DNA of 41,364 nt, taken from IMG/VR virus record IMGVR_UViG_2563366951_000005, positions 1 through 41,364 of that record; one strand, written 5' to 3'. Below the pieces are notes generated by a model that had not been told where the DNA came from, ran no database searches, and saw nothing but the letters and a program-made list of their open reading frames with translations. The translations under genes were made by a program, and so were the position numbers. The number at the start of each line of letters is the position of its first letter. The stretch's first letter is position 1. This stretch comes from a virus. Lineage: Duplodnaviria; Heunggongvirae; Uroviricota; Caudoviricetes. Below are positions 1 through 41,364 of the stretch, piece after piece.

Positions 1-479
1 ACCAAGGTTTGTGCGAGCGTCTGCGGCATTCGTTGCGCCGGTACCACCTTGATTAACCGGCAAAGCTCCGTTGCTCCCCTTCTGCAGTAATTTCCCAAGA
101 GCCGGGATTGATAAACTGGTGCCATTGATCGTAACGGTAATGTTCTGGTTGGCTGAGGTTGTGGCGAACGTCTCCCACGCACCAATATTCTCGTCATACT
201 CCTTGATAAGCTGCGACATGGCCAGCGCCAGCCCATCAACCGAGATATTGTCTGATACCAGAATGCCGTACTTCTGGCCGCTCAGCGCCGGTGATGCAGC
301 AGGCGTTACCGTCATTGACGTGGCGCTATTCACGGATGAAATCTGGAACATCTGAACCGGGTTAGACATGACAATAATCGTCTGGCCAGCGCGAACCTGG
401 CTGGCCGGTGCAGTCCAGTTTGTACCGGATCCGGTTGCGGTATTTCCGTTAATAGAGATAGTTCCTGTGTTATAAAGCA
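1..479 (-). CDS. side tail fibre protein, N-terminal part (gene runs off the window start)
   Basis: Minus-strand ORF with ATG at 479-477 preceded by GGAGAAAAT; my hand translation begins MLYNTGTISINGNTATGSGTNW, a typical enterobacterial prophage tail-fibre N-terminus; truncated by window edge. Confidence 0.65.
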
Positions 480-496
480 TATTTTCTCCAGGCAAT

Positions 497-518
497 AAAA
501 AACCCCGCCGAGGCGAGG
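497..518 (-). terminator. intrinsic terminator (minus-strand hairpin CCUCGC-CUCG-GCGGGG followed by U-run)
   Basis: GC-rich stem-loop with one G-U pair followed by 6 U on the minus strand; lies between lipoprotein gene and tail-fibre start; same core sequence as the terminator at 25050-25072. Confidence 0.55.
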
Positions 519-538
519 TTTGCATTGAAAGTCATGAG

Positions 539-772
539 TTATTTACATGTCGTGCTTGTGAATGTGTTCGCACTTACCCAGCGCCAGTTAAAGGGATATC
601 CGGCCCGGTATTGCGTCTGGTTGTTTTGCTTTCGAACGGCGTAAATCATAACGGTATTCTCATGGCCACCCATATATGCCGTGCCGCTGCAAATCGGTTC
701 CTGTTTCTCAAGTACACCAGCGCAACCTGAAAGCATGGCAGCGCAAGCCATACCGATAAGAAGCTTAATCAT
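539..772 (-). CDS. small lipoprotein, possibly Cor-like superinfection-exclusion protein
   Basis: 77 aa; N-terminal signal peptide ending in lipobox LSGC; located downstream of J as cor is in phi80/N15-type phages. Function inferred from position and size only. Confidence 0.55.
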   Translation of the reverse strand: MIKLLIGMACAAMLSGCAGVLEKQEPICSGTAYMGGHENTVMIYAVRKQNNQTQYRAGYPFNWRWVSANTFTSTTCK

Positions 773-831
773 TTTGATGATATCCAGAGGTATTCATGAA
801 CTTAGACAATACCAACATGAAAGAGGTGGGT

Positions 832-882
832 ATAATTGATTTGATAGATCAATTATCAGTTATTGATCGCCCAAAACGATCA
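832..882. promoter_or_regulatory. two palindromes (ATAATTGAT-N7-ATCAATTAT and TGATCG-N7-CGATCA) upstream of the lipoprotein gene
   Basis: Perfect inverted repeats seen directly in the 110-bp intergenic region between 884 and 772. Confidence 0.3.
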
Positions 883-883
883 A

Positions 884-1558
884 TCAGTCATAGGCCGCTG
901 TATTTATCGCGGTTAAGGAAATTCCAGTATTCGTTACCCCTACCGGAGAGCCTGTGCCAGTGGAGGTCCCCCCTGCGTTTATCCTCGTATTGGCCCCGTC
1001 AAACCTGCACGCCGAATAAGCATTAATGGTGTAGATTGTCGGAGGCTGGGTTGAGTTATTCACAACGATGCTTTGGCCAAGCTGTGCAGGTGCAACAGCC
1101 CATGGCCCGCTAAGTGTCTGATCGATATTTATCCCTCCGTTTGCGCCAGGCGTTCCAATTGTCTGTAGGTCGGACAACACCCGGGACTCATTAGTGAGCA
1201 CCAGCTTTCCTGCCGCATCCCAGATGGCCATCCCCCATTTCGGTAACGTCTGGGGAAATATGGCAAATATATATGCGGTTAACGTGAAGCTCTTGTTATA
1301 GGGATTAACCCCCGCGACATATACATTTCCTCCGTTCCGGTAAGATATTACTGGCGTGGGCTGGGCGGTATTTGTGGTCCTGATAAATACCATCACAGGG
1401 TAGTCAGCATTTAATGCAATATTCTGAGCAACCTGCTGCGAACTGCCATTAGCAGAGGAGTTGAAAGTGTACTTGCCGTAAAGACAAAAAGGCGTTGACT
1501 GGGGCGTTACAAATGGGTTCCCGTTGTCCATTAATATCATCGCGCCAAATTCGGCCAT
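884..1558 (-). CDS. hypothetical protein (224 aa) downstream of J
   Basis: ORF with start overlapping the stop of the upstream gene (ATGA at 1558); no recognisable motif. Confidence 0.6.
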   Translation of the reverse strand: MAEFGAMILMDNGNPFVTPQSTPFCLYGKYTFNSSANGSSQQVAQNIALNADYPVMVFIRTTNTAQPTPVISYRNGGNVYVAGVNPYNKSFTLTAYIFAIFPQTLPKWGMAIWDAAGKLVLTNESRVLSDLQTIGTPGANGGINIDQTLSGPWAVAPAQLGQSIVVNNSTQPPTIYTINAYSACRFDGANTRINAGGTSTGTGSPVGVTNTGISLTAINTAAYD

Positions 1559-1860
1559 TATGCTTTCTCCATGAAAACGACCACTTCACACTTTGAGGCC
1601 GGATAATTACCCAGACCTACAGAAGATGCAGCGCTTACGGTTATTGTGCTCCCTGACGCGACAATGCGCCGCCCTACGCTGTTACCTCCTTCATCAAGTG
1701 AAAGAACAAAACCAACTTTCATTCCTGAGGGCACCGTAAAAGACCAGCTGCCGGAGGTTTGCCCGGCAGCCAGCTGTATTCGCCCAACGACGGAAACGGG
1801 TTTGATGCCATAGTTGTTGGGTTTTCCTGAAGCATCCCAGGTCTGTATTCCATAAGCCAT
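1558..1860 (-). CDS. hypothetical protein (100 aa) downstream of J
   Basis: ORF 2 nt after J stop, start overlapping next gene; no recognisable motif. Confidence 0.6.
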   Translation of the reverse strand: MAYGIQTWDASGKPNNYGIKPVSVVGRIQLAAGQTSGSWSFTVPSGMKVGFVLSLDEGGNSVGRRIVASGSTITVSAASSVGLGNYPASKCEVVVFMEKA

Positions 1861-1861
1861 T

Positions 1862-4800
1862 TCAGAATACTCCCGTTAATCGGCCAACCTGCACCCTAAG
1901 AACATTACTGCCATCTTTGACGCTGATCGTCTGATTTGTCAGTTTCATGGCTCCCTCACCAGCAGTCGAACCGTAGTTCTCAAACGTCCCCCCTTTATCA
2001 AGCTTCCAGCCAGCAGAACCAGCAACATAATTGTTCGACTGGATAAAATTACCAATCTTTGCGTTGCTGATAGTGCCGTCCTGGATGAAACTGGCCCGGA
2101 TGAATGTCTGCCCGTTCTGGATCACAAACGGCAAAGCCACGCTGTTACCTGCTGCCGTGGTGACGGCGAAGCGGTCAGCCAGGAAGATGACCTGTGACTG
2201 CATGCCGGACGGCGTATTCTCCACGCCGATCCCCATCCCTGCGGCGTAATACTGACCATTGCTGGAGACACCAACCTTGATGCTGTACATCGCCTTCAGA
2301 TCACCGTTAACGTTCGCTATGGCCTGAGCGTTAGTGGTAATGGCTGATGTGTGTCCGTTGACGGTCGCTGTGATCCCGTTTATCTGCGTGGCCGTGGCCT
2401 GCTGGTAATCGGAGAACGTCTGGTTCAGGCTGTTGATAGATGCCTTGTTGCCGTTCACGTTAGTCTGCAAACTCAGCAGCGAACGCGCCGTTGCCTCTTT
2501 CTCGTTGACGATCACCTCATCAATGCGGTCCAGCTGCGCGCTGTTACCGGCGACGGATGCAGACAGCGTTTTGCGCGCCGCCACCTGCGCCAGGTTGCCC
2601 TGAATAATCGCGATGGCAGAGTTCTTCACTCCTCCCGTCATACCGTCCACAGACACGCTGATGTTATCGATGCGCTGGCCCAGCGCGGTATCAGCCGTCG
2701 CCACTGTCTGCTCAAGCTTGCTCAGAGAAGAAGACACATCTCCGACCGTGCTCGACAGGTTTGTAACGCTGGTCTGAACCTTCCCGATATCCTGGGCGTT
2801 TTTGGCGATATCCTGCGCCTGTTGCGCCAGTTCGTCGTTGGCCTGTTTAATGTCGTCAGCCATACCAGCAATTTTTTCATTGCTGTCTACCGCGTTCTCG
2901 ATCAGGTCTTTGAACGTTTCCGACTCTTTCATATCCTCCAGGATTGCATCGGTGATATCGGATACATCGATGCTGGCCTGCCCGCGCACAAAGTCTGTAT
3001 ACCCTGATTCGTTTCCGCTGCGGTCCACCAGCTGCGCGCGGTACCAGAAAATTTGCCCAGCCTTTAGGCCCATCTGCTGATACTTGCGCTGCGGATAGGG
3101 TACGTCTGCCAGCAGCATCGCATCGTCTTCCGTCCCAGTCAGACTGTACTGAATTTCCGTCTTCAGCGTGTCGTCGGTGTTCGCCGGGAATCCCCAGCTC
3201 AGCTCGATACCGAATACCACATTATCGGAAGCGATGAAGCCGACCGGTTTCGGCGGATTGCCCACTTTACCCGTCAGCGTTTTCTCTTCCGAATATCCCC
3301 ACCCGGATGAAATTTCTGCGGCATTGATGGCGCGTACACGTACCAGATAGCGCCCGGCATAAATCCCAGGAACGTCGAATGACGTGGTGGAACTGCGCGG
3401 CACGTTAACCCAGTTCCCGTCGTTGCGGCGCCATTGCGCTTCATAGGCGATAGCATTCTGCGCCTGGTCCCAGCTCACGCGCATGGTTTCGACGCTGATA
3501 TTCTGCTGCACCACCGAAAACGAACTGATTACGATGTTGTCTGGCGGTGACTGATTGCCCGGCGGGATCACGCTCACCGGCCGCTGGTCAATAATGGCTC
3601 CGGTATCGATTCGGGCATATTTATCCGGATCGTGCCATGCACCGGTAATGGTGTAAGTGCCATCATCGTTATCAGTGACGCTCACAACACGGTACTGCTG
3701 TGCGTACAGTTCGTTTGACTCAACCACCCAGACAGCTTCGGCCTGCGGCGTCTCACTGTATGCGGTGGTGACTGTGACCGATTCCCCGTTAACCGCCTGA
3801 ATTGTCCTGCTCTGTGACGCTCCGGAGGGAAGGTTGAGGATAAGGCGATCACCTGCTGCCGCATCAGCTACACGGTCAAGTTTGATAACGCGACCATTAA
3901 CGGCGCTGATGCGTCCGCCCATAACCTTTCCGGAAAGCAGCTCGTCTGCCACAGCGATGATATAGCCAGGCTGCGGTATGTTTCCGTCCAGCCCGACATC
4001 GAACGAAACAACGCGATCCTTGTTGTTGGTGAGAATACCCCAGCGCCCCTTTCGGTTCGCTTCTGACTGTCTGGTACAACCAATGGCTGTCATTTCGAGC
4101 TGATTTGTGCCAAAGCGAGCAACGAGATCCTGCTCAAATACAGGCTCCATCGCATCCGCGTAGGCATTACCCGGATCGGACCAGGAAACCAGTGCTGTGG
4201 TATAGCGGGTTTTCGTGGTGCTGCCCGAATAGGTAAAGCGCCCATTAACCACGTTTGCACGCGTGTAGCTGTAATCCACATCGCGGGGCATATCCGCCAG
4301 CGCAACGATTTGATCGCCACCCCAGTAAGTCATGCCCCGGAATATCGCCGCAAAATCTCGTAACACGGTATAGGCGTCATTCCTCTCCTGCACATACACG
4401 TTGCAGGTATAGCGAGGCTCAGTGCCGCTACCGCCTTTACCATCAGGAACCGGCTGATCGCAATATTGCGCGACCTGGTAAAGCGTCCATTTATCAATAT
4501 TGGCCGCCGTCAGGCGATTGCCCAGCCCAAAGCGGTCGCTCACCACCAGATCGTAAAAAATCCAGGCTGGATTATCCGTCCACGCCCACTTAAACGCCCC
4601 CGTCCATGTGCCGCTATAGGTGCGGGTCTCCGGGTCATACGTATCCGGAACGCGGATTACACGCCCTCGCGGTTCGCAGGATATTTGCGGGATAGAGCCG
4701 TTAAACTGGCTTGAGTCGAATTCGATGTACAGCAGCGCGGTATTTGGATAACGCAGTTTGGCGTCAATGACCTCTGTATAGCTCTGCAGCGTCATCGTGT

Positions 4801-5407
4801 CACCAATTTTCGCGCTGTTGGCATCCGCCGTTAGCTTACGCAGGCGCACCGTCCATGTGCTGCCTGCCTGCGGTAGGTCAATGCGATGGCTGCGTTCGTA
4901 GCCGGAAGTTGTCTTGCCGGTTACGCTGGTATTAAGTACCGTCTGCCAGGTGCCGCCATCGGTCTGCAGATCAATAGCGTAGTTAATTGAATAGCCAACC
5001 AGATCGCCATCATCCTCCTGTTTAAAAAGCGATGGCCACTTGAGGCGCAGGCGAACGGCTGACAGTTGCGTGTTGGTAAAGGTATGTGTCCAGCCGGTGG
5101 TGCTTGACACTTCGGTGCCCACGCTGATTTCATTTTCGGTGCCGGGGATACCCTGAATATATTTTTGTGCCTGAGTCCCCGGACGAAATTCCCACGTAAC
5201 GCCGCTGAAGTTTTGGGAGCCGTCGGCGTTCTCCAGCGCCGTTCCGTCCAGGTAGATATCCTTCCCGGTGAGCTGTCCAGCAAACTCCCCTTCCCCAAGC
5301 GCAACGAGGATCTTTGCCTTCGCTACAGATTGCAGATCATCAGGCTGTTCGGTGGGAGTTCGGGAACTGGAGCTCCCGCCTTTTCGTCCGGTAATTGTTT
5401 TAGCCAT
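1862..5407 (-). CDS. J: tail tip host-specificity protein J
   Basis: 1181 aa; conserved blocks matching lambda gpJ as recalled (e.g. NTALLYIEFDSSQF, FKWAWTDNPAWIFYDLV); position after I. Confidence 0.95.
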   Translation of the reverse strand: MAKTITGRKGGSSSSRTPTEQPDDLQSVAKAKILVALGEGEFAGQLTGKDIYLDGTALENADGSQNFSGVTWEFRPGTQAQKYIQGIPGTENEISVGTEVSSTTGWTHTFTNTQLSAVRLRLKWPSLFKQEDDGDLVGYSINYAIDLQTDGGTWQTVLNTSVTGKTTSGYERSHRIDLPQAGSTWTVRLRKLTADANSAKIGDTMTLQSYTEVIDAKLRYPNTALLYIEFDSSQFNGSIPQISCEPRGRVIRVPDTYDPETRTYSGTWTGAFKWAWTDNPAWIFYDLVVSDRFGLGNRLTAANIDKWTLYQVAQYCDQPVPDGKGGSGTEPRYTCNVYVQERNDAYTVLRDFAAIFRGMTYWGGDQIVALADMPRDVDYSYTRANVVNGRFTYSGSTTKTRYTTALVSWSDPGNAYADAMEPVFEQDLVARFGTNQLEMTAIGCTRQSEANRKGRWGILTNNKDRVVSFDVGLDGNIPQPGYIIAVADELLSGKVMGGRISAVNGRVIKLDRVADAAAGDRLILNLPSGASQSRTIQAVNGESVTVTTAYSETPQAEAVWVVESNELYAQQYRVVSVTDNDDGTYTITGAWHDPDKYARIDTGAIIDQRPVSVIPPGNQSPPDNIVISSFSVVQQNISVETMRVSWDQAQNAIAYEAQWRRNDGNWVNVPRSSTTSFDVPGIYAGRYLVRVRAINAAEISSGWGYSEEKTLTGKVGNPPKPVGFIASDNVVFGIELSWGFPANTDDTLKTEIQYSLTGTEDDAMLLADVPYPQRKYQQMGLKAGQIFWYRAQLVDRSGNESGYTDFVRGQASIDVSDITDAILEDMKESETFKDLIENAVDSNEKIAGMADDIKQANDELAQQAQDIAKNAQDIGKVQTSVTNLSSTVGDVSSSLSKLEQTVATADTALGQRIDNISVSVDGMTGGVKNSAIAIIQGNLAQVAARKTLSASVAGNSAQLDRIDEVIVNEKEATARSLLSLQTNVNGNKASINSLNQTFSDYQQATATQINGITATVNGHTSAITTNAQAIANVNGDLKAMYSIKVGVSSNGQYYAAGMGIGVENTPSGMQSQVIFLADRFAVTTAAGNSVALPFVIQNGQTFIRASFIQDGTISNAKIGNFIQSNNYVAGSAGWKLDKGGTFENYGSTAGEGAMKLTNQTISVKDGSNVLRVQVGRLTGVF

Positions 5408-5418
5408 ATCGCGCCCAT

Positions 5419-5441
5419 AAAAAAAGCCACCCGAAGGTGGC
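5419..5441 (-). terminator. intrinsic terminator between I and J (GCCACC-UUCG-GGUGGC + U7 on minus strand)
   Basis: Perfect 6-bp stem, tetraloop, 7 U; sits 12 nt upstream of the J start. Confidence 0.5.
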
Positions 5442-5460
5442 TTGTAAAAAGGTTTGTTAA

Positions 5461-6048
5461 CTACTGCTGATCTTCGACATAAATTCCGGCAGAAATAATT
5501 GCCCCGCCGATTCTCCGGCGGCCGTACAGGAGCGGAACCGGGTAACCCTGTGCGGCGGTATTTGTGACTCCGCCGAACGCGTATGAGGCGCGGTTATCTG
5601 AGCTCTGTTTGCTGGCCAGCCCTGTAGCCTGAGGGGATATCATCTGAACTACCCCCCCCAGCGTTATGGACGCACCAGCAGCAAACATCATATTGCTGGC
5701 AGCTATACTCAGACCTGGCATCCAGATCGATGCAATCACTAATACTGCGCCCAGGATAGTTTGAATCAAACCGGCTTTTTTACTCCCGATGATTACCGGG
5801 ACAATGCGGATAACATCGCCGGTAACCGGGAAACCGAGGTCATCCACACCGATGTTTTTTTTACCCTTAAATACGGAGTATGTGAGCCCACGGCGCTGGC
5901 TGGAAATCATAAACTGCTCAAAGCCCGGAATAGTCTTTGCGAGCGCCACTCCCGCCTCGCTTACACGGGAAATCAGGCGGTGGTGAATTTTACCGAATGA
6001 TTTCCCGAGCACGCCGCCAAGCTCAATGCGGGTCATTACTTCCTGCAT
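5461..6048 (-). CDS. I: tail assembly protein I
   Basis: 195 aa, position between K and J, overlaps K stop. Confidence 0.8.
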   Translation of the reverse strand: MQEVMTRIELGGVLGKSFGKIHHRLISRVSEAGVALAKTIPGFEQFMISSQRRGLTYSVFKGKKNIGVDDLGFPVTGDVIRIVPVIIGSKKAGLIQTILGAVLVIASIWMPGLSIAASNMMFAAGASITLGGVVQMISPQATGLASKQSSDNRASYAFGGVTNTAAQGYPVPLLYGRRRIGGAIISAGIYVEDQQ

Positions 6049-6767
6049 GTTTCACCTGCCATTACATCTTTATAGCGAACGATCTTCATCGTGCGCTCCT
6101 GCCAGTATCCGCCATAAGGAACTCGCTGGCTCAGATGCCCGTAAAGATGGTGCAGCAGCATGTTACCCTCCAGTAAAATCCCGGCATGATTCCACTTATC
6201 AGCCTGCACCTGCATGATGACGAGGTCCCCTTCCTGAGTCGGGCCGTCAAACTCCCTGAATCCGCATTCATACCAGCAATCCTGATAGAAATTGTCCGGG
6301 TAGTCGTTTTCCCACCAGGGATAATCCACCCGGTAATCGTAGAGCTCGATACCGTGGGTCTGCCGGAAATAGCTCATTACCAGACCCCAGCAATCGAAGT
6401 GGCCAAGCACAAACGGTCGCTCCAGCAATGGGAGCTCCCCGCGTGGCTGAATGGTACGTAAATCCCCCTCTGGCCAGCTCACAATATGCCAGGGCAGCAG
6501 TGTTGCATCACACTGCGCCTTATCAAGCTCGCTGGCCTGTGTCGTCGCGTCAGGATGGCTGTGAACAATGGCTACCACCGTCCCCCAGTCTTCTGCCGCT
6601 GCGTAATCTTCGGGGGACAGGTGAAAATGTTCAGTCGGCTCTGCTGCGAGATTACGACAGGGAAAATAGCGCTCAACCCGGCTTTTCTGTGCCACCACGC
6701 CGCAGCACTCGCGCGGATATTCCGCTGCAGCGTGTGCCATGATGGCATCAATGGTTTTCTGACGCAT
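6036..6767 (-). CDS. K: tail assembly protein K (JAMM/MPN motif HSHP...S..D plus NlpC/P60-like C-terminus)
   Basis: 243 aa; JAMM-like motif VVAIVHSHPDATTQASELD; position between L and I. Confidence 0.85.
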   Translation of the reverse strand: MRQKTIDAIMAHAAAEYPRECCGVVAQKSRVERYFPCRNLAAEPTEHFHLSPEDYAAAEDWGTVVAIVHSHPDATTQASELDKAQCDATLLPWHIVSWPEGDLRTIQPRGELPLLERPFVLGHFDCWGLVMSYFRQTHGIELYDYRVDYPWWENDYPDNFYQDCWYECGFREFDGPTQEGDLVIMQVQADKWNHAGILLEGNMLLHHLYGHLSQRVPYGGYWQERTMKIVRYKDVMAGETCRK

Positions 6768-6768
6768 A

Positions 6769-7524
6769 TCAGCTCCTGATAAGAGATGTACCCGGGAAAC
6801 CGCCGAACGGCAGTTCGTTGCTGTCTCCGTGCCGGAGCTTGCAGGCCGTCAGCGTGCCGTTGCAGACATCCAGCGAGGGATCGTCAACCGGATTATTGTT
6901 TTTGTCGAAATAGCGCGTTCCGGCATAGTCGCAGCCGTCGCCGGTCCGGTACTTGTTCCGGATGCACCAGCTGCATAACGAATGCAGCTGACGCGTCGGA
7001 ATCATCTGGCCCTGTAAATCCATCGGACTGGAAAGCGTAAATTCGACAACTTCATCCGTCTCGGTGCTTCTGGCATCGATATAAAAGACCTTCAGCTTTT
7101 CCTGTGACGGGTCTGCAGTGGGATTGCCCTGCGGAAAATTTCTGGCGTCCAGATACTGTGCCAGCGTGTCGTGGATACTCACTTTCGCCTGCAGCAGATC
7201 GTCATACGCCAGACAGAGCGCTGAGATCGAGCTGTCCAGGTTCGCCACCCTCAGTTTTGGCTGTGGGCTGGTACCATCCGTGGTCGCTTCAATACCCTCA
7301 ACCTGACACGGCCAGGCTTTATACTCCTCCCCCTGCCACCAGATGGACTTCGCCGGAAGTTTATTCTCGTCGCCGCCTGCGGCTTCAATCTCTTCCGGGG
7401 TGTGCGCGATATTGTGTGCGTGGAAGCGGAGCACATCTGACATACCGAACGCTGTACCATCGACAGAAAAAAGCCGGACTTCATTGCCCGGCTCAAGTTT
7501 TTGATAATCAGCATTAAGACTCAT
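6769..7524 (-). CDS. L: minor tail protein L
   Basis: 251 aa, Cys-rich C-terminus, gene order M-L-K. Confidence 0.85.
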   Translation of the reverse strand: MSLNADYQKLEPGNEVRLFSVDGTAFGMSDVLRFHAHNIAHTPEEIEAAGGDENKLPAKSIWWQGEEYKAWPCQVEGIEATTDGTSPQPKLRVANLDSSISALCLAYDDLLQAKVSIHDTLAQYLDARNFPQGNPTADPSQEKLKVFYIDARSTETDEVVEFTLSSPMDLQGQMIPTRQLHSLCSWCIRNKYRTGDGCDYAGTRYFDKNNNPVDDPSLDVCNGTLTACKLRHGDSNELPFGGFPGTSLIRS

Positions 7525-7868
7525 GGTGTAAATGCCTGTTCAAACGTTGCGGTTACGGTTATCACTTTTACGTTTTTAACCACCTTTTTGAGCGTGTCAG
7601 CCTCTACACGCCACAGCGCGGTATCGCCGAAAGGCGGAGTGAAAATAAATGACTTCACTTTATGCCGACGAAGGAAGGCATGGATTTCATTCGCTGTAGT
7701 CGGATCTCCTGAAAAGGAATATTCATAGGTGCGAATCTCATCATTCAGGCCGGAGCCGCTCACCTGTGCGTACCCGTCGCCGAACTGGACTTTCCTGACT
7801 ATGTCTTTACTTCCCTCGGTGGGCTGGCTGGAAACCTTAATGCCCCAGGGGAATGTTTCTATCGTCAT
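7521..7868 (-). CDS. M: minor tail protein M
   Basis: 115 aa, immediately after tape measure gene; overlapping stop/start with L. Confidence 0.85.
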   Translation of the reverse strand: MTIETFPWGIKVSSQPTEGSKDIVRKVQFGDGYAQVSGSGLNDEIRTYEYSFSGDPTTANEIHAFLRRHKVKSFIFTPPFGDTALWRVEADTLKKVVKNVKVITVTATFEQAFTP

Positions 7869-7873
7869 AACTG

Positions 7874-10390
7874 TTACCTGCGATTGGTCGCATTCCAGAT
7901 AAGCCCACCGGGCTGGATTGCCCTAGCGATACCATCATTGACAGATTTGTTAATCACCTGCTGATACGCCTTACCCAGCCTGTCTCCGTCGTTTTGCTGC
8001 TGTGCGTTACCGGAAGCATTCTCGACCGTCACCGGGGCATACACACTGACACCGAAAGGTGCTGCAGCCGGGCCTGTACCACCGCCCCCGACATACCCTC
8101 CCGTTGCATAGCCTTTCATCATCCGGTAAAGATTGCCGACGCCGATCCTGCTGGTAGCCTCTTTGGTGAAAACAAACTCACCACGGTGAACGACACCTGC
8201 TGGCTCATATTTCCCGCCTGAACCGGTATAACCGCCACCTGCAAATCCCAGCGCGGTTGATGCTGAATCCACCAGGCCTACCATCGCCTGTTTCAGCAGG
8301 ATCTGTGTCAGCATGGAGAGCGTGGAGCGGGTGAAGTCAGCCCAGTCAGCCTTTCCGCGCGTCAGCATGTCAGCCATATTTTGCCCAATGCCATCAAACG
8401 TACTGCTGGCAAACGACTTCATCTGGCCATAAGCATCAGAAGCAGAATCAACATAATCTGCCCATGCGGATTTGGCTCCGGATTGCCAGTCACCCCGAAG
8501 CTTATCCTGCTCGGCGTAATACGCATGCAGCCCCTGCAGCTCATTCTGATAACCGGCATCGTTTTCGGAACCTCCACCATTTTTCCACCCCTGAAGAAGC
8601 TGGGCCTCCTCGTTGCGGCGTTGTGCTGCACGACTGCTCATACCAGCACTTTCCGCCAGGGCTCGGGTTTTCTCGCCGATCTGCGTGACGTATTTTTGGG
8701 ACGTATCCTGCAGGCGATTAAGCCGCTCCTGCGCCACTATCTGATCGCCGAGCTTCGCGTTCAGCTCCGCACGGGAAAGCACCTCGCTTTTACTGGCCAG
8801 CAGGGATTTTTCCTCGGCAGAAAGCGTCCGGGTCTTCGCGGCCTCTTCCAGAACCGTAAAACGGGACTGCTTACGCCACAGCTCCTGACGCTGCTGGCTG
8901 ATGGTGTCATTTATCCCCTTATGCTCCTGCAGGGTGCGCAGCTGTGCTTCCAGCTCCATCGTCTGGGCGCTGGCCGCATCGGTTGCACGGGTACCGGCAG
9001 GAGTCCTGACTGCAGGTGTTTTCTTCGGCTTTTTAAGGGTGTCTTCGTACTCTTTTTTCGCGGCAGCCAGGTTGATGTTGTAGTCAGCCTGGAGGATCCG
9101 CCCCTCTTTCAGCGCCTTGTTGAGCTCGCTCTGCCTGGCCGTGTATTTCTCCAGTGCCGTCTGCGTTTTGGCATAGTTTGCCTGTGCCTGCGCAGCATAC
9201 TTCTGGCGATCCGATTCCGCAGCCGCTTCGCGCGATGCATTCTCTTCGTTCGCCATGGCAATTCCCGCCTGCTGCTGCGCCATATCCAGCGCAAGCCTGG
9301 CCGTTTCGCGGTCATTCCAGAATCGGGCGCGAGCCTCATCATTGACATATCGGTCACCTTTACGCAGGTTCCAGATTTCATCAGCCTTTTTAAACGCGGC
9401 CTGGGCTTTTGCCACCATCTCCTGGGCGGTGTCAGGTCTGCCAATATCAAGTGCAGCATCCCACATCGACTTGAAGGCACGCTTCAGGGAATCCGCTGAA
9501 GACTCAATCGTCCCCATATTGTCGCGGATGGCCTTGGTCTGATCGTTGAATCCGGCAGTAGCAGCCTGATTAGCCGCCTGCAGTGCGCCAGCCTCATCAC
9601 CGGCACGCTGCAGCTGTGCCACATGGGCAATCTGTTCGGCCGTAACGTTGTGGAACTGCTGAGCCATCGCGATCAGGCCTGATGTAGGGTCAGTAGTGAG
9701 CTTGCCGTATGCGGCTGCGACTTTTTCCACCGGCACGCCGGAGGCATCAGTAAATCGCGCCACCGCCTGGCTCATTTCATCAAAGCGCGAACTCGCGCCC
9801 ACCCCCGCGTTGATAAGCTCGCTCAGGGCTTCGCTGGTCTGATTGAACGTCAGCCCCGCTGCCTGGCCGTTTCGTGCCAGCGCCAACATACGATCGGCAG
9901 TCAATCCGGCCGTGTTCCCCGACAGTACCAGCGTTTTGTTGAAGTCAGATAGTGTGGATGAGCCCTGGTACCAGGCATAGAACAGCGCACCCGTTGCGGC
10001 GGACAGCGCACCGATGCCGACCATCAACGGTGAGATCGTACCCAGTAAGGCCCTGAATGTTGGTATTATCCCGCCAAAGGAGTCCTTAACCTGACCGCCC
10101 TGCTGAAGCAGAATCAGCCATGGGTTCTGCCCGCCCGCTAGCTGCGTAGCTATATCGGTAAACTGCGCCGGAAGCATACGCATTGCTGCGTTATACTGGC
10201 CTATTGAAATACCCGCCTTGCGCGCGGCGTTCTCCTGGCGGCTAAAGGACTGCTGGATCCGTAGCGCTTCGTCGTTCGCCGCGCTGCCAGTCTGCTTTAA
10301 TTCTTTTTTGACGTAGTTAAGCTGCTCGTTAAATTTCGTCGAGTTAACGTCAAGGTTAACGACCAGATCACCCACTGCCGTCTGGGCCAT
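7874..10390 (-). CDS. H: tail tape measure protein H
   Basis: 838 aa, Ala/Gln-rich coiled-coil-like sequence, Gly-rich C-terminal region; position after G/T. Confidence 0.9.
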   Translation of the reverse strand: MAQTAVGDLVVNLDVNSTKFNEQLNYVKKELKQTGSAANDEALRIQQSFSRQENAARKAGISIGQYNAAMRMLPAQFTDIATQLAGGQNPWLILLQQGGQVKDSFGGIIPTFRALLGTISPLMVGIGALSAATGALFYAWYQGSSTLSDFNKTLVLSGNTAGLTADRMLALARNGQAAGLTFNQTSEALSELINAGVGASSRFDEMSQAVARFTDASGVPVEKVAAAYGKLTTDPTSGLIAMAQQFHNVTAEQIAHVAQLQRAGDEAGALQAANQAATAGFNDQTKAIRDNMGTIESSADSLKRAFKSMWDAALDIGRPDTAQEMVAKAQAAFKKADEIWNLRKGDRYVNDEARARFWNDRETARLALDMAQQQAGIAMANEENASREAAAESDRQKYAAQAQANYAKTQTALEKYTARQSELNKALKEGRILQADYNINLAAAKKEYEDTLKKPKKTPAVRTPAGTRATDAASAQTMELEAQLRTLQEHKGINDTISQQRQELWRKQSRFTVLEEAAKTRTLSAEEKSLLASKSEVLSRAELNAKLGDQIVAQERLNRLQDTSQKYVTQIGEKTRALAESAGMSSRAAQRRNEEAQLLQGWKNGGGSENDAGYQNELQGLHAYYAEQDKLRGDWQSGAKSAWADYVDSASDAYGQMKSFASSTFDGIGQNMADMLTRGKADWADFTRSTLSMLTQILLKQAMVGLVDSASTALGFAGGGYTGSGGKYEPAGVVHRGEFVFTKEATSRIGVGNLYRMMKGYATGGYVGGGGTGPAAAPFGVSVYAPVTVENASGNAQQQNDGDRLGKAYQQVINKSVNDGIARAIQPGGLIWNATNRR

Positions 10391-10733
10391 AGCGCACGCC
10401 TCCTGAAATACCTGCAGCCTTCGCCATCAGCGTATCGTCATCCGGCTCATCAACGTCGATGCTTTCCGATACAGGGGAAAGGATGCTGAAACTGTCCGGT
10501 GTTAATTCCGGATCAGCAAAAAACAGGGTTGAGATGGTGTAGAGCAAACCGGAGAAATGAGCATCCAGCTGCGCATCATGAAAGTAATTGTCCTGGTAGA
10601 AGATTTTCCAGTCGCCGTATTCCGTTGAGGACATGCCAGCAAGCATGGCACGCCAGTCCGGGCGACCGAACTCACGCGCCAGTTTCATGGCAAACTTCAG
10701 CTCACTGGCGAGGGCTTTTCCGCAGTAACAGGT
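10368..10733 (-). CDS. T: T portion of the G-T tail assembly chaperone, reached by programmed -1 frameshift from G
   Basis: The -1 frame relative to G is open from 10733 through 10368; G ends at 10697; arrangement as in lambda G/GT. Confidence 0.7.
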   Translation of the reverse strand, partial: TCYCGKALASELKFAMKLAREFGRPDWRAMLAGMSSTEYGDWKIFYQDNYFHDAQLDAHFSGLLYTISTLFFADPELTPDSFSILSPVSESIDVDEPDDDTLMAKAAGISGGVRYGPDGSG

Positions 10734-11119
10734 TCAGCGGGTTCATTACGTTCTTCACCGGGCTCAGCCTGGTCATCAGTGACCGGCGCAATCATCCCGG
10801 ACAGGAGTTTCACCTTATATTCGGCTTCGGCAACAAGTTCGGTCGGCCATGTCTGCATGACCTCATCCTGAATCTGCTCCACTTCCGCCGCCGCGTTTTC
10901 TCCCTGCGATCCTTTAAGCGCGTGGCCATGCCAGAGTGACATTGCCACCAGATATGCTCCACTCTTCACGGTAAGGGTAATGGCAGCCTGAAAATCACCA
11001 GCTTCAACCGCCTCAAGTTGTTTCAGGTATTCGAGGTATTCAATACGCTGCAGCGCCGACAGCTGGAACAATGTGACGCTGCTGCCGTTACTTTCAAGCA
11101 GCTCGCTCTTTAGAAACAT
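10697..11119 (-). CDS. G: tail assembly chaperone G
   Basis: 140 aa (same length as lambda gpG), between V and H. Confidence 0.85.
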   Translation of the reverse strand: MFLKSELLESNGSSVTLFQLSALQRIEYLEYLKQLEAVEAGDFQAAITLTVKSGAYLVAMSLWHGHALKGSQGENAAAEVEQIQDEVMQTWPTELVAEAEYKVKLLSGMIAPVTDDQAEPGEERNEPAEPVTAEKPSPVS

Positions 11120-11155
11120 AATTACTCCGGGGGAACGGGGCTTTCGCCCCGGTTA

Positions 11156-11893
11156 TCAGGAAACAGTGACTTTGCAGATCGCCACAAAGTTACCGTCATT
11201 GCTCATTACGATGATCTCGACGGTGCCTGCCGCCACGCCGGTAACAGTCAGGGTATTGCCGCTGACGGTGACCGTTGCTTTTGACGGATCAGAACTGGCT
11301 ACGCGGAAAGACTTATCTGAAGCACTTGCTGGCAGGACAGAAACAACCAGTTGCGTCGTGGCCGCGACAGCCACAGCCGCCGTGGATTTATCCAGGCTGA
11401 TCCCCGTAACGGCAATCGGCGCGGTACCACTGTCTTCGGCCAGCGATGGTTTGCCATTGTTGGTGATTTTTGCCGTGCGGGTCATGACCTCTTTAGACGA
11501 GATGGTCTTGCCGAGACTGCTCACCCAGCCCTTAAAGACATCGACAACACCATTCGGATATTTGATTTTATACCCCTTCACGGTGCCTTCATCGAACCAG
11601 TTCACCAGGTCCTGCTGACCGGAATCCTCCGGCATCCATGCGAGCGTCAGGTTTGTTTCACCGGCTGATTTCTGCCCCTGCATCGTTGATGTCCAGTCGG
11701 CATTCTCATCATCGATGTAGGTGTCATCTTCCGATTCAGCTGTCAGTTCTCCGGGCTGCAGGTCTTTAATCTTTGCCAGGCGCAGCCAGTCAACGTCTGA
11801 AAGCGGATTGGCGTATGGATCACCAGTTCCGGTGTAAACCCAGAGGGTGGTACCAGCACCTTTTGTTGGTGCCAGCGGGTTTGGTGTGGCCAT
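11156..11893 (-). CDS. V: major tail protein V with C-terminal Ig-like domain
   Basis: 245 aa; [10 protein letters not shown]...[13 protein letters not shown]...FTLAWMP blocks match lambda gpV as recalled. Confidence 0.95.
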
Positions 11894-11900
11894 AGGGTCC

Positions 11901-12299
11901 TCACATGTCGTAAGTAATGGAATATTTCAGGTCGGCAGAACTCCACAGCGCCATATCGTCATCGCGCTGGTAGTCATAGCCCTGCTGAACCATTGTGGTG
12001 ATAAGAGATTCAAGCCCCGGAACCTCTGCGAGAACCGGATACACTCTCGTCTCCATCCAGTCATCCAGATCAGAATCAGGTACCTGAGCCTCAAGAAAGA
12101 CTTCGATATGCAGAATGGCCTGCCAGCTATCGGCGTCCAGTTCTTCCCCTGTGTATTCCGCATCTGTCAGGTAGACGGCAACAGCGGGAAAATCACCCTC
12201 TTCGAGCACTGCAGGTCTGCCGTCAAAATAAATGACATCAGTACCAATCGCGCTTTCCAGCGCGTCAATAATCACCTTGCGAATATCGCTGTGTTTCAT
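11901..12299 (-). CDS. U: tail terminator protein U
   Basis: 132 aa, position between Z and V. Confidence 0.85.
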
Positions 12300-12850
12300 C
12301 GTGTCAGAATTAACCTGAGTTGGTTGGTAAGGGATGCTCGGAGCTCTTTGGGCATATCTGACTCCATGAGCTTCGGCAGTTCTTCTTTAAATGCCGTAGT
12401 TAATGGAGCTGCCAGCGGGATGCTGACCACTTCAATGGGGTAACGAGGTTTTGAAGTCCGCCTCATGACATGCCAGCGACCATTTTTAAGTTGCTGGATA
12501 AAGCCGCCCGGAAAACGAAATGGCCCTATGCGCAGAACGCTGTTGGCCCCTTTCTTGTCCCGTTTTCTGCGGGAAAGTCGCACGCTTGCGGTACCGAGTT
12601 TAATGGCCGGTAAATTTCCCCGGTTTACCCGGATAAGTGCACGAGGTCTATTGACCGTCGCACGCTTCACCCTGGCGCGTTGCTTTACCAGTTTTCGCGG
12701 TACGCGCGTATCTTTTGATACGACTGCCACGCTGCGGCTGACGGCCCGGTTTGCCACGCGGTTAACGGCCTGCGCCGATGCCCGCGGAACAGCCGTTTTG
12801 CTGATGCTGTTAAGGTTTTCTATGGCCTGTTCAAGGCCTTTTATGGACAT
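12296..12850 (-). CDS. Z: tail completion protein Z
   Basis: 184 aa; MSIKGLEQAIENL...FIQQLKNGRWHVM matches lambda gpZ as recalled. Confidence 0.9.
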   Translation of the reverse strand: MSIKGLEQAIENLNSISKTAVPRASAQAVNRVANRAVSRSVAVVSKDTRVPRKLVKQRARVKRATVNRPRALIRVNRGNLPAIKLGTASVRLSRRKRDKKGANSVLRIGPFRFPGGFIQQLKNGRWHVMRRTSKPRYPIEVVSIPLAAPLTTAFKEELPKLMESDMPKELRASLTNQLRLILTR

Positions 12851-12859
12851 ATGCGCTCC

Positions 12860-13213
12860 TTAACGGCGACGCGAAGATGCAGGTGGAGAGCCGTTACCCA
12901 GACAGATATGACAGGAGCCACAGTCATCCGGACCAATACGTTCAACCCAGAATTGCCGACCGTTAATCGTCAGCGTGTCCATACGCTGCAGCTGCCTGAC
13001 AGTGGCGGTTTCCACAAACAGGGTCGGGCTGGTTCCTTCAACACGAATCCCGGCACCGGCATATCCGATATTTTCTGGATCATCGAATACACCGACCAGG
13101 GTGGCACCTGACAAAGCGCCTGACATCACCTTTGCCTCTGTGCCCATCACACCACGGATAGCGCTATCAGCTCGCGACATGGCCTCGTCAAAGAGATTAT
13201 CGAAATCAGCCAT
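12860..13213 (-). CDS. FII: head-tail connector protein FII
   Basis: 117 aa (same length as lambda FII), position after FI. Confidence 0.85.
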   Translation of the reverse strand: MADFDNLFDEAMSRADSAIRGVMGTEAKVMSGALSGATLVGVFDDPENIGYAGAGIRVEGTSPTLFVETATVRQLQRMDTLTINGRQFWVERIGPDDCGSCHICLGNGSPPASSRRR

Positions 13214-13223
13214 GTGGCCCCCT

Positions 13224-13685
13224 TCAGACTTCGAAAGCCAGCCCCTTTGCGATCAAGTCGTCGGCATCCTGTTCAGATACGCGGATAATCACACCAGGCT
13301 CTACGATAGATACCGGCTCGTTACGCGTGGCATGCAGAGCGTCAATATGCAGGGTGGCCAGCGTTTCTACTGATACCAGGTCACCCGTTGTGGCCGATTC
13401 CGTTTTTACTTTTGCCACGTTAGCAACATTGTTGTCGGTGCTGTCGGTGCTGTCGGTGCTGTCGGTGCTGTCGGAAGCATTCTGCACGCCGTTTTCACCG
13501 TCAACTGACCCGGCATTGCCATCCAGTTCCTCTTCAAGCTCAGCAATACGCATCGTCAGTTCCTGAATGGTGCCGCTGGTACTGACCTCGCGGTTAAGCT
13601 GGGTCCCAAGTTCATTCAGGCGGGCGACCAGCTTTTCTTTTTCTGTCATGGGAAATACTCCAGAAAGGTGGCCCGACAGGGCCAC
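13224..13685 (-). CDS. FI: DNA packaging protein FI with inserted (S-T-D)n repeat
   Basis: 153 aa; N-terminal LVARLNELGTQLNREV and C-terminal LHIDALHATRNEPV resemble lambda FI; contains STDSTDSTDSTD. Confidence 0.8.
   Translation of the reverse strand: MALSGHLSGVFPMTEKEKLVARLNELGTQLNREVSTSGTIQELTMRIAELEEELDGNAGSVDGENGVQNASDSTDSTDSTDSTDNNVANVAKVKTESATTGDLVSVETLATLHIDALHATRNEPVSIVEPGVIIRVSEQDADDLIAKGLAFEV
13433..13468. repeat. perfect 9-bp tandem repeat (TGTCGGTGC) x4 inside FI coding sequence
   Basis: Direct reading of sequence; encodes (STD)4 on the minus strand; in-frame unit. Confidence 0.9.
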
Positions 13686-13694
13686 TGGGGGAAG

Positions 13695-14720
13695 TTATGC
13701 CAGTTTGACGGAGACGAATGCGTCAGGGTCTGGCAGCAGCATCAGCGGAGCTGACTGAATCATGGTGAATTCGCGCGCCGGATCCCCCGACTGCACCCAG
13801 TTTTTCGGGTAGCGTGTCGAGGCATTGATACCTTCGCGCTGGGCATCAGCATCAAGAATGCAGCCATAGGTACGCAGGCCACGAGCCTGGGTATTCCCCA
13901 GCACCATTGTCAGGTCCGGCAGATAATTCTTTTTGACGTCGTTTTCGACGTACTGGCCGGAGTACACCACGATGGCCACATCGCCAAACATCCCCTTGTA
14001 TGAAACAGCCATACCCAGGTCTTTCACGGCAGTTTCCAGCTCAGAGTTAGAACCACGACGCGTATCCAGCTTCTTCTCAACAGCCTTGAAGGAACGGAAC
14101 AGCGCCCAGCCTTTCGGATCGAACACAATGATGTTGACCACACCGCTGGCGTTGAGCGCGTAGGCTTCAATGTCATCGGTCGGGTCATACGTTTCTTTGT
14201 CGCGGGTTGACCATGCAGCCGCACCGGCCTGGACAATGTTGTTACCAGCGCTGCGGCCCATATCGACTTCAACAGGCTCGAACGCTTCCCCGGTCATGGT
14301 GTATTTACCGCTGAGCACCGCCGAAACAGCCTGTTTCTCTTCGACCTGAGCAATCGCCAGCTCTTCATCCTTCATGTTCTGAAGGATAATGCGGCGACGG
14401 CGATAGACCGGGTCAGCGAGATTCTGCGGATCCTCATCCGGCAGGCGGCGGAGAGTCATCAGTGGGTTAACTTCGTGTTTCGGCTTCACATAACCCGGCG
14501 TGAATTCAGACGTGCTGCCGCCACGGGAGCGGATCACTTTGCCGGAGACAATCGGCGAGACGTAAAGCGCCATATTGACCAGGCCAGGAATTTGCGACAG
14601 GTAAACCTTCTCTGTACTGAAGGGATAGGTTTCGCGGAAAAAGATACGCAGGAAAAGCGGATCGAATTTGAATTTCTTCTCATTGACCGCCAGCAGCTGG
14701 GCAGTGGTGTAAACGGACAT
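13695..14720 (-). CDS. E: major capsid protein E
   Basis: 341 aa, near-identical in long blocks to lambda gpE as recalled (TTAQLLA..EKKFKFDPLFLR, SQIPGLVNMALYVSPIVSG). Confidence 0.97.
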   Translation of the reverse strand: MSVYTTAQLLAVNEKKFKFDPLFLRIFFRETYPFSTEKVYLSQIPGLVNMALYVSPIVSGKVIRSRGGSTSEFTPGYVKPKHEVNPLMTLRRLPDEDPQNLADPVYRRRRIILQNMKDEELAIAQVEEKQAVSAVLSGKYTMTGEAFEPVEVDMGRSAGNNIVQAGAAAWSTRDKETYDPTDDIEAYALNASGVVNIIVFDPKGWALFRSFKAVEKKLDTRRGSNSELETAVKDLGMAVSYKGMFGDVAIVVYSGQYVENDVKKNYLPDLTMVLGNTQARGLRTYGCILDADAQREGINASTRYPKNWVQSGDPAREFTMIQSAPLMLLPDPDAFVSVKLA

Positions 14721-14733
14721 AGATATTTCCCGT

Positions 14734-14758
14734 AAAAAAAGCCGCGCAGGCGGCTTTT
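14734..14758. terminator. bidirectional-looking hairpin (GCCGC-GCAG-GCGGC) flanked by A7 and T4 between D and E
   Basis: Seen in sequence; on the minus strand the stem is followed by 7 U. Confidence 0.45.
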
Positions 14759-14787
14759 ATGAATGATGATGGTTGTAGAAATGCGGA

Positions 14788-15120
14788 TTAAACGATGCTG
14801 ATTGCAGTACCGGCGAACGCGTTACGTTTAATGTTGTCGTCGGTGACGGCAGATGGCCAGAGGACATCTTCAATACGGAAAGAGCCAGATTTGTAAAATG
14901 CCAGTTCCGCGCTGTTCTGGTCTGCGGTTACAGCCAGGATGCCCATTGCCGCGCCAGCATGAGCACCATCCCAGACGGCCAGCTTGCCAGAAGTGGCATC
15001 CAGCATGAGCGGCGTCATGGCTGGAGTGGAAGCTGTCAGTTCGCCAGGACCATACGCAGTGTGCGCCGGGTCGCTGTTACCGAGCGGCTGGTTATGTGTG
15101 AAAACTTCAGTAATTGCCAT
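14788..15120 (-). CDS. D: head decoration protein D
   Basis: 110 aa; GNSDPAHTA...PAMTPLMLD...[10 protein letters not shown] matches lambda gpD as recalled. Confidence 0.95.
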
Positions 15121-15129
15121 GATAGCCTC

Positions 15130-16473
15130 TTAAACGGGGGTGTTTAACAAATCGTCAGCGGCATCAGAAGATGCGCTACCTGCTTGGAGTGCACCGGGTG
15201 CTGTTTCCATCAAACGATCCAGCGCCGTATCGGTACGCGTCTGGGCACTTTGCGGTGCAGCAGCCAGAATGCGCTGTGCGCTCTCTACCGTCATACCCGG
15301 CGTTTCGGCCAGTGCTCGCGCCTGTGACTCACGCCCTTTAGCCTCGTCGCAGTTCAGGATGCCCATGATGCGACTATTCTCTGCAGCTACTGCTGCAGTA
15401 ACCTGCGCACTGACATCTACAGGGGCTGCTACGGAAGCAATTGTCGTGTCAACGGTAGTGGCCTGTTCAGCTGATGCAGTTGTCTGAGTTGCTGCCTGGT
15501 CAACTGGCTTAGTGGTCACAGCTGATGCAGAAGGTGATGGCATAGTTCCTCCAAGGGTTGTTTTTTTGCGTCTGTCGAGTGCTTCGCGCATCACGCCGAG
15601 CGCATCGGTATTGTTAACAAGTTCATCCGCCAGCCCGTTATCCAAAGATTCCTGGCCGGAGAATACTGCCGCTTCGGTGTCCAGCACGTCCTGAACAGAC
15701 ATGCCGGTATAAGCGGAAACCTTTTCGGCAAACATCTGACGAGTGGCATCGATACGCGTCTGGAAATCAGCACGCACATCTTTCGGAAGCTTTTCGTAAG
15801 GGTTGCCGTCGACCTTGCGATCGCCGCTGTAAATCAGCGTGACCTCAACGCCGTTAGTTTTGAGCGCAGCGCCATAGTTACTGTGCGCCATCATGACCCC
15901 AATGGAGCCGGTTCTGGCCGTTTGTGTGACCAGCCGTCGCGATGCCGAACTGGCAATAAGCTGACCTGCACTGCAGTTCATGTCATTGGCCAGCGCCCAG
16001 ATGGGTTTGATATCGCGCATACGGGCAATAATGTCGGCGCAGTCAAACGCCCCGGACACCATGCCACCCGGCGTATCCATGTCCAGTAGAATGCCGTCGA
16101 CGCCGGGGTCACTGATGGCCTGCTGCAGGCGAGCGATGATCCCGTTGTAACCCGTCATCCCGGAATAAGGCTGCAGCGCACGGGTTTTACTCACCAGAGT
16201 GCCGGAAGCCGGCAAGACCGCGATGCCATTTGCCACCTGATAGCTTCGCGATGGTCGGGTATCCATGTCATCATCTTCACCAAACAGCGCCAGCGGTTCG
16301 GCTATTTGTCCGGCGTCAAGCGTGATGCCAGAGACGGTATCTGTCAGCCGGGTGATGCCCAGCTGACCAGCTAAGGCACAAAAGAAAACCCGCGCGTAGG
16401 CGGGTTCAAGCATCAGCGGCTCATTAAAGGCCATACTGGCGATATGCGGAAGATTACGCAGCTCGTGCGCCAT
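15130..16473 (-). CDS. C: head maturation protease / scaffold C (ClpP/S49 family); a Nu3-like scaffold is probably nested in its 3' part
   Basis: 447 aa, position between portal and D, overlaps portal gene end. Confidence 0.85.
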   Translation of the reverse strand: MAHELRNLPHIASMAFNEPLMLEPAYARVFFCALAGQLGITRLTDTVSGITLDAGQIAEPLALFGEDDDMDTRPSRSYQVANGIAVLPASGTLVSKTRALQPYSGMTGYNGIIARLQQAISDPGVDGILLDMDTPGGMVSGAFDCADIIARMRDIKPIWALANDMNCSAGQLIASSASRRLVTQTARTGSIGVMMAHSNYGAALKTNGVEVTLIYSGDRKVDGNPYEKLPKDVRADFQTRIDATRQMFAEKVSAYTGMSVQDVLDTEAAVFSGQESLDNGLADELVNNTDALGVMREALDRRKKTTLGGTMPSPSASAVTTKPVDQAATQTTASAEQATTVDTTIASVAAPVDVSAQVTAAVAAENSRIMGILNCDEAKGRESQARALAETPGMTVESAQRILAAAPQSAQTRTDTALDRLMETAPGALQAGSASSDAADDLLNTPV

Positions 16474-18046
16474 CTTGCTCCTCCTCGTTTGATTTTTTCA
16501 GTCCAGCCTCAAAAGCGGCAGCGGCCCATGCCGGTGGTTTCAGACCCGCAGCACGACGCTCCATTGTTTCCCGGACCTGCTGGGCAAAAATCTCCTGATA
16601 ATCATCACCGCGTTTGGCGCATTCTTTCTCATACGTACTGAGACCAGCCTCGATGAGCATGACGGCTTCCTGTACCTCTTTCAGCCCGTCAATAGCCATG
16701 CGGCCTGAGCCGATCCAGTTGGCATTTCCCCAGGCTGTTCTCGCTTCCTGAAAGCTGAATCTGGCTTTTGAAGGAAGTGTGACCACGCGGCGGACAATTG
16801 CCTCTTCCAGCCAGCAAAGAAACATCTGACAGGCCTGTCGGGATGCCACAAACTTGCGACGGCCCATGAAGTACGCCCATGACTCGTTAGCGCTTGCGCG
16901 CGCAGTCGAGTAACTCATCTGAGAATAATTTCGCGAAAGCTGCTCATACGATACACCCAGCCCAGCGGCAATATAGCGCAGCAGTGACTGTTCAAAAGTC
17001 GAGTAGCCGTTATCGGTATCCTGCGCCGACTGAAGGTTGAGAGAATCACCCGGCAACAGGTGTGGAACCCTTGCCCCACCCAGGCGAACCGGCGCAGCTG
17101 AGTAATAGGACGCCATTTCACCGAGCCAGCCCGTCAGTTTGCTCTGCTGCTCTTTATTATCCGCGCCGAGAATGAAATCCATCGCCGTCTGCGTATCCAG
17201 CTCACTCTCGATGGTGGCAGCATACATGGCCTTCACTATCGCACTCTGGAGCTGAGTGTTTTGCAGGGTATCGAGCATTTTCATCTGCTCCATAACGCTG
17301 TAAAACGCATTGGCTCCTCGGGTCTGTCCGTCCTCTATCGGTTCGAAGACATGGATAAAAGAGGGGCGCCCTCCGGGGAGCTCGCGAGGTATGTAGGTCC
17401 AGTTCTGCGCCATCCAACCAGGATAACCGTCATCGCTGACGTAATATCCCAGCGCAGCACCACTATTATTGATTTTTACCCCGGCGCGACAGTTCCGGGT
17501 ATCACCGATGTTGCTTGGATTACTGACGCGCTTCGGACTAACCATTTTGAACTGAGTACGGAAAAGACGCGTTGAATCGCTGTCCCATGTCGCCTGCATG
17601 CATAATTCACCGTTAAACGCATGCATTGCTACACCTTCACGAATCATCATCGTAAACGTTCGCTTGCGTTCGGCATCAATCCCGCAGAAGTCATCTTCGG
17701 CATACTCATTCCAGGCGGCTTCCACATCCCGAGAAAATGCGCGTGAATCCTCCTCATTGATGCCAAGATAGCGCCAGCTCGGTCGATAACTGAGTCTGAA
17801 AAATGACCCGACGATGTGGTCCTGGTGGAGCTGCACGGCGTTTGCTGCATAGCCATTATTTCGCACCAGATCGTCAGCGCGGGCATTTCCACGAGAATAG
17901 TTGGGAAGGAGTGCGGCATCTGCACTTTCACTCGGCGGATTCCAGCCCCGCAGCTGCCCACCAAACCCGCCACCACCACCATGATATCCCGCGTATTCCC
18001 GAAGGGATGTTTTCCCGTCAGGTCCCACTAAAGATGGTATTTTCAT
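16454..18046 (-). CDS. B: portal protein B
   Basis: 530 aa (lambda gpB 533), position between W and C. Confidence 0.9.
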
Positions 18047-18249
18047 ACGTAAAACCCTGCTGGCCCCCGGCGTCGTGATGTGGTACCAACCTGAGATTCA
18101 AGGTCAGCAATATATTTTTTGAGATCGCTGACTGATGTGGCTGTAAATTCCACTCTTCGACCGTCTTTCTGTACCGTCGCCACGCGCTTTCCCATCATCA
18201 GGTCATGTAACGCAGCGCGCGCGGCATCCAGTTCAGTCTGTGTTGCCAT
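18043..18249 (-). CDS. W: head-tail joining protein W
   Basis: 68 aa (same as lambda gpW), overlapping A stop and B start. Confidence 0.85.
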
Positions 18250-20171
18250 TATTCCTCTCCAGATAATGCCCGCGCGTAATCCGCCAGGGTCTTGTTATTG
18301 TTACGGCTGCCTTCTTCCTCCAGCAGGCTGGCCAGAAGTGAATCAAGATTTAGCTGCCAGCGGGATATGCTGATACGAAGCGCCGCCAGTGCATAAACAA
18401 AGCAATCGAGCGCCTCATTTCGTCGTTTTTTGCTGTCCCAGACGATCTTTTTCTTTCCGTCTACCCATTTTTCCACCTGCTCTTCAGCAGTTAGTTGTTG
18501 GGCCTCGGTTAGATCGTAGATTTCTGGGTTATTCGGGAAATGAACCGCTCCCGCCAGCGGCTCGTCTCTTTGCGCCACCAGCGTGAAACGGTTATAAATC
18601 TGCTCTTTTGCGGTGTCTGTTCCTACCTCAGTGAGGTAAACGCCACTCTTGTTACGCTTGCGTGGCATGTTCGCCACCGGCTTTCCATAAACCGACGCAC
18701 CCTTTATAGGGATCACACGAAACAGACCATGTTTTTTTGAGCGGTTGTAGACGATGGTGGGATCAATGCCGCCAATATCCCAGCAAGTGCGGGATATAAC
18801 CATTTCGAGACCGTTCTGGCGCTTATATGTCCTGTTGATCGCCTCATCCACTCGAGCGAGAGTCGACTCATCATCATGACGACCCATAACGATGATTTTG
18901 TCGATAAGCCAGCTTTCCTCTCCCGGTCCCCATCCCCATACACGCATTTCGTAACGGTCAAGCTGGGAGTCAATACCCGCTGTTAGATATGCCACTCGCT
19001 CCGGCACAGACGCTTCAAAGTGCTCTTTGCGCTCCGCTAAAACTTCAGCATCGGGTCGTTCGCCTATTTTCGGTTCCCACGTTTCGCCCAAGGTCGTGTT
19101 AACGAAGGTTTTGCGCTTACCCGTATCACCTTTTGTTTTTATCCAGTCCTTGACGATCTGCACCCAAGTTGTGAACGGGCTGTAAGCGGTCCAGATGTGG
19201 AATGTAACGCTGTCAGGAGGTTCAATTTCAGTACCGGATGAAGCAAACCAGTGAAGGCCGTCTCGCGTCCAGATACCTGTTTCATCACAAATATACCTGG
19301 CCTCAAGGAAATCCAGCTCTTGTTGTTTAATCACACAGGCATTGTGTTCACAGAGGTAGTAAACGCTGGAAGGTTCTCCCGGAGACCATTTAAAGCCAAA
19401 TGGTGTCTCTTCATCGCCAAATTTCAGATACTGCTCTTCCCCGCAGTGTGGGCATGGAACATGGAACCGAAGAAAATGTTCTGACTCCTTAGCAGCCCTT
19501 TCTATCTGGCACGTACCTTTGACTTTCGGTGTAGAGCCGCGAATGGATTTTGGCCATACAGAACCCTCAATACGCTTATCTCCCAGAAAGGTGGGAGAAC
19601 CTTCTTTCTCGATGTCATCATCGAAAGCGGCAAGCTCGTCGTAGCCAGCCACATCAACGGATTTTTCACGGTAGTTTTTTGCAGCCTTACCGCCCAGGCA
19701 CCAGAAACCACGACCATTTGAGAAACGCTTCATGCTAAGCGTATTGTCCCGGTGTTTTTTGCCGTACCAAGGAGCAAGCGCCAACAGCGTCGGAATATCA
19801 CGAATGGTCGGTTCGACATGAGACTTCATGAAGTTTTCAGCGTCACCGTCGGTTGGCAACCATATTAGGGAGTTACGCTGTTTATGCTGGATGAAATATG
19901 CGTAAACGCCGAGCAACATTTTTGAGTAGCCGACACGAGCAGATTTAACGACATTCACTTCGCGGATATAGTCATTGCCCATCGCATTCATAATTGCACG
20001 CTGAAAGGGCAGTGTTTCCCAGCGCCCTTCCTGGTAGGCAGACTCTTTCGGGAGATAGTAATTCTCATCTGCCCATTCAACCGCTGTTTGCGGTTCTGGC
20101 CGGTAAAGCGAACGTAGCCCCGCCCGCGCAGAGTGCTGCAGCCCCTTAACCTGACTGTTCGATATATTCAC
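18249..20171 (-). CDS. A: terminase large subunit A
   Basis: 640 aa (lambda gpA 641), directly after Nu1 with overlapping start. Confidence 0.95.
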
Positions 20172-20691
20172 TCAGCAACCCCGGTATCATTTCATCCAGC
20201 GCAGCTGCTTTGTTCATGGCCTTAATGATGTCCTTCTTGAGGAAATCAATATGTCGGTTCTCCAGCTCCGGGAAGCGCCGCTGAACCGACAGAGGTATTC
20301 CATCGAGAATACTGGCAATTTCTCCGGCTACCCGCGACAGCACGAACGTGCAGAATGCGGTCTCCACCACTTCAGCGGACTCTTTTGCATTTTTTAATTC
20401 CTGAGCGTCAGCCTGAGCTCGCGTAAGTCGGTGTCGCTCATATTCAATAGTGCCAGGTTGAAGATCGGACTCAGAAGCAATGCGGAGATCTTCAACTTCC
20501 TTCCGCAACTTTTCATTTTCTATGGCTGCATCGCGCGCACTGTACCATTCGATTGCGGCAGCAGATTCAAAGAGAACCTCATTACCCTTGCCACCACCGC
20601 GGGCAACCGGCATACCTTGTTCCTGCCAGTTCTGAATCGTTCGGACGCTCACCCCGAAAATTTCGGATAAGCGTTTTTTGTTAACCTCCAT
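20146..20691 (-). CDS. nu1: terminase small subunit Nu1
   Basis: 181 aa; MEVNKKRLSEIFGVSVRTIQNWQEQGMPV... near-identical to lambda Nu1 as recalled. Confidence 0.97.
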   Translation of the reverse strand: MEVNKKRLSEIFGVSVRTIQNWQEQGMPVARGGGKGNEVLFESAAAIEWYSARDAAIENEKLRKEVEDLRIASESDLQPGTIEYERHRLTRAQADAQELKNAKESAEVVETAFCTFVLSRVAGEIASILDGIPLSVQRRFPELENRHIDFLKKDIIKAMNKAAALDEMIPGLLSEYIEQSG

Positions 20692-20866
20692 GGCTCACTC
20701 CTGGCACAAAACAGAGAAAGGAAACAATCAACGGTTAACTTCCGTTTTCCATGATTAGCATTTCCTTTCTGGAGAGAGGATGTTTTCAACAAAAACAATG
20801 AGAAAACAAGAAGAAGAACGGAAATGGCATAAACCAGAAAATTTTCATAAATAGCGATAATCTGCG
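20692..20866. other. cosB-like terminase binding region between cosN and Nu1
   Basis: Reverse complement aligns by eye with the lambda left end (TTTTCGCTATTTATGAAAATTTTC..GTTTCCTTTCTCTGTTTT). Confidence 0.75.
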
Positions 20867-20878
20867 CGGACGCCGCCC
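20867..20878. other. cosN, 12-nt cohesive end (GGGCGGCGTCCG on the minus strand)
   Basis: Matches lambda cohesive end GGGCGGCGACCT at 10/12 positions; flanked by lambda-like right-end sequence CGTAACAAGGCGGATCGCCGGAAAGGACCCGC. Confidence 0.8.
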
Positions 20879-20979
20879 CGTAACAAGGCGGATCGCCGGA
20901 AAGGACCCGCAAATGATAATGATTATCATTTGCGGGAATGCGACTTGATTCGCACCCATTTGGACGTCTAAACGTCCAT

Positions 20980-21447
20980 TCATCGCGACAGCGCTGACCA
21001 TATCGTGCCACCTGGCCGAAGACTCTTCTTCAGTTCCTCGGACACAACATCTGAGATCGCTTTTACCATTTCAGGGGATAGCTTCACGCCGGTCTTAATT
21101 TCGGGACAGATGCCAACATTGATGGCATAGCCTTTTCGTGGGTCGTTCTCTATCCGGCCAAACTGAATATTTACAGAGCCACCAATATAACCACCAGCAG
21201 GAACACCAAAGCGCGTATTCACCAGGTGCTTAATGGCGAACTCCTGCCCTTCAGCGGTCAGGAAGGTGTAATAATTTTCCTTTTGATACTCCGTCGCGGT
21301 ATGGCGTGTTTCAGCGAATCCCAGCTCTAGAAGCTCAGCAGCACCAGATTTGGCTGGCAGATCACCAGACTGAAGCGCGCCACGGAAAAACAGCGCATAC
21401 AGAACATCCGTCGCCGCGCCGGACAACGTGATAATTTTATGACCCAT
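20980..21447 (-). CDS. hypothetical protein (155 aa), cargo gene adjacent to cos
   Basis: Clean ORF with ATG start; no motif I can assign. Confidence 0.65.
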   Translation of the reverse strand: MGHKIITLSGAATDVLYALFFRGALQSGDLPAKSGAAELLELGFAETRHTATEYQKENYYTFLTAEGQEFAIKHLVNTRFGVPAGGYIGGSVNIQFGRIENDPRKGYAINVGICPEIKTGVKLSPEMVKAISDVVSEELKKSLRPGGTIWSALSR

Positions 21448-21559
21448 GATTTATTTCCTTTTAGGCGTGAGCCTGTCGCACGGCAAAGCCGCCGAAAGTT
21501 AACGGTTTGCCCAGGCTCACAACTGAAAGACTTTCTACGGTGTGCGCGTGCGATGCGCA

Positions 21560-21583
21560 TAAAAAAGCCCCGCATAAGCGAGG
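21560..21583 (-). terminator. intrinsic terminator (GCCUCGC-UUAU-GCGGGGC + U6 on minus strand)
   Basis: Stem-loop with one G-U pair followed by U-run; lies between the 73-aa and 155-aa ORFs. Confidence 0.5.
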
Positions 21584-21607
21584 CTAAATATCGAACAACT
21601 TCTTTTG

Positions 21608-21829
21608 TTAACTGCGCGTGAAGTTGTGGTGGATGAAGTCGTCAGAGCCTAACCGATGTGAGCCATAATGGGCTTCATAGCCCTCACCTAGTGAGGCTGC
21701 CTTAGTTTCGGCCACATCTTTGGTGGCGTAAACACCGACTAAATGCCACGGGGCATTCCTTACAACCCCCCACCCCATAACCCAACCTATATTATCAAGG
21801 TCAGGCTTCAAGCCTTCTGCAACAAACAT
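21608..21829 (-). CDS. hypothetical protein (73 aa)
   Basis: ATG at 21829 preceded by AAGGAGA; upstream 17 codons of the tracked ORF lack an RBS. Confidence 0.55.
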   Translation of the reverse strand: MFVAEGLKPDLDNIGWVMGWGVVRNAPWHLVGVYATKDVAETKAASLGEGYEAHYGSHRLGSDDFIHHNFTRS

Positions 21830-21888
21830 ATTTATCTCCTTTGGGTACCCGGAGATAATGCTAAGCAATTGAAGCTGCAAAATAAATA

Positions 21889-22134
21889 CTATTCAACAAG
21901 CTCTGCTGTAATTGTTAACCAGCTCAAATCAGGCCGATCATGCATCACATGTACAGCTGATTCATCAACATCGACAGCGTAAATTTTAGTGAAGGGATGG
22001 GAAGCTTTACCGGATAAAGAATCCTTCACTATCACACTTTCATTCTGAATAACCTGGAATGTGACGTTTGCGGCTCGAACAATACCCTCGTAGTGCTCTT
22101 CAAGGTGAGCAATTGTAACTTTAACTTTTTTCAT
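21889..22134 (-). CDS. hypothetical protein (81 aa)
   Basis: ATG at 22134 preceded by AAGGAG at 8 nt; tracked ORF extends 11 codons further without RBS. Confidence 0.55.
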   Translation of the reverse strand: MKKVKVTIAHLEEHYEGIVRAANVTFQVIQNESVIVKDSLSGKASHPFTKIYAVDVDESAVHVMHDRPDLSWLTITAELVE

Positions 22135-22241
22135 AGGCTGGCTCCTTGGCTGAATGGCAACAGGCATTAGGTGAGTGTCTGCTGTAACGCCTATCCCTTA
22201 GCGGGGATAATGGTTGCTTTATCCCTTGCTAGGGATAAAGA

Positions 22242-22757
22242 CTATTGACGCTCGCTCTCTATTTGACGAATTCCAGCGAAATTGTTATTGCCCTTTTCAA
22301 TCACGGCCAGCAGCGGCTTAATCCAGAGCACAGCCTGGCAGTACGTTATTGAGCCGGCGGCAGCGGTACTATCATCGGCTGCGTTAATTCCGTCGGTATC
22401 GGCGTGCATTGCGCTGGAACGTAAACGGTACGCGTATTCGAGCAGCCCACCAGCAATGTCAGCAGGAACAGGCAGATCACAGGTTTTTTCACGGCGGAGT
22501 ATCTCCCGGTATTCAATTACGGTTTCTTCGGTGCTGGTGTCGATCAGGGAGTTAAGCCTGTTGGCATGTTCTGCAACCTGATTGAATCGATTGAAGTTGA
22601 ATGCCTGGGTGGCGATCACCTGCCCCTGCATAGAGTTGTCACTTCGCAGAACGTCGTTATCGCTCTGTAGGCTACTGGCGTCGGAGCAGCTCTTAACGAG
22701 AGCGACGGAAAGGCCAGCAATAACGACAACGCCGATAAGACCCGGATTAATTTTCAT
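22242..22757 (-). CDS. Rz: spanin, Rz-like inner-membrane subunit
   Basis: N-terminal hydrophobic segment, position directly after the endolysin with ATGA overlap; an embedded Rz1 was not resolved. Confidence 0.7.
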   Translation of the reverse strand: MKINPGLIGVVVIAGLSVALVKSCSDASSLQSDNDVLRSDNSMQGQVIATQAFNFNRFNQVAEHANRLNSLIDTSTEETVIEYREILRREKTCDLPVPADIAGGLLEYAYRLRSSAMHADTDGINAADDSTAAAGSITYCQAVLWIKPLLAVIEKGNNNFAGIRQIESERQ

Positions 22758-23293
22758 TGGTCCAGCCCCCAGCACGCCAGCGCGCTTTCCTGGTCCCGTC
22801 GCTCAACCTGGCCATAGCAGCCATTCTTCTGGCCTTTGGTTAGACGACAATCACGGCCACCGTCTTTAATCCACCAGCGGATTGCCTCGCATGCACCGAT
22901 GCGGTCACCTGCGTTGATGCGCTTATAGAAGGTCGATGGGAAGCATTTACCGGGGCCGATGTTATACGGGCAGAAGGATGCGATACCCACCTTCTGAGGC
23001 TCTGTCAGAGGCACTTTGATATTGCGATCAACCCAGGCTAATGCCTTATCGCGTTCAATAGCGTTAACCTTCCGGCATTGTTCCTCAGTGGCCGTCATGC
23101 CTTTAACAACACGCCTGCCATCGATAACGGTCACGCCGTGACATAAAGACCAGACCCCACCCGGATCAACAACGGCCACCAGCGCATTGCCTTCTTTCTC
23201 GCTGATGAATTGGTCAAAAATGAGTGGAGCAGAAGCCCCTGACGCGATTAGCGCCAGCACTGCTACGCTGAGCTTTGCTTTGTTCGACATCAT
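22754..23293 (-). CDS. R: SAR endolysin (phage lysozyme with N-terminal signal-anchor-release domain)
   Basis: 179 aa; weakly hydrophobic Ala/Gly-rich N-terminus followed by E...D...catalytic region; P21-type architecture; follows pinholin. Confidence 0.8.
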
Positions 23294-23505
23294 TCACCTC
23301 GCGCAGCTTTGCGGCGATCCGCTTTGATTTGGAAGTACAGACTCGTTAACCACGTCAGCAAACCAAACATGAGGCTACCGAGCACACCAATGGCCGCCCA
23401 TTGAGATGGGGAGACTTTATCGAGGAGCTGAAGCAACCAGTATCCGGTCCCCCCACCCGATGCGCCGTATGCAATACCCGTCGTGATTTTTTCCATTCGA
23501 TACAT
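23290..23505 (-). CDS. S: pinholin (S21-like) with dual-start motif MYRM
   Basis: 71 aa, two TM segments, C-terminal [10 protein letters not shown] like phage 21 S as recalled. Confidence 0.85.
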
Positions 23506-23544
23506 GCTCTCACCTCGCTACGTTGCGGGTGTCCAGTTGAGGTA

Positions 23545-23570
23545 ATAAAAAGGGCCGCGATAGCGACCCA
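23545..23570 (-). terminator. intrinsic terminator between methyltransferase and holin genes
   Basis: Minus-strand GGGUCGC-UAUC-GCGGCCC followed by UUUUUAUU. Confidence 0.5.
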
Positions 23571-23575
23571 AGCTT

Positions 23576-24628
23576 TTATTCCCCTGCCAGCTGCCTTACC
23601 TCACTTACCGTCTGGTTGAAACGTTCCTCTTCCAGTTCTACGCCGATAGCCTGGCGGCCCAGTTCAATGGCTGCTTTAACAGTTGATCCCGAGCCCATAA
23701 AGAAATCAGCTACCACATCGCCGGGCCTGCTGCTGGCGTTGATGATTTGCCGCAACATATCAGCGGGCTTTTCGCACGGGTGTTTGCCTGGATAGAACTG
23801 GACGGGTTTATGTGTCCAGACGTCTGTATAGGGCACGGCTACTGTCACAGAGAAATGCCGCCGAAGAGATTTGTACTCTTCCAGCAGATCAAGGTATTTC
23901 CGGTTCAACGAATGCCATGTGGCCACCAGCTGGTGATGCGGTGCTTTGAGTTCAGAGGCGCGGTGCTTCTCAATGGCGATCTGAGTGAACAATTCCTGCA
24001 GCTTTTCGTAATCCTGCTCGTTTGGTAGTTGCCACTGACTGGTACCGAACCAGTGAGACGCCATATTTTTCTTTCCGGTGGCGTCAGCTATTTGCCTGGA
24101 CGTGACCCCCAGTTCGGCTCGTGCATCACGAAAGTAGGTGATTAACGGAGCCATGACGTGCTGTTTGACCTCGTTGCTTTTCTCAGCAAATCCGTCGCTT
24201 TTCGGATTATATGGCCCCTGATAATGCTCAGCGAAAAGGATGCGTTCCGTCGCGGGGAAGTAAGAGCGCAGGCTTTCTTTATTACAACCGTTCCAACGCC
24301 CTGATGGCTTCGCCCAGATAATGTGGTTCATAACGTTGAAGCGTTCACGCATCATGATCTCAATATCGGATGCAAGTCGGTGACCTGAAAACAAATACAG
24401 GCTGCCGGCAGGCTTAAGCACTCGCCAGAACTGGGCAAGACACATATCAAGCCATCGAAGATAGTCGGCGTCACCGTTCCACTGATTATCCCAGCCGTTC
24501 GGCTTCACCTTAAAATAAGGCGGATCCGTAACAATAAGGTCGATGGTGTTATCTGGGAGGGTAGCGAGGTATTGCAGGCAGTCAGCGTTGATAAGCTCAA
24601 CACTGTTTATATTTACAGTATTTTTCAT
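23576..24628 (-). CDS. DNA methyltransferase, beta-class N6-adenine/N4-cytosine type (DPPY then FMGSGST)
   Basis: 350 aa; motif IV LIVTDPPY near N-terminus and AdoMet motif FFMGSGST near C-terminus with an insertion of roughly 230 aa between them. Confidence 0.85.
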   Translation of the reverse strand: MKNTVNINSVELINADCLQYLATLPDNTIDLIVTDPPYFKVKPNGWDNQWNGDADYLRWLDMCLAQFWRVLKPAGSLYLFSGHRLASDIEIMMRERFNVMNHIIWAKPSGRWNGCNKESLRSYFPATERILFAEHYQGPYNPKSDGFAEKSNEVKQHVMAPLITYFRDARAELGVTSRQIADATGKKNMASHWFGTSQWQLPNEQDYEKLQELFTQIAIEKHRASELKAPHHQLVATWHSLNRKYLDLLEEYKSLRRHFSVTVAVPYTDVWTHKPVQFYPGKHPCEKPADMLRQIINASSRPGDVVADFFMGSGSTVKAAIELGRQAIGVELEEERFNQTVSEVRQLAGE

Positions 24629-24778
24629 AGATCCGTAAGCGTAACTCTGATAGGCTCACTATGCTTTTGCGCTAAAGCAGTGGGCCTTGGTTAGCTTGTG
24701 ACCTGAAAGCATGAGCTAATGGCTGGTTGGGTGCTACAACACCCACCAGCCGCCCATTTCCACAGCAGAATGCCCCCT

Positions 24779-24970
24779 TCAGTGGAGGCGTTTGTAACAT
24801 CCAAACTGGTAATCTGATAACCCCGCCATAACCAGCTGCGTCAGGATGAGCTGGCATTTCTCTCGGCTTAGGTGCGTATTCTGTGCAATTTCCCCAGCTG
24901 TCGCTGGTGAAGCGCTGAGTTCGTTAAAAACCGCTTTTGCTTCTTCTGTCATATAAGGTTGATTTTGCAT
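24779..24970 (-). CDS. small winged-helix/HTH-like protein (63 aa)
   Basis: ORF immediately downstream of the post-Q terminator; TAGEIAQNTHLSREKCQLILTQLVMAGL resembles an HTH; paralogous to ORF 36428-36682. Confidence 0.5.
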   Translation of the reverse strand: MQNQPYMTEEAKAVFNELSASPATAGEIAQNTHLSREKCQLILTQLVMAGLSDYQFGCYKRLH

Positions 24971-25049
24971 GCCTTTTCCCCTTTTTTATCGTGTGACACA
25001 CAGATAACTCTGGTTCATTTTTGCATCAAGCTTTAGATACAAAAGGCAT

Positions 25050-25072
25050 AAAAAAACCCCGCCGAGGCGAGG
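25050..25072 (-). terminator. tR'-like intrinsic terminator downstream of Q
   Basis: Minus strand CCUCGC-CUCG-GCGGGG + U7; located between Q and the late genes as lambda tR' is. Confidence 0.6.
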
Positions 25073-25081
25073 TTAGATATA

Positions 25082-25138
25082 ATTATGACAAAATATAAAA
25101 TTAGCTTCAAATATGGCTCATTTTGTTGCATTTTGCAA
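25082..25138 (-). promoter_or_regulatory. candidate late promoter pR' region (sigma70-like TTGCAA-17-CATATT or TTGAAG-17-CATAAT on minus strand)
   Basis: Hexamers read from sequence; which is used and where the Q-utilisation site lies is not determinable here. Confidence 0.35.
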
Positions 25139-25168
25139 GCCCATTTGAGGGAGTTAGTGAAAGTTACC

Positions 25169-25861
25169 TCACATTTCCGCCACTTTCAGTTCTTGGTACT
25201 CTTCGTACCGTGACAAAATTTCGCTTAGTGCCTGGCTATCCATTTCAGCAAACGACGCTTTGAAAGCCGCCCAGTGGCCTGAATACACTCTGAGCCAGGT
25301 GGAACGCTCAACGCTGACCATGCGCGCCAGAGCTGCACCAGCATACTCCTGATAGGTATCGTTATTACGCGAGGCAGCAACTTCTTGCGCCGCCAGCCAG
25401 ACAAGCCCTACCAGTTTTTTAGTGACGCGGCCCTGTATTTTTTTGCCGCTATGCTGACGCTGAAACTGTTCCCACACGTGCTGGCACATCAATGTCTGGT
25501 ACCGGAAAGTAAGGTCATACCCATAGCAGTACCGCACCCATGCCTGCAAATGCTCACCCAGACCATTGACCGAACGACGCCATGCTGAACAAGCGAACTC
25601 CGTATCTTTAATAGGCGGCAAAGGTCGACGACGGCTCCTTGTCTCAAGAACATAAAATGGAGTGGCCAGCGTTGTTACAACCTTTGACCCACAACCTTCC
25701 CCACCCTCCATGACGATTTCAGGATGGTGCCGGGGGTATTTATTCTTATCTGCTGGTGGATGCTCACTGAACGCCTGCAGCTGTCCTTTTGTCGATCCTG
25801 ATAAATCCGCCAGCGCGCGGCGCAGTTCAATCCGCGTATATTCCAGTTCTTGTAAATTCAT
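25169..25861 (-). CDS. Q: probable late antiterminator Q
   Basis: 230 aa from ATG at 25861; position immediately upstream of promoter/terminator and lysis module; family assignment from memory only. Confidence 0.6.
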   Translation of the reverse strand: MNLQELEYTRIELRRALADLSGSTKGQLQAFSEHPPADKNKYPRHHPEIVMEGGEGCGSKVVTTLATPFYVLETRSRRRPLPPIKDTEFACSAWRRSVNGLGEHLQAWVRYCYGYDLTFRYQTLMCQHVWEQFQRQHSGKKIQGRVTKKLVGLVWLAAQEVAASRNNDTYQEYAGAALARMVSVERSTWLRVYSGHWAAFKASFAEMDSQALSEILSRYEEYQELKVAEM

Positions 25862-25882
25862 TATGCTCAGCGCTCCATACAA

Positions 25883-26944
25883 TTACGCTTTTGTTATTAC
25901 GCCGATCGCCAGCGCTCGATTCATAAATCGGAATAGCAGCTCCAGCTGGGTACCGTGTTTTTTCTCGAACGCTGCAACATCAGCATGTAATTTGTCGTGA
26001 CACTCTCTGCACAGAGGGATCACGAACAAATCGTGGGCTTTAGTGGCGGTACCGCCCATGCCGTGACCAATGACATGGTGTGGATCATCCGCTGGCCGCC
26101 GGCAACCTTCACAGGGCTGGGTTTTAGCCCACCGGGTATAGTCCTCATTCACCCACCTGCGGTGTTTTGGGCGCAACATGAATGATTCAGGGGATTCAGG
26201 ATCCGCATGCAGAGCCAGAACCTGTGGCTGGTCATAGGCCACTTCCTGATTTGTTCCATGCTTTAAATGCGCAGCCGTGACCGCAGGGGTGACCTTCTTC
26301 TGCAAAATGTTTTTTGTCGGTGGCATCGGCACAATGTCACTTTCGCGATATACGGATAAAAACGGCTCATCCGGTAAGCGAAGCGCATGCTGGGCCATCC
26401 TTTCCGTGATTGCATCAGCAATGCCTGAGTAAACGGCCCACCAGCACAATTCACCGAGGGATAGTTCACGCTCGTTGTTGTAGCCAAGCGAAGACAGGAT
26501 AGAACTGATCAGCCAGTTAATGAGATTACGCCGGGCCAGTTCTGCCAGCGCCGCGGTGGTTTGCTCGCGCAGCTGGTTATCGCAATGCCAACAGAGCAAC
26601 ATTGATCCAGGGGGATGTCGCATCGTTACCAGCTCATGATGGTGATAATTAGTGTGCGGGTACTGGCATTCCTTCACGTTACGCTCTAGCCAGGATTCCA
26701 ACCCGGACAAACCGCCTGCTGCACGGATAACTCTCTCGTCGGTGAAGAATTCCTCGAGGGACTTATCTTCTGCCAGCGGCTGCCGGGCATCAGGGACGAG
26801 CCCCGACGGAAGCCCAGCCATGCTTTTTGGCTGAGGCTCCACCAGCACACGCCCCTGTTGAAACAAAGACATCAGTTCGCTACCCGGCTTTAACAGCACA
26901 AGCCCAAGGCGCGGAACAGTCTCGGCTGTAAACAGTCCTCTCAC
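25883..26944 (-). CDS. DUF968-like protein with C-terminal HNH-like Cys/His motif
   Basis: 353 aa; C-terminus CEGCRR...HHVIGHGMGG...CRECHDKLH; GTG start overlapping upstream stop. Confidence 0.65.
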   Translation of the reverse strand: MRGLFTAETVPRLGLVLLKPGSELMSLFQQGRVLVEPQPKSMAGLPSGLVPDARQPLAEDKSLEEFFTDERVIRAAGGLSGLESWLERNVKECQYPHTNYHHHELVTMRHPPGSMLLCWHCDNQLREQTTAALAELARRNLINWLISSILSSLGYNNERELSLGELCWWAVYSGIADAITERMAQHALRLPDEPFLSVYRESDIVPMPPTKNILQKKVTPAVTAAHLKHGTNQEVAYDQPQVLALHADPESPESFMLRPKHRRWVNEDYTRWAKTQPCEGCRRPADDPHHVIGHGMGGTATKAHDLFVIPLCRECHDKLHADVAAFEKKHGTQLELLFRFMNRALAIGVITKA

Positions 26945-27633
26945 GCGGCATGCCCCTTAGCGATGTGTGCCGTCCACAGGCCGCCGATCCACTCGATGCC
27001 TTTGGGTGTAAAACGTGCCTGGCTAAAGGCGTAGTTTGTTTCGCTCGTAGTGCCAGTTTTCACTTCAAACCGCCCGGCAGCAATGTGCTGGTGCCGAGGT
27101 GTCAGCACTCCACTGAGCCGGTACAAAATGCCGCTCTCAATGAGGAACAAGCGGAAATCGGTCTCTTTGGCCTGCAACAGCTTTGCCACCTGGCGGAAAG
27201 ACATTGAGCCTTTGGCAGTACAATATCGATCGACAAACTCAACTTTCGGCGCGGCAGCGGCTAACTGCTGGCTGAGTTGTTCTTTCTGCTCGGCCAGATC
27301 CGCGGCGAGACGTAATGCCTCCGGCAATGTTTGCGGGACACTTACGGCCTGGCTGTTCTCCAGCTCTTGCCAGCGATCGACAACAGCGGCGGTAAATTCT
27401 GGCGACAGCCTGGCGACGATCACCAGAGAATCACGTTTGTTAAACCAATACTCCTCGTAGGTTTGCCCGTTTTGCGGGTGTGTGTAGGGGGTGTGCGCCA
27501 ACGGCGCGGTTAAAATACCAGCAGATGCAAGGCGCTCAGCTGAGCGCTTCACATCACCATGTTTGCTCTGCACCAGCCTGGCAATTTCACGGCTGGACAT
27601 TGTCACAACACCCTTAGCGGTTAACTGATTCAT
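26941..27633 (-). CDS. antirepressor-like protein (Rha-type N-terminus, KilA-C/ANT-type C-terminus)
   Basis: 230 aa from ATG 27633 with RBS GGAGAAAT; domain call from sequence pattern recall. Confidence 0.6.
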   Translation of the reverse strand: MNQLTAKGVVTMSSREIARLVQSKHGDVKRSAERLASAGILTAPLAHTPYTHPQNGQTYEEYWFNKRDSLVIVARLSPEFTAAVVDRWQELENSQAVSVPQTLPEALRLAADLAEQKEQLSQQLAAAAPKVEFVDRYCTAKGSMSFRQVAKLLQAKETDFRLFLIESGILYRLSGVLTPRHQHIAAGRFEVKTGTTSETNYAFSQARFTPKGIEWIGGLWTAHIAKGHAA

Positions 27634-27647
27634 GCTATTTCTCCATA

Positions 27648-29585
27648 TCAGGCGGCTGCACCCGCCTTTTGATTTGCACATAATTCAGGAAGATTTGCTT
27701 CTACCAGCGCACGAGCGAACGGCGGCGGTACTGCGTTACCACAGCGCGCTACCTGCTTGTCTTTGGCGTAACGATTGCCGCGATAGTCCTGATCGATAAC
27801 GTAGCCGTCAGGGAAGCCCTGCGCCTTATAAAGCTCATGCGGTTGCAGCATGCGCATTCCGATATCGACGATCTGGTACTTAACCCCCTCGATCGTCACC
27901 AGCCATTCATCCTCGCTATCACCGCAGTAGGTTTCGAGGAATGTCCGGACCTCGCCAACGTGCTGGCCACCAGCGGTAATCGTCGGCATAGGTGTATCCA
28001 TGGTCTGACCGTCGCGGCAGGTTCCGCGCAGCTTCACCAGGTGCGACGCAACTACCGCGTGGTGATCAACAGTAGTGACTGAGTGGGCAGGCTCATCCAT
28101 ACCAACACCCGGCCCCGTGTAATTCCCACCATAGTGCTTCGCCAGGAACGCGCTCACCGTTGCAAACTTATTACCACCAGCAGTGACCGTGCCGAGCGGG
28201 TTATTCAGTTGAAGAACACGCGGTTCTTGCCCTGGGCGTTCGCCGTACCCCATCTGGATCAGTGTTGGAGTTACCAGCTGCGACTTACCGCCACCACCTG
28301 CAGTAATCGTCGCACTCGGTTCGTCAGCCCTGTGCCCAACACTGGCTCCAAACTGGCGGGCGATGACCGGCGCAACCACGCACGCGCGGGACTGCTTGAG
28401 GATTGTATGAGCGGGTTTATCCAGCGGGCGCGGCTTTGCCTGGTACTCACTGCCGCCATTGCCAGCCAGGAACGGTGTCAGGGCGGCCTCAACTACGCCA
28501 AGCGCATGCCCATTCCCGCCCGGGCGCGCCGACGTACCAGCGGTGACAGTTGGTACCGGCTCGGTCACTGGCTGCCCGGTGGCCCCGGTGCGGAATTTAG
28601 TAAGATGCGGTACCGCCAGTGCGTAGCCATGCTTTTTAGTGATGGTCTGCAATGGCTCTAACAACGATTGCCCGCGGAAACAGTCATAACCTCCTTTCGT
28701 CGTGGTGTGGTTACACTTCACGATGAAAGGTGATGCGCTTTCGATAACAAAGCGCTGGATGCCGCGCGCGATACGTTTGAGCGTATTTTCCGCCAGCGGC
28801 TTTTTGCGGTCGAAGATGGACCGGGCCGGGATATTCCAGTCAATGCACTCCGCCGCGGTACGCCATGGCGCCAGCTTGCCGCTTTGTACTTCCAGTGATT
28901 TTGGATCCCCATGAGTCGCTTCAGGCCAATGAATCTTGCGGCCGTCACAGCGCATGACCATGAAGAAACGCTTTCTGATCGTCGGCGCGCCGTAGTCACA
29001 TGCGCGCAGCTCCCGATAATCAACCTCATAACCAAGCCCGGCGATCAGCTGTTGCGCCTGCTGGCCGTGCGGCTCAATGGCAAGGAATTCACAAACCTCA
29101 GCCAGCGCAGGGTGATTCGCCGCGATCCCCGTCGACAGCATGCCGACAAATGCCTCGAATGTTTCGCCAGCACGCTCAGGATCCGGGCGTAATTCTTCAT
29201 CCAGCAGCGGGCCCCATGTCTTAAACTCTTCGACGTTCTCCAGCATCATGACGCGGGGACGTACTGCCAGCGCCCAGCGCAGGACAATCCACGCCAGCCC
29301 GCGAATCTCTTTCTTAACCGGCTTAGCGCCCTTCGCCTTGGAAAAGTGGCGGCAGTCAGGGCTAAACCAGGCCAGACCGACAGGTTTACCGCTGGTGGCT
29401 GCGCTTGGGTCAACGTCAAACACCGACTCGCAATAATGCAGCGTGTCAGGGTGATTCGTCTTATGCATCGCAATAGCGTTTTCGTCGTGGTTGATAGCGA
29501 TATCCACGCTACGCCCGATCGCCAGTTCAATGCCGGTACTCGCGCCGCCGCCACCAGCAAAGTTATCAACGATAATTTCACGCAT
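27648..29585 (-). CDS. DNA cytosine-5 methyltransferase with internally repeated variable region
   Basis: Motif I DNFAGGGGAS, motif IV-like FSPDCRHFS, ENV, C-terminal QxRxxGNAV; four repeats of P-x-T-[VI]-T-A-G-G modules in the middle. Confidence 0.85.
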   Translation of the reverse strand: MREIIVDNFAGGGGASTGIELAIGRSVDIAINHDENAIAMHKTNHPDTLHYCESVFDVDPSAATSGKPVGLAWFSPDCRHFSKAKGAKPVKKEIRGLAWIVLRWALAVRPRVMMLENVEEFKTWGPLLDEELRPDPERAGETFEAFVGMLSTGIAANHPALAEVCEFLAIEPHGQQAQQLIAGLGYEVDYRELRACDYGAPTIRKRFFMVMRCDGRKIHWPEATHGDPKSLEVQSGKLAPWRTAAECIDWNIPARSIFDRKKPLAENTLKRIARGIQRFVIESASPFIVKCNHTTTKGGYDCFRGQSLLEPLQTITKKHGYALAVPHLTKFRTGATGQPVTEPVPTVTAGTSARPGGNGHALGVVEAALTPFLAGNGGSEYQAKPRPLDKPAHTILKQSRACVVAPVIARQFGASVGHRADEPSATITAGGGGKSQLVTPTLIQMGYGERPGQEPRVLQLNNPLGTVTAGGNKFATVSAFLAKHYGGNYTGPGVGMDEPAHSVTTVDHHAVVASHLVKLRGTCRDGQTMDTPMPTITAGGQHVGEVRTFLETYCGDSEDEWLVTIEGVKYQIVDIGMRMLQPHELYKAQGFPDGYVIDQDYRGNRYAKDKQVARCGNAVPPPFARALVEANLPELCANQKAGAAA

Positions 29586-30912
29586 TGACGGCCCCCTGCA
29601 TGCTGTTGAAGAGACCACCAGCGGTCGTGATAATTTCACTCGTCGGCATACGTTCGAGCCACAGCTGGTTGATATTGGCTTTCAGCTTGTTCTGCTGCGA
29701 AACAGGTAGAGCGTCAGCCCCTTCAATCTGGTTAAACACCAGTCCAACCTCAAGAGGCCAAACGCGCGATTCGTTTAACGCCTTGTCCTTTGATTCCTGC
29801 GTCTCACGGACATGGGCGCGGATCCCCCGAATATTTGACCATTTGGCTTTATCCAGGCTTTCCATGGTCGCGATGAATTCACTGTGGTTAATGCCGTATT
29901 CTTTCGCAGACTCAACGGCAACCGTGCGTAACCGCTCTGACATGTCTTGTTTCACGTCATCGCTATCAAAGGGCAATGTTTCCAGCCATGCATTAACACC
30001 CACCAGGATGCTCTCGCTGATCAGCTTTTTCGCTCTGTCGATCGTCAGCGGTGAAACATTGGTAAATTCAGGGTTTTCCAGAGAGTCGGCAGCCCAGGTA
30101 TGACCAAACTTTGACTCGCTGAAGGTGTACTCGTCTTTCTCGCCGAACGCCGCGACAACACAGGCCCAAGCCTCTACACCGCTGGTTTCCAGAATGGCTT
30201 TTTGGGTTAATGGCAGTTCTGCCTCTGATTTCTTCGGCACTACCTCAGCGTCCAGCTCTGGCGCCGCATCAGTTTGCGTTCTTCCCACGGCAAATTGGGC
30301 CAGCGACATCGCAGCACGGCCTTTGGCCTCCAGGTCGGTGCGGTTGATGTAACTGAAACGCTCACCCCGCCATGTTTTGTCGAAGACCACGATAGCGCCA
30401 GCAAAAAATGCGCTGGTGGGCTGCTGCTTTTCGTCTTTCGGCACGAACCATGTAGGAAGATCGAAACCAATTCGGCCACGGATGAATGTGACGTGATCTG
30501 CCTCTTCCGGCCACCACGTTTCACTCGTCGCAGACTTAATGAGAAAAACGTACCGACCACCCTTTTCTCGCATGGCCATAGCGTGGTTAATGATGTGGGT
30601 CATTCCGGTAACGGCCTGCTTGTCGTGGTACTGAGAGCGGCTGTAAGGCGGGTTGCCAAACCCGGCACCACCGAGTTCTGCCAGCCGCTCTGACCAATCC
30701 TGCGTCAGGGCATTATCTTCAGCCGTGTACCATGCTGGGCACTTCGCGTTGCTGTCGTCGGCAAAAAGGTCCAACACCAGAGGGCCGAACATCGCATTGA
30801 TCCCCCAAAACAACAGATCCGGAGTGCGCCATTGATCACCGACCTCTTTCAACTCGTGTGCTGGTTTTGAACGGAGTTCAGCCAGTGCACGGCAGTATTT
30901 ATTTTCCATCAT
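29578..30912 (-). CDS. phage Dam-type N6-adenine DNA methyltransferase (NPPY) with ~260-aa C-terminal extension
   Basis: N-terminal ~180 aa with GFGNPPYS; ATGA overlap with upstream gene; C-terminal domain unassigned. Confidence 0.8.
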   Translation of the reverse strand: MMENKYCRALAELRSKPAHELKEVGDQWRTPDLLFWGINAMFGPLVLDLFADDSNAKCPAWYTAEDNALTQDWSERLAELGGAGFGNPPYSRSQYHDKQAVTGMTHIINHAMAMREKGGRYVFLIKSATSETWWPEEADHVTFIRGRIGFDLPTWFVPKDEKQQPTSAFFAGAIVVFDKTWRGERFSYINRTDLEAKGRAAMSLAQFAVGRTQTDAAPELDAEVVPKKSEAELPLTQKAILETSGVEAWACVVAAFGEKDEYTFSESKFGHTWAADSLENPEFTNVSPLTIDRAKKLISESILVGVNAWLETLPFDSDDVKQDMSERLRTVAVESAKEYGINHSEFIATMESLDKAKWSNIRGIRAHVRETQESKDKALNESRVWPLEVGLVFNQIEGADALPVSQQNKLKANINQLWLERMPTSEIITTAGGLFNSMQGAVNA

Positions 30913-31763
30913 CCTCTGAACCCCTCTGGAATCTTGCTATCAACCGGACCGAACTTCATCGGGTCATGTTTCTTTTCACCCCAGCTGTCACGCGGTGGCC
31001 GCCCCTTCTTGTCCCAGCGGATCCCGCTTTGCAGATAACCTTCAAATTTTTTCGGACCGAAGAGCGTTTCAGGACGCATGTACTGGTACTGCACGTCATT
31101 GCCGTTCCAGTGCTCATGCTTAAGGTCGATCACCAGCTGTAAGTCGCTAACGGTGTAACCTTCACGCAGACGAGCACGGATGTTTTCCAGAGAAGTTTTT
31201 GATTTTTGGTATCGTGAGCCACTAACCAGGTTCAGATGATTCAGAACCAGGATGGCGTTATCGGTGATCATCACTTCAGGGTCTGGTTGCGGCGCAACCG
31301 GACAAGAAGGTTTTTTAACTGATGGATCAGTAGTTGTATTTACTGACGGATCCCCCCCAGATTCTGACGGGTGAAAACCGCCTTTTTCATCGTTTTTTGA
31401 TGCCTCAGATTTTGACGCGTCTGTTTTTGAGGCATCAGATTTTGATGCGTCAGAATCTGACAGGTGAGAAAAGGCAGCAGCCTGCAATTTCGCAACATTG
31501 AGCTGGTAAACGTTCGATGCATTTCGGTTGCCTTTACGGCGCTGCTGGCGGGTTAACCAACCATCTTTTTCCAGCTGAGATATGGCTGTACGAACCGTGC
31601 TCTCACCAGCACCAATCTGGCGCGCGATGGTAGCGATGGAAGGCCAGCTAACCCCTTCATCACTGCTGAAGTCTGCCAGACGCGCCATGATGGCAACGCT
31701 GGATAACTTCATGCCTGACGAAGCGCATGCATCCCATACGTAACCGGTTAATTTAGTGCTCAT
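30909..31763 (-). CDS. replication initiation protein (N-terminal winged-helix domain, central SDASK repeats, conserved phage C-terminal domain)
   Basis: 284 aa; RBS AAGGA; architecture resembles lambdoid O-type initiators; contains DNA iteron-like repeats. Confidence 0.7.
   Translation of the reverse strand: MSTKLTGYVWDACASSGMKLSSVAIMARLADFSSDEGVSWPSIATIARQIGAGESTVRTAISQLEKDGWLTRQQRRKGNRNASNVYQLNVAKLQAAAFSHLSDSDASKSDASKTDASKSEASKNDEKGGFHPSESGGDPSVNTTTDPSVKKPSCPVAPQPDPEVMITDNAILVLNHLNLVSGSRYQKSKTSLENIRARLREGYTVSDLQLVIDLKHEHWNGNDVQYQYMRPETLFGPKKFEGYLQSGIRWDKKGRPPRDSWGEKKHDPMKFGPVDSKIPEGFRG
31339..31466. repeat. iteron-like direct repeats (consensus CAGAtTyTGAyGnGT) with T-tracts, candidate ori inside the initiator gene
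   Basis: Four to five copies at 31339, 31358, 31406, 31437 and 31451 read directly from sequence. Confidence 0.55.
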
Positions 31764-31772
31764 GGTCGTCCT

Positions 31773-32111
31773 TTAATTCTGTAAATTTACGCTGGAATTG
31801 TTCAAGAGGGCTGAAGCACTCATGATCGTACCCTTCGCGAAGGTATATAACGCGCTGTGTATCTGGCTCCCAGCGGACAACTCTGACGGGAACTCCGTAG
31901 TGATCTCTGAACCGCCGGTTAACTTCAGCCATTCCTCGCGCCCCTTCTCGTTCATCTGAACAAATGCTTCTACCATCAAGTCTGCTGGCTGGTAGTTGCC
32001 TCCATCAGCCGCGTTATTTATGATTTCCACATAGCCGAACTGGGCATCTTTACCCACCAGCGGCAAACATCTGAATTGCTTAGCTGGTCTGAATCGGTTT
32101 ACACTGTTCAT
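31773..32111 (-). CDS. hypothetical protein (112 aa)
   Basis: ORF with ATGA overlap to the upstream CII-like gene. Confidence 0.55.
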   Translation of the reverse strand: MNSVNRFRPAKQFRCLPLVGKDAQFGYVEIINNAADGGNYQPADLMVEAFVQMNEKGREEWLKLTGGSEITTEFPSELSAGSQIHSALYTFAKGTIMSASALLNNSSVNLQN

Positions 32112-32671
32112 GCGTTAGTTTCTCCACTGATACGACACGCCAAGGCGCCCGGAGCTGCACACTCGCGGGCGTCACCTTTTCTGCCTGTTGAAACGAATAC
32201 GTCAATCGCCTGATCTGAAACACCAACCCCATAAAGCGCCATAAATCCCAGGAACCCGTGAATCTGGTGGCGGAGCTTCTTACTGAATAATTCTGAAAGC
32301 GTTTTGCGCTCTGATGAATCAATTACCCCATCAGCCGCTGCTGCCATCTTGGCATTAGCCAGCTCACCAGATGCTGCTGCCGCTTTCATCTCAATGCTGT
32401 ACAGCTCAACGTTATCCAGGCTCTCAGCAGTTGGAACATCCACCAGCCATTTCCCTTTTCGGTTCGCCTGGTACTCGGCCAAGTAACAAGAACCAGACAG
32501 GTCCTCCATCCGTTCCAGTTCTGCCAAGGTAAAGAACCGACTGCCACACTTCTGGTACAGGTGGTTGTGGAACTGGTCGATAGTCATCCCTAAATCGGAA
32601 GCCATACCTAAGCGACCATGCTTGTGTGCCTTACACATCAGGCGGATTGCTGTATTTATGCTGTCTACCAT
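32108..32671 (-). CDS. CII-like regulatory protein (phage 186 CII/CP76-like)
   Basis: 187 aa from ATG 32671 with RBS GAGGGA; similarity to 186 CII judged from memory; position directly after cro. Confidence 0.5.
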   Translation of the reverse strand: MVDSINTAIRLMCKAHKHGRLGMASDLGMTIDQFHNHLYQKCGSRFFTLAELERMEDLSGSCYLAEYQANRKGKWLVDVPTAESLDNVELYSIEMKAAAASGELANAKMAAAADGVIDSSERKTLSELFSKKLRHQIHGFLGFMALYGVGVSDQAIDVFVSTGRKGDARECAAPGALACRISGETNA

Positions 32672-32702
32672 GTTGATTTCCCTCTGGTAGTTAATAATCA
32701 AC

Positions 32703-32960
32703 TTAAAGTTGACTATTGTTGTTAGCGGAAGGTATGCCGTCATTTTTGTTCGGATAAATATCAGGTCGTAATTGATGGGGAGTTACTACCCATCCGCCCC
32801 ATTGGCAGAGTTGAATAACTCTTTCAGAAGGTACTCGGTTCTTTGCAATCCAGTTCGCAACAGATTGAACTGATTGGAATTCAAACCGCCTTGATACCTC
32901 TGAAATCGACCCGATCGCCTTCACAGCTTTAGCTGTTACATTCTTGTGTTGAGATGACAT
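32703..32960 (-). CDS. cro: Cro-like repressor (YdaS/Cro family HTH)
   Basis: 85 aa from ATG 32960 with RBS AGGAGA; divergent from cI; HTH followed by RPD motif. Confidence 0.7.
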   Translation of the reverse strand: MSSQHKNVTAKAVKAIGSISEVSRRFEFQSVQSVANWIAKNRVPSERVIQLCQWGGWVVTPHQLRPDIYPNKNDGIPSANNNSQL

Positions 32961-32988
32961 GTGTTCTCCTATGACTAAGCCTGCATCA

Positions 32989-33017
32989 ATACTACTTATA
33001 GTAGCAATTATTAGCAA
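32989..33017 (-). promoter_or_regulatory. pR: -35 TTGCTA, 17-bp spacer containing operator palindrome CTACTATAAGTAG, -10 TAGTAT
   Basis: Read on minus strand; 22-nt leader to cro RBS. Confidence 0.6.
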
Positions 33018-33029
33018 CTTAAAATAGAA

Positions 33030-33749
33030 ATGACAACTATGCCTTGTGCGCTTAATCTTCTACTTATGGTGGAAAATGCTAAATACAAAGACTTTGCCGA
33101 AAGGCTAAACAGGTCTCTCCAAGAGCAATCTATTGGAGTTAAAGAATTGTCAGAGTTCAGTGGTGTCTCGTATGAGATGGCGCGGCGCTACACTCTTGGT
33201 ACTGCAAAGCCGAGAGATGAGAAGATGATTCGAATTGCAGAAAGACTTGCCGTCTCACCGGCTTATCTTGATTATGGTGTGCCTGTTAATGGTGGCGACG
33301 CGCCAGCCAAAGGCACGGTCAGAATAGAGCAATTGGATGTTCATGCTTCAGCCGGTTCCGGATATATAAACCAACCATTCCCTACAATAGTGAGCTCAAT
33401 AGAGATTCCAGAAGAGAGGATCTTCGAGTTGTTTGGTCGTAGAAGCCTTGATGGCATCGTCATGATAAATGTTGATGGCGATAGCATGATGCCCACGCTT
33501 TGCCCAAAGGACCTGCTTTTCATAGACAGCAAGGTTGAACAATTCAGCGGCGACGGCGTTTATGTGTTCAATTTTGAAGACAGTACGTTCGTTAAACGTT
33601 TGCAGAAGGTAAAAGGGCGCCGACTGGCAGTTCTTTCAGACAATGAACATTACCCGCCCTTCTTCATAGAGGAGCATGAAATGAATGAACTATACATATT
33701 CGGCAAGCTAATCAGATGCTTACCTCTAAAAATGATAGAGTTTGGCTAA
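33030..33749 (+). CDS. cI: CI repressor (HTH plus LexA/S24-type autocleavage domain)
   Basis: 239 aa; N-terminal HTH; C-terminal VDGDSMMPT with Ser and Lys dyad residues; start ambiguous (33030, 33039 or 33066), possibly leaderless. Confidence 0.9.
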   Translation: MTTMPCALNLLLMVENAKYKDFAERLNRSLQEQSIGVKELSEFSGVSYEMARRYTLGTAKPRDEKMIRIAERLAVSPAYLDYGVPVNGGDAPAKGTVRIEQLDVHASAGSGYINQPFPTIVSSIEIPEERIFELFGRRSLDGIVMINVDGDSMMPTLCPKDLLFIDSKVEQFSGDGVYVFNFEDSTFVKRLQKVKGRRLAVLSDNEHYPPFFIEEHEMNELYIFGKLIRCLPLKMIEFG

Positions 33750-33768
33750 TAATTAATTCATCAAGAAA

Positions 33769-33790
33769 CCGGCGAAAGCCGGTTTTTTTT
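33769..33790 (+). terminator. intrinsic terminator after cI (CCGGC-GAAA-GCCGG + T8)
   Basis: Perfect stem and 8 T read directly. Confidence 0.8.
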
Positions 33791-33854
33791 ACGCCTCCAA
33801 TTCCTCACCTCATAACACTACACTACTAAAAATTTCATTTTCTACTTTTTGTTG

Positions 33855-33884
33855 TTGCAATTATCTACTTAAAGTAGCTATAGT
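33855..33884 (+). promoter_or_regulatory. pL: -35 TTGCAA, 18-bp spacer containing operator palindrome CTACTTAAAGTAG, -10 TATAGT
   Basis: Read on plus strand upstream of the pL operon; same palindrome family as in pR. Confidence 0.6.
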
Positions 33885-33993
33885 CATTGCATCGAAAGCG
33901 AACAGGCAGGACGCCCACGAAGTAGCCGCCGGTGGCATATGAATAACCGGATGATTCGCTGACAGAAAACTTAGGTTGGGGGTAGAGGTTTAC

Positions 33994-34359
33994 ATGAATC
34001 ATTTATTCACATGCTCATTTTGCGGAGCAACCGAACTGGGAGCGATAAAGATCGTCGCAAAAGGTGGTAAGGACGAACCTGCCATCTGTTCGGAATGCGT
34101 AGTCACATGTGTAGAAAAAATGATCCTGACTAAAAAATCAGAGGCTGAAAAACCAACCTCTGATAACGAAATAATATCAGTCGATAAAAAACTATTTAAA
34201 GAGCTTCTTCAGCTTGTCCTCAACCTTCCTGATTTCGGAAGTAAGCTGGCTGCTGTTGACATTGATAGTAGCTCCACATCGACAAGTGAAACTTTTGTTC
34301 GACTTGAGCCAAGCGATTTTCTTCTTCGTCTTAGTGCCGCACTTAGGGCATGCGGGTAA
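33994..34359 (+). CDS. ClpX zinc-binding-domain-like C4 zinc-finger protein
   Basis: ATG 33994 with GAGG RBS; FTCSFCG...ICSECV matches the ClpX N-terminal zinc finger pattern (CSFCG...ICDEC); C-terminal half low complexity with rare codons. Confidence 0.55.
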   Translation: MNHLFTCSFCGATELGAIKIVAKGGKDEPAICSECVVTCVEKMILTKKSEAEKPTSDNEIISVDKKLFKELLQLVLNLPDFGSKLAAVDIDSSSTSTSETFVRLEPSDFLLRLSAALRACG

Positions 34360-34389
34360 CGTAATTTCCTGGTTATCAAAAGCGCCCAT
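34192..34389 (-). CDS. antisense zinc-ribbon ORF (CPKCG...CRCG), uncertain
   Basis: 65 aa from ATG 34389 with strong RBS AAGAGGG; overlaps the 3' half of the plus-strand ORF; only one of the two may be real in the overlap. Confidence 0.35.
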   Translation of the reverse strand: MGAFDNQEITLPACPKCGTKTKKKIAWLKSNKSFTCRCGATINVNSSQLTSEIRKVEDKLKKLFK

Positions 34390-34482
34390 AAACATCCCTC
34401 TTGGTTGTGTGAGAACACCAAGATACCACCGCGCCTGATGTGGTTAAAAGCAGGCTAAAGCAATAACAAGTAACTCCCTGTT

Positions 34483-34532
34483 CTGGCGGCCCGGTGTTTT
34501 CCCGTGTATTTCCGGTAACCGCCAGCCTTTTT
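34483..34532 (+). terminator. long GC-rich stem-loop (CTGGCGG...CCGCCAG) followed by T5
   Basis: Seen in sequence, in the 340-bp gap before rdgC. Confidence 0.4.
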
Positions 34533-34701
34533 CAGGGCACAACAGAAAAGGGCATCACCGGGCGACGGGCTCATAACCCAATCCACCCGGGCAAAAAGAA
34601 AGCGGTCTCTGCAAGCCGCCGACCAATGCAGGTGCCCTTCTCTGTTGTGTATGGAGAAACTAACTTTTTAGCGTCTGTGCAGATGCGCTGAGGAACCGAG
34701 A

Positions 34702-35619
34702 ATGAATAATCCGTTTTTCAAAAATATGTTGGTGTATCGCATTAGTCGCGATTTCACCATCAACCAGGAAGAGCTGGAACAGCAGCTTGAACTATTTCGC
34801 TTCACTCCATGCGGTAGCCAGGATATGGCAAAAACCGGTTGGGTATCACCACTTGGTCAGCTGTCAGATCGCTTGCATCACACTGTCAATAATCAAGTGT
34901 TGTTGGTTATTCGCCGGGAAGAAAAAATACTGCCATCTCCTGTCATTACTGAAGAACTGCGCAAGCGTGTGTCGCGTCTGGAATCCGATCAGGGGCGTCG
35001 CCTCAAAAAAACTGAGAAAGATTCGCTGCGTGATGAAGTGTTGCACTCCCTGCTTCCTCGGGCGTTCTCCAAAAACTCGACTGTTGGTTTGTGGATCAAC
35101 GTCACCGACGGTCTGATCATGGTTGATGCAGCCAGCGCTAAACGTGCCGAAGACTCACTGGCCCTGCTTCGTAAAACTCTCGGTTCTCTCCCGGTGGTAC
35201 CGCTGACTATGGAAACGCCGATCGAACTAACTATGACCGACTGGGTTCGTTCCGGTAGTGCGCCTGCTGGCTTTGGCCTGGGTGATGAAGCCGAACTGAA
35301 AGCTATTCTTGAAGATGGCGGTATTGGACGCTTTAAAAAACAGACTCTGGTCAGTGACGAAATTCATGTGCATCTGGAAGCTGGCAAAGTAGTTACAAAG
35401 CTGTCTATCGACTGGCAACAGCGCATTCAGTTCGTTCTTTGCGATGACGGCAGCATCAAACGCCTTAAGTTCTCTAATGAGATTACAGAACAAAACGACG
35501 ATATCGACCGTGAGGATGCGGCTCAGCGGTTCGACGCTGACTTTGTTCTGATGACCGGCGAGCTTATCTCTCTCATTAACGGATTAACAACCTCTCTCGG
35601 CGGCGAAGCCAAGCGATAA
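34702..35619 (+). CDS. rdgC: recombination-associated protein RdgC homolog
   Basis: 305 aa; long blocks ([59 protein letters not shown]) match E. coli RdgC as recalled. Confidence 0.9.
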
Positions 35620-35727
35620 ACACCAGGCAACAATTACCCCCATAAGCATGGGTTGGGTTGCTGCACGCTAAATTCAGCAATTCATTAATTTAATGGCGCG
35701 GTGCAGCGCGCCAATATGGAGAAAACC

Positions 35728-36267
35728 ATGAGCTACATTCAGACATTATCCGGCAAACACTTTAATTACCTCGATATCCAACAGGACGATATCGTCATCG
35801 AGGATATTGCTACTGCGCTGTCTCATATCTGCCGTTTTGCTGGGCATCTTCCTGAGTTTTACAGCGTCGGCCAGCATAGCGTTTTAACCAGCCATCTCGT
35901 TCCGCAGGAGTTTGCCTTAGAAGCACTGCTTCATGATGCCGCCGAAGCCTACCTGCAAGATATTCCCTCACCGCTTAAGCGCCTGTTACCGGATTACCAG
36001 GTGATCGAAGCTCGCGTAGACGCTGCTATTCGCCAGAAATTTGGCCTACCGACGGAGCAACACCCAACAGTGAAATATGCCGATCTGGTGATGCTCGCCA
36101 GCGAACGCCGCGATTTTGAGATTGACGAAGGTTCCGTGTGGCCATGCCTCGATGGCGTTGTCCCGACGGACCTATTCATCATCAATCCAGTTCGTCCAGG
36201 CCAGTCATACGGCATGTTCATAAATCGCTTTAATGAGTTGATGGAGCAGCGTCAATGCGCCGCATGA
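35728..36267 (+). CDS. HD-domain phosphohydrolase (YfdR-like)
   Basis: ATG 35728 with GGAG RBS; H...HD motif (ALSHICRFAGH ... LLHDAAEAY). Confidence 0.7.
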   Translation: MSYIQTLSGKHFNYLDIQQDDIVIEDIATALSHICRFAGHLPEFYSVGQHSVLTSHLVPQEFALEALLHDAAEAYLQDIPSPLKRLLPDYQVIEARVDAAIRQKFGLPTEQHPTVKYADLVMLASERRDFEIDEGSVWPCLDGVVPTDLFIINPVRPGQSYGMFINRFNELMEQRQCAA

Positions 36268-36431
36268 AGGTAAAAGAACTCGTGGCGGAGGCGTTTGCCT
36301 CCGTGGCTGAATTGCCACCAAAGCATGCATCGCTTATGCGCGAAGTCGCTACCAGGCTTGAAGCTACGTTCGCAGCATTAACCGAATCATTGGCGCAACT
36401 GGAACAGGAACGTAAAGGTAAAACGCAATGA
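36264..36431 (+). CDS. small hypothetical protein (55 aa, below ORF-track cutoff)
   Basis: Hand-translated ORF MKVKELVAEAF...; ATGA overlaps at both ends indicate translational coupling. Confidence 0.5.
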   Translation: MKVKELVAEAFASVAELPPKHASLMREVATRLEATFAALTESLAQLEQERKGKTQ

Positions 36432-36682
36432 CCGTATTTGAATATCTCCAGGGCCACCCGAACGCCACCAGCGGTGAAATCGCAAGGGCGATGGGTAAAA
36501 AGACGCCAGCCGTAGCCAGCGCACTATCTCAGCTTTATGCAACAGGGAGAATTGTTAAGTCTGGCGCACGCGGTGGGATACCGACATACCGCGTCAATGA
36601 TCTGCCGTTTGGATGCAGCAATAACTTAACGCTGATATTTAACCAGCTTCTGCGAAACGTCCGCAAAGGAGCAGCCCAATGA
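36428..36682 (+). CDS. small winged-helix/HTH-like protein (84 aa)
   Basis: ATSGEIARAMGKKTPAVASALSQLYATG; paralogous pattern to ORF 24779-24970. Confidence 0.6.
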   Translation: MTVFEYLQGHPNATSGEIARAMGKKTPAVASALSQLYATGRIVKSGARGGIPTYRVNDLPFGCSNNLTLIFNQLLRNVRKGAAQ

Positions 36683-36996
36683 GCAAATTTACGGCATTAC
36701 CAGTAGAACGCGACCAATACGGCTACTGGACTCACCCCGTCTATGAGCAATTTTGCGATGGTCGTGAATTTATCTCACCTGATGAGTTCAACGCCTGGCT
36801 GGATAAAAACGGCCTCGAATGGACGGTAGTTTACCGGGATGAAGAAGACATCGATCCTGAAGTTGATGGTTACGATATTTCAGCCTGGCAGCCAGAATCG
36901 CCAGCCGGTGAAGGTTGGTTTGTCGGTTCAATTCACAACACCGAAGATGGCGCGGTATGCATCTGGTTACGTAACGTTGAAGGCGGTGCAGCATGA
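36679..36996 (+). CDS. hypothetical protein (105 aa)
   Basis: Coupled ORF in pL operon. Confidence 0.6.
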   Translation: MSKFTALPVERDQYGYWTHPVYEQFCDGREFISPDEFNAWLDKNGLEWTVVYRDEEDIDPEVDGYDISAWQPESPAGEGWFVGSIHNTEDGAVCIWLRNVEGGAA

Positions 36997-37349
36997 GCAA
37001 ATCATTAAATGCACGCTGTATCCGCCGCTGGGAAGTTGAGTTCAAAGGCCTTTGTGATTCGAAGGTGAGTCCGTGGTGGAATAAGCGCGATCTCCGCGGC
37101 TATATCCGTGAATGCGCCCTGACAACTGCTGAATGCATGGTAGAGAGCCTGGCCTATAACAACGCAATGCATGATTTTTTTGCTGAAAACGGCGATGACC
37201 GTGGCTGGTCTCCAGAATTCTCAGTTTGGTACGACAGCAGCCGTCGTGAGCAGTACAGGAAAGAAGCACTGAGCTACCTCAATGAAGAGGCCAGCAACGA
37301 CGAAATAGACGAAGAGATTCAGAACGAGCTGGAGGCCTGGAATGACTAA
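36993..37349 (+). CDS. hypothetical protein (118 aa)
   Basis: Coupled ORF in pL operon. Confidence 0.6.
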   Translation: MSKSLNARCIRRWEVEFKGLCDSKVSPWWNKRDLRGYIRECALTTAECMVESLAYNNAMHDFFAENGDDRGWSPEFSVWYDSSRREQYRKEALSYLNEEASNDEIDEEIQNELEAWND

Positions 37350-37611
37350 CTGCCCATCAACACCTAAACCTTTTCGCGCTGACGGCGGCGATATAAGCAC
37401 TGGCCGCCTCAAAGAAATAGCGGACAATCCATACGGTGACGAAGAGAAATGCTGTCTGGCTAAGCGTGTGCTGGCGTCACTTGAAGTGGAGCCTGTGGCG
37501 TGGACTGATGCGGATGAATTGCGTGATGTAAAGAATGGAGGCAGCGGCTATCTGTTTGCTATTGGTGGTGAGGCCAATAAATTTGCTGATCCGCACCGCC
37601 AACGCCGGTAG
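37342..37611 (+). CDS. hypothetical protein (89 aa)
   Basis: Coupled ORF in pL operon. Confidence 0.55.
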   Translation: MTNCPSTPKPFRADGGDISTGRLKEIADNPYGDEEKCCLAKRVLASLEVEPVAWTDADELRDVKNGGSGYLFAIGGEANKFADPHRQRR

Positions 37612-38039
37612 TGCCAGAAGAAATGCCAAAAGGTCTGGCTGGTCAGATTGTCAGTCTTCTGGCGCATAACATCGGGGATAAATTTTTGGCACAGAAAATC
37701 TGGAACGCCTGCCGCACCGCCATGCATCTGGGTGCCGAAAACACCGAGTCGCGCTGCACCATGCAGCCCGCGTCAGCATTAGATTCTTTGCCCTCAAATG
37801 CCGATTCGCGCTGCAGCAACTCTCCGGTGATTCCGGATGGTTGGAAACTGGTACCGATTGTGCCGACGGAGAAGATGGTTATCGAAGGCTTCGAGTCGGA
37901 GCCAGACGAATTCTTCAGTAAATCTGAAGTGTGGGAGGCGTATCAGAAAATGAGTGGCTGCGAACAAGCGGCGCATCGGGCCAAGTTATGCTGGGCAGCG
38001 ATGATCTCAGCAGCACCACAACAGGAGGTGAAGCTGTGA
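37611..38039 (+). CDS. hypothetical protein (about 140 aa; GTG 37611 or ATG 37623 start)
   Basis: ORF in series with neighbours; start codon uncertain. Confidence 0.55.
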   Translation: MPEEMPKGLAGQIVSLLAHNIGDKFLAQKIWNACRTAMHLGAENTESRCTMQPASALDSLPSNADSRCSNSPVIPDGWKLVPIVPTEKMVIEGFESEPDEFFSKSEVWEAYQKMSGCEQAAHRAKLCWAAMISAAPQQEVKL

Positions 38040-38275
38040 CTAAATCAGAATTCCTCCAGAAGGTAGCGGTGCTGGCCGGTGAATGCCATAAGTTGGCCTG
38101 TGAGCTGGACATAGGCGATGAACGAATAGAGATGTTCGAGATTTATGAAGTGCTTCGCCGAATCCAGCGGAGTGGTGCAGCCGGTGAAATGCTGGCTGCA
38201 ACAAACCCTTTACTATCCCCTGGAATACCTGAGGACACTGAATGGGTAAATTTCCATAAAGAGGATGAGGCCTGA
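38036..38275 (+). CDS. hypothetical protein (79 aa, GTG start)
   Basis: GTG 38036 preceded by AGGAGG at 7 nt; GTGA overlap with upstream stop. Confidence 0.55.
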   Translation: MTKSEFLQKVAVLAGECHKLACELDIGDERIEMFEIYEVLRRIQRSGAAGEMLAATNPLLSPGIPEDTEWVNFHKEDEA

Positions 38276-38451
38276 TGCCTAAGACAATCATCATAACCAT
38301 CGAAATTGATGTTCCGGATCACGCTACCGATAGCGACATATCAGATTGGGTAGACGTCGAGTACGGGCAGTGTGGTGGACAAAAATTAGATAACCCCTGC
38401 CGTGGCGATGCCACTGAAGTAATAAACCATTCATGGAAATTTGAGAGCTAA
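38275..38451 (+). CDS. small hypothetical protein (58 aa, below ORF-track cutoff)
   Basis: Hand-translated MPKTIIITIEIDVPDHATDSD...; ATGA overlap upstream, 2-nt gap to next gene. Confidence 0.45.
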   Translation: MPKTIIITIEIDVPDHATDSDISDWVDVEYGQCGGQKLDNPCRGDATEVINHSWKFES

Positions 38452-38453
38452 CG

Positions 38454-39026
38454 ATGAACGATTTAATGATTGACCTCGAATCAATGGGGAAAAAGCCAAA
38501 CGCGCCGATCGTCTCAATTGGTGCCGTCTTTTTTAACCCTCAAACAGGTGAACTTGGCCAAGAATTCTACACGGCCGTCTCGCTTGAAAGCGCAATGGCT
38601 CAAGGCGCGGTACCGGATGGAGATACAATTCTTTGGTGGCTAAAACAAAGCCCTGAGGCGCGCTCAGCTATTTGCGTTGATGATGCGATGCCTATCACTG
38701 ATGCACTGTCGGAACTTAGCCATTTCATTCACCGGCATGCATATAATCTCAAATACATGAAGGTCTGGGGTAACGGGGCCACCTTTGACAATGTGATTCT
38801 GCGCGGAGCTTACGAACGCGCCGGACGCATTTGCCCGTGGGAATTTTGGAACGATCATGATGTACGCACGATTGTTACCCTCGGTCGCAGTGTTGGTTTC
38901 GATCCGAAGCGTGACATGCCTTTCATTGGCGATGTTCATAACGCCCTGGCTGATGCGCGCCATCAGGCAAAATATGTGTCAGCAATTTGGCAGAAAATTA
39001 TCCCTGCCACCAGCACCAACGAGTAA
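38454..39026 (+). CDS. DEDD-type 3'-5' exonuclease
   Basis: 190 aa; N-terminal IDLESMG (Exo I D-x-E) and later acidic/His motifs consistent with DnaQ-like fold. Confidence 0.65.
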   Translation: MNDLMIDLESMGKKPNAPIVSIGAVFFNPQTGELGQEFYTAVSLESAMAQGAVPDGDTILWWLKQSPEARSAICVDDAMPITDALSELSHFIHRHAYNLKYMKVWGNGATFDNVILRGAYERAGRICPWEFWNDHDVRTIVTLGRSVGFDPKRDMPFIGDVHNALADARHQAKYVSAIWQKIIPATSTNE

Positions 39027-39070
39027 ACCACTCAGCCCGGGTGCAGCCGGGCTTTATGGAGAAGGAAACC

Positions 39071-39280
39071 ATGGCAAAGCTAATGAAAGCGAGTCTCTGG
39101 AGTAAGCGCGAATTTACCAAAGACTCCATTCCTGACAACCGTACAATTAAACGTTGGGTCGAAAACGGATTACTCATGGGAAGGATTGTAGATGGTTCAG
39201 TTTTTGTCTATGAAACCGAAAAGTGGGGAGTTGACTCAATTGTTAATCAGGCGGTACGTCAGTTAATAATTGAGGGTTGA
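39071..39280 (+). CDS. xis: excisionase Xis
   Basis: 69 aa from ATG 39071 (RBS GGAGAAGG); TIKRWVENG...DGSVFVYETE resembles lambda Xis; immediately upstream of and overlapping int. Confidence 0.75.
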   Translation: MAKLMKASLWSKREFTKDSIPDNRTIKRWVENGLLMGRIVDGSVFVYETEKWGVDSIVNQAVRQLIIEG

Positions 39281-39282
39281 CC

Positions 39283-40464
39283 ATGGCAGCAAGGCCACGA
39301 AAAAAAGAATACCGCCACCTTCCTGATTATCTTTTTTTTGATAAAGATCGTGGCGTGTATAAGTTCACGCTTATAACTGGGAAAAAGAAAACTCTCGGTT
39401 CGGATCGAGTAATGGCTATCGCCATCGCCCGAGAATATAACCTGAGGATGCGCCCTGAAAATACACCATCGATAGATTCATTAATTCGGGAATCGGGAGG
39501 GCTGAATGGTGAAGCCCACCCGTTTTCTGAACATGTTGATCGCATTATGGAGAGAGCGATCAAAGATGAGCAGCCGTCTAAAAGCACACTTGACGATTGG
39601 AATAATGATGCCATCAGGGTTAAAGAATTTTTTAATAACATACCCGCATGCGATATTGAGCTTGAGCACGTAAATGCCTACATACGAAATTACCATTCTG
39701 AATCGTCGGCCAATGTTCAGAACCGAAAAGTTAGCTTCCTGAAAAAGCTATTCTCTTATGCTGTTGATGAATCGCTAATGATGGATAACCCTGCAACACG
39801 GAAAAAAATGCGGCGTGTCGATAAAAAGGTCCGCCGGCGACTCACTTTGGAACAGTTCTTGGCCATACATGCAGCTGCTGAACCTTGGCTGAAGACTGCA
39901 ATGGACCTTGCCATACAAACTACGCAAGCGCGCCTGGAAGTTTCCCGGATCCGGTACTCGATCAAGGAACCTCAAGAAGGGGTTTGCGGCTGTGTATGGT
40001 TCGATCAGGAGGAGGCTGGCATATTCGGAACGCTTTACATTCACCGGCAAAAAGTGCAGCACAAAGAGGCTTCACACGTCGCTATTCCGATCGGCAGGGC
40101 CCTGAAAGAGATCATCGACAACAGCAGAGACAATGTGGCCAGTCCTTATGTTGTTCACCGGCTTCTGGAAAAGAGAAGCAATCCGATAAGTAAGGAAGTT
40201 AACCACCCAACACAGGTGGCCCCTGATTATTTGAGCAGGGCATTTTCAGAGCTGCGGGACCGGATAGGTGTAGCGGCAGAATTACCTATCAAAGAAAGGC
40301 CAACTTTCCACGAAATTAGAGCGCTGGCGGCTCATATTTTCGAAAGACAAGGTATCGATCCGCAGGCAAGGATGGCCCATAGTGATGCAAAATCGACAAA
40401 AATTTATACCCAGAATCATGTTGAATGGGTTGAAGTACCACATGCAGAAATAAAAATGGCATAG
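39283..40464 (+). CDS. int: tyrosine integrase (lambda Int family)
   Basis: 393 aa from ATG 39283 (RBS GAGGG); C-terminal catalytic region ERPTFHEIRALAAH...HSDAKSTKIY matches lambda Int pattern as recalled. Confidence 0.9.
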   Translation: MAARPRKKEYRHLPDYLFFDKDRGVYKFTLITGKKKTLGSDRVMAIAIAREYNLRMRPENTPSIDSLIRESGGLNGEAHPFSEHVDRIMERAIKDEQPSKSTLDDWNNDAIRVKEFFNNIPACDIELEHVNAYIRNYHSESSANVQNRKVSFLKKLFSYAVDESLMMDNPATRKKMRRVDKKVRRRLTLEQFLAIHAAAEPWLKTAMDLAIQTTQARLEVSRIRYSIKEPQEGVCGCVWFDQEEAGIFGTLYIHRQKVQHKEASHVAIPIGRALKEIIDNSRDNVASPYVVHRLLEKRSNPISKEVNHPTQVAPDYLSRAFSELRDRIGVAAELPIKERPTFHEIRALAAHIFERQGIDPQARMAHSDAKSTKIYTQNHVEWVEVPHAEIKMA

Positions 40465-40700
40465 AAAAAGGCACCTGATGGTGCCTTGAATAAAGTCTTG
40501 AATAAGACACCCGAAGGTGCCTTAAGTGGTTCTCTTAGCAACGAACTAAGAACGCCCACGCCTCATACCCATAATCATGAGCATCAAGGACTTTTGCGGA
40601 TTTCCCACGTACCTTGCGGTAACGGCAGAAAACCCAACGGAACCCTTTTGGTGCCGCTTTCGAAGCGATAGATTTCAAACTCATTCATGTAACACCTCCT
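40465..40700. other. putative attachment-site region downstream of int, core not identified
   Basis: By analogy with lambda (att immediately 3' of int); contains hairpin AAGGCACC-TGAT-GGTGCCTT and repeated CTTGAATAA. Confidence 0.3.
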
Positions 40701-40808
40701 TACCAAGAGAGATTTTTCCCTTGAACATCTTCCCTGAAGGTGTTAGTTTCAGGCTGTCTATTGAAGCTGTTCACGGTGGTGACGCCTCTCGGATTCATCA
40801 CCTTAAGA

Positions 40809-40844
40809 CCCCTTGCATTGGTTGGCGCCAAGCAGGGGGTTTTT
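40809..40844 (+). terminator. plus-strand stem-loop (CCCCUUGC ... GCAGGGGG) followed by T5
   Basis: 8-bp stem with palindromic loop TTGGCGCCAA and T-run; overlaps the stop of the convergent ImmA-like gene. Confidence 0.4.
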
Positions 40845-41364
40845 ACATTTTGTCTAACTGATATCGTGCGGCCACTAATGATACTCCGCATGCCTCAGCT
40901 ACATTTTCAGCACTCATACCTTTCAGAACATTGGCATGAATAGCCGGTACTAATAGCTCACCACTGAAACATTTGGCTTGCCACTCACTACTCTCAAAAG
41001 GGCGGATTTTTACCCCTGGAGCAGAACGCGCGAAAGCAATGTTCCTGTGCATGAGAAGATGTCCCAGTTCATGTGCGGCAGTCATCCTGTCACGCCCTAC
41101 CCCATTCAAAGCACCCTCGTAAATGTCTTCACGAAGAATCAATAAATGTTCCTGTGGGTAGGTGAGACCGTGCGTCTCCCCCATTTCCTTCATCCCACCG
41201 ATATGGAGTTCAAAATCTGGGATCAACTGAGGCAATGCGAACTCAATCACCTCCATAACAGGAAACATCAGACCTGTAATACCGAAGGTGCTCCGCAGAG
41301 ATCTGACGATAGAACGTATTGATTCGCGGTTCTGCGGGGGTACACGATAATCTTGTCCGCTCAA
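40843..41364 (-). CDS. ImmA/IrrE-family zinc metallopeptidase domain protein (HExxH), 5' end outside window
   Basis: HELGHLLMH motif in a minus-strand ORF running in from the window end; C-terminal 173 aa present. Confidence 0.6.
   Translation of the reverse strand: MSGQDYRVPPQNRESIRSIVRSLRSTFGITGLMFPVMEVIEFALPQLIPDFELHIGGMKEMGETHGLTYPQEHLLILREDIYEGALNGVGRDRMTAAHELGHLLMHRNIAFARSAPGVKIRPFESSEWQAKCFSGELLVPAIHANVLKGMSAENVAEACGVSLVAARYQLDKM

Follow-up and report, generated by a model that had tools for sequence, protein, structure and literature searches.

The window, that is, the whole 41,364-nt stretch analysed here, is a Caudoviricetes record from IMG/VR (IMGVR_UViG_2563366951_000005). On its minus strand, a 1.26-kb interval is bounded by Rz (22242-22775) on one side and by cosN (20867-20878) on the other, which is the location between the lysis genes and cos given in the initial annotation. 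Upstream on the same strand are the genes for a Q antiterminator, a DNA methylase, a P21-type holin, a lysozyme and an Rz-like spanin; downstream are Nu1 and the gpA terminase (mEp237 annotation). Three minus-strand ORFs of exactly 81, 73 and 155 aa are found in the interval, each preceded by a Shine-Dalgarno (SD) sequence, and in this respect the initial description proved exact. The features are as follows, from Rz to cos.

22192..22240, minus strand: two tandem hairpins (inverted repeats of the TTATCCC-N-GGGATAA type) separating the Rz stop codon from ORF-A
22157..22185, minus strand: imperfect hairpin just upstream of the ORF-A SD sequence
21889-22134, minus strand: ORF-A, 81 aa, starting MKKVKV, SD AAGGAG 7 nt upstream
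21608-21829, minus strand: ORF-B, 73 aa, starting MFVAEG, SD AAAGGAG
21559..21585, minus strand: intrinsic terminator, AGCCTCGC-TTAT-GCGGGGCT followed by T6, closing the ORF-A/ORF-B cassette
21448..21558, minus strand: structured leader RNA of ORF-C, ~100 nt, directly before ORF-C
20980..21447, minus strand: ORF-C, 155 aa, SD AAAGGA
20906..20936, no strand: palindrome (perfect inverted repeat, arms of 15 nt) located past the ORF-C stop codon and before cosQ
20914-20928, no strand: Fur box TGATAATGATTATCA, inside the 15-nt-arm palindrome, 230 nt upstream of the terS start
20879-20905, minus strand: conserved cosQ/R4-like segment, placed by visual alignment with the right end of phi80, which is annotated
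20867-20878, minus strand: cosN, 12-nt cohesive-end sequence CGGACGCCGCCC, from an alignment by eye to the phi80 right end

The Rz-cos junction is a classic cargo site of lambdoid phages. In HK225, Rz is followed directly by the cos region and ORF-A, ORF-B and ORF-C are all absent, so the 1.26-kb interval can be regarded as optional cargo. The third slot, at the position of ORF-C, is taken by other genes in relatives, for example by the gene of an FRG-domain protein in Yokenella. Gene order across these phages supports the interval being dispensable cargo at the Rz-cos junction, in agreement with its earlier designation as candidate accessory cargo. Two further ORFs, of 72 and 120 aa (mEp237 gp63; 20649-21011), were treated as spurious because both run across cosN.

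ORF-A and ORF-B encode small, soluble, acidic proteins. That of ORF-A (pI 5.65) is predicted to be beta-rich and has no membrane segment, and that of ORF-B carries the strongly conserved motif GWVxGWGVVR…PWHLVGVY…YGSHRLGSDDF. They match PHROG 2571 and PHROG 4280, respectively, two families of unknown function. At saturated dS, the dN/dS ratio was 0.14-0.27 for ORF-A and 0.11-0.20 for ORF-B, indicating purifying selection, and the start codons of both, like that of ORF-C, are those conserved in homologues; ORF-A and ORF-B are therefore genes rather than chance ORFs. ORF-B has 157 relatives in IMG/VR. An ORF-A-family gene lies directly upstream, 53-63 nt apart, in 77 of 80 ORF-B loci, ORF-B is present at 23 out of 23 ORF-A loci, and ORF-A copies diverged to ~30% identity still adjoin ORF-B. 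Exceptions are Serratia and Pseudomonas prophages that have ORF-B without ORF-A, and a Citrobacter locus (L004) in which ORF-A adjoins an ORF-B pseudogene. Independent assortment of the two genes was considered, and was ruled out by divergent ORF-A homologues and by the ORF-B pseudogene, which gene callers had missed. Profile searches with the ORF-A and ORF-B alignments against PDB sequences gave nothing significant, and member-wise Pfam scans gave only sub-threshold DUF matches (DUF7336 in the case of ORF-B). These comparisons show a conserved gene pair of no known fold family.

Between ORF-B and ORF-C, the internal terminator reported initially is well formed, with a stem (21585-21566) of 8 bp, including 6 GC pairs, followed by a T-run. 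Of 45 unique variants, about 40 have a hairpin and T-run after ORF-B, and the stems are of several different sequences. At the other end of the pair, the tandem hairpins (22192-22240) have no T-run, and among 46 unique upstream regions they were found in the closest relatives only. From a comparison of 46 unique upstream regions, the imperfect hairpin at 22157..22185 may represent a diverged form of an element (…ACAGCAGGCATTCACTGAGTGCCTGTGATAATGC…) conserved before ORF-A in many relatives.

ORF-C is preceded by a leader whose helices are the following, all on the minus strand.

21558-21544: P0 hairpin
21529-21506, paired with 21487-21458: long hairpin P4/P3L/P3U
21553-21548 (P0 loop), paired with 21481-21476 (3' bulge): P1, a pseudoknot helix with arms TCGCAC and GTGCGA
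21535-21530, paired with 21499-21494 (apical loop): P2, a pseudoknot helix with arms GAAAGT and ACTTTC

More than 120 copies of this leader were counted in IMG/VR, corresponding to 74 unique sequences, and a DH5a assembly is among the 229 complete E. coli genomes, out of 5426, that contain it. It ranges over lambdoid and P22-like phages, phi80, HK620, HK106 and HK639 among them. Large parts of it are nearly invariant, and its distance to the start codon is always 17-21 nt, across more than 25 unrelated cargo families. At the Pfam threshold, the cargo comprises Rha, KilA-N, T5orf172, HNH and tail-tip-fragment proteins, to which a sub-threshold match to a family-2 glycosyltransferase can be added.

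In the minimum free energy (MFE) fold of the leader (-42.9 kcal/mol, z = -2.56) the SD is paired, the long hairpin matching the ORF-C SD (AAAGGA, 21461-21456) with the anti-SD CTTT, while both arms of P1 and the 3' arm of P2 are left unpaired, free for tertiary pairing. Covariation was pronounced: 94% of cells were paired, compared to at most 50% in slid controls, and 14 pairs were changed on both sides, compared to 7.3±1.3 in shuffles (0/500). Four helices covary, namely P1, P2, P3U and P4, and the compensatory haplotypes and an arm-swap control agree on this. A change of the SD region from AAAAGG to ATAGG goes with a change of the anti-SD from CTTT to CCTA. For the 107-nt subtype, the MAFFT alignment shifts helix P2 by one column, so that the P2 pair-change counts are underestimates; a haplotype listing was used instead. 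The leader combines compensatory-supported helices with a fixed start-codon distance, which is what qualifies it as a structured cis-regulatory RNA. An upstream ORF beginning at the ATG after the terminator was also considered, and was rejected: this ATG lacks conservation, HK620 being one example, and the substitutions fit base-paired helices. The Rfam 15 covariance models placed the leader in no family (two sub-threshold matches, E 0.3-0.5, were terminator-driven), and no description of its sequence strings was found in the literature. Judged by their sequences, the three small genes are real, conserved accessory genes, of which the third stands behind a widespread, apparently undescribed folded RNA leader.

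We propose that the long hairpin, in which the SD pairs with the conserved anti-SD, would be braced by the two long-range pseudoknot helices. With the SD paired and the fold braced in this way, translation of ORF-C would be low by default, until the leader is opened by some trigger. We infer that ORF-C translation is probably gated by the leader; the latter could instead be a stabiliser or a processing site. Like SD-sequestering leaders and RNA thermometers, it holds the SD paired within a conserved hairpin that directly precedes the start codon, and like pseudoknot riboswitches (preQ1-II, SAM-II) it has long-range pseudoknot helices supported by covariation. Unlike these known leaders, it is in no Rfam family and is linked to many unrelated cargo functions, which argues against a metabolite sensor. 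If gating is true, this would account for the restraint of accessory proteins that may be toxic, Rha for instance, and would define a portable 'expression cassette' driving mosaicism.

The ORF-C protein was divided into three parts.

aa ~6-80 (21208-21432, minus strand): predicted N-terminal winged-helix domain
aa 85-122 (minus strand): beta segment, poorly predicted
aa 125-155 (20983-21075, minus strand): C-terminal amphipathic helix and PGGTIW motif

The N-domain model contains a three-helix bundle and a beta-hairpin wing, and shows a predicted winged-helix, a canonical DNA-binding fold. No curated wHTH family of Pfam or NCBIfam was matched at E <= 1. Identity to the MarR, HxlR and PadR winged-helix factors is only 9-20%, with no Pfam match, and the dimerisation helices that MarR has at its N- and C-termini are missing from ORF-C. 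The same N-domain also exists as a stand-alone protein of 75-100 aa in unrelated jumbo phages. The closest counterparts of ORF-C belong to the family of phi80 x171.28 and N15 gp59, named 'Fur-regulated protein' or 'phage tail tip fiber protein' (DUF1983-containing) by NCBI; the model phages phi80 and N15 have genes of the Rz-cos junction as well. Members of the family have a winged-helix N-domain with over 90% identity to that of ORF-C, carry the same C-terminal helix-PGG motif and occupy the position immediately before cosQ; the same leader RNA also precedes phi80 x171.28. At 155 aa compared to 190-280 aa, ORF-C is a minimal form of the family and is devoid of the J-like tail-tip and coiled-coil modules. 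In the larger relatives, fragments of the central tail-fibre protein J follow the winged-helix domain, and four of them (P0044, P0067, phi80 x171.28 and HK639_13) have partial matches to PF09327 (Phage_Tail_Tip) above the gathering score. ORF-C itself gave no Pfam match to PF09327 at gathering score, and its BLASTP comparison with the J protein of the window was below significance (E ~1-3, at least 1.1). The family is shown by these matches to be a mosaic, in which a winged-helix fold is fused to pieces of the host-range protein J. Some members have an FN3-like or another N-domain in place of the winged-helix and keep the same C-terminal modules; from the sequences, the shared function of the family may therefore not be DNA binding. 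The initial statement that no motif could be assigned holds for Pfam, NCBIfam and PADLOC; for ORF-C it is only partly valid, since an N-domain fold and a family are now assigned. None of the three proteins was placed by homology in a characterised morphogenetic or lysis family.

In other phages, the slot of ORF-C downstream of the lysis genes is taken by Rha (PF09669) and KilA-N (PF04383) proteins, likewise preceded by this leader. They resemble the predicted architecture of ORF-C in having an N-terminal DNA-binding domain and a variable C-terminal part, and differ from ORF-C in that their DNA-binding domain is unrelated, with no sequence membership in common. A genetic phenotype is recorded for Rha, whose growth effect is an inhibition in IHF-deficient hosts (annotation of the phi80 record). 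No description of the phi80 'Fur-regulated protein', of N15 gp59 or of rha with IHF was found in the literature. ORF-C would most likely act as an oligomeric DNA-binding accessory factor, in the niche of the Rha and KilA-N proteins.

No sigma-70-like promoter was detected in 20500-22900 on either strand by a consensus hexamer scan, which misses weak, extended -10 or alternative-sigma promoters, and none was found before ORF-A in 45 of 46 sequence variants. Searches of Pfam, NCBIfam and PADLOC (PADLOC-DB 2.0) with the three proteins yielded no match at E <= 1, and none of the proteins has a signal peptide, a lipobox or a membrane segment (maximal 19-residue hydropathy 0.7-1.2), nor are their N-termini hydrophobic. 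The three genes share the orientation of the Q-dependent late operon and have terminators or hairpins ahead of them. Since no promoter was detected and a terminator or hairpin precedes each cassette in the late direction, transcription is probably by Q-polymerase only: Q-modified, terminator-resistant RNA polymerase coming from the late promoter would transcribe all three genes. The absence of a detected promoter, of a defence-family match and of a membrane signal makes them most likely late lytic accessory genes, and not conversion genes expressed from the prophage.

Our main reading, to which we give a probability of roughly one half, is that the interval consists of two independently mobile accessory cassettes carried in the late operon between Rz and cos. 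One would be made of ORF-A and ORF-B, ended by the intrinsic terminator; the other would be the portable ~100-nt leader followed by ORF-C, with its winged-helix N-domain, short C-terminal part and helix-PGGxxW. The single three-gene module of the initial annotation is replaced by a conserved pair and a separately mobile unit of leader and ORF-C. The interval resembles the lambdoid morons of the lambda bor and HK97 gp15 type, being a mosaic, dispensable insertion between conserved late genes that is absent in HK225, and it also resembles morons in the Hendrix/Juhala sense, as an insertion between genes adjacent in related phages with an intrinsic terminator downstream. It differs from morons in that no promoter of its own was detected (weak ones being possible in such a scan), in that its genes are on the late-operon strand with a terminator or hairpin upstream instead of a promoter, and in that its products are soluble and cytoplasmic, not lipoproteins or membrane proteins.

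A role in lysogenic conversion or anti-phage defence, with expression from the prophage as for lambda bor, had been suggested by analogy of position. The insertion point is indeed that of bor, the interval is dispensable, and the gene families are found mainly in prophages. Flanking by terminators, as seen for the cassette here, is moreover what classically marks morons, many of which are prophage-expressed, and this counts against an expression restricted to the late phase. In Pseudomonas phage YMC11/02/R656, the ORF-B homologue is encoded opposite to the tail genes and must therefore have its own promoter there, that is, be independently transcribed. Set against this are the late-operon orientation, the empty promoter scans both in the window and before the ORF-A variants, the lack of a PADLOC family and the absence of the signal peptide, lipobox or membrane segment that would be expected from a comparison with Bor, Cor and HK97 gp15. 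We consider this role unlikely, and the missing promoters and defence signatures caution against presuming conversion or defence cargo in every gene at the bor position. More improbable still is a toxin-antitoxin or abortive-infection function of ORF-A and ORF-B. Two small adjacent genes kept paired across a divergence as deep as that of ORF-A would suit such a pair, and the upstream palindromes could be operators; yet ORF-B exists without ORF-A in Serratia and Pseudomonas, ORF-A persists beside a decayed ORF-B in Citrobacter, the genes are spaced and do not overlap, both proteins are acidic, no TA, Pfam, NCBIfam, PADLOC or PDB entry is matched, and no promoter was detected.

For the ORF-C family, one may think of virion-associated tail-tip or fibre accessory proteins, or of assembly partners or poison subunits of gpJ, the N-domain then being an adaptor and not a DNA binder. 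The PF09327 segments of the relatives are 41-49% identical to J proteins and are accompanied by J-like coiled-coil segments, many relatives bear the tail tip fiber name at NCBI, the hypervariable mosaic middle is typical of receptor-binding proteins, and the FN3-like N-domain of some members resembles that of J. HK639_13 also sits among tail genes, and expression in the late operon suits a structural role. We nevertheless regard this as doubtful for several reasons: the ORF-C of the window has only ~70 residues past the winged-helix domain and no significant match to J; its N-domain has a canonical DNA-binding fold and stands alone in unrelated jumbo phages; the C-terminal PGG motif matched no J protein by tblastn, the J matches ending at query residue 77; and no proteomic evidence was found. 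As to the 100-nt element, it marks a junction where many cargo genes are exchanged, and its near invariance over large parts is as expected of a homologous-recombination linker. Instead of being a functional RNA, it might thus be a DNA-level feature, either a recombination 'boundary' that shuffles cargo or a site for protein binding, and covariation alone cannot tell RNA structure from single-stranded DNA structure. Four separate helices maintained by compensatory double substitutions, an SD-pairing helix whose anti-SD changes along with the SD region, and the fixed spacing to the start codon make this quite unlikely as a sole explanation, DNA-level and RNA roles not being mutually exclusive.

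Returning to the leader as a functional RNA, we tentatively suggest, as a possibility somewhat short of even odds, that 21448-21558 belongs to an undescribed class of doubly pseudoknotted, SD-sequestering phage cis-regulatory RNAs. It would serve as a portable expression switch for rotating late accessory genes (Rha, KilA-N, T5orf172, HNH, glycosyltransferase, winged-helix/J-fragment chimeras), and the chimeras, ORF-C included, might form a new functional class, for example by interfering with or decorating the tail tip, or by acting on phage DNA late in infection. The leader is short, abundant and unannotated and, with the ORF-A/ORF-B pair and the J-chimera family, offers concrete experimental handles.

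The palindromes said to flank the genes are both real (20906-20936 and 22192-22240), although one of them is the Fur box of the cos region. This box fits the 7-1-7 consensus TGATAATnATTATCA at 15 of 15 positions, and the window has no other match (0.12 expected). The cos architecture was taken from PMC4669245; phi80 has the same Fur box within its annotated cosQ/R4 region, and from this sequence arrangement the palindrome is best placed in the cos region rather than in the cargo. A role of the box as regulator of ORF-C was considered and rejected: it sits downstream of the ORF-C stop codon, so it cannot be an operator of an ORF-C promoter, and its position relative to terS matches that at nohA and nohB. 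The family name 'Fur-regulated' appears to derive only from this neighbouring box. Fur sites have been reported at -233 of nohA and at -133 of nohB, with a Fur gel shift for nohA only (PMC2189734). Like these sites upstream of terminase genes of E. coli K-12 cryptic prophages, the one described here is a perfect 7-1-7 box adjoining cos, at -230 compared to -233 at nohA.

The lambdoid late operon lies on the minus strand, according to gene calls and the mEp237 annotation, and was laid out as follows.

25169-25882, minus strand: Q antiterminator, first of the late-operon genes listed
23576-24628, minus strand: N6/N4 DNA methyltransferase, at the start of the late operon, with Q before it and the holin after it
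Minus strand, after the methylase and before the spanin: P21-type holin, then lysozyme
22242-22775, minus strand: Rz-like spanin, adjoining the three-ORF interval
22192-22240, minus strand: two tandem hairpins, on the Rz side of ORF-A
21889-22134, minus strand: ORF-A, 81 aa
21608-21829, minus strand: ORF-B, 73 aa
21585-21566 plus T-run, minus strand: intrinsic terminator between ORF-B and ORF-C
20980-21447, minus strand: ORF-C, 155 aa
20906-20936: perfect palindrome with 15-nt arms, on the 3' side of ORF-C
20867-20878: cosN, with cosQ next to it, placed by aligning the region to the annotated phi80 right end
20146-20691, minus strand: Nu1, beyond the three-ORF interval and followed by the gpA terminase

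A methyltransferase between Q and the holin is also found in Yokenella and E. coli MSB1_9D prophages. The three ORFs, their ribosome-binding sites, the terminator and the palindromes of the initial annotation were all found in place, with a good Shine-Dalgarno (SD) sequence 6 to 8 nt ahead of each ATG. That annotation had viewed the interval as a single cargo module. In HK225, Rz abuts the cos region directly, without the 1.26 kb, which is therefore optional cargo. The best reading has, in place of one module, two accessory cassettes within the late operon: the ORF-A/ORF-B pair, and the leader with ORF-C. What is new is its anatomy: the pair, a chimeric ORF-C family, and a covarying leader common to many cargo genes.

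In the nearest sequenced phages, Phi06_2987 (100% identical) and mEp237 (99.1%), the three genes are only 'hypothetical'. Homologues were numerous: 19 clusters at 90% identity for ORF-A, 58 for ORF-B, and 458 homologues for ORF-C. Alignments showed conserved start codons for ORF-A, at MKK(V/L)KV, and ORF-B, at MFVAEG. Compared with Yokenella, Citrobacter and Serratia prophages, dN/dS of ORF-A and ORF-B was 0.11 to 0.27, with synonymous sites near saturation. All three products are soluble (pI 5.65, 5.86 and 7.84 for ORF-A, ORF-B and ORF-C) and lack a membrane segment.

Judged by their neighbourhoods, ORF-A and ORF-B are a pair. IMG/VR yielded 157 ORF-B relatives, of which 80 loci were retained; an ORF-A-family gene lay 53 to 63 nt upstream in 77 of the 80, a count that takes in divergent 74-aa forms missed by tblastn. 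Conversely, ORF-B was present at all 23 ORF-A loci; the sole apparent exception, a Citrobacter youngae prophage (L004), holds an ORF-B pseudogene. The independent assortment suggested by gene-call tables was rejected as an artefact, in which the divergent ORF-A forms and this pseudogene had been overlooked. Genuine absence of ORF-A beside ORF-B is limited to one Serratia prophage and to prophages and phages of Pseudomonas; one of these phages has ORF-B antisense to tail genes. In L004, the pseudogene (around 4300-4520) carries an in-frame stop and ORF-A is intact; next come the leader and a 485-aa cargo gene resembling family-2 glycosyltransferase cargo.

Neither protein matched Pfam, NCBIfam, PADLOC or PDB sequences, profiles included. 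ORF-A looks all-beta from its alternating sequence pattern, and ORF-B has a near-invariant motif, GWVxGWGVVR…PWHLVGVY…YGSHRLGSDDF. Of 45 sequence variants, about 40 have a hairpin and T-run after ORF-B; the stems are of several unrelated sequences, so the terminator is conserved in function. Ahead of the ORF-A SD, many variants conserve an imperfect hairpin; this element (…ACAGCAGGCATTCACTGAGTGCCTGTGATAATGC…; 22157-22185, minus strand, in the window), seen directly before the SD in many relatives (loci L149-L171), may be a further leader, or else an operator.

The 110 nt from the terminator to the ORF-C start are 92 to 99% identical in otherwise unrelated phages, where different genes follow.

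Cargo behind the leader
HK620: KilA-N gene
HK106: T5orf172 gene
HK639: gene inserted among tail genes
CobraSix: gene annotated as putative Rha-family regulator
mEp390: glycosyltransferase
phi80: both rha and x171.28

The two phi80 copies (792-925 and 2382-2504 of locus L003) belong to two subtypes, with cores of 92 nt and 107 nt; one lies ahead of x171.28 and the other ahead of rha. The leader occurs in lambdoid and P22-like phages, and a pattern scan of IMG/VR gave at least 120 loci. An ORF of at least 40 aa begins 13 to 21 nt past the leader in 127 of 129 copies (17 to 21 nt in all but one); by N-terminal sequence, these ORFs sort into more than 25 groups. The window itself holds a single copy. 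The leader is also carried, unannotated, by 229 of 5426 complete E. coli genomes; GenBank records annotate only its upstream terminator, Rfam 15 has no family matching it, and its sequence strings did not occur in the literature searched.

Among 74 unique copies, the leader (about 100 nt) shows four helices with compensatory changes, two of them pseudoknots. P1 has four perfectly complementary haplotypes (TCGCAC/GTGCGA, TCTCAC/GTGAGA, TCGTAC/GTACGA and TCACAC/GTGTGA), P2 and P3U at least six complementary haplotypes each, and in P4, which pairs the anti-SD with the SD, CTTT/AAAG gives way to CCTA/TAGG. Paired cells amount to 94% in the alignment, against at most 50% with slid partners; 14 pairs changed on both sides, compared to 7.3±1.3 in shuffles (0 of 500 reach 14), and every helix shortens when arms are swapped between sequences. 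The minimum free energy fold is a long hairpin pairing the SD (-42.9 kcal/mol, z = -2.56). Both P1 arms and the P2 3' arm are unpaired in it and the P2 5' arm is partly paired, so that pseudoknots can be added to this fold, by P1 as it stands and by P2 after minor rearrangement. The leader would gate ORF-C translation.

No sigma-70-like promoter was found before ORF-A in 45 of 46 variants, or anywhere in 20500-22900 of the window. Together with the late-operon orientation and the terminator or hairpin before each cassette, this suggests that Q-modified polymerase would transcribe all three genes in the late stage of lytic growth. Little speaks for the alternative that they are conversion or defence cargo expressed from the prophage, or for ORF-A and ORF-B being a toxin-antitoxin system.

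For ORF-C, the most likely role is that of an oligomeric accessory protein with a DNA-binding winged helix, occupying the niche that Rha and KilA-N also fill. Its family, found in enterobacterial prophages and including phi80 x171.28 and N15 gp59, starts with an N-domain that hardly varies, continues with a mosaic and hypervariable middle, and ends in a conserved C-terminal part (a helix and a PGG(T/L/I)(I/L)(W/Y) motif). Partial PF09327 (Phage_Tail_Tip) matches in relatives, with 41 to 49% identity to J, the central tail-fibre protein, make the middle modules recognisably J-derived by sequence. Because of these modules, a virion- or tail-related role is kept as a rival reading. The same C-terminal modules are also found following other N-domains, one of them FN3-like and similar to J's own. 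The ORF-C of the window is a minimal member, with no significant similarity to J and no Pfam match. Its winged-helix domain also occurs as short stand-alone proteins in lytic jumbo phages (Erwinia RisingSun, Pseudomonas PhiPA3 and Noxifer; BFVD), and is therefore not specific to temperate phages. HK639_13 (L015) and proteins at other loci (L037, L051, L085, L136 and others) join an FN3-like or other N-domain to J-like tail-tip and coiled-coil modules and end in ALKPGGLLY; their genes sit behind the leader, apart from the J gene, and each seems to be the C-terminal half of the central tail fibre made as a protein of its own.

NCBI names the ORF-C family 'Fur-regulated protein' or 'phage tail tip fiber protein'. 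At its core (20914-20928), the 31-nt palindrome holds the window's single perfect Fur box, immediately upstream of cosQ and 230 nt ahead of the start of terS. In the cryptic prophages of E. coli K-12, sites equivalent to it stand at -233 of nohA and -133 of nohB; they rank with the genome's strongest predicted Fur sites, and that of nohA shifts with Fur in vitro (PMC2189734). In phi80, the same box lies within the annotated cosQ region. The box is part of the cos region; lying downstream of ORF-C, it cannot serve as the ORF-C operator, and the 'Fur-regulated' label is explained by its proximity. Two ORFs crossing cosN and cosQ on the minus strand (20649-21011, 120 aa; 20786-21001, 71 aa, annotated as gp63 in mEp237) are probably annotation artefacts.

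Follow-up and report, generated by a model that had tools for sequence, protein, structure and literature searches.

A lambdoid Escherichia coli prophage with three orphan DNA methyltransferases and a likely role in broad anti-restriction methylation

The window analyzed here, a stretch of 41,364 nucleotides, is a lambdoid (lambda-like) E. coli prophage carrying three orphan DNA methyltransferases (MTases). We consider it likely that the three enzymes together methylate phage DNA very broadly in lytic growth, enabling progeny to escape Type I-III restriction. By homology, two of the three are assigned to families known elsewhere for almost indiscriminate DNA methylation. The trio is real but ordinary and fits a well-known phage tactic in which progeny DNA is methylated and host restriction is escaped. 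The sequence-only reading had placed three MTases in the window, and we found all three ORFs intact and full length on the minus strand at positions 23576-24628 (ORF A), 27648-29585 (ORF B), and 29578-30912 (ORF C), with gene calls that agree with the RefSeq annotation of an E. coli prophage of 99.1% identity. HMM family assignment, which had been suggested as a check, placed ORF A in PF01555, ORF B in PF00145, and ORF C in PF05869/TIGR01712. The concern that the catalytic motifs might prove degenerate on alignment was not borne out, as both catalytic and AdoMet motifs are intact in all three ORFs.

Confirming its earlier description as a beta-class DPPY enzyme, ORF A is a 350-aa N6-adenine MTase of the M.EcoGII family with a PF01555 (N6_N4_Mtase) match spanning aa 29-340 (E=4e-43). 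The order of its motifs is that of the beta class, with an N-terminal DPPY at aa 35 (nt 24515-24526, minus strand), a central TRD, and a C-terminal FxGxG (FMGSG at aa 310). ORF A is 76% identical to M.EcoGII across 348 aa (full length), with identity falling from 82% in aa 1-114 to 72% across the TRD stretch (aa 115-270), and 85% identical to the active reconstructed ancestor Anc289; machine reading of a supplement supplied these reference sequences, and the M.EcoGII copy may hold a few errors. Stx2-converting phages carry homologues that share 77-78% identity with ORF A. Like M.EcoGII and M.EcoGI from the prophage of E. coli O104:H4 C227-11, ORF A is a prophage-borne orphan of the non-specific adenine MTase family, and it resembles M.EcoGII in length (350 versus 349 aa) and motif order (DPPY, TRD, FxGxG). 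The two proteins differ at 24% of residues overall and at 28% in the TRD stretch. In vitro, M.EcoGII can methylate as many as 99% of adenines, and it blocks many restriction enzymes (PMC5778455). Reconstructed ancestors of the M.EcoGII cluster were all active, with DNA and RNA as substrates, and non-specificity was verified on RNA for M.EcoGII, Anc291, and SUPREM (PMC11551740). These comparisons establish close homology between ORF A and M.EcoGII, a non-specific adenine MTase, with activity and non-specificity of this allele being putative.

The C5-cytosine MTase called at 27648-29585 was likewise verified. ORF B (minus strand; 645 aa from its ATG) is a large phage enzyme that matches PF00145 (E=2e-20) and contains the motifs FAGGGG (aa 9), PDC with Cys78, ENV (aa 116), RKR (aa 204), QGFP (aa 589), and GNAV (aa 616). 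Among 121 homologues, the residues central to motifs I, IV (PDC, Cys78), VI, VIII, IX, and X do not vary. An alternative frame with a GTG start extends to 29639, but we prefer the ATG start at 29585 because homologues and RefSeq begin with MREIIVDNF. In motif IV, the Asp of P-D-C aligns with the Pro that normally precedes Cys, a family-wide variant also present in p05 of Paracoccus phage vB_PyeM_Pyei1 (Pyei1_p05). ORF B is 43% identical to this protein end-to-end (E=3e-167), and its family includes 2589 cluster representatives at E<=1e-30. Besides the PDC motif, ORF B and Pyei1_p05 have in common that they are phage-borne orphans with an array of P-x-x-T-(I/V)-T modules (7 and 8, respectively).

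Phage m5C MTases of this kind, at ~700 aa, have been described as common among phages of alpha- and gammaproteobacteria (PMC5537653), and relaxed specificity was reported for those of a Paracoccus aminophilus prophage, JCM7686_0772/_2655 (PMC3925955, PMC5537653). The tie of ORF B to the assayed Paracoccus proteins is indirect, passing through its 43% identity to Pyei1_p05 and then through the ~69% identity stated between Pyei1_p05 and the assayed MTases (PMC6536676). The host classes differ, and ORF B adjoins rep, whereas the Paracoccus genes lie near an integrase. Protection by the Paracoccus MTases was reported to be only partial, so a real benefit against restriction is putative. As judged by these alignments, ORF B is homologous over its full length to large phage m5C MTases with reported relaxed specificity, and relaxed specificity of ORF B itself is putative.

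The variable region of ORF B (aa 305-559; 27909..28673, minus strand) is composed of seven tandem modules of 32-48 aa each, which center on P-x-x-(T/S)-(I/V/L)-(T/L). This motif occurs in 7 copies in the variable region and in none elsewhere in ORF B, with 0.23 expected and 0 of 20000 shuffles reaching 7. Close homologues contain 6-9 copies and differ by clean whole-module indels, and diverse representatives of the family contain 2-9 copies, with the count tracking the length of the region (r=0.66). A profile of the modules had no match in the PDB, only motifs IX-X of ORF B align with solved MTases, and the AF2 model of the variable region has a pLDDT of about 20. In architecture, ORF B is similar to the multispecific C5-MTases known from the temperate Bacillus phages SPR, phi3T, rho11s, and SPbeta, in that one catalytic core is joined to contiguous short modules and close relatives gain or lose whole modules. 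In the Bacillus-phage enzymes, several TRDs are arrayed within one polypeptide (PMC12707154). Both they and ORF B are temperate-phage orphans with a presumed role against multiple restriction systems. Unlike the Bacillus-phage TRD sets, the Paracoccus relatives of ORF B gave partial, relaxed protection rather than discrete, fully protected sites.

ORF C had been described as a Dam-type NPPY adenine MTase. The NPPY adenine MTase assignment stood, but ORF C is a member of the phage T1/HP1/VT2 'Dam' family rather than the E. coli Dam family. This 444-aa N6-adenine MTase contains an MTase domain at aa 1-210 (nt 30283-30912, minus strand) with NPPY at aa 87 (nt 30643-30654, minus strand), and N87, P88, P89, and Y90 are invariant across 93 homologues. 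ORF C matches PF05869 at E=2e-43 and 148.5 bits (cut-off of 28.1) and the TIGR01712 equivalog at 204.9 bits (cut-off of 97.05), and its N-terminal 210 aa fit the model of this family, to which M.EcoVT2Dam and the Dam proteins of phages T1 and HP1 belong, end-to-end. Identity to the SfV 'dam' product is 73% over aa 1-203 of ORF C, and identity to the VT2-Sakai PF05869 MTase (orf32), likewise encoded in the nin region, is 31%. Missing from the VT2 (175 aa) and SfV (217 aa) proteins is the helical C-terminal extension of ORF C, which adds ~230 aa and in which we delimited aa 235-444 (29581..30210, minus strand) as an insert domain (~aa 235-375) and a conserved ~65-aa tail. The target of M.EcoVT2Dam was reported to be GATC (PMC6602927). 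Small adenine MTases of alphaproteobacterial phages with an NPPW/F/Y motif target GANTC (PMC5537653), and if these enzymes share the family of ORF C, then family membership does not fix specificity. ORF C probably targets GATC like the characterized enterobacterial member, which at 31% identity is the weakest of our inferences.

The prediction that two of the MTases are expressed early and one late fits the anatomy of the prophage. A pR-like early promoter (33007..33036, minus strand; TTGTCA-18-AATAAT, 10/12) is located upstream of cro, cII, rep, ORF C, and ORF B, and minus-strand terminator-like sites from this promoter to Q are weak, with a total in the region no higher than in shuffles. In this early operon, ORF C and then ORF B follow the gene for a replication-initiation-type protein (rep; 30909..31763, minus strand; Pfam matches to Phg_2220_C and HTH_36). 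The rep stop overlaps the ORF C start by 4 nt (ATGA), as read directly at the junction, and the ORF C stop and ORF B start overlap by 8 nt. Antiterminator Q (25169..25882, minus strand; PF06323, E=5e-41) is predicted to gate ORF A expression. Downstream of the Q stop and ahead of the late genes, a pR'-like promoter (25110-25082, minus strand; TTGAAG-17-CATAAT with an upstream TG) is directly followed by a tR'-like hairpin and T-run (25074-25055, minus strand), a layout matching the lambdoid late promoter. A terminator-like GC hairpin and T-run (23552..23569, minus strand; 7 pairs, 6 of them G-C) lies 7 nt past the end of ORF A, ahead of the holin gene. These promoter and terminator calls are consensus matches, with 3 promoter-like sites against 1.9 expected in shuffles. 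Because ORF A is positioned directly after Q and the pR'/tR'-like pair and before holin, we interpret it as a late gene.

These analyses suggest a model in which ORF C and ORF B would be transcribed from pR along with the replication genes, translationally coupled, and would act on replicating DNA, with ORF A transcribed late and only after Q antitermination. With this late timing, an adenine methylase that is toxic and indiscriminate would be confined to a cell about to lyse, and CI repression would keep all three MTases silent in the lysogen. Replicating and packaged phage DNA would thus be broadly methylated, and progeny could evade the Type I-III systems of the next host. Consistent with this model, a review describes temperate phages that upon induction express protective, semi-specific orphan MTases (PMC12707154). 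Of the anti-restriction and epigenetic roles proposed in the sequence-only reading, it is the anti-restriction role that is strengthened, because ORF A is near M.EcoGII (76% identity) and Anc289 and ORF B is in an m5C family of relaxed specificity, with specificity extrapolated at identities of 76% for ORF A, 43% plus the ~69% literature link for ORF B, and 31% for ORF C. Heavy m6A and m5C methylation should sensitize DNA to Type IV systems (Mrr, McrBC), and the net benefit of methylation therefore depends on the host.

We regard as rather unlikely the alternative that the MTases mainly serve the phage's own cycle by marking origins or packaging sites, evading SeqA/MutH, or timing expression. 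Such a function would be most relevant for ORF C and ORF B, which directly follow the replication-initiator gene and are coupled to it, and close homologues of ORF C occur with or without the insert domain, yet have rep as a neighbor every time. P1 Dmt, required for pac cleavage, provides a precedent. The authors of PMC5537653 speculate that replication-module MTases join in replication control, and a review that cites P1 dmt notes a possible regulatory role in viral cycles for many orphan MTases of phages (PMC12707154). However, site-specific regulation would be ill served by a relaxed C5 MTase and a non-specific adenine MTase. The window shows neither strong avoidance nor clustering of GATC (161 observed versus 201 expected), and the E. 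coli host already provides Dam. Furthermore, service to the phage cycle and anti-restriction are not mutually exclusive.

Lysogenic conversion, in which one or more prophage-expressed MTases would reprogram host gene expression epigenetically, appears very unlikely. In other species, changes of host phenotype brought about by prophage MTases are on record, as with the mosaic phi11 prophage in CA-MRSA (PMC12435837), and the terminator-like hairpins flanking ORF A give it a moron-like appearance. All three genes, however, are in operons that the CI-type repressor (33030-33749) should shut off, and our consensus scan found no separate promoter directly upstream of ORF A apart from the terminator-followed pR'-like site. 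Moreover, M.EcoGI and M.EcoGII were silent in the lysogen that carries them, and expressing M.EcoGII constitutively was deleterious (PMC5778455).

We consider it highly improbable that one or more of the MTase genes is a decaying, inactive remnant. ORF B has PDC in motif IV rather than the canonical P-C dipeptide, and one homologue of ORF B, from Sinorhizobium and sharing 44% identity with the Paracoccus enzymes, showed no activity in E. coli (PMC5537653). Arguing against decay, PDC is invariant in the 121 homologues and present in Pyei1_p05, whose close relatives are active; every ORF is full length with intact motifs; and the same genes occur in the genomes of the isolated phages Eeyore, LLS, Flotzy, and phiNP.

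The absence of an adjacent restriction endonuclease, also noted earlier, was upheld in the regions scanned. The genes between and around the MTases encode Rep, Ant/Rha, a DUF968 protein, Q, and holin, and the left arm contains CI, RdgC, an exoribonuclease-like gene, and integrase. We found no restriction endonuclease in the early and regulatory regions scanned, no REase-type nuclease in the left arm, and no match to PADLOC defense models among five non-MTase neighbors (Ant, DUF968, a 63-aa ORF, rep, and 31773-32111), and no neighbor scanned was a cognate endonuclease gene beside an MTase as in type II R-M systems. It is hardly credible that the MTases are the modification half of an R-M or defense system with an overlooked nuclease such as the HNH-like DUF968 protein (25883-26944), even with its HNH-like Cys/His motif (weak HNHc_6 match, E=0.003, below the Pfam cut-off), its membership in PHROG 96 (labeled 'HNH endonuclease'), and the sub-family matches of ORF B to the DruM and DrmMII methylase models, since DUF968 occupies a nin-region position directly before Q and is retained in H29, a relative lacking the C5 MTase, other Druantia/DISARM components are absent from the neighbors and left arm scanned, and the stronger PADLOC matches of all three MTases are generic Type II MTase models.

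Annotations of RefSeq E. coli, isolated coliphages, and Citrobacter phage phiNP show the genes in the order rep–Dam–C5 MTase–(Ant)–DUF968–Q–MTase–holin, which phage Eeyore shares. This layout, with the pR'/tR'-like pair between Q and the late MTase, is conserved between E. coli and Citrobacter phages; in Enterobacter prophages, only the early part (rep to DUF968/Q) was seen. With these three genes already annotated together in public genomes, the arrangement is nothing out of the ordinary, and only the modular repeat array of ORF B and the tail of ORF C are mildly intriguing.

The three minus-strand DNA methyltransferase (MTase) genes, which we call ORF A (23576-24628; 350 aa), ORF B (27648-29585; 645 aa from its ATG) and ORF C (29578-30912; 444 aa), lie exactly where a sequence-only reading had placed them, and profile searches assigned each to a family. 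ORF A matched PF01555 (N6_N4_Mtase; E=4e-43) and ORF B matched PF00145 (E=2e-20). ORF C matched both PF05869 (E=2e-43) and the NCBIfam equivalog TIGR01712, "phage N-6-adenine-methyltransferase" (205 bits versus a cut-off of 97).

The window is a lambdoid prophage from E. coli. In minus-strand order, a pR-like promoter (33036-33007) is followed by cro-like and cII-like genes and by the replication protein gene rep (30909-31763), which directly precedes ORF C with an ATGA junction. ORF C shares 8 nt with ORF B, and behind them come Ant/Rha (26941-27681), a DUF968 gene with an HNH-like Cys/His motif (25883-26944) and, just downstream of the latter, the late antiterminator gene Q (25169-25882). 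Beyond Q, a promoter-like site (25110-25082) lies directly 5' of a tR'-like GC hairpin with a T-run (25074-25055), which is followed by a 63-aa ORF (24779-24970), ORF A, a terminator-like GC hairpin with a T-run (23569-23552) and finally holin, lysozyme and Rz-like genes, all on the minus strand. The opposite, early-left arm carries a CI-type repressor, an RdgC-family protein (34702-35619, plus strand; E=2e-115), an Rv2179c-like 3'-5' exoribonuclease-domain protein (38454-39026, plus strand; E=2.5e-72) and an integrase.

We favour reading the trio as a layered kit for broad anti-restriction methylation. This supports the sequence-only reading, which had proposed a layered anti-restriction or epigenetic toolkit, apart from its "Dam-type" label for ORF C, which proved loose. 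An early coupled pair, consisting of an adenine MTase and a relaxed cytosine MTase, would act during DNA replication, the late, non-specific adenine MTase ORF A would act before packaging, and CI would keep all three MTases silent. A regulatory role for the MTases in the phage life cycle is the only alternative to which we give appreciable weight, and it is compatible with an anti-restriction function.

The position of ORF A directly behind Q and the pR'/tR'-like pair indicates a Q-dependent late gene. ORF A shares 76% identity over 348 residues, and 72% in the stretch that forms the target-recognition part (TRD), with the characterised non-specific adenine MTase M.EcoGII, whose reference sequence was machine-read from the supplement of PMC11551740 and may contain minor errors; identity to Anc289, a reconstructed ancestor, was 85%. 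M.EcoGII modifies adenines whatever the surrounding sequence, reaching up to 99% methylation in vitro, and blocks many restriction enzymes (PMC5778455). The reconstructed ancestors of its cluster were all active on DNA and RNA, with non-specificity confirmed on RNA for M.EcoGII, Anc291 and SUPREM (PMC11551740). M.EcoGII is also silent in its own lysogen, and its constitutive expression is deleterious (PMC5778455). The late slot would suit ORF A as an enzyme too toxic for earlier expression. Lysogenic conversion, as a further explanation of the trio, carries no appreciable weight.

ORF A and the 63-aa ORF are bracketed by the two terminator-like GC hairpins with T-runs as a moron-like cassette that lies between Q and the lysis genes, where phage VT2-Sakai carries stx. 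tRNA genes, which Stx phages carry between Q and the lysis genes, were absent from this interval and from the whole window. The 63-aa ORF is conserved and labelled hypothetical in RefSeq, with weak winged-helix Pfam matches below the cut-off (DprA_WH, E=1.4e-4; TrmB, E=6.6e-4).

Consistent with the claim that the MTases are orphans, we detected no restriction endonuclease in the regions scanned, and the five non-MTase neighbours that we tested matched no PADLOC model. The DUF968 product, one of these five, was rejected as a hidden restriction enzyme, and a hidden restriction-modification or defence system has no appreciable weight as an account of the locus. Public phage records conflict in how they label DUF968: the Eeyore record calls it "HNH endonuclease" and the phiNP record "antitermination protein Q_2". 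Catalytic and cofactor motifs were intact in all three MTases: DPPY and FMGSG in ORF A; FAGGGG, PDC (Cys78), ENV, RKR, QGFP and GNAV in ORF B; and NPPY in ORF C. Because the key motif residues do not vary among 121 ORF B homologues or 93 ORF C homologues, the objection that the motifs might prove degenerate on alignment fails; gene decay likewise carries no appreciable weight.

The PF05869 domain of ORF C comprises the N-terminal 210 aa and shares 73% identity with the SfV "dam" product, versus only 31% with the 175-aa PF05869 MTase of VT2-Sakai. A GATC target has been reported for M.EcoVT2Dam (PMC6602927), and small adenine MTases of alphaproteobacterial phages with NPPW/F/Y motifs target GANTC (PMC5537653). 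If these GANTC enzymes share the ORF C family, family membership would not fix specificity. Given the low identity to the VT2-Sakai member and the existence of the GANTC enzymes, GATC as the ORF C target is a guess; a literature search on SfV Dam specificity returned nothing. The non-specific enzymes Hia5/Hin1523 were dropped as PF05869 relatives of ORF C, being Dam-related enzymes with FxGxG and with DPPY at residue ~194 (PMC3299994).

The remaining ~230 aa of ORF C form a helical extension in an AF2 model (aa 235-444; 29581-30210, minus strand), with pLDDT values of 73-92 for most of it and 63-68 around aa 371-390. The extension matched no PDB fold, and sequence searches with it alone returned only PF05869 MTases or fragments of them and no informative domain shuffling. 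The terminal ~65 aa persist in ~295-aa forms of the enzyme as well. Every tail-bearing form examined, in E. coli, Enterobacter and Citrobacter phage phiNP, is encoded directly upstream of and overlapping a large C5 MTase gene, and the SfV enzyme, which lacks the tail, has no neighbour of this kind. The tail may be a partner-docking domain. Many phage records, including those of Eeyore (9793-11127) and Chi-like Salmonella phages, label ORF C homologues "phosphoadenosine phosphosulfate reductase". The apparent source is phrog_33262, whose profile covers ORF C only at profile positions 283-490, and the reductase label is probably an annotation artefact. In some assemblies the ORF C frame is fused to ORF B sequence (homologues P0172 and P0121), and these chimeras probably arose by deletion or frameshift where the two genes overlap by 8 nt.

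In ORF B, for which a longer GTG-start frame had no support from homologues or RefSeq, the variable region (aa 305-559; 27909-28673, minus strand) contains seven copies of P-x-x-(T/S)-(I/V/L)-(T/L), spaced 32-48 aa apart, and the rest of the protein contains none. This count compares with 0.23 expected, and none of 20000 shuffles reached seven. Close homologues (78-99% identity) carry 6-9 copies through clean insertion or deletion of whole modules, and 112 diverse representatives carry 2-9, a count that tracks region length (r=0.66). Whole modules gained or lost among the close homologues, which include P0002, P0040, P0043 and P0017, measure 32-39 aa each; proteins of the P0040 type (605 aa) are missing module 5, and those of the P0002 type (680 aa) have one module more. 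With 2589 cluster representatives at E<=1e-30, the family is very large, and phages of Vibrio, Ralstonia, Pseudomonas, Paracoccus, Rhizobium, Caulobacter, Myxococcus, Gordonia, Mycobacterium and other genera carry members.

ORF B is 43% identical end-to-end, module array included, to Pyei1_p05, the m5C MTase of Paracoccus phage vB_PyeM_Pyei1, which itself is reported to be ~69% identical to JCM7686_0772 and JCM7686_2655 (PMC6536676), Paracoccus enzymes for which relaxed specificity has been reported (PMC3925955, PMC5537653). Since individual modules of the E. coli and Paracoccus enzymes are recognisably orthologous, the array is old rather than a recent duplication. Phage m5C enzymes of ~700 aa are widespread in alpha- and gammaproteobacterial phages, and another prophage that encodes three MTases has been reported (PMC5537653). 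An AF2 model of ORF B built with 121 homologues had a pLDDT of about 20 across aa 243-617, a profile of nine repeat modules gave only chance matches to the PDB (E>=2), and among solved structures DNMT1 aligned with the C-terminal 147 aa only over motifs IX-X. With no PDB match for the modules, their homology to known TRDs stands as a resemblance, not a result. Multispecific C5-MTases of Bacillus phages combine independent TRDs in one enzyme (PMC12707154). A bolder proposal, which we consider unlikely when all its parts are taken jointly, is that the variable region consists of exchangeable target-recognition modules that each act independently (seven here, 6-9 in close relatives), making this family the Gram-negative counterpart of the Bacillus-phage enzymes with targets reprogrammed by module gain and loss, and that the conserved ORF C tail docks to ORF B in a coupled m6A/m5C complex at the replication fork.

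GenBank KM389288.1 (Escherichia phage Phi06_2987 S), on which we found no relevant literature, matches positions 22000-33000 at 100% identity; for prophages of eight complete E. coli genomes, and for Eeyore, LLS and Flotzy as isolated phages, the figure is 94-99%. The gene order is retained in Citrobacter phage phiNP (~70-77% nucleotide identity), which has rep, PF05869 MTase, C5 MTase, DUF968, Q, a hypothetical gene, M.EcoGII-like MTase and holin, and the part rep–Dam–C5–(RusA)–Ant–DUF968–Q recurs in Enterobacter prophages. By megablast against 5426 complete E. coli genomes, ORF A-like DNA occurs in 63, ORF B-like DNA in 13 and ORF C-like DNA in 15, and a cluster of nearly identical ORF B proteins has 1680 member sequences across Enterobacteriaceae assemblies. 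All three genes are already named methyltransferases in RefSeq. The enzymes are new members of known families, annotated public genomes already contain the same arrangement, and the finding is an ordinary one. Promiscuous orphan MTases induced with a prophage are textbook anti-restriction devices, and there is no conceptual novelty here.

If the activities proposed for the three enzymes hold, virions of this prophage family would carry DNA in which most adenines and many of the cytosines are methylated. Such methylation would protect broadly against Type I-III restriction in Enterobacteriaceae, with a bearing on phage host range prediction, phage-therapy engineering and horizontal gene transfer. 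The three enzymes could also find use as reagents: M.EcoGII is already used for footprinting, and relaxed m5C writers might serve likewise. Structural questions concern how the modular repeats of big C5 MTases set specificity and what role the helical appendage of the Dam-type enzyme plays. Across the whole window, GATC is mildly under-represented (161 observed versus 201 expected), with no avoidance or clustering of note, and CTAG is strongly under-represented (6 versus 32).

What the first reader, a model, noticed from the sequence alone, without database searches (positions are those of the whole stretch)
27648..29585. C5-cytosine methyltransferase with four tandem repeats of a T-x-T-A-G-G module in its variable region
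Between the conserved motifs the protein contains four related modules (PTVTAGTSARPGGNG, ATITAGGGGKSQ, GTVTAGGNKFAT, PTITAGGQHVGE), each followed by a short hydrophobic stretch. Repeated modules in the region that normally holds the target-recognition domain could mean multispecificity or an unusual DNA-binding mode. Motif IV is also atypical (SPDCRHFS rather than PCQ).
Basis: seen in the sequence. Interest (0 to 1): 0.45.

Follow-up and report, generated by a model that had tools for sequence, protein, structure and literature searches.

The report
Prophage cytosine methylase with tandem recognition cassettes
This prophage gene encodes a DNA cytosine-5 methyltransferase whose DNA-reading region is seven tandem copies of a roughly 35-residue recognition cassette, and tested relatives shield DNA from many different restriction enzymes, so it is probably a one-enzyme, many-targets anti-restriction device from a family that is already partly known.

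Summary
The minus-strand gene 27648-29585 (645 aa) is a C5-cytosine methyltransferase. Its variable region holds seven tandem cassettes, not four, each 32-48 aa: Gly-rich loop, (E)PxxT[IV]T, second loop, hydrophobic strand. Each passes a leave-one-out test (0-8 of 3000 shuffles). The SPDC motif IV is invariant in a very large phage/prophage family (2589 50%-identity clusters at E<=1e-30).

Relatives carry 1-12 cassettes drawn from about 24 recurrent types, giving 230 architectures in 268 proteins. Close relatives (85-97% identical) differ by clean gain or loss of one cassette. Cassettes are conserved almost as well as the catalytic core.

The family has been tested experimentally. Paracoccus aminophilus prophage enzymes (41% identical, eight cassettes) partially protect AGCT, GGCC, GCGC, CCGG, CCWGG, ACGT and CTCGAG sites, but not CGCG, CCATGG, GATC and others. 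Aeromonas phage ARM81mr_p29 (46% identical, five cassettes) is reported as having relaxed specificity.

The best reading is a multispecific enzyme built like the Bacillus phage SPR/SPbeta methylases, here in an E. coli lambdoid prophage with two further methylases. That each cassette is an independent TRD is inferred, not shown: AlphaFold gave no confident fold for the array.

Verdict: new member of a known kind, moderate interest.

The parts
27648..29585 (-). Complete CDS of the C5-cytosine DNA methyltransferase (645 aa plus stop).
   Evidence: ORF list; Pfam PF00145 E=1.9e-20 and TIGR00675; identical RefSeq CDS WP_001515601.1.
28950..29585 (-). N-terminal catalytic part, residues 1-212, carrying motifs I to VIII.
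   Evidence: AlphaFold pLDDT is mostly 76-98 across this part, apart from a low-confidence loop at residues 80-90. Foldseek top hits are 3g7u, DNMT1, MET1, HhaI and HaeIII at E about 1e-8 to 1e-6.
29544..29561 (-). Motif I, FAGGGG (residues 9-14), the AdoMet-binding loop.
   Evidence: Read from the sequence. F9 and G11-G14 are invariant in the 143-sequence alignment; G11, G13 and G14 are invariant and F9 and G12 at least 90% conserved in the 100-sequence alignment.
29340..29363 (-). Motif IV variant SPDCRHFS (residues 75-82) with the catalytic Cys78. Asp replaces the usual Pro before the Cys.
   Evidence: S75, P76 and C78 are invariant and D77 is invariant or at least 90% conserved. The same SPDCKHFS is present in ARM81mr_p29 and in the P. 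aminophilus enzymes.
29232..29240 (-). Motif VI, ENV (residues 116-118).
   Evidence: Invariant in the family alignments.
28962..28982 (-). Motif VIII, TIRKRFF (residues 202-208).
   Evidence: R204 and R206 are invariant. This stretch aligns to PTIRTRYF of PDB 3g7u.
28725..28949 (-). Conserved N-terminal part of the variable region (residues 213-287). It probably forms the base of the small domain.
   Evidence: Many invariant or nearly invariant positions, including W220, P221, H225, D249, S256, I257, R271, G275 and P286. AlphaFold pLDDT about 60-89.
28608..28724 (-). Cassette 1, type E (residues 288-326): ...FRGQSLLEPLQTITKKHGYALAVP.
   Evidence: Module HMM i-E=1.1e-13; leave-one-out 0 of 3000; typed.
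28512..28607 (-). Cassette 2, type G (residues 327-358): HLTKFRTGATGQPVTEPVPTVTAGTSARPGGN.
   Evidence: HMM i-E=3.9e-09; leave-one-out 1 of 3000. Type G is also present in the tested Paracoccus enzymes.
28368..28511 (-). Cassette 3, type N (residues 359-406): ...LAGNGGSEYQAKPRPLDKPAHTILKQSRACVVAP.
   Evidence: HMM i-E=1.6e-11; leave-one-out 8 of 3000. The close relative P0026 lacks query residues 373-407, that is the loop, PxxTxT and strand of this cassette, as one in-frame 105-nt gap.
28272..28367 (-). Cassette 4, type F (residues 407-438): VIARQFGASVGHRADEPSATITAGGGGKSQLV.
   Evidence: HMM i-E=1.6e-13. Type F is shared with ARM81mr_p29.
28152..28271 (-). Cassette 5, type D (residues 439-478): TPTLIQMGYGERPGQEPRVLQLNNPLGTVTAGGNKFATVS.
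   Evidence: HMM i-E=3.6e-16. Absent as an in-frame 117-nt gap in relatives P0037, P0060 and P0072. Type D is present in the Paracoccus enzymes and in phi105.
28044..28151 (-). Cassette 6, type C (residues 479-514): AFLAKHYGGNYTGPGVGMDEPAHSVTTVDHHAVVAS.
   Evidence: HMM i-E=2.9e-16. Relatives P0002, P0017, P0036 and P0043 carry an extra cassette inserted right after it.
27945..28043 (-). Cassette 7, type B (residues 515-547): HLVKLRGTCRDGQTMDTPMPTITAGGQHVGEVR.
   Evidence: HMM i-E=3.8e-13. Type B is the next-to-last cassette in 165 of 268 relatives.
27864..27944 (-). Remnant of the usual terminal type-A cassette (residues 548-574). Its PxxTxT head is missing in this clade.
   Evidence: Comparison with phi105, phiNP and ARM81mr_p29, which keep ...EPLHTVTTKDRFGLVTV. 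224 of 268 relatives end in type A and 17 end in type B.
27651..27863 (-). C-terminal catalytic part (residues 575-645) with motif IX (MRMLQPHELYKAQGFP) and motif X (GNAVPPP).
   Evidence: pLDDT about 88-94. Aligns to DNMT1 motifs IX and X. N617 is invariant.
29578..30912 (-). Upstream Dam-type N6-adenine methyltransferase gene. Its stop overlaps the C5 gene start by 8 nt (ATGCGTGA), with an AGGGGG Shine-Dalgarno sequence 8 nt upstream of the C5 ATG.
   Evidence: Pfam PF05869 E=1.9e-43; sequence read. The same Dam-then-C5 pair occurs in phage phiNP and in loci L012 and L013.

Best explanation
The gene encodes an orphan, phage-borne DNA cytosine-5 methyltransferase. It has a normal two-part catalytic domain with motifs I-VIII and IX-X. 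Cys78, in an SPDC variant of motif IV, would be the nucleophile.

Between the two halves sits a conserved stretch of about 75 aa, followed by seven tandem cassettes of 32-48 aa. Each cassette has the anatomy of a minimal target-recognition domain: a short helix or strand tail (hLxKxxG), a Gly-rich loop that often carries a GQ, the (E)PxxT[IV]T element equivalent to the conserved 'TL' motif of C5-MTase TRDs, a second variable loop, and a hydrophobic strand.

The most likely mechanism (inferred) is as follows:
- One cassette at a time docks beside the catalytic cleft.
- It reads its own short target and positions the cytosine for flipping and methylation.
- A single polypeptide therefore methylates several unrelated 4-6 bp sequences.

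The gene lies in the early-right (replication) operon of a lambdoid prophage and is translationally coupled to a Dam-type methylase. It would be made during lytic growth and would pre-protect progeny DNA against many type II restriction enzymes of future hosts.

Shown: the enzyme class, the repeat anatomy, the family-wide cassette shuffling, strong conservation of the cassettes, and broad but selective restriction protection by homologues.

Inferred: that each cassette is an independent TRD, which targets this particular enzyme methylates, and the timing of expression.
For: Enzyme class:
- PF00145 and TIGR00675 match.
- Motifs I, IV, VI, VIII, IX and X are present and invariant across the family.
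- The confident catalytic fold matches C5-MTases.

Repeat:
- Seven modules, each significant by leave-one-out testing.
- The module HMM finds 1-12 copies (mode 8) in 268 diverse relatives.

Modularity:
- Relatives 85-97% identical differ by in-frame loss or gain of one cassette.
- About 24 recurrent cassette types give 230 architectures in 268 proteins. Inner cassettes change order, while B-A stay at the end.

Functional constraint:
- Within-type cassette identity is 47-73%, against 62-77% for catalytic motifs I-VI in the same protein pairs. Identity between types is about 30%.
- A GQ dipeptide in the first loop occurs in 38% of cassettes, against 6% in shuffles.

Resemblance to known multi-TRD enzymes:
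- The real SPR, rho11s, H2 and SPbeta sequences show the same core in each TRD (SPTITTNKGEG, SHTLSASDWRG, ATTLTSQSVGG, SPTLTTMGGGH). They also have a terminal EPAFTVNTIDRHGVA element that resembles cassette type C or A.

Experiment on homologues:
- The P. aminophilus prophage m5C MTases have 'relaxed substrate specificity'. They give partial protection against AluI, BsuRI, Hin6I, HpaII, MspI, EcoRII, NciI, TaiI, XhoI and others.
- They give no protection against Bsh1236I (CGCG), MluI, NcoI, Eco130I, BspLI, Bsp143I and others (PMC3925955, text and Additional file 8).
- I identified these two proteins as P0461 and P0462. They are 41% identical to the query over its full length (E about 1e-161), carry SPDCKHFS, and have eight cassettes, including types G and D that the query shares.
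- ARM81mr_p29 is 45.8% identical with five cassettes (L-F-C-B-A) and is cited as a relaxed-specificity m5C MTase located in a replication module (PMC5537653).

Context:
- The surrounding region is a lambdoid prophage with two further MTases.
- The C5 start codon overlaps the Dam stop codon.
Against: - No structure supports cassette independence. AlphaFold gives pLDDT 25-50 for residues 291-571 even with 143 diverse sequences.
- Cassette similarity to the TRDs of the Bacillus enzymes, HhaI and HaeIII is limited to the short core and is not statistically significant (HMM i-E 0.07-5, blastp-short E>=0.03).
- Protection by the Paracoccus enzymes was only partial at every protected site. [quoted passage not shown]
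- Cassette order is largely conserved: E, Q, P or I first and B-A last. That would also suit a structural repeat with position-specific blades.
- One homologue, Phi2LM21_p23, was inactive in E. coli.
- Nothing was measured for this protein itself.
Confidence: 0.62

Rival explanations
1. Single composite recognition domain with low discrimination. The seven cassettes fold together into one extended, repeat-built DNA-binding domain. The enzyme then methylates cytosines in many contexts with graded preferences ('relaxed specificity'), not through independent TRDs.
For: - The authors of the experimental work describe the homologues as having relaxed specificity, with only partial protection at all protected sites.
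- Cassette order is largely conserved, with B-A always last.
- The same prophage probably also carries a non-specific adenine methylase. Context-independent methylation is therefore a known phage strategy.
Against: - No dinucleotide or trinucleotide rule explains the protection pattern. ACGT is protected but ACGCGT is not. GCGC is protected but CGCG is not. CCWGG and CCGG are protected but CCATGG and CCWWGG are not.
- Single cassettes come and go in near-identical proteins, and inner cassettes change order.
- Each cassette type keeps its own highly conserved loops across phyla.
- AlphaFold does not find a repeat fold, although it usually predicts solenoid-type repeats confidently.
Confidence: 0.22
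2. Mostly relics. Only one or two cassettes (for example those nearest motif IX) act as the TRD. The others are pseudo-domains or spacers left by duplication, comparable to the 'pseudo' TRDs recalled from memory for Bacillus phage methylases.
For: - Types B and A are nearly universal and terminal, as expected for a constant functional element.
- phi105 manages with three cassettes.
- Three of the seven modules in this protein have degenerate cores: TITKK, TILKQ and SVTTV.
Against: - Inner cassettes are conserved almost as strongly as the catalytic motifs across very distant hosts.
- About 24 types recur in hundreds of proteins.
- The tested eight-cassette enzymes protect at least seven unrelated site families.
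- This clade has lost the head of the 'constant' type-A cassette yet is abundant. The 99%-identity cluster has 1680 member sequences.
Confidence: 0.1
3. Not a DNA m5C methylase in practice. It would be an inactive prophage relic, or an enzyme with another substrate or cofactor, because motif IV has Asp instead of Pro before the Cys and motif II has Asn-His instead of Glu.
For: - SPDC and NHD deviate from the textbook motifs.
- Foldseek also lists a C5-carboxymethyltransferase (8yf3) among its hits.
- One homologue was inactive in E. coli.
Against: - The same SPDC motif is present in the Paracoccus enzymes, which block m5C-sensitive restriction enzymes, and in ARM81mr_p29.
- All other catalytic residues are invariant across thousands of relatives.
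- The gene is intact and identical or nearly identical in 13 E. coli genomes and three phages.
Confidence: 0.05

Closest known systems
Prophage m5C methyltransferases JCM7686_0772 and JCM7686_2655 of Paracoccus aminophilus (Dziewit et al. 2014, PMC3925955), and Pyei1_p05 of Paracoccus phage vB_PyeM_Pyei1
   Same: - Full-length homologues: 41-43% identity, E about 1e-161 to 1e-167.
- Same SPDC(K/R)HFS motif IV.
- Same layout of a conserved variable-region head followed by a tandem cassette array.
- Cassette types G and D are shared.
- Encoded by temperate phages.
   Different: - Eight cassettes (I-?-G-?-X-D-O-A) against seven here (E-G-N-F-D-C-B), so the target set probably differs.
- Alphaproteobacterial host.
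- Activity was measured for those enzymes, not for this one.
- The identification of P0461 and P0462 with the two locus tags is by inference: they are the only two P. aminophilus hits, 68-69% identical to Pyei1_p05, as the paper states.
ARM81mr_p29 of Aeromonas phage phiARM81mr (Dziewit & Radlinska 2016, cited in PMC5537653)
   Same: - 45.8% identity over 100% of the query.
- SPDCKHFS motif.
- Cassette types F, C and B are shared.
- Located in the replication module of a lambdoid-type temperate phage.
- Reported as an m5C MTase with relaxed specificity.
   Different: - Five cassettes (L-F-C-B-A), and it keeps the complete terminal type-A cassette.
- It sits upstream rather than downstream of the O-like replication gene.
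- I could not read the primary paper.
Multispecific C5-methyltransferases of Bacillus phages (M.SPRI, M.Phi3TI, M.Rho11sI, M.H2I, M.SPBetaI)
   Same: - One catalytic core plus a variable region with a conserved head and a whole number of tandem units of roughly 40 aa. Each unit has a P/S-x-T-[ILV]-[TS] core followed by a Gly-containing loop.
- A terminal EPxxTVxT-D-R/H-hydrophobic element lies just before motif IX.
- Encoded by temperate phages and used for self-protection against several restriction systems. The TRD sizes are from my memory of Trautner et al. 1996.
   Different: - A different subfamily of C5-MTases: canonical PCQ motif IV against SPDC here.
- Cassette-to-TRD similarity is not significant beyond the core.
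- Three to four TRDs in the Bacillus enzymes, against 7 here and up to 12 in relatives.
- The one-TRD-one-target rule was proven by deletion and chimera work for the Bacillus enzymes only.
Monospecific C5-methyltransferases M.HhaI and M.HaeIII
   Same: - Same catalytic fold and motif order.
- The single TRD element ...GIAITLSAYGGG... (HhaI) or NEPAFTVQASGRQ (HaeIII) is the counterpart of one cassette core.
   Different: - They have one such element. This protein has seven.
- Their variable region is about 80-90 aa, against about 365 aa here.

Membership tests
DNA (cytosine-5) methyltransferases (Pfam PF00145) | Profile match above the curated threshold. | tested here: met
   PF00145 scores 74 bits against a cut-off of 22, E=1.9e-20. 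TIGR00675 scores 53 bits, below its cut-off of 100.65, because only the ends of the protein match.
DNA (cytosine-5) methyltransferases (Pfam PF00145) | Motif I FxGxG, motif VI ENV, motif VIII RxR and motif X GN(A/S)V, in the canonical order. | tested here: met
   FAGGGG (9-14), ENV (116-118), RKR (204-206) and GNAVPPP (616-622), with the key residues invariant in relatives.
DNA (cytosine-5) methyltransferases (Pfam PF00145) | Motif IV Pro-Cys with the catalytic cysteine. | tested here: inconclusive
   Cys78 is present and invariant, but the preceding residue is Asp (SPDC) rather than Pro. The same variant is carried by homologues shown to block m5C-sensitive enzymes.
DNA (cytosine-5) methyltransferases (Pfam PF00145) | Class I methyltransferase fold of the large domain. 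| tested here: met
   The AlphaFold catalytic domain has pLDDT mostly 76-98, apart from a low-confidence loop at residues 80-90. Foldseek hits 3g7u, DNMT1, MET1, HhaI and HaeIII with probability 1.00.
DNA (cytosine-5) methyltransferases (Pfam PF00145) | AdoMet-dependent formation of 5-methylcytosine in DNA. | not testable with these tools
   Needs expression followed by bisulfite, EM-seq or LC-MS analysis.
Relaxed-specificity prophage m5C MTases (JCM7686_0772/_2655, ARM81mr_p29 group) | Full-length sequence homology to the tested members. | tested here: met
   41% identity to P0461 and P0462 (E about 1e-161), 42.6% to Pyei1_p05, and 45.8% to ARM81mr_p29, each over about the whole length.
Relaxed-specificity prophage m5C MTases (JCM7686_0772/_2655, ARM81mr_p29 group) | Large size (about 560-700 aa) caused by a long variable region made of PxxTxT cassettes, together with the SPDC motif IV. 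| tested here: met
   Five to eight cassettes and SPDCKHFS in all of them. The query has seven.
Relaxed-specificity prophage m5C MTases (JCM7686_0772/_2655, ARM81mr_p29 group) | Orphan gene (no partner restriction endonuclease) in a temperate phage, often in the replication module. | tested here: met
   It lies between the O-like replication gene plus Dam and the Ant, DUF968 and Q genes. No nuclease partner is annotated nearby.
Relaxed-specificity prophage m5C MTases (JCM7686_0772/_2655, ARM81mr_p29 group) | Protection of DNA from many different m5C-sensitive restriction enzymes. | not testable with these tools
   Known only for the homologues.
Multispecific C5-MTases of Bacillus phages (SPR/SPbeta group) | Variable region made of a conserved head plus a whole number of tandem, non-overlapping units of about 40 aa. 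| tested here: met
   The head is residues 213-287 and is followed by seven cassettes of 32-48 aa. Unit-wise indels are seen in relatives.
Multispecific C5-MTases of Bacillus phages (SPR/SPbeta group) | Sequence relationship of the units to the known TRDs, and of the core to the SPR/SPbeta subfamily. | tested here: not met
   Only the short PxxT[ILV][TS] core is shared (i-E 0.07-5, E>=0.03). Motif IV is SPDC rather than SPCQ. It is therefore not a member of this subfamily, although it may work in the same way.
Multispecific C5-MTases of Bacillus phages (SPR/SPbeta group) | Each unit confers one target specificity independently of the others. | not testable with these tools
   Needs methylome mapping of deletion or swap variants. 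The homologue data (at least seven unrelated site families for eight cassettes) are consistent with this but not decisive.

The most novel reading that the evidence does not exclude
The cassettes form a combinatorial library of mini-TRDs, with at least 24 recurrent types and hundreds of rare ones. Phages across Proteobacteria, Firmicutes, Actinobacteria and haloarchaea would string them together, up to 12 per enzyme, to build made-to-measure multispecific cytosine methylases. These would be far larger arrays than the 3-5 TRDs known from Bacillus phages. If each type maps to one DNA motif, the family would give a readable cassette-to-motif code and a toolkit for engineering methylases with chosen sets of targets.
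Probability: 0.45. Interest if true: 0.6.

Novelty: new member of a known kind. Interest (0 to 1): 0.45.

Why it matters
Phage self-methylation by one enzyme carrying many target-recognition domains is a textbook case, but it is known only from Bacillus phages. A 2025 review still cites only those, plus the non-specific M.EcoGII and Mom for E. coli phages.

This gene belongs to a much larger and taxonomically wider family. Its tested members protect DNA against many restriction enzymes. The modular basis of that breadth, tandem and shuffled cassettes, is not mentioned in the papers I could read.

If each cassette reads one motif, three things follow:
- The family would explain the 'relaxed specificity' phenotype.
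- It would predict phage resistance to restriction from sequence alone.
- It would offer parts for designing methylases.

For genome annotation, it means these 'DNA cytosine methyltransferase' calls should not be assumed to have a single recognition site.

Tried and rejected
- **AlphaFold, 12 close relatives:** failed outright, with mean pLDDT 34.6.
- **AlphaFold, 143 diverse relatives:** gave a good catalytic domain but no confident fold for residues 291-571.
- **Foldseek against the PDB:** it only re-found the catalytic fold.
Homology of cassettes to known TRDs is not demonstrated.
- **First typing of modules by a 31-column HMM window:** it split the units at the wrong place, because conserved tails belonged to the next unit. 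I redefined the cassettes from strand to strand.
- **Single-linkage clustering:** it chained 1797 of 1931 cassettes into one component, so I replaced it with Louvain communities.
- **Recent duplication or homologous recombination as the source of copy-number change:** DNA repeats are only 18-19 nt. Deletion junctions in P0037 and P0026 show 3-4 nt of microhomology in genes that are only 80-86% identical. Recent unequal crossing-over is not supported.
- **Literature:** searches for 'multispecific' found nothing on this family. The link came indirectly, through phage ZF40 and then the Serratia, Sinorhizobium and Paracoccus papers. Trautner 1996, Sethmann 1999 and Dziewit & Radlinska 2016 are not held.
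- **Simple context rules (GC, CC or SC dinucleotides) for the Paracoccus protection table:** considered and rejected, because they fail on CGCG, ACGCGT and CCATGG.
Full report
**What is there.**
The finding sits on a minus-strand ORF. The longest form runs 27648-29639 from a GTG. All relatives start at the ATG at 29585 (MREIIVDNFAGGGG), and RefSeq annotates exactly 27648-29585 as WP_001515601.1, 'DNA cytosine methyltransferase'.

The 645-aa protein matches Pfam PF00145 (E=1.9e-20), but only at its two ends. Reading the sequence gives these motifs:
- Motif I: FAGGGG (residues 9-14).
- Motif IV: SPDCRHFS (75-82).
- Motif VI: ENV (116-118).
- Motif VIII: TIRKRFF (202-208).
- Motif IX: MRMLQPHELYKAQGFP (577-592).
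- Motif X: GNAVPPP (616-622).

About 365 residues lie between motifs VIII and IX. That is four times the usual length of a C5-methyltransferase variable region, and Pfam finds nothing there.

**Checking the observation.**
Three more copies lie in register with them, with degenerate cores: PLQTITKK at 311, PAHTILKQ at 391 and PAHSVTTV at 499.

The seven modules are spaced 32-48 residues apart. For each one I built an HMM from the other six and scored it against 3000 composition-matched shuffles. The observed score was reached by 0, 1, 8, 1, 0, 0 and 0 shuffles.

So the repeat is real, but there are seven modules rather than four. At the DNA level only the 18-19 nt that encode the T-I/V-T-A-G-G bits repeat, so the duplication is ancient.

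**The family.**
- The gene is 98.5-100% identical in 13 of 5426 complete E. coli genomes, always chromosomal, and in phages Phi06_2987, Flotzy and Eeyore.
- An exhaustive HMMER search found 2589 50%-identity clusters at E<=1e-30, with lengths of about 470-1100 aa.
- tblastn finds the family in 349 phage records. Hosts include Klebsiella, Citrobacter, Pectobacterium, Aeromonas, Vibrio, Pseudomonas, Burkholderia, Ralstonia, Rhizobium, Bacillus (phi105), Mycobacterium, Gordonia and Halobacterium.
- In alignments of 100 and 143 relatives, S75, P76, C78, E116-N117-V118, R204, R206 and N617 are invariant, and D77 is invariant or at least 90% conserved. SPDC is therefore a family signature, not a lesion.

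**The repeat is a cassette array.**
Twelve relatives that are 85-97% identical differ by clean, in-frame presence or absence of one unit:
- P0026 lacks residues 373-407.
- P0037, P0060 and P0072 lack residues 438-476.
- P0002, P0017, P0036 and P0043 carry an extra unit after residue 513.

A module HMM (consensus QPLDEPLPTVTAGNHHALVAAFLAKYYGGER) finds 1-12 copies, mode 8, in 268 diverse relatives.

The conserved 'tail' of each HMM unit turned out to go with the next PxxTxT. I therefore redefined the unit from strand to strand:
- a tail of the form hLxKxxG;
- a Gly-rich loop;
- (E)PxxT[IV]T;
- a second loop;
- an ALV strand.

The median length is 35 aa. Community clustering of 1931 cassettes gave about 24 recurrent types and many rare ones, and 230 different architectures among 268 proteins.

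The query reads E-G-N-F-D-C-B, followed by a remnant of the usual terminal type A. Types B-A are almost always last and E, Q, P or I first. Inner types change order, for example EHDCFBA, EGNHFCDBA and EHKDGCFBA.

Within a type, identity is 47-73%, against 62-77% for catalytic motifs I-VI in the same protein pairs and about 30% between types. The cassettes are therefore under strong constraint and are not a linker. A GQ dipeptide in the first loop occurs in 38% of cassettes, against 6% of shuffles.

**Structure.**
AlphaFold with a shallow alignment failed. With 143 diverse sequences it predicted the catalytic domain with confidence: pLDDT is mostly 76-98 for residues 1-250 (apart from a loop at 80-90) and about 88-94 for 575-635. 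The whole array, residues 291-571, scored only 25-50.

Foldseek placed the confident part among C5-methyltransferases: 3g7u from E. coli prophage CP-933R, DNMT1, MET1, HhaI and HaeIII. The spatial arrangement of the cassettes therefore remains unknown. This is the main gap in the argument.

**Comparison with known multi-TRD enzymes.**
I retrieved the real sequences of M.SPRI, M.Rho11sI, M.H2I and M.SPBetaI.

Their variable regions hold the same short core in each TRD: SPTITTNKGEG, SHTLSASDWRG, ATTLTSQSVGG and SPTLTTMGGGH. They also have a constant EPAFTVNTIDRHGVA just before motif IX, which resembles cassette types C and A here. Beyond that core the similarity is not significant (i-E 0.07-5, E>=0.03).

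From memory (Trautner et al. 1996, EMBO J 15:1434, not held by the library), those enzymes have a conserved head of about 71 aa followed by a whole number of 38-41 aa TRDs. The layout here is the same in kind. The protein nevertheless belongs to a different subfamily.

**Experimental literature on this family.**
- Dziewit et al. 2014 expressed the two prophage m5C methylases of Paracoccus aminophilus in E. coli and reported 'relaxed substrate specificity' (PMC3925955).
- Their Additional file 8 lists partial protection against AluI (AGCT), PvuII, BsuRI (GGCC), EcoO109I, BglI, Hin6I (GCGC), PauI, HpaII and MspI (CCGG), NciI, Bme1390I, EcoRII (CCWGG), TaiI (ACGT), XhoI, HpyF10VI and CaiI.
- It lists complete cleavage by Bsh1236I (CGCG), Bsp68I, Bsp143I (GATC), BspLI (GGNNCC), Eco130I (CCWWGG), FspBI, Hin1II, HinfI, MbiI, MluI (ACGCGT), NcoI and PamDI.
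- PMC5537653 states that ARM81mr_p29 and ARM81ld_p31 are m5C MTases with relaxed specificity. It adds that such phage proteins of about 700 aa are widespread and often sit in replication modules.
- PMC6536676 links Pyei1_p05 to the Paracoccus enzymes at about 69% identity.

I verified the relationships directly:
- ARM81mr_p29 (L007:2447-4144, 565 aa) is 45.8% identical to the query over its full length and reads L-F-C-B-A.
- Pyei1_p05 is 42.6% identical, E=2.8e-167.
- The only two P. aminophilus proteins among its relatives, P0461 (703 aa) and P0462 (685 aa), are 41% identical to the query. They carry SPDCKHFS and have eight cassettes, I-?-G-?-X-D-O-A.

**Interpretation.**
No single short context rule fits the protection table. 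ACGT is protected but ACGCGT is not, GCGC but not CGCG, and CCGG and CCWGG but not CCATGG or CCWWGG.

A set of at least seven discrete targets (AGCT, GGCC, GCGC, CCGG, CCWGG, ACGT, CTCGAG) explains the table, and those enzymes have eight cassettes. Add the unit-wise gain and loss, the shuffling, the type-specific conservation of both loops, and the anatomical match to a minimal TRD. The best-supported mechanism is then a multispecific enzyme in which each cassette serves as a TRD in turn.

This step is inferred. The partial protection and the conserved cassette order leave room for a single composite, low-discrimination domain, or for some cassettes being relics.

**Context.**
The window is a lambdoid prophage integrated next to yejO and narP. 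The gene order on the minus strand is:
- O-like replication protein (30909-31763);
- Dam-type methylase (29578-30912);
- this gene;
- Ant/Rha (26941-27633 as annotated);
- DUF968 (25883-26944);
- Q (25169-25882);
- N6_N4 methylase (23576-24628);
- lysis genes.

The C5 start overlaps the Dam stop by 8 nt, with an AGGGGG Shine-Dalgarno 8 nt upstream. The Dam-then-C5 pair recurs in phage phiNP and in metagenomic relatives. Expression during lytic growth, for protection of progeny DNA, is the expected role but was not tested.

**Verdict.**
The multispecificity idea is the leading explanation and agrees with published assays on homologues. The protein is a new member of a family already known experimentally as relaxed-specificity prophage m5C methylases.

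What appears not to have been spelled out in the literature I could search is the cassette architecture and its combinatorial diversity. Interest is moderate.

Noticed in passing
window 23576-24628 (-): A third DNA methyltransferase in the same prophage. It is 350 aa, matches Pfam PF01555 (N6_N4_Mtase), and sits just upstream of the lysis genes. It is 77-78% identical to homologues in Stx2-converting phages. Its size, family and position match M.EcoGI/M.EcoGII (349 aa) and the non-specific adenine methylases PhiOS31_p25 and ARM81ld_p56 described in the literature. I did not align it to those proteins.
   Followed up: partly
window 29578-30912 (-): The upstream Dam-type methylase is 444 aa, but the Dam domain (PF05869) covers only residues 19-199. 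The C-terminal 240 or so residues have no Pfam match. One PHROG (33262) labels the matching region 'phosphoadenosine phosphosulfate reductase', and phage records Flotzy and Eeyore copy that label. It looks like a mis-annotation. Relatives in L012 and L013 have a 299-aa version.
   Followed up: partly
window 29578-29585: The C5 methylase start codon overlaps the Dam stop codon by 8 nt (ATGCGTGA), with an AGGGGG Shine-Dalgarno 8 nt upstream. This suggests translational coupling of the two methylases.
   Followed up: yes
window 28001-29000: GC content peaks at 0.593 over the cassette array, against about 0.50-0.55 nearby, reflecting Gly, Ala and Pro codons. Several long antisense and overlapping ORFs (for example 28083-28661 +, 192 aa) lie here and are probably by-products of composition, not genes.
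   Followed up: no
window 27864-27944 (-), residues 548-574: This enterobacterial clade has lost the PxxTxT head of the otherwise near-universal terminal type-A cassette and keeps only ...EDEWLVTIEGVKYQIVD. 224 of 268 relatives end in type A and 17 end in type B. Some close relatives (P0017, P0036, P0048) instead carry a 17-aa helical insert (TLAVEHYDEQRAQQVLAFL) at this spot.
   Followed up: partly
L001:2977-4353 (Bacillus phage phi105, KY197768): phi105 encodes an unannotated 458-aa member of this family with only three cassettes (D-B-A), about 50% identical to the E. coli protein. From memory, phi105 served as a restriction-sensitive test phage for BsuR (GGCC). If so, this enzyme would be silent or would not cover GGCC.
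   Followed up: no
window 25883-26944 (-) and 26941-27681 (-): A DUF968 protein with a putative HNH nuclease region (353 aa) and a Rha/KilAC antirepressor follow the methylase in the same operon. The same neighbours recur next to the methylase in the metagenomic relative L012.
   Followed up: no

What the first reader, a model, noticed from the sequence alone, without database searches (positions are those of the whole stretch)
31339..31466. Iteron-like repeats inside the replication initiator gene, and no helicase-loader gene
Four to five ~16-bp repeats (CAGATTCTGACGGGTG, CAGATTTTGACGCGTC, CAGATTTTGATGCGTC, CAGAATCTGACAGGTG) with intervening T-tracts lie within the initiator coding region, as the lambda ori lies in O. 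They also encode the SDASK linker repeats of the protein. Unlike lambda there is no P-like or DnaC-like gene after the initiator; two methyltransferase genes follow instead.
Basis: partly seen in the sequence, partly recalled or inferred. Interest (0 to 1): 0.45.

Follow-up and report, generated by a model that had tools for sequence, protein, structure and literature searches.

The report
Phage replication origin inside initiator gene
The repeats are real and very probably form the phage's replication origin, placed inside its own initiator gene as in phage lambda; that this phage group has no helicase-loader gene was already published in 2025 and remains unexplained.

Summary
The initiator gene (30909-31763, minus strand) has a 15-bp tandem array of 4 units, flanked by two palindromic sites GTCAGAWTCTGAC. 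All five matches to this motif in the 41-kb window lie at 31357-31461, against 0.57 expected by chance.

The selection acts on DNA, not on the peptide:
- Across 29 homologous genes, synonymous differences fall to 0.16 in the linker, against 0.50 and 0.48 in the two folded domains. Amino-acid variability in the linker is higher than in the N-domain.
- The motif occurs 3-8 times wherever this N-terminal winged-helix domain occurs, whatever the C-domain. It is absent where the same C-domain follows a different N-domain.
- In phiP27 one copy is read in a different frame.

After the sites come a 43-46-bp stretch of 63-72% A+T with fixed GATC sites, then a conserved palindrome (31281-31303). This iteron-then-AT-rich order matches ori-lambda.

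The protein is not a detectable lambda O homologue. Its C-domain is the Phg_2220_C domain of SPP1 G38P, whose origin oriL also lies in its own gene.

No helicase or loader gene is present in the window or in 14 relatives. The same was published for the 95.6%-identical phage LLS in 2025 as not understood, without an origin being described.

This is a new variant of a known kind, of moderate interest.

The parts
30909..31763 (-). Replication initiator gene, 284 aa. Winged-helix N-domain (aa 1-98), disordered linker (aa 99-160), helical Phg_2220_C domain (aa 162-253), disordered tail ending KIPEGFRG.
   Evidence: ORF. Pfam: HTH_36 E 1.9e-9 and Phg_2220_C E 4.7e-23. PHROG hits to 'replication initiation protein', 'replication initiation O-like' and 'primosomal protein' families. 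AF2 model: pLDDT about 90 in the C-domain and below 50 in the linker.
31281..31461 (.). Predicted replication origin as a whole: iterons, then an A+T-rich GATC-bearing stretch, then a palindrome. It lies inside the linker-coding part of the initiator gene.
   Evidence: Synonymous-difference fraction is 0.158 for aa 97-160, against 0.503 (N-domain) and 0.478 (C-domain) in 29 homologous genes. Amino-acid difference is 0.278 in the linker against 0.139 in the N-domain. Mann-Whitney p = 5.5e-17. Invariant DNA blocks are shown.
31449..31461 (.). Iteron site I: perfect 13-bp palindrome GTCAGATTCTGAC.
   Evidence: Conserved as CACCTGTCAGAWTCTGAC in most of the 29 genes.
31390..31445 (.). Tandem 15-bp iteron array of four units. 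Cores on the coding strand are TCAAAATCTGA, TCAAAAACAGA, TCAAAATCTGA and TCAAAAAACGA. It encodes the (S/T)(D/E)ASK repeats.
   Evidence: TRF period 15 with 4 copies. The core, including the Ser wobble bases, is conserved, while the 4-nt spacer varies and changes the amino acid among A, P, T and G. Copy number is 2-6 among homologues. Protein lengths of 274, 279, 284 and 289 aa reflect this.
31357..31370 (.). Iteron site II: CCGTCAGAATCTGG on the coding strand.
   Evidence: Nearly invariant, third codon positions included, in 29 genes. In every gene where both are detected it lies 48 bp after the last tandem unit.
31305..31352 (.). A+T-rich stretch and candidate unwinding element. It holds two 24-bp-spaced repeats GATCCRTCAGTWAA, with GATC at 31349-31352 and 31325-31328.
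   Evidence: The least stable 40-mers of the gene start at 31300-31310 (66% A+T, 99th percentile of the window). The stretch is 43 or 46 bp long with 63-72% A+T in the 27 genes where both landmarks were found. The first GATC is present in 29/29 genes and the second in 24/29.
31281..31303 (.). Conserved G+C-rich palindrome GTCCGGTTGCG-C-CGCAACCAGAC at the linker/C-domain junction.
   Evidence: Inverted repeat I7, 91% complementary. Present in the homologues and in F1055 and L041, which have a different N-domain. Its function is unknown. It is also the point where N and C modules are exchanged.
30912..30935 (-). C-terminal tail KIPEGFRG, a conserved short motif and candidate docking peptide.
   Evidence: The motif ..DYS..(I)P..GFR(G/S) also ends initiators that have the lambda-O-type C-domain (SfII, KpF5, 733R5, PhiR29_2), as well as phiNP and F1055. 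Its role as a docking peptide is inferred only.
31753..31932 (-). DUF4222 small ORF (59 aa) whose end overlaps the initiator start codon. It is a constant upstream neighbour of this initiator type.
   Evidence: Pfam DUF4222 E 5.1e-18. Directly upstream of the initiator in L012, L015, L017, L018 and L019. 56% identical to the L012 DUF4222 protein.
29578..30912 (-). Dam-family N6-adenine methyltransferase (444 aa), immediately downstream in the position where lambda has P. It is not a loader.
   Evidence: PF05869 E 1.9e-43. PHROG 'DNA methyltransferase'.
27648..29639 (-). C5-cytosine DNA methyltransferase (663 aa).
   Evidence: PF00145 E 2.1e-20.

Best explanation
Window 31281-31461 is the theta-replication origin of this lambdoid prophage, embedded in the linker-coding part of its own initiator gene.

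Proposed sequence of events:
1. Dimers of the initiator's N-terminal winged-helix domain bind the palindromic sites GTCAGAWTCTGAC (sites I and II) and the weaker 15-bp tandem units between them. This is inferred, not shown.
2. The resulting nucleoprotein complex strains and opens the adjacent 43-bp A+T-rich, GATC-bearing stretch (31305-31347). Inferred.
3. The C-terminal Phg_2220_C domain, of the SPP1 G38P 'replisome organizer' type, together with the conserved tail IPEGFRG, brings in the host's own DnaB-DnaC complex. The phage encodes no helicase and no loader. This step is inferred and is the least certain.

The SDASK peptide repeats are a by-product of the DNA repeats lying in a disordered linker that tolerates almost any sequence.
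For: Shown by sequence analysis:
- Motif enrichment is confined to this spot: 5 matches against 0.57 expected, all within 105 bp.
- Synonymous sites are about three times more conserved in the linker than in the two folded domains (0.158 against 0.503 and 0.478), while amino acids are less conserved there than in the N-domain (0.278 against 0.139). Based on 29 genes, p = 5.5e-17.
- Within the 15-bp units the conserved bases are the core TCAAAATCTGA, including both Ser wobble bases. The 4-nt spacer varies and changes the residue among A, P, T and G.
- phiP27 has five such sites, and the fifth (GACCCTTCAGAATCTGGAC) is read in another frame, as LTLQNLD instead of DPSDSG.
- The motif occurs 3-8 times in every gene with this N-domain, whatever follows it: the G38P-type C-domain, the lambda-O-type C-domain (SfII) or other C-termini (phiP27, Proteus). 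It occurs 0 times in genes with the same C-domain but another N-domain (F1055, L041).
- In all 11 initiator genes examined, of differing N-domain types and including SPP1 gene 38, near-exact 12-mer repeats cluster in the linker. The repeat sequence differs between lineages.
- The least stable DNA of the gene lies directly after site II (99th percentile of the window). Where measurable (27 genes) this stretch has a conserved length of 43 or 46 bp, and its first GATC is present in all 29 genes.
- A conserved palindrome follows.
- The C-domain is PF09524, as in SPP1 G38P (BLASTP 35% identity over 98 aa, E 2e-11; Pfam E 2e-20).

From the literature:
- G38P binds oriL, which lies within gene 38 (PMC6316719).
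- Ori-lambda lies in the middle of O and consists of inverted-repeat iterons plus an AT-rich tract (PMC7466680, PMC3349717; annotated in NC_001416).

Loader absence:
- No helicase, loader or primase family hit in the window.
- None next to the initiator in 14 relatives.
- Stated for phage LLS and for 34 of 314 lambdoid phages in PMC12315714.
- The same C-domain family sits next to DnaC/IstB-like loaders in Vibrio phages douglas and BT-1011 and next to G39P and G40P in SPP1. Engaging a loader-helicase complex is therefore the likely ancestral job of this domain.
- Iteron-plasmid initiators recruit host DnaB, with or without DnaA and DnaC, and have no loader of their own (review PMC4980987).
Against: - No experiment exists: neither binding nor origin activity has been shown for this family.
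- The A+T-rich stretch is only 63-72% A+T, much less extreme than typical unwinding elements.
- The 15-bp period puts neighbouring sites on opposite faces of the helix, and adjacent palindromes share bases, so not all units can be occupied in the lambda manner. Their number varies from 2 to 6, so several are dispensable.
- The most conserved block (site II to the palindrome) coincides with the junction at which N and C modules recombine. Part of its conservation could therefore reflect recombination history rather than origin function.
- No DnaA box lies nearby, so host DnaA help is neither indicated nor excluded.
- For the helicase-recruitment step there is no direct evidence at all. LLS growth depends on RecBCD-promoted recombination (PMC12315714), which leaves room for a PriA-type loading route.
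Confidence: 0.72

Rival explanations
1. The conserved DNA is a recombination 'junction' sequence. It is a short stretch kept similar among mosaic lambdoid phages because module exchange between the N-domain module and the C-domain modules happens there. It would not be a protein-binding origin.
For: The same N-domain plus linker is joined to three or more different C-termini (SfII lambda-O-type; phiP27; Proteus L043-45). The same C-domain is joined to another N-domain in F1055 and L041. The break falls at or next to the palindrome at 31281-31303, which is itself retained on both sides of such exchanges.
Against: It does not explain the following:
- the internal repeat and palindrome structure;
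- conservation of an 11-nt core with a freely varying 4-nt spacer in each unit;
- the fixed 48-bp and 43/46-bp spacings;
- the out-of-frame copy in phiP27;
- the fact that every other lineage of the family has its own, different repeats at the same place.

Amino-acid divergence in the linker is high, so the segment is not simply young.
Confidence: 0.1
2. The sites are bound by the initiator, or by another phage protein, for regulation rather than initiation. Examples would be autoregulation by a transcriptional roadblock, copy-number control by handcuffing, or titration. The true origin would lie elsewhere.
For: Winged-helix proteins of this kind are annotated by NCBI as GntR-type regulators. 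Iterons in plasmids also serve control functions (PMC4980987). The A+T-rich stretch is modest, and far less stable DNA exists at 32986-33030 and about 25070 in the window.
Against: The two least stable spots are the cI/cro divergent-promoter region and an intergenic spacer, and neither holds any copy of the motif. The initiator families with known origins (lambda O, SPP1 G38P) have them at this same place in the gene. There is no other repeat cluster of the motif in 41 kb.
Confidence: 0.1
3. It is a plain low-complexity protein linker. The tandem peptide repeats (SDASK) arose by replication slippage, and the DNA similarity comes only from recent duplication or gene conversion, with no cis-acting role.
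For: Copy number changes in steps of 15 bp (5 aa) and 24 bp (8 aa) among close relatives. The linker is predicted to be disordered.
Against: - Synonymous sites are conserved across genera, while the encoded residues vary.
- The non-repeated part (aa 130-160) is the most conserved at the DNA level (0.122).
- One copy of the motif is in another frame.
- The motif co-occurs with the N-domain type.
Confidence: 0.04
4. The origin reading is right, but helicase loading takes a different route. Either DnaB is loaded through the host PriA/PriB/DnaT (or PriC) restart primosome on a D-loop or R-loop, or a small phage protein of unknown function acts as the loader. Candidates are the DUF4222 protein, the roughly 65-aa ORF upstream, or the PerC-like protein in relatives.
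For: LLS lacks a recombination module, is rich in Chi sites and needs RecBCD for growth (PMC12315714). DUF4222 is a constant, translationally coupled upstream neighbour. SPP1's loader G39P is only 126 aa, so small loaders do exist.
Against: DUF4222 and the upstream ORF have no detectable similarity to any loader. The PerC-like gene is absent from the window, LLS and Flotzy. Recombination-dependent growth concerns late replication and does not remove the need for a first initiation event.
Confidence: 0.3

Closest known systems
Gene 44 ('O family protein') of Escherichia phage LLS, and the 34 'O-only' lambdoid phages of Zhang et al., Genome Res 2025 (PMC12315714)
   Same: It is the same gene: 95.6% DNA identity over all 855 bp, with the same repeat array apart from one base. 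The synteny is the same: cI-cro-cII-small ORF-initiator-methyltransferase-Ant-DUF968-Q. LLS is a viable phage. Its lack of a P, helicase or loader gene is stated in that paper, which says the replication is 'not yet understood'.
   Different: The paper calls the protein a lambda O homologue and describes no origin ('iterons' occurs 0 times). Three points are added here: the origin anatomy, the evidence for DNA-level selection, and the finding that the C-domain is of the G38P type rather than the lambda-O type.
Ori-lambda within gene O of phage lambda, including the six-iteron origins of Stx phages
   Same: The origin lies in the middle of the initiator gene, in the linker between a DNA-binding N-domain and a C-domain. 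It has several inverted-repeat iterons followed by an A+T-rich stretch (PMC7466680, PMC3349717). The number of iterons varies between phages. The N-domain and origin travel together as a specificity module.
   Different: - There is no detectable sequence similarity to lambda O (E 0.63). The N-domain is HTH_36/DnaD_N-like, not PF04492.
- The iterons are 11-13 bp at a 15-bp period, against 18-19 bp at a 20-24-bp period in lambda.
- The A+T-rich part is weaker and carries GATC sites.
- There is no P gene.
- The C-domain is unrelated in the window. The relative SfII does carry a lambda-O-type C-domain (E 7e-26).
G38P ('replisome organizer') and oriL of Bacillus phage SPP1
   Same: It has the same C-terminal Pfam domain, PF09524, with 35% identity over 98 aa. 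Its origin, made of direct repeats plus an AT-rich unwinding element, lies inside the initiator's own gene (PMC6316719).
   Different: The N-domains are not alignable. SPP1 encodes its own loader G39P and helicase G40P next to gene 38. The host is Gram-positive.
Iteron-plasmid initiators (RK2 TrfA, pSC101 RepA, R6K pi)
   Same: A winged-helix initiator binds iterons next to an unwinding element and recruits the host's DnaB, with or without DnaA and DnaC, because the replicon has no helicase or loader of its own (PMC4980987).
   Different: There is no family relationship; the only hit is a weak sub-threshold RP-C match. In the plasmids the iterons are intergenic direct repeats bound by monomers. 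Here they are palindromes inside the coding sequence.
DnaD of Firmicutes
   Different: The DnaD_N score of 24.7 bits is below Pfam's cut-off of 27. The DnaD C-domain fold was not confirmed. DnaD is not a sequence-specific origin binder. The host here has no DnaD, DnaB(Bsu) or DnaI system.

Membership tests
Lambda-type origin (ori inside the O gene, O/P system) | Several inverted-repeat initiator-binding sites (iterons) inside the initiator gene, between its two domains | tested here: met
   There are two 13-bp palindromic sites and four 15-bp units at 31357-31461, in the linker codons aa 101-136. Binding itself was not tested.
Lambda-type origin (ori inside the O gene, O/P system) | A+T-rich unwinding stretch directly after the iterons | tested here: met
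   The 40-mers starting at 31300-31310 are the least stable of the gene (66% A+T, 99th percentile of the window). The stretch is 43/46 bp with 63-72% A+T in the 27 homologues where it could be delimited. It is weaker than the 38-bp 'high AT-rich' tract of lambda.
Lambda-type origin (ori inside the O gene, O/P system) | Initiator is a homologue of lambda O (PF04492 N-domain, O-type C-domain) | tested here: not met
   There is no PF04492 hit. BLASTP against lambda O gives E 0.63. Lambda O itself hits PF04492 at E 5.7e-36.
Lambda-type origin (ori inside the O gene, O/P system) | Partner helicase-loader gene (P, DnaC-like) or helicase gene next to the initiator | tested here: not met
   Methyltransferase genes follow the initiator. 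No loader or helicase family hit appears anywhere in the window.
Lambda-type origin (ori inside the O gene, O/P system) | Fragment supports initiator-dependent replication | not testable with these tools
   This needs a plasmid origin-cloning assay or origin mapping.
SPP1 G38P-type replisome organizer (Phg_2220_C proteins) | C-terminal PF09524 domain | tested here: met
   E 4.7e-23 and 81.5 bits against a cut-off of 27, covering aa 173-245. G38P has the same domain (E 2e-20). Pairwise BLASTP gives E 2e-11.
SPP1 G38P-type replisome organizer (Phg_2220_C proteins) | Origin repeats within the protein's own gene | tested here: met
   Repeats cluster in the linker of this gene and of SPP1 gene 38. 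OriL is reported to lie within gene 38 (PMC6316719).
SPP1 G38P-type replisome organizer (Phg_2220_C proteins) | Adjacent phage loader (G39P) and DnaB-type helicase (G40P) | tested here: not met
   Present in SPP1, absent here.
SPP1 G38P-type replisome organizer (Phg_2220_C proteins) | N-domain homologous to that of G38P | tested here: not met
   BLASTP aligns only the C-domain. G38P has no HTH_36 hit.
DnaD-like proteins | DnaD N-terminal winged-helix domain | tested here: inconclusive
DnaD-like proteins | DnaD/DnaB_2-type C-terminal helical domain | tested here: inconclusive

The most novel reading that the evidence does not exclude
These 'initiator-only' lambdoid phages use a distinct initiation pathway. 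A hybrid initiator combines a DnaD_N-like winged helix, its own in-gene origin, and a G38P-type (or, interchangeably, lambda-O-type) organizer domain. It docks the host DnaB-DnaC complex, or a restart primosome, directly through the conserved extreme C-terminal peptide ..DYS..IPxGFRG. This would make a phage-encoded loader unnecessary. The fixed GATC pair in the unwinding element, and the adenine methyltransferase gene that always follows the initiator (from three unrelated families), would form a methylation-based control of origin firing, analogous to Dam/SeqA at oriC.
Probability: 0.3. Interest if true: 0.65.

Novelty: new variant of a known kind. Interest (0 to 1): 0.45.

Why it matters
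About one in nine Enterobacterales lambdoid phages (34 of 314; PMC12315714) carry only an initiator gene and no helicase or loader. How they start replication is an acknowledged open question.

Three results here make that question directly testable by origin cloning, footprinting, synonymous recoding, tail deletion and host dnaC, priA and dam/seqA mutants:
- The origin is pinned to about 180 bp (31281-31461), with defined sites.
- The initiator's C-domain is the SPP1 G38P type, not the lambda O type.
- A conserved C-terminal peptide is flagged that is shared by initiators with different C-domains.

The case is also a clean example of a cis element revealed by suppressed synonymous variation inside a disordered protein linker. 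In addition, it warns that 'O family', 'GntR regulator' and 'primosomal protein' annotations of this gene are not based on homology to those proteins.

Tried and rejected
- The search for related loci with the alignments A2 and A3 failed because no stretch was conserved enough.
- A separate C-domain model gave no convincing PDB neighbour, so a 'DnaD-like C-domain fold' is not claimed.
- The profile search of PDB sequences found nothing for the C-domain.
- Homology to lambda O was rejected.
- DnaA boxes: only 2 in the window, both far from the gene and no more than chance gives.
- Rfam found no match at 30900-32200.
- Promoter-like and terminator-like sites there are no more frequent than in shuffles, so an internal promoter, terminator or sRNA reading was dropped.
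- A literature search for the motif string found only unrelated primers.
- The long C-terminal extension of the Dam-family protein and the 112-aa or DUF4222 ORFs were considered as hidden loaders. No family evidence supports this.
- The 'P27' O protein studied in PMC7466680 is lambda-like and should not be equated with the HTH_36-type L17 protein of NC_003356 used here. That paper is cited only for general ori-lambda facts.
Full report
**1. What is there**

The finding lies inside a 284-aa ORF on the minus strand, 30909-31763. Pfam gives an N-terminal winged helix (HTH_36, aa 23-70, with weak GntR, PaaX and DnaD_N matches) and a C-terminal Phg_2220_C domain (aa 173-245, E 4.7e-23). PHROG families annotated 'replication initiation protein', 'replication initiation O-like' and 'primosomal protein' match it.

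The gene sits in a lambdoid early-right operon. The order is a cI-like S24 repressor (33030-33749, + strand), a cro-like gene, a CII/CP76-like gene, small ORFs, the initiator, a Dam-family methyltransferase, a C5 methyltransferase, Ant, a DUF968/HNH gene and Q. The rest of the window holds lambda-like head, tail, terminase and lysis genes and an integrase.

An AlphaFold2 model built on 38 homologues shows four regions:
- a winged helix at aa 1-98;
- a disordered linker at aa 99-160 (pLDDT below 50);
- a confident helical domain at aa 162-253 (pLDDT about 90);
- a disordered tail.

**2. Check of the observation**

The quoted 16-mers are at 31358, 31406, 31436 and 31451. Tandem Repeats Finder reports a 15-bp unit with 4 copies at 31395-31454.

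Read on the coding strand, the structure is as follows:
- Site I is CACCTGTCAGATTCTGAC, containing the perfect 13-bp palindrome GTCAGATTCTGAC at 31449-31461.
- Four 15-bp units follow, with cores TCAAAATCTGA, TCAAAAACAGA, TCAAAATCTGA and TCAAAAAACGA (31390-31445).
- After a 22-bp spacer comes site II, CCGTCAGAATCTGG (31357-31370).

GTCARAWTCTGA with up to one mismatch occurs 5 times in the 41-kb window, all at 31357-31461. The expectation is 0.57, and none of 100 shuffles reaches 5. The array encodes (S/T)(D/E)ASK four times.

**3. DNA-level or protein-level repeats?**

I collected homologous genes from annotated phages, from public assemblies and from one genome per species. The evidence comes in four steps.

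(a) Diverse members of the HTH_36 + Phg_2220_C family (27-75% identity) all carry short repeated peptides in the linker, but with a different sequence in each lineage. In 11 initiator genes of differing N-domain types, including SPP1 gene 38, near-exact 12-mer DNA repeats cluster in the linker.

(b) I compared synonymous and amino-acid differences in 29 non-identical genes sharing this N-domain and C-domain:

| Region | Synonymous difference among same-residue pairs | Amino-acid difference |
|---|---|---|
| N-domain | 0.503 | 0.139 |
| Linker aa 97-160 | 0.158 | 0.278 |
| aa 130-160 (within the linker) | 0.122 | 0.242 |
| C-domain | 0.478 | 0.384 |

The per-codon Mann-Whitney test of the linker against both domains gives p = 5.5e-17. 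The alignment shows which bases are fixed: the 11-nt cores, including both serine wobble bases, and the block TTTSACCCGTCAGAATCTGGnGGGGATCCGTCAGTAAA. The 4-nt spacers between cores vary, and they change the residue among A, P, T and G.

(c) phiP27 L17 has an N-domain 62% identical to the window's. It carries five TCAGAWTCTG sites, and the fifth is translated in another frame.

(d) TCARAWTCTGR with up to 1 mismatch occurs 3-8 times in every gene with this N-domain, whatever the C-terminus. That includes SfII gp41, whose C-half is lambda-O-like (BLASTP E 7e-26), phiP27 and the Proteus genes. It occurs 0 times in F1055 and L041, which have the same C-domain (about 80% identical in F1055) behind a different N-domain with different repeats.

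Together these results show a cis-acting DNA element that co-inherits with the DNA-binding domain. This is the signature of an initiator and iteron specificity module.

**4. The rest of the element**

Directly after site II lie two 24-bp-spaced repeats, GATCCRTCAGTWAA (31339-31352 and 31314-31328). The 40-mers starting at 31300-31310 are the least stable of the gene (66% A+T, 99th percentile of the window).

Among the 29 genes, the distance from the first GATC to the next element is 43 or 46 bp, with 63-72% A+T, in the 27 genes where both landmarks were found. The first GATC is present in 29/29 and the second in 24/29.

A G+C-rich palindrome, GTCCGGTTGCG-C-CGCAACCAGAC (31281-31303), follows. 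It is also kept in F1055 and L041.

The last tandem unit is always 48 bp from site II where both were detected. The number of tandem units varies from 2 to 6.

The iterons-then-AT-rich order is that of ori-lambda, which has four 18-bp inverted-repeat iterons plus a 38-bp AT-rich tract in the middle of O (PMC3349717, PMC7466680; features in NC_001416). For lambda, two iterons plus the AT-rich tract suffice (PMC7466680). This fits the tolerance of copy-number change seen here.

**5. What the protein is**

It is not a detectable lambda O homologue. BLASTP gives E 0.63, and there is no PF04492 hit, whereas lambda O hits PF04492 at 5.7e-36.

The C-domain is PF09524, the same domain as in SPP1 G38P (Pfam E 2e-20; 35% identity over 98 aa, E 2e-11). 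G38P is the SPP1 origin-binding 'replisome organizer'. Its oriL lies within gene 38, and it works with the loader G39P and the helicase G40P (PMC6316719).

**6. The missing loader**

No ORF scanned in the window hits a helicase, DnaC/IstB, lambda P or primase family. The same gene order without any loader is seen in the following relatives:
- LLS and Flotzy;
- SfII and F1055;
- eight prophages of Erwinia, Salmonella, Dryocola, Kosakonia, Citrobacter and others;
- 733R5, KpF5, phiNP, YeP2 and PhiR29_2.

This is already in the literature. For LLS, whose initiator gene is 95.6% identical, Zhang et al. 2025 state three things: the replication module is a single O-like gene; 34 of 314 Enterobacterales lambdoid phages are alike; and their replication 'is not yet understood' (PMC12315714). 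They describe no origin.

**7. How it most likely works**

*Shown:* a conserved, N-domain-linked array of palindromic sites, followed by an easily melted GATC-bearing stretch, inside the linker codons.

*Inferred:* N-domain dimers bind the sites, strongly at sites I and II and weakly at the units between them, and the complex opens the adjacent stretch. As in iteron plasmids, which have no loader of their own (PMC4980987), the initiator then recruits host DnaB-DnaC.

The C-domain family is found next to DnaC/IstB-like loaders in Vibrio phages douglas and BT-1011 and next to G39P and G40P in SPP1. Contact with a loader-helicase complex is therefore its plausible ancestral role.

A further lead is the extreme C-terminal peptide ..DYS..IPxGFR(G/S). 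It is shared by loader-less initiators with either type of C-domain (window, phiNP and F1055 against SfII, KpF5, 733R5 and PhiR29_2).

A PriA-type route, or a small unknown phage factor such as DUF4222, cannot be excluded. LLS needs RecBCD for growth (PMC12315714).

**8. Rivals**

- *Recombination junction.* This explains where the conserved block lies, but not its repeat structure, its fixed spacings or the out-of-frame copy.
- *Regulatory binding array with the origin elsewhere.* This is not excluded by computation. However, no other copy of the motif exists in the window, and the two characterised analogues (lambda O and SPP1 G38P) have their origins at this position.
- *Plain slippage-generated linker.* This is contradicted.
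- *Internal promoter, terminator or RNA family.* No support was found.

**9. Verdict**

The element is a new variant of a known kind: an origin embedded in its initiator gene, as in lambda and SPP1. It differs in having an unrelated winged-helix N-domain, short 15-bp-period palindromic iterons, a G38P-type C-domain in a Gram-negative lambdoid phage, and no loader. The loader-less state is already published.

New here are the origin anatomy, the selection evidence, the domain assignment and the tail motif. Interest is moderate (0.45): not surprising in principle, but it turns an acknowledged open question into defined experiments.

Noticed in passing
window 31753-32111 (minus strand): Two overlapping reading frames both have family support. 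One is a 112-aa ORF (31773-32111, phrog_1170). The other is a 59-aa DUF4222 ORF (31753-31932, Pfam E 5e-18) whose end overlaps the initiator start. In Erwinia locus L012 the same space holds two separate genes of 69 aa and 62 aa (DUF4222). They match the N-part of the 112-aa ORF (32% identity) and the window's DUF4222 ORF (56% identity) respectively. The 'YmfM-like' 108-112-aa genes annotated in SfII, LLS and PhiR29_2 may therefore be mis-calls of two small genes.
   Followed up: partly
window 29578-30912; loci L012-L020, L003, L006, L049-L053: An N6-adenine methyltransferase gene follows the initiator within zero or one gene in every relative examined. It comes from three unrelated families: Dam PF05869, MT-A70 PF05063 and D12 PF02086. 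The putative unwinding element carries GATC at fixed positions (29/29 and 24/29 genes). A link between origin methylation and firing is possible but untested.
   Followed up: partly
window 30912-30935 (aa 277-284, KIPEGFRG): The extreme C-terminal peptide ..DYS..IPxGFR(G/S) is shared by initiators with the G38P-type C-domain and by initiators with the lambda-O-type C-domain, all from loader-less phages. In YeP2, Erwinia and Dryocola it is replaced by a roughly 60-aa extension (ERDAAYRRF...WNxIW).
   Followed up: partly
L005:3938-4714 (Stx phage 24B 'O') and L010:3018-3806 (Aeromonas phage 4_4512): The linker repeats of these more distant HTH_36 initiators are GGGGCAGGAGCTGCCCC (3 copies) and CGCAGATTCTGCAC (3 copies, 42-bp period). 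Both share a CAG-N3-CTG palindromic core with the window's TCAGAATCTGA. This suggests a family-wide recognition mode with lineage-specific flanks.
   Followed up: partly
protein P0104 (961-nt Logan contig), aligned: This variant of the initiator has its linker (about 30 aa) read in a different frame between two compensating frameshifts, while the DNA is otherwise conserved. If it is not a sequencing error, it shows that the linker peptide sequence is dispensable.
   Followed up: no
window 29578-30912 and 27648-29639: The Dam-family protein has a roughly 230-aa C-terminal extension (aa 212-444) with no Pfam hit. The C5 methyltransferase is unusually long (663 aa), with its PF00145 match split into three stretches.
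   Followed up: no
window 33976-35619 (+ strand): The early-left operon carries a 127-aa protein with a ClpX-type zinc finger (sub-threshold Pfam hit), a full-length RdgC homologue (E 2e-115), a YfbR-like nucleotidase (weak hit) and an Rv2179c-like 3'-5' exonuclease. It has no Red- or RecET-type recombinase. This recalls the 'no Rec module' state described for LLS.
   Followed up: no
window 31270-31500 against complete E. coli genomes: The origin segment is found in only 16 of 5426 complete E. coli genomes, always once and on the chromosome. Strain ECONIH4 carries a version 30 bp longer (two more units). The initiator gene is identical in DNA (855 of 855 bases) to a fragment of Escherichia phage Phi06_2987; a contig labelled as a Buttiauxella MAG (L021) encodes a protein differing at one residue (S15A).
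   Followed up: partly

Follow-up and report, generated by a model that had tools for sequence, protein, structure and literature searches.

A predicted zinc-ribbon gene antisense to the first gene of a lambdoid pL-type operon, and the probable maintenance of an open frame across it

Convincing examples of genes nested antisense within other genes are rare in bacteria and phages, and they are contested. At the head of a lambdoid early operon, two open reading frames (ORFs) overlap on opposite strands, which raises the question of which of them is a gene and whether one stretch of DNA can be held readable in both directions. The pair lies in the window, by which we mean the whole stretch of 41,364 nucleotides analysed here (IMG/VR record IMGVR_UViG_2563366951_000005, a virus of the Caudoviricetes). 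The original prediction described a plus-strand ORF beginning with a ClpX-like zinc finger and a minus-strand ORF encoding a zinc ribbon, both of which are present at the positions and in the form described, and it offered two readings, an overlapping convergent gene pair or a mis-extended ORF. Our results speak for the former, as a genuine nested pair, but with the emphasis of that prediction reversed, since it is the minus-strand gene, here called Zr, that carries clear purifying selection, while the 3' half of the plus-strand ORF (plus ORF) is the antisense reading of Zr, kept open. Our best reading, which we consider probable, is that one DNA stretch is kept readable on both strands.

The locus and the first pL gene

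The 951 bases surrounding the pair recur with 100% identity in the chromosome of E. coli Nissle 1917 and in ~36 further complete genomes of E. coli. Their surroundings in NZ_CP022686 form a lambdoid early region composed of a YmfL/cII-like gene, a cro-like regulator, a LexA/cI-type S24 repressor, the plus ORF and rdgC, with exonuclease, excisionase and integrase genes farther along from rdgC. This gene order around the plus ORF indicates that the plus strand of the window corresponds to the 'leftward' (pL) direction of lambda. The 'pr' primers of a paper on phage resistance in E. coli Nissle (PMC5987069, data set GSE109932) are absent from the window, which gives no ground for equating it with the 'prophage 3' of that paper. 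The features of the locus are as follows.

32703-33017, minus strand: cro-like gene (lambdoid context)
33030-33749, plus strand: S24 cI/LexA-like repressor gene (lambdoid context)
33855-33884, plus strand: predicted pL-like sigma-70 promoter, TTGCAA-18-TATAGT (consensus scan and sequence reading)
33893-33968, plus strand: structured leader RNA element of 76 nt between pL and the first gene (conservation, covariation)
33994-34359 including stop, plus strand: first pL gene, 121 aa, WP_016240143.1 (ORF reading, RefSeq)
33994-34128, plus strand: head of the first gene, a stand-alone ClpX-type C4 zinc-binding domain with Cys 7, 10, 32 and 35 (Pfam, hhalign)
34132-34164, minus strand: predicted Zr intrinsic terminator with a 12-bp stem, a 4-nt loop and a U run (fold prediction)
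34168-34356, plus strand: tail, the constant C-terminal part of the first gene, ~aa 59-121 (comparison of versions)
34192-34389 including stop, minus strand: Zr, gene for a 65-aa basic zinc-ribbon protein (conservation, dN/dS, family, AF2)
34396-34402, minus strand: putative Zr ribosome-binding site (RBS) AAGAGGG, 6 nt ahead of the ATG (sequence reading)
34420-34447, minus strand: predicted Zr promoter-like site (sequence reading)
34483-34532, plus strand: candidate tL1-like terminator between the cassette and rdgC, with a GC-rich interrupted stem followed by CCUUUUU
34702-35619: rdgC (lambdoid context)

The pL-like promoter-like site sits 3' of the cI-like gene and of that gene's terminator, and sequence reading places an operator-like palindrome, CTACTTAAAGTAG (33865-33877), within its spacer. 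The plus ORF (ATG at 33994, TAA at 34357-34359, GAGG 7 nt ahead of the ATG) is the first ORF downstream of this promoter, in agreement with its predicted position as the first gene of a pL-type operon. At the far side of the cassette, the hairpin at 34483-34532 folds at -24.5 kcal/mol (z -2.1) and, together with its U run, may represent a tL1-like terminator.

The leader element between promoter and first gene occupies the same place after cI in ST64B, SfII, YeP1 and ZF40 and is present in 51 phage records. Compensatory changes occur in 5 of its 16 predicted pairs, and its covariance model, R1, matches directly 5' of several ORFs that encode heads. No Rfam family matched the element; an Rfam match to STnc370 at 33731-33793 (E 0.36) was taken as chance. 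A first ORF after pL that is preceded by a conserved structured leader RNA resembles the arrangement of lambda N or of HK022 Nun with the put RNA. In contrast to N and Nun, the product here is a 121-aa protein with no arginine-rich stretch along its length and no Pfam N-family match, and both results speak against a lambda N-type antiterminator. The identification of the leader as HK022 put RNA was also dropped: R1 had no match in HK022 (best 8.5 bits, E ~8), and it detected in the window no further copy of the kind that usually follows pR (putL, putR). The element may nevertheless act as an antiterminator of another kind.

The N-terminal 40 residues of the plus product proved to be a homologue of the ClpX zinc-binding domain, as the original prediction had proposed. 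Pfam zf-C4_ClpX (PF06689) matched aa 6-41 with an E-value of 7.6e-6 and 26.2 bits, 0.8 bit short of the 27-bit gathering cut-off yet significant. Further comparison by hhalign of a profile of the head and two relatives with E. coli ClpX residues 12-48, the ClpX sequence being entered by hand, gave a probability of 96.7% and an E-value of 3.5e-10 with 38% identity over 37 columns. Among PDB sequences, the plus ORF matched ClpX chains only. The four ligands C7, C10, C32 and C35 (CxxC...CxxC) are invariant in all relatives compared (P0013, P0014 and L064-L075), and the head matches the ClpX N-domain (PF06689; PDB 1OVX, 2DS5) beyond its ligands in flanking residues, namely CSFCG, K-[IL]-[IV]-A and ICxECV. 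Unlike the ClpX N-domain, the head has a loop between the Cys pairs that is longer by a 3-residue insertion, and it is fused to an unrelated tail. The 121-aa product also lacks an AAA+ module, as the NCBIfam ClpX equivalogs reached 20.7 and 14.8 bits, where cut-offs of 359 and 371 apply. The likeness is one of sequence, and the AF2 model of the head was of low confidence.

The original prediction further held that neither product carries a standard annotation, which does not stand for the plus ORF. It is already named 'ClpX C4-type zinc finger protein' in RefSeq/PGAP, and PHROGs families exist for it: phrog_20296 covers it over its full length and phrog_5259, a 70-aa family, covers aa 1-56 only. 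Head-only relatives of 61-63 aa sit at the same first-gene position after the leader element, and P0013 and P0014 have the zinc finger with other short tails.

Zr, a minus-strand zinc-ribbon gene

Zr reads from an ATG at 34389 to a TAG at 34194-34192 and encodes a CPKCG...CRCG motif followed by a C-terminal helix. Its overlap with the plus ORF is 168 nt long (34192-34359), and the two frames are in codon register, so that position 2 lies on position 2 and positions 1 and 3 are swapped. Versions of Zr were gathered from genome, viral and metagenome collections by searches with the Zr protein, blind to the plus frame; DNA of the protein relatives of the plus product was also retrieved for comparison. 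None of the 19 distinct DNA versions has a disrupted Zr: each starts at the same ATG, runs for exactly 65 codons and retains C14, C17, C36 and C38 without change. An alternative in-frame ATG at 34395 lies directly against the Zr RBS and is missing from other clades. The antisense ORF is thus conserved, and more widely so than the zinc finger; the RBS and the CPxCG...CxCG zinc ribbon that had been noted for it were both found, as AAGAGGG and CPKCG...CRCG, the latter motif being invariant in all homologues.

The substitution pattern in the overlap follows the minus frame. Pairwise Nei-Gojobori dN/dS values are 0.1-0.25 in the Zr frame vs 0.5-1.0 in the plus frame, and the variable columns are distributed over Zr codon positions 1, 2 and 3 as 20, 9 and 31. 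Moreover, a phmmer search with Zr over 1.84 billion representatives returned 331 clusters (defined at 50% identity) at E <= 1e-3. The members are mostly stand-alone proteins of 62-76 aa with the same motif pattern, encoded in both phage and chromosomal contexts. From the single sequence, AF2 modelled Zr with a pLDDT of 79.6 as a zinc ribbon with a helix after it (residues 46-64).

Neither curated families nor solved structures yielded a function for Zr. It resembles Lar of Rac, Com of Mu and YnfU of Qin in being a protein of ~60 aa with a C4-type zinc ribbon and a prophage origin, and weak profile matches to all three were obtained (E 0.004, 0.009 and 0.0035, respectively). However, its scores are far under the family cut-offs (17.7 vs 28.6 for Lar, 15.9 vs 22.9 for Com and 16.9 vs 36 for YnfU), as is typical of cross-hits between zinc ribbons, and no single zinc-ribbon family recurs across 20 members of the Zr family. 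Judged by these comparisons, the 331 clusters form a family without a name so far, which Zr defines.

The signals predicted around Zr would make it a complete unit. The RBS is kept in the form AAGA(A/G)GG in nearly all versions. The promoter-like site consists of a -35 element TTAACC (34447-34442), a 16-nt spacer and an extended -10 element TGGTATCTT (34428-34420); an inverted repeat CCAC-N10-GTGG (34443-34426; in its longer form CCACC-N9-GGTGG) overlaps this site and abuts the -10. The RBS, the 5' hairpin and TGGTATCTT ahead of the Zr ATG are almost invariant; TGGTATCTT and the CCACC..GGTGG repeat are kept across clades, and L035 and L037 have a different sequence in an identical layout. This site was not among the calls of the automatic promoter consensus scan. 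The terminator lies 28 nt past the Zr stop, within the linker of the plus ORF, and folds at -17.6 kcal/mol (z -6.7), a stability reached by 0 of 200 shuffles. Its stem shows compensatory changes in three versions (L005, L002 and L024), and a clear hairpin with a T-run is restricted to some clades. By prediction, Zr is therefore flanked by its own promoter and terminator.

Taken as a comparative case, Zr is a genuine gene, since its start, length, Cys residues, dN/dS, RBS, terminator and family are all conserved or consistent. The cassette occurs in 39-42 of 5426 complete E. coli genomes in RefSeq, in none of which Zr is annotated, and Zr is called in one GenBank entry only (P0001). A conserved gene is accordingly absent from the RefSeq annotation of the probiotic chassis E. 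coli Nissle 1917 and of every related prophage examined, because gene callers favour the longer ORF on the opposite strand.

The plus frame across Zr

The plus ORF is a head-plus-tail fusion, in which the tail is the in-register antisense translation of Zr plus ~8 codons past the Zr stop. Accordingly, the annotated 121-aa 'ClpX zinc finger protein' is a 45-aa domain joined to the antisense of Zr, which changes how this protein should be studied. Its protein relatives mostly match the C-terminal half only (DKxLFKQLLQLVLNLPDLGS...LEPSDFLLRLSAALRACG). At least seven unrelated N-terminal heads are joined in frame to the same tail, including the ClpX zinc finger, an AlpA-type HTH, Phage_P22_Y8K6 and a 143-aa coiled-coil-like family. 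If the junctions are independent, the probability that all are in frame by chance is (1/3)^6 or less. One class consists of little beyond the tail, at 92-98 aa, and has its own RBS (for example L010, with GAGGGGGG ahead of the ATG).

Each of the 22 distinct versions reached through Zr has an open plus frame. This frame runs on from an upstream ORF having an ATG and an RBS, and it stops at the Leu codon 11 of Zr, which is TTA in 16 and CTA in 3 (TAA and TAG on the plus strand). Across the overlap that this codon closes, 0 of ~150 Zr Leu/Ser codon instances is TTA, CTA or TCA; Zr codons 2 and 3, outside the overlap, do use TCA and TTA. Under a null model with selection on Zr only, the probability that no leaf has a plus stop is 0.003, or 0.02-0.03 with a codon-usage-aware model, and simulations expect ~5-9 of 19 leaves to carry one. 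The probability that the stop is kept at codon 11 is 0.02-0.2, and jointly with the open frame it is <= ~0.001. These are values from crude null models, built on an NJ tree of 198 nt with the allowed amino acids taken from the data and, in one calibration, running slightly too fast.

Other observations concern the reach of this dual reading. L040, a viral contig with a Zr-like gene of 43% identity, has an 83-aa in-register antisense ORF that ends at the equivalent Leu codon. Past the Zr stop, the plus frame keeps an [IV]-x-[IV]-D-K-x-L motif with third-position variation, and the plus-frame residue opposite Zr codon 54 is always Pro, although that codon is variously AGG, CGG or GGG. Chance leaves the in-register antisense frame open more often than any other frame, and it is also open in high-GC members of the Zr family, where it is uninformative. 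L056, a low-GC member, has 2 stops in that frame, so the dual reading is not family-wide. Scans for more distant Zr loci with P0015, P0016 and P0017 singly gave nothing usable.

Amino-acid-level tests of the tail gave a different picture from the tests of openness. The variable tail residues, T/A, D/N, I/V, R/G and S/G, represent plus-frame first-position transitions, which are third-position, synonymous changes in Zr. An OLGenie-style plus-frame dNN/dNS of 0.44 equals that of the Zr-only null (0.40-0.43) and therefore carries no weight, despite bootstrap significance. The plus-frame dSN/dSS is 0.57 vs 1.2-1.4 in the null (p 0.01-0.05), a difference resting on ~2 sites. Synonymous changes in Zr do not track their BLOSUM cost in the plus frame (rho 0.14, p 0.36), and plus-frame identity is not in excess of the null. 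With an alignment of 12 sequences, AF2 modelled the tail at a pLDDT of 40-63, and no family or structure matched it except the PHROG made of these same ORFs. The codon-position comparison suggested with the original prediction thus separated the two frames: it showed clear selection on Zr and detected no amino-acid-level constraint on the tail. In sum, the versions compared point to a significant maintenance of the plus frame at the ORF level only, in that it is apparently kept open, in frame with a head and with a fixed end. As the constraint falls on openness and not on the sequence of the tail, what matters would be either translation across the cassette or a loosely constrained tail.

A nested cassette, its alternatives and its relatives

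We propose that the pL operon probably begins with a cassette of two convergent genes, one nested in the other, across which translation opposite Zr is maintained. The minus strand would hold a complete small unit in a 'moron' layout, comprising an extended -10 promoter-like site, the RBS, the Zr gene and its intrinsic terminator. Zr would be expressed from the repressed prophage, and the small, basic protein may bind nucleic acids and act in regulation or exclusion. The opposite strand carries the first early gene, which would read through the Zr cassette in codon register, giving a product made of a variable head and a constant tail, the latter being the antisense translation of Zr. Selection would act strongly on the Zr protein and also on the plus frame, which is to stay open, in frame with its head and closed by one fixed end codon. 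Upon loss of the repressor, transcription from pL would run head-on through Zr and the head-tail protein would be made, and this transcription may silence Zr by collision and antisense pairing. The zinc-finger head would be an independent early module that may act on partners of ClpX. The pair can be tested by mutations that are silent on one strand.

Several other accounts of the same data were weighed. That the RefSeq annotation is complete, with the plus ORF as the sole gene and the minus ORF as a chance antisense ORF, is very improbable: PGAP and other callers do almost never call the minus ORF, the single GenBank entry P0001 apart, but this account is contradicted already by the codon-position pattern and dN/dS, which point to the minus frame, by the conserved start, length, Cys ligands, RBS and terminator of Zr, and by 331 clusters of stand-alone homologues that are called as genes elsewhere. 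It is less improbable, though in our view still rather unlikely, that Zr is the only selected coding sequence and that the plus product is a zinc-finger protein of ~50-60 aa with a meaningless tail, its frame being open merely since the in-register antisense of a Lys/Glu-rich gene seldom has stops. The higher dN/dS of the plus frame agrees with such a tail, as do a dNN/dNS no different from the Zr-only null, the lack of a BLOSUM correlation, the low AF2 confidence for the tail and the existence of tail-free zinc-finger proteins (61-63 aa, or with other tails). What this account leaves unexplained is a frame open in 22 of 22 versions where ~5-9 of 19 simulated leaves bear a stop, a stop fixed at Leu-11 of Zr despite TTA/CTA exchange, and at least seven unrelated heads that are all in frame and none of which has its own stop (<= (1/3)^6 if independent). 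The [IV]-x-[IV]-D-K-x-L motif conserved past the Zr stop with third-position variation, and the same architecture in L040 at 43% identity, also argue against it. The opposite extreme is true dual coding, in which the tail is a functional domain of the proteins of first pL genes, overprinted on Zr or the reverse, and the two products possibly interact. All the evidence of the open frame and of the in-frame fusions fits true dual coding, together with the near tail-only class that has its own RBS (92-98 aa, L010), the invariant Pro opposite the changing Zr codon 54 and the low dSN/dSS (0.57 vs 1.2-1.4). We give it only hesitant credence, however, as the amino-acid-level tests are null or marginal and the tail has no confident fold and matches nothing except the PHROG that holds these same ORFs.

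A further alternative concerns the head. In E. coli, the isolated ClpX zinc-binding domain forms a dimer, to which SspB and substrates including lambda O bind. A free zinc-binding head might likewise dimerise or compete with the ClpX N-domain and shield early phage proteins from ClpXP. The homology of the head to the ClpX domain, non-ligand residues included, and its early-gene place right after pL and the leader element in many prophages are consistent with such a decoy. Nevertheless, our literature search found no paper on a phage-encoded mimic of the ClpX N-domain, the loop between the Cys pairs carries a 3-residue insertion, AF2 confidence for the head is low, and the head is exchangeable for an AlpA-type HTH or others on the same tail. 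Because several other heads can take the place of the zinc finger, the decoy is weakened as an account of the whole locus, and we regard it as a tentative possibility. More speculative, and in our opinion doubtful, is a truly bidirectional coding element, in which ~165 bp would be read in codon register on both strands, one strand giving a zinc-ribbon protein made in the prophage state and the other the constant C-terminal domain of the protein made first in early lytic growth. Its transcripts or products would be mutually antagonistic, and it would serve as a mobile lysis-lysogeny toggle beside the immunity region that takes various heads.

The nested cassette, as preferred here, can be set beside two known arrangements. 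Morons, a concept of Hendrix and colleagues, are reportedly independent promoter-gene-terminator units that lie between phage genes and are expressed from the prophage. The HK022 record carries the note 'moron gene product'. Zr is similar to morons in that it has its own promoter-like site, RBS and strong intrinsic terminator, all of them predicted, and lies inside an otherwise repressed operon beside the immunity region, where other phages have other convergent small genes. Unlike morons, the Zr unit is located within the coding sequence of the first pL gene, the frame of which stays open, and its expression in the prophage state is deduced from this layout. The second comparison is with the embedded antisense pairs reported under the title 'Three Novel Antisense Overlapping Genes in E. 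coli O157:H7 EDL933' (PMC9927249). As in those pairs, an ORF is fully or largely contained in a gene of the opposite strand and has expression signals of its own, which are predicted in the present case. In contrast to the O157:H7 pairs, it is the short unannotated Zr that belongs to an old, broad family under purifying selection, with the annotated long ORF riding on it. The present pair is also kept together in several genera as a mobile cassette whose heads are interchangeable. Its support is comparative: it spans genera and includes at least seven independent fusions, all in frame, as well as a stop codon at a fixed place.

The distribution of the cassette also bears on the moron-like reading. 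Of 48 loci, 34 have an S24 repressor gene that converges with the cassette and lies upstream of it within 1.5 kb, and these repressors belong to several immunity types (35 to 100% identity to five queries). Where the cassette is missing, zinc-finger heads (61-63 aa, or 112 aa when joined to a different tail) are the first gene ~25 nt past the leader element, and other convergent minus-strand ORFs come next; in SfII and YeP1, small convergent genes are annotated at the same spot. The site adjoining the immunity region therefore appears to be a hot spot for convergent cargo genes. Such a cargo-collecting spot fits the moron-like reading of Zr, and it bears on prophage gene expression under pL repression. 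One class of the cassette is located elsewhere, in the lysis/terminase region.

A structured RNA in the pL leader and a terminator-like hairpin

The pL leader of the prophage contains a structured RNA element, and a terminator-like hairpin lies between the cassette, i.e. the antisense zinc-ribbon gene Zr nested in the first pL gene, and rdgC.

Window 33893-33968 (+): structured RNA element of 76 nt in the pL leader, consisting of an outer stem and two hairpins
Window 34483-34532 (+): GC-rich interrupted hairpin followed by CCUUUUU (-24.5 kcal/mol, z -2.1)

Comparison of five phages revealed covariation in four of the five pairs of the second hairpin of the leader RNA, which is located 115-185 nt 3' of the cI stop codon in ST64B, SfII, YeP1 and ZF40. 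The element was found in 51 phage records, among them SfV, SPN3UB, mEp237 and Aeromonas and Providencia phages. No Rfam family corresponded to it, HK022 gave no match and the window contains no second copy. The element is a candidate for a cis-acting antiterminator or another leader RNA in phages without an N gene. The hairpin at 34483-34532 may be a tL1-like terminator, in which case the downstream pL genes would need antitermination. A section of the surrounding region 34440-34700 (query positions 99-153) is also present in ~300 E. coli genomes, where it is mostly unannotated.

The first pL gene, Zr and other convergent genes

The first pL gene encodes a ClpX-type zinc-finger head and a tail. 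In Shimwellia and a viral contig (L002 and L028), the first pL protein has 220-230 aa and shares with the window both the tail and 'CVE.II...KKSE.EK', which forms the final helix of that head, while its N-terminus is unrelated. This comparison suggests a recombination junction within the zinc-finger coding sequence. Directly 3' of the first pL gene, other prophages carry differing small convergent ORFs:

L064 2268-2519 (-): small ORF
L070 2302-2718 (-): ORF of 138 aa, with a 38-nt overlap with the end of a zinc-finger protein of 112 aa
SfII (L060) 1833-2024 (-): small ORF
YeP1 (L061) 1859-2092 (-): small ORF

The position appears to be a hot spot of cargo genes in antisense orientation. The promoter-like site of Zr has an element of its own:

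Window 34426-34443 (-): inverted repeat CCAC(C)-N9/10-(G)GTGG, adjoining the extended -10

An equivalent is present at all cassette loci, and the layout is kept even where the sequence differs, as in the divergent loci L035 and L037 (CCACTA-N3-TAGTGG, then TAAATA). The repeat could serve as an operator or form an RNA hairpin.

Distant 75-aa members of the Zr family occur on four metagenome contigs (L052-L055) in a conserved chromosomal, non-phage setting, indicating that the family is not phage-specific. There, the gene is flanked by an isoamylase gene on one side and an AI-2E transporter gene on the other, the latter separated from Zr by a 90-aa ORF in L052-L054 and following it immediately in L055.

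Integrity and type of the prophage

The prophage may be partly decayed, because in RefSeq its DUF968 gene is frameshifted and its DUF550 gene truncated (L001 1-740; NZ_CP022686 457185-458181). The 'pr' repressor gene primers given in PMC5987069 for 'prophage 3' of E. coli Nissle had no match in the window, so this paper deals with another locus.

Window 32703-33017 (-): cro-position protein, 104 aa as ORF, matching Pfam YdaS_toxin (E 8e-9)

RefSeq gives a shorter version of this protein, an 85-aa 'transcriptional regulator'. Together with this match, the YmfL/Phage_CP76 type of the cII-position protein indicates an early-right region of e14/Rac type and not of lambda type.
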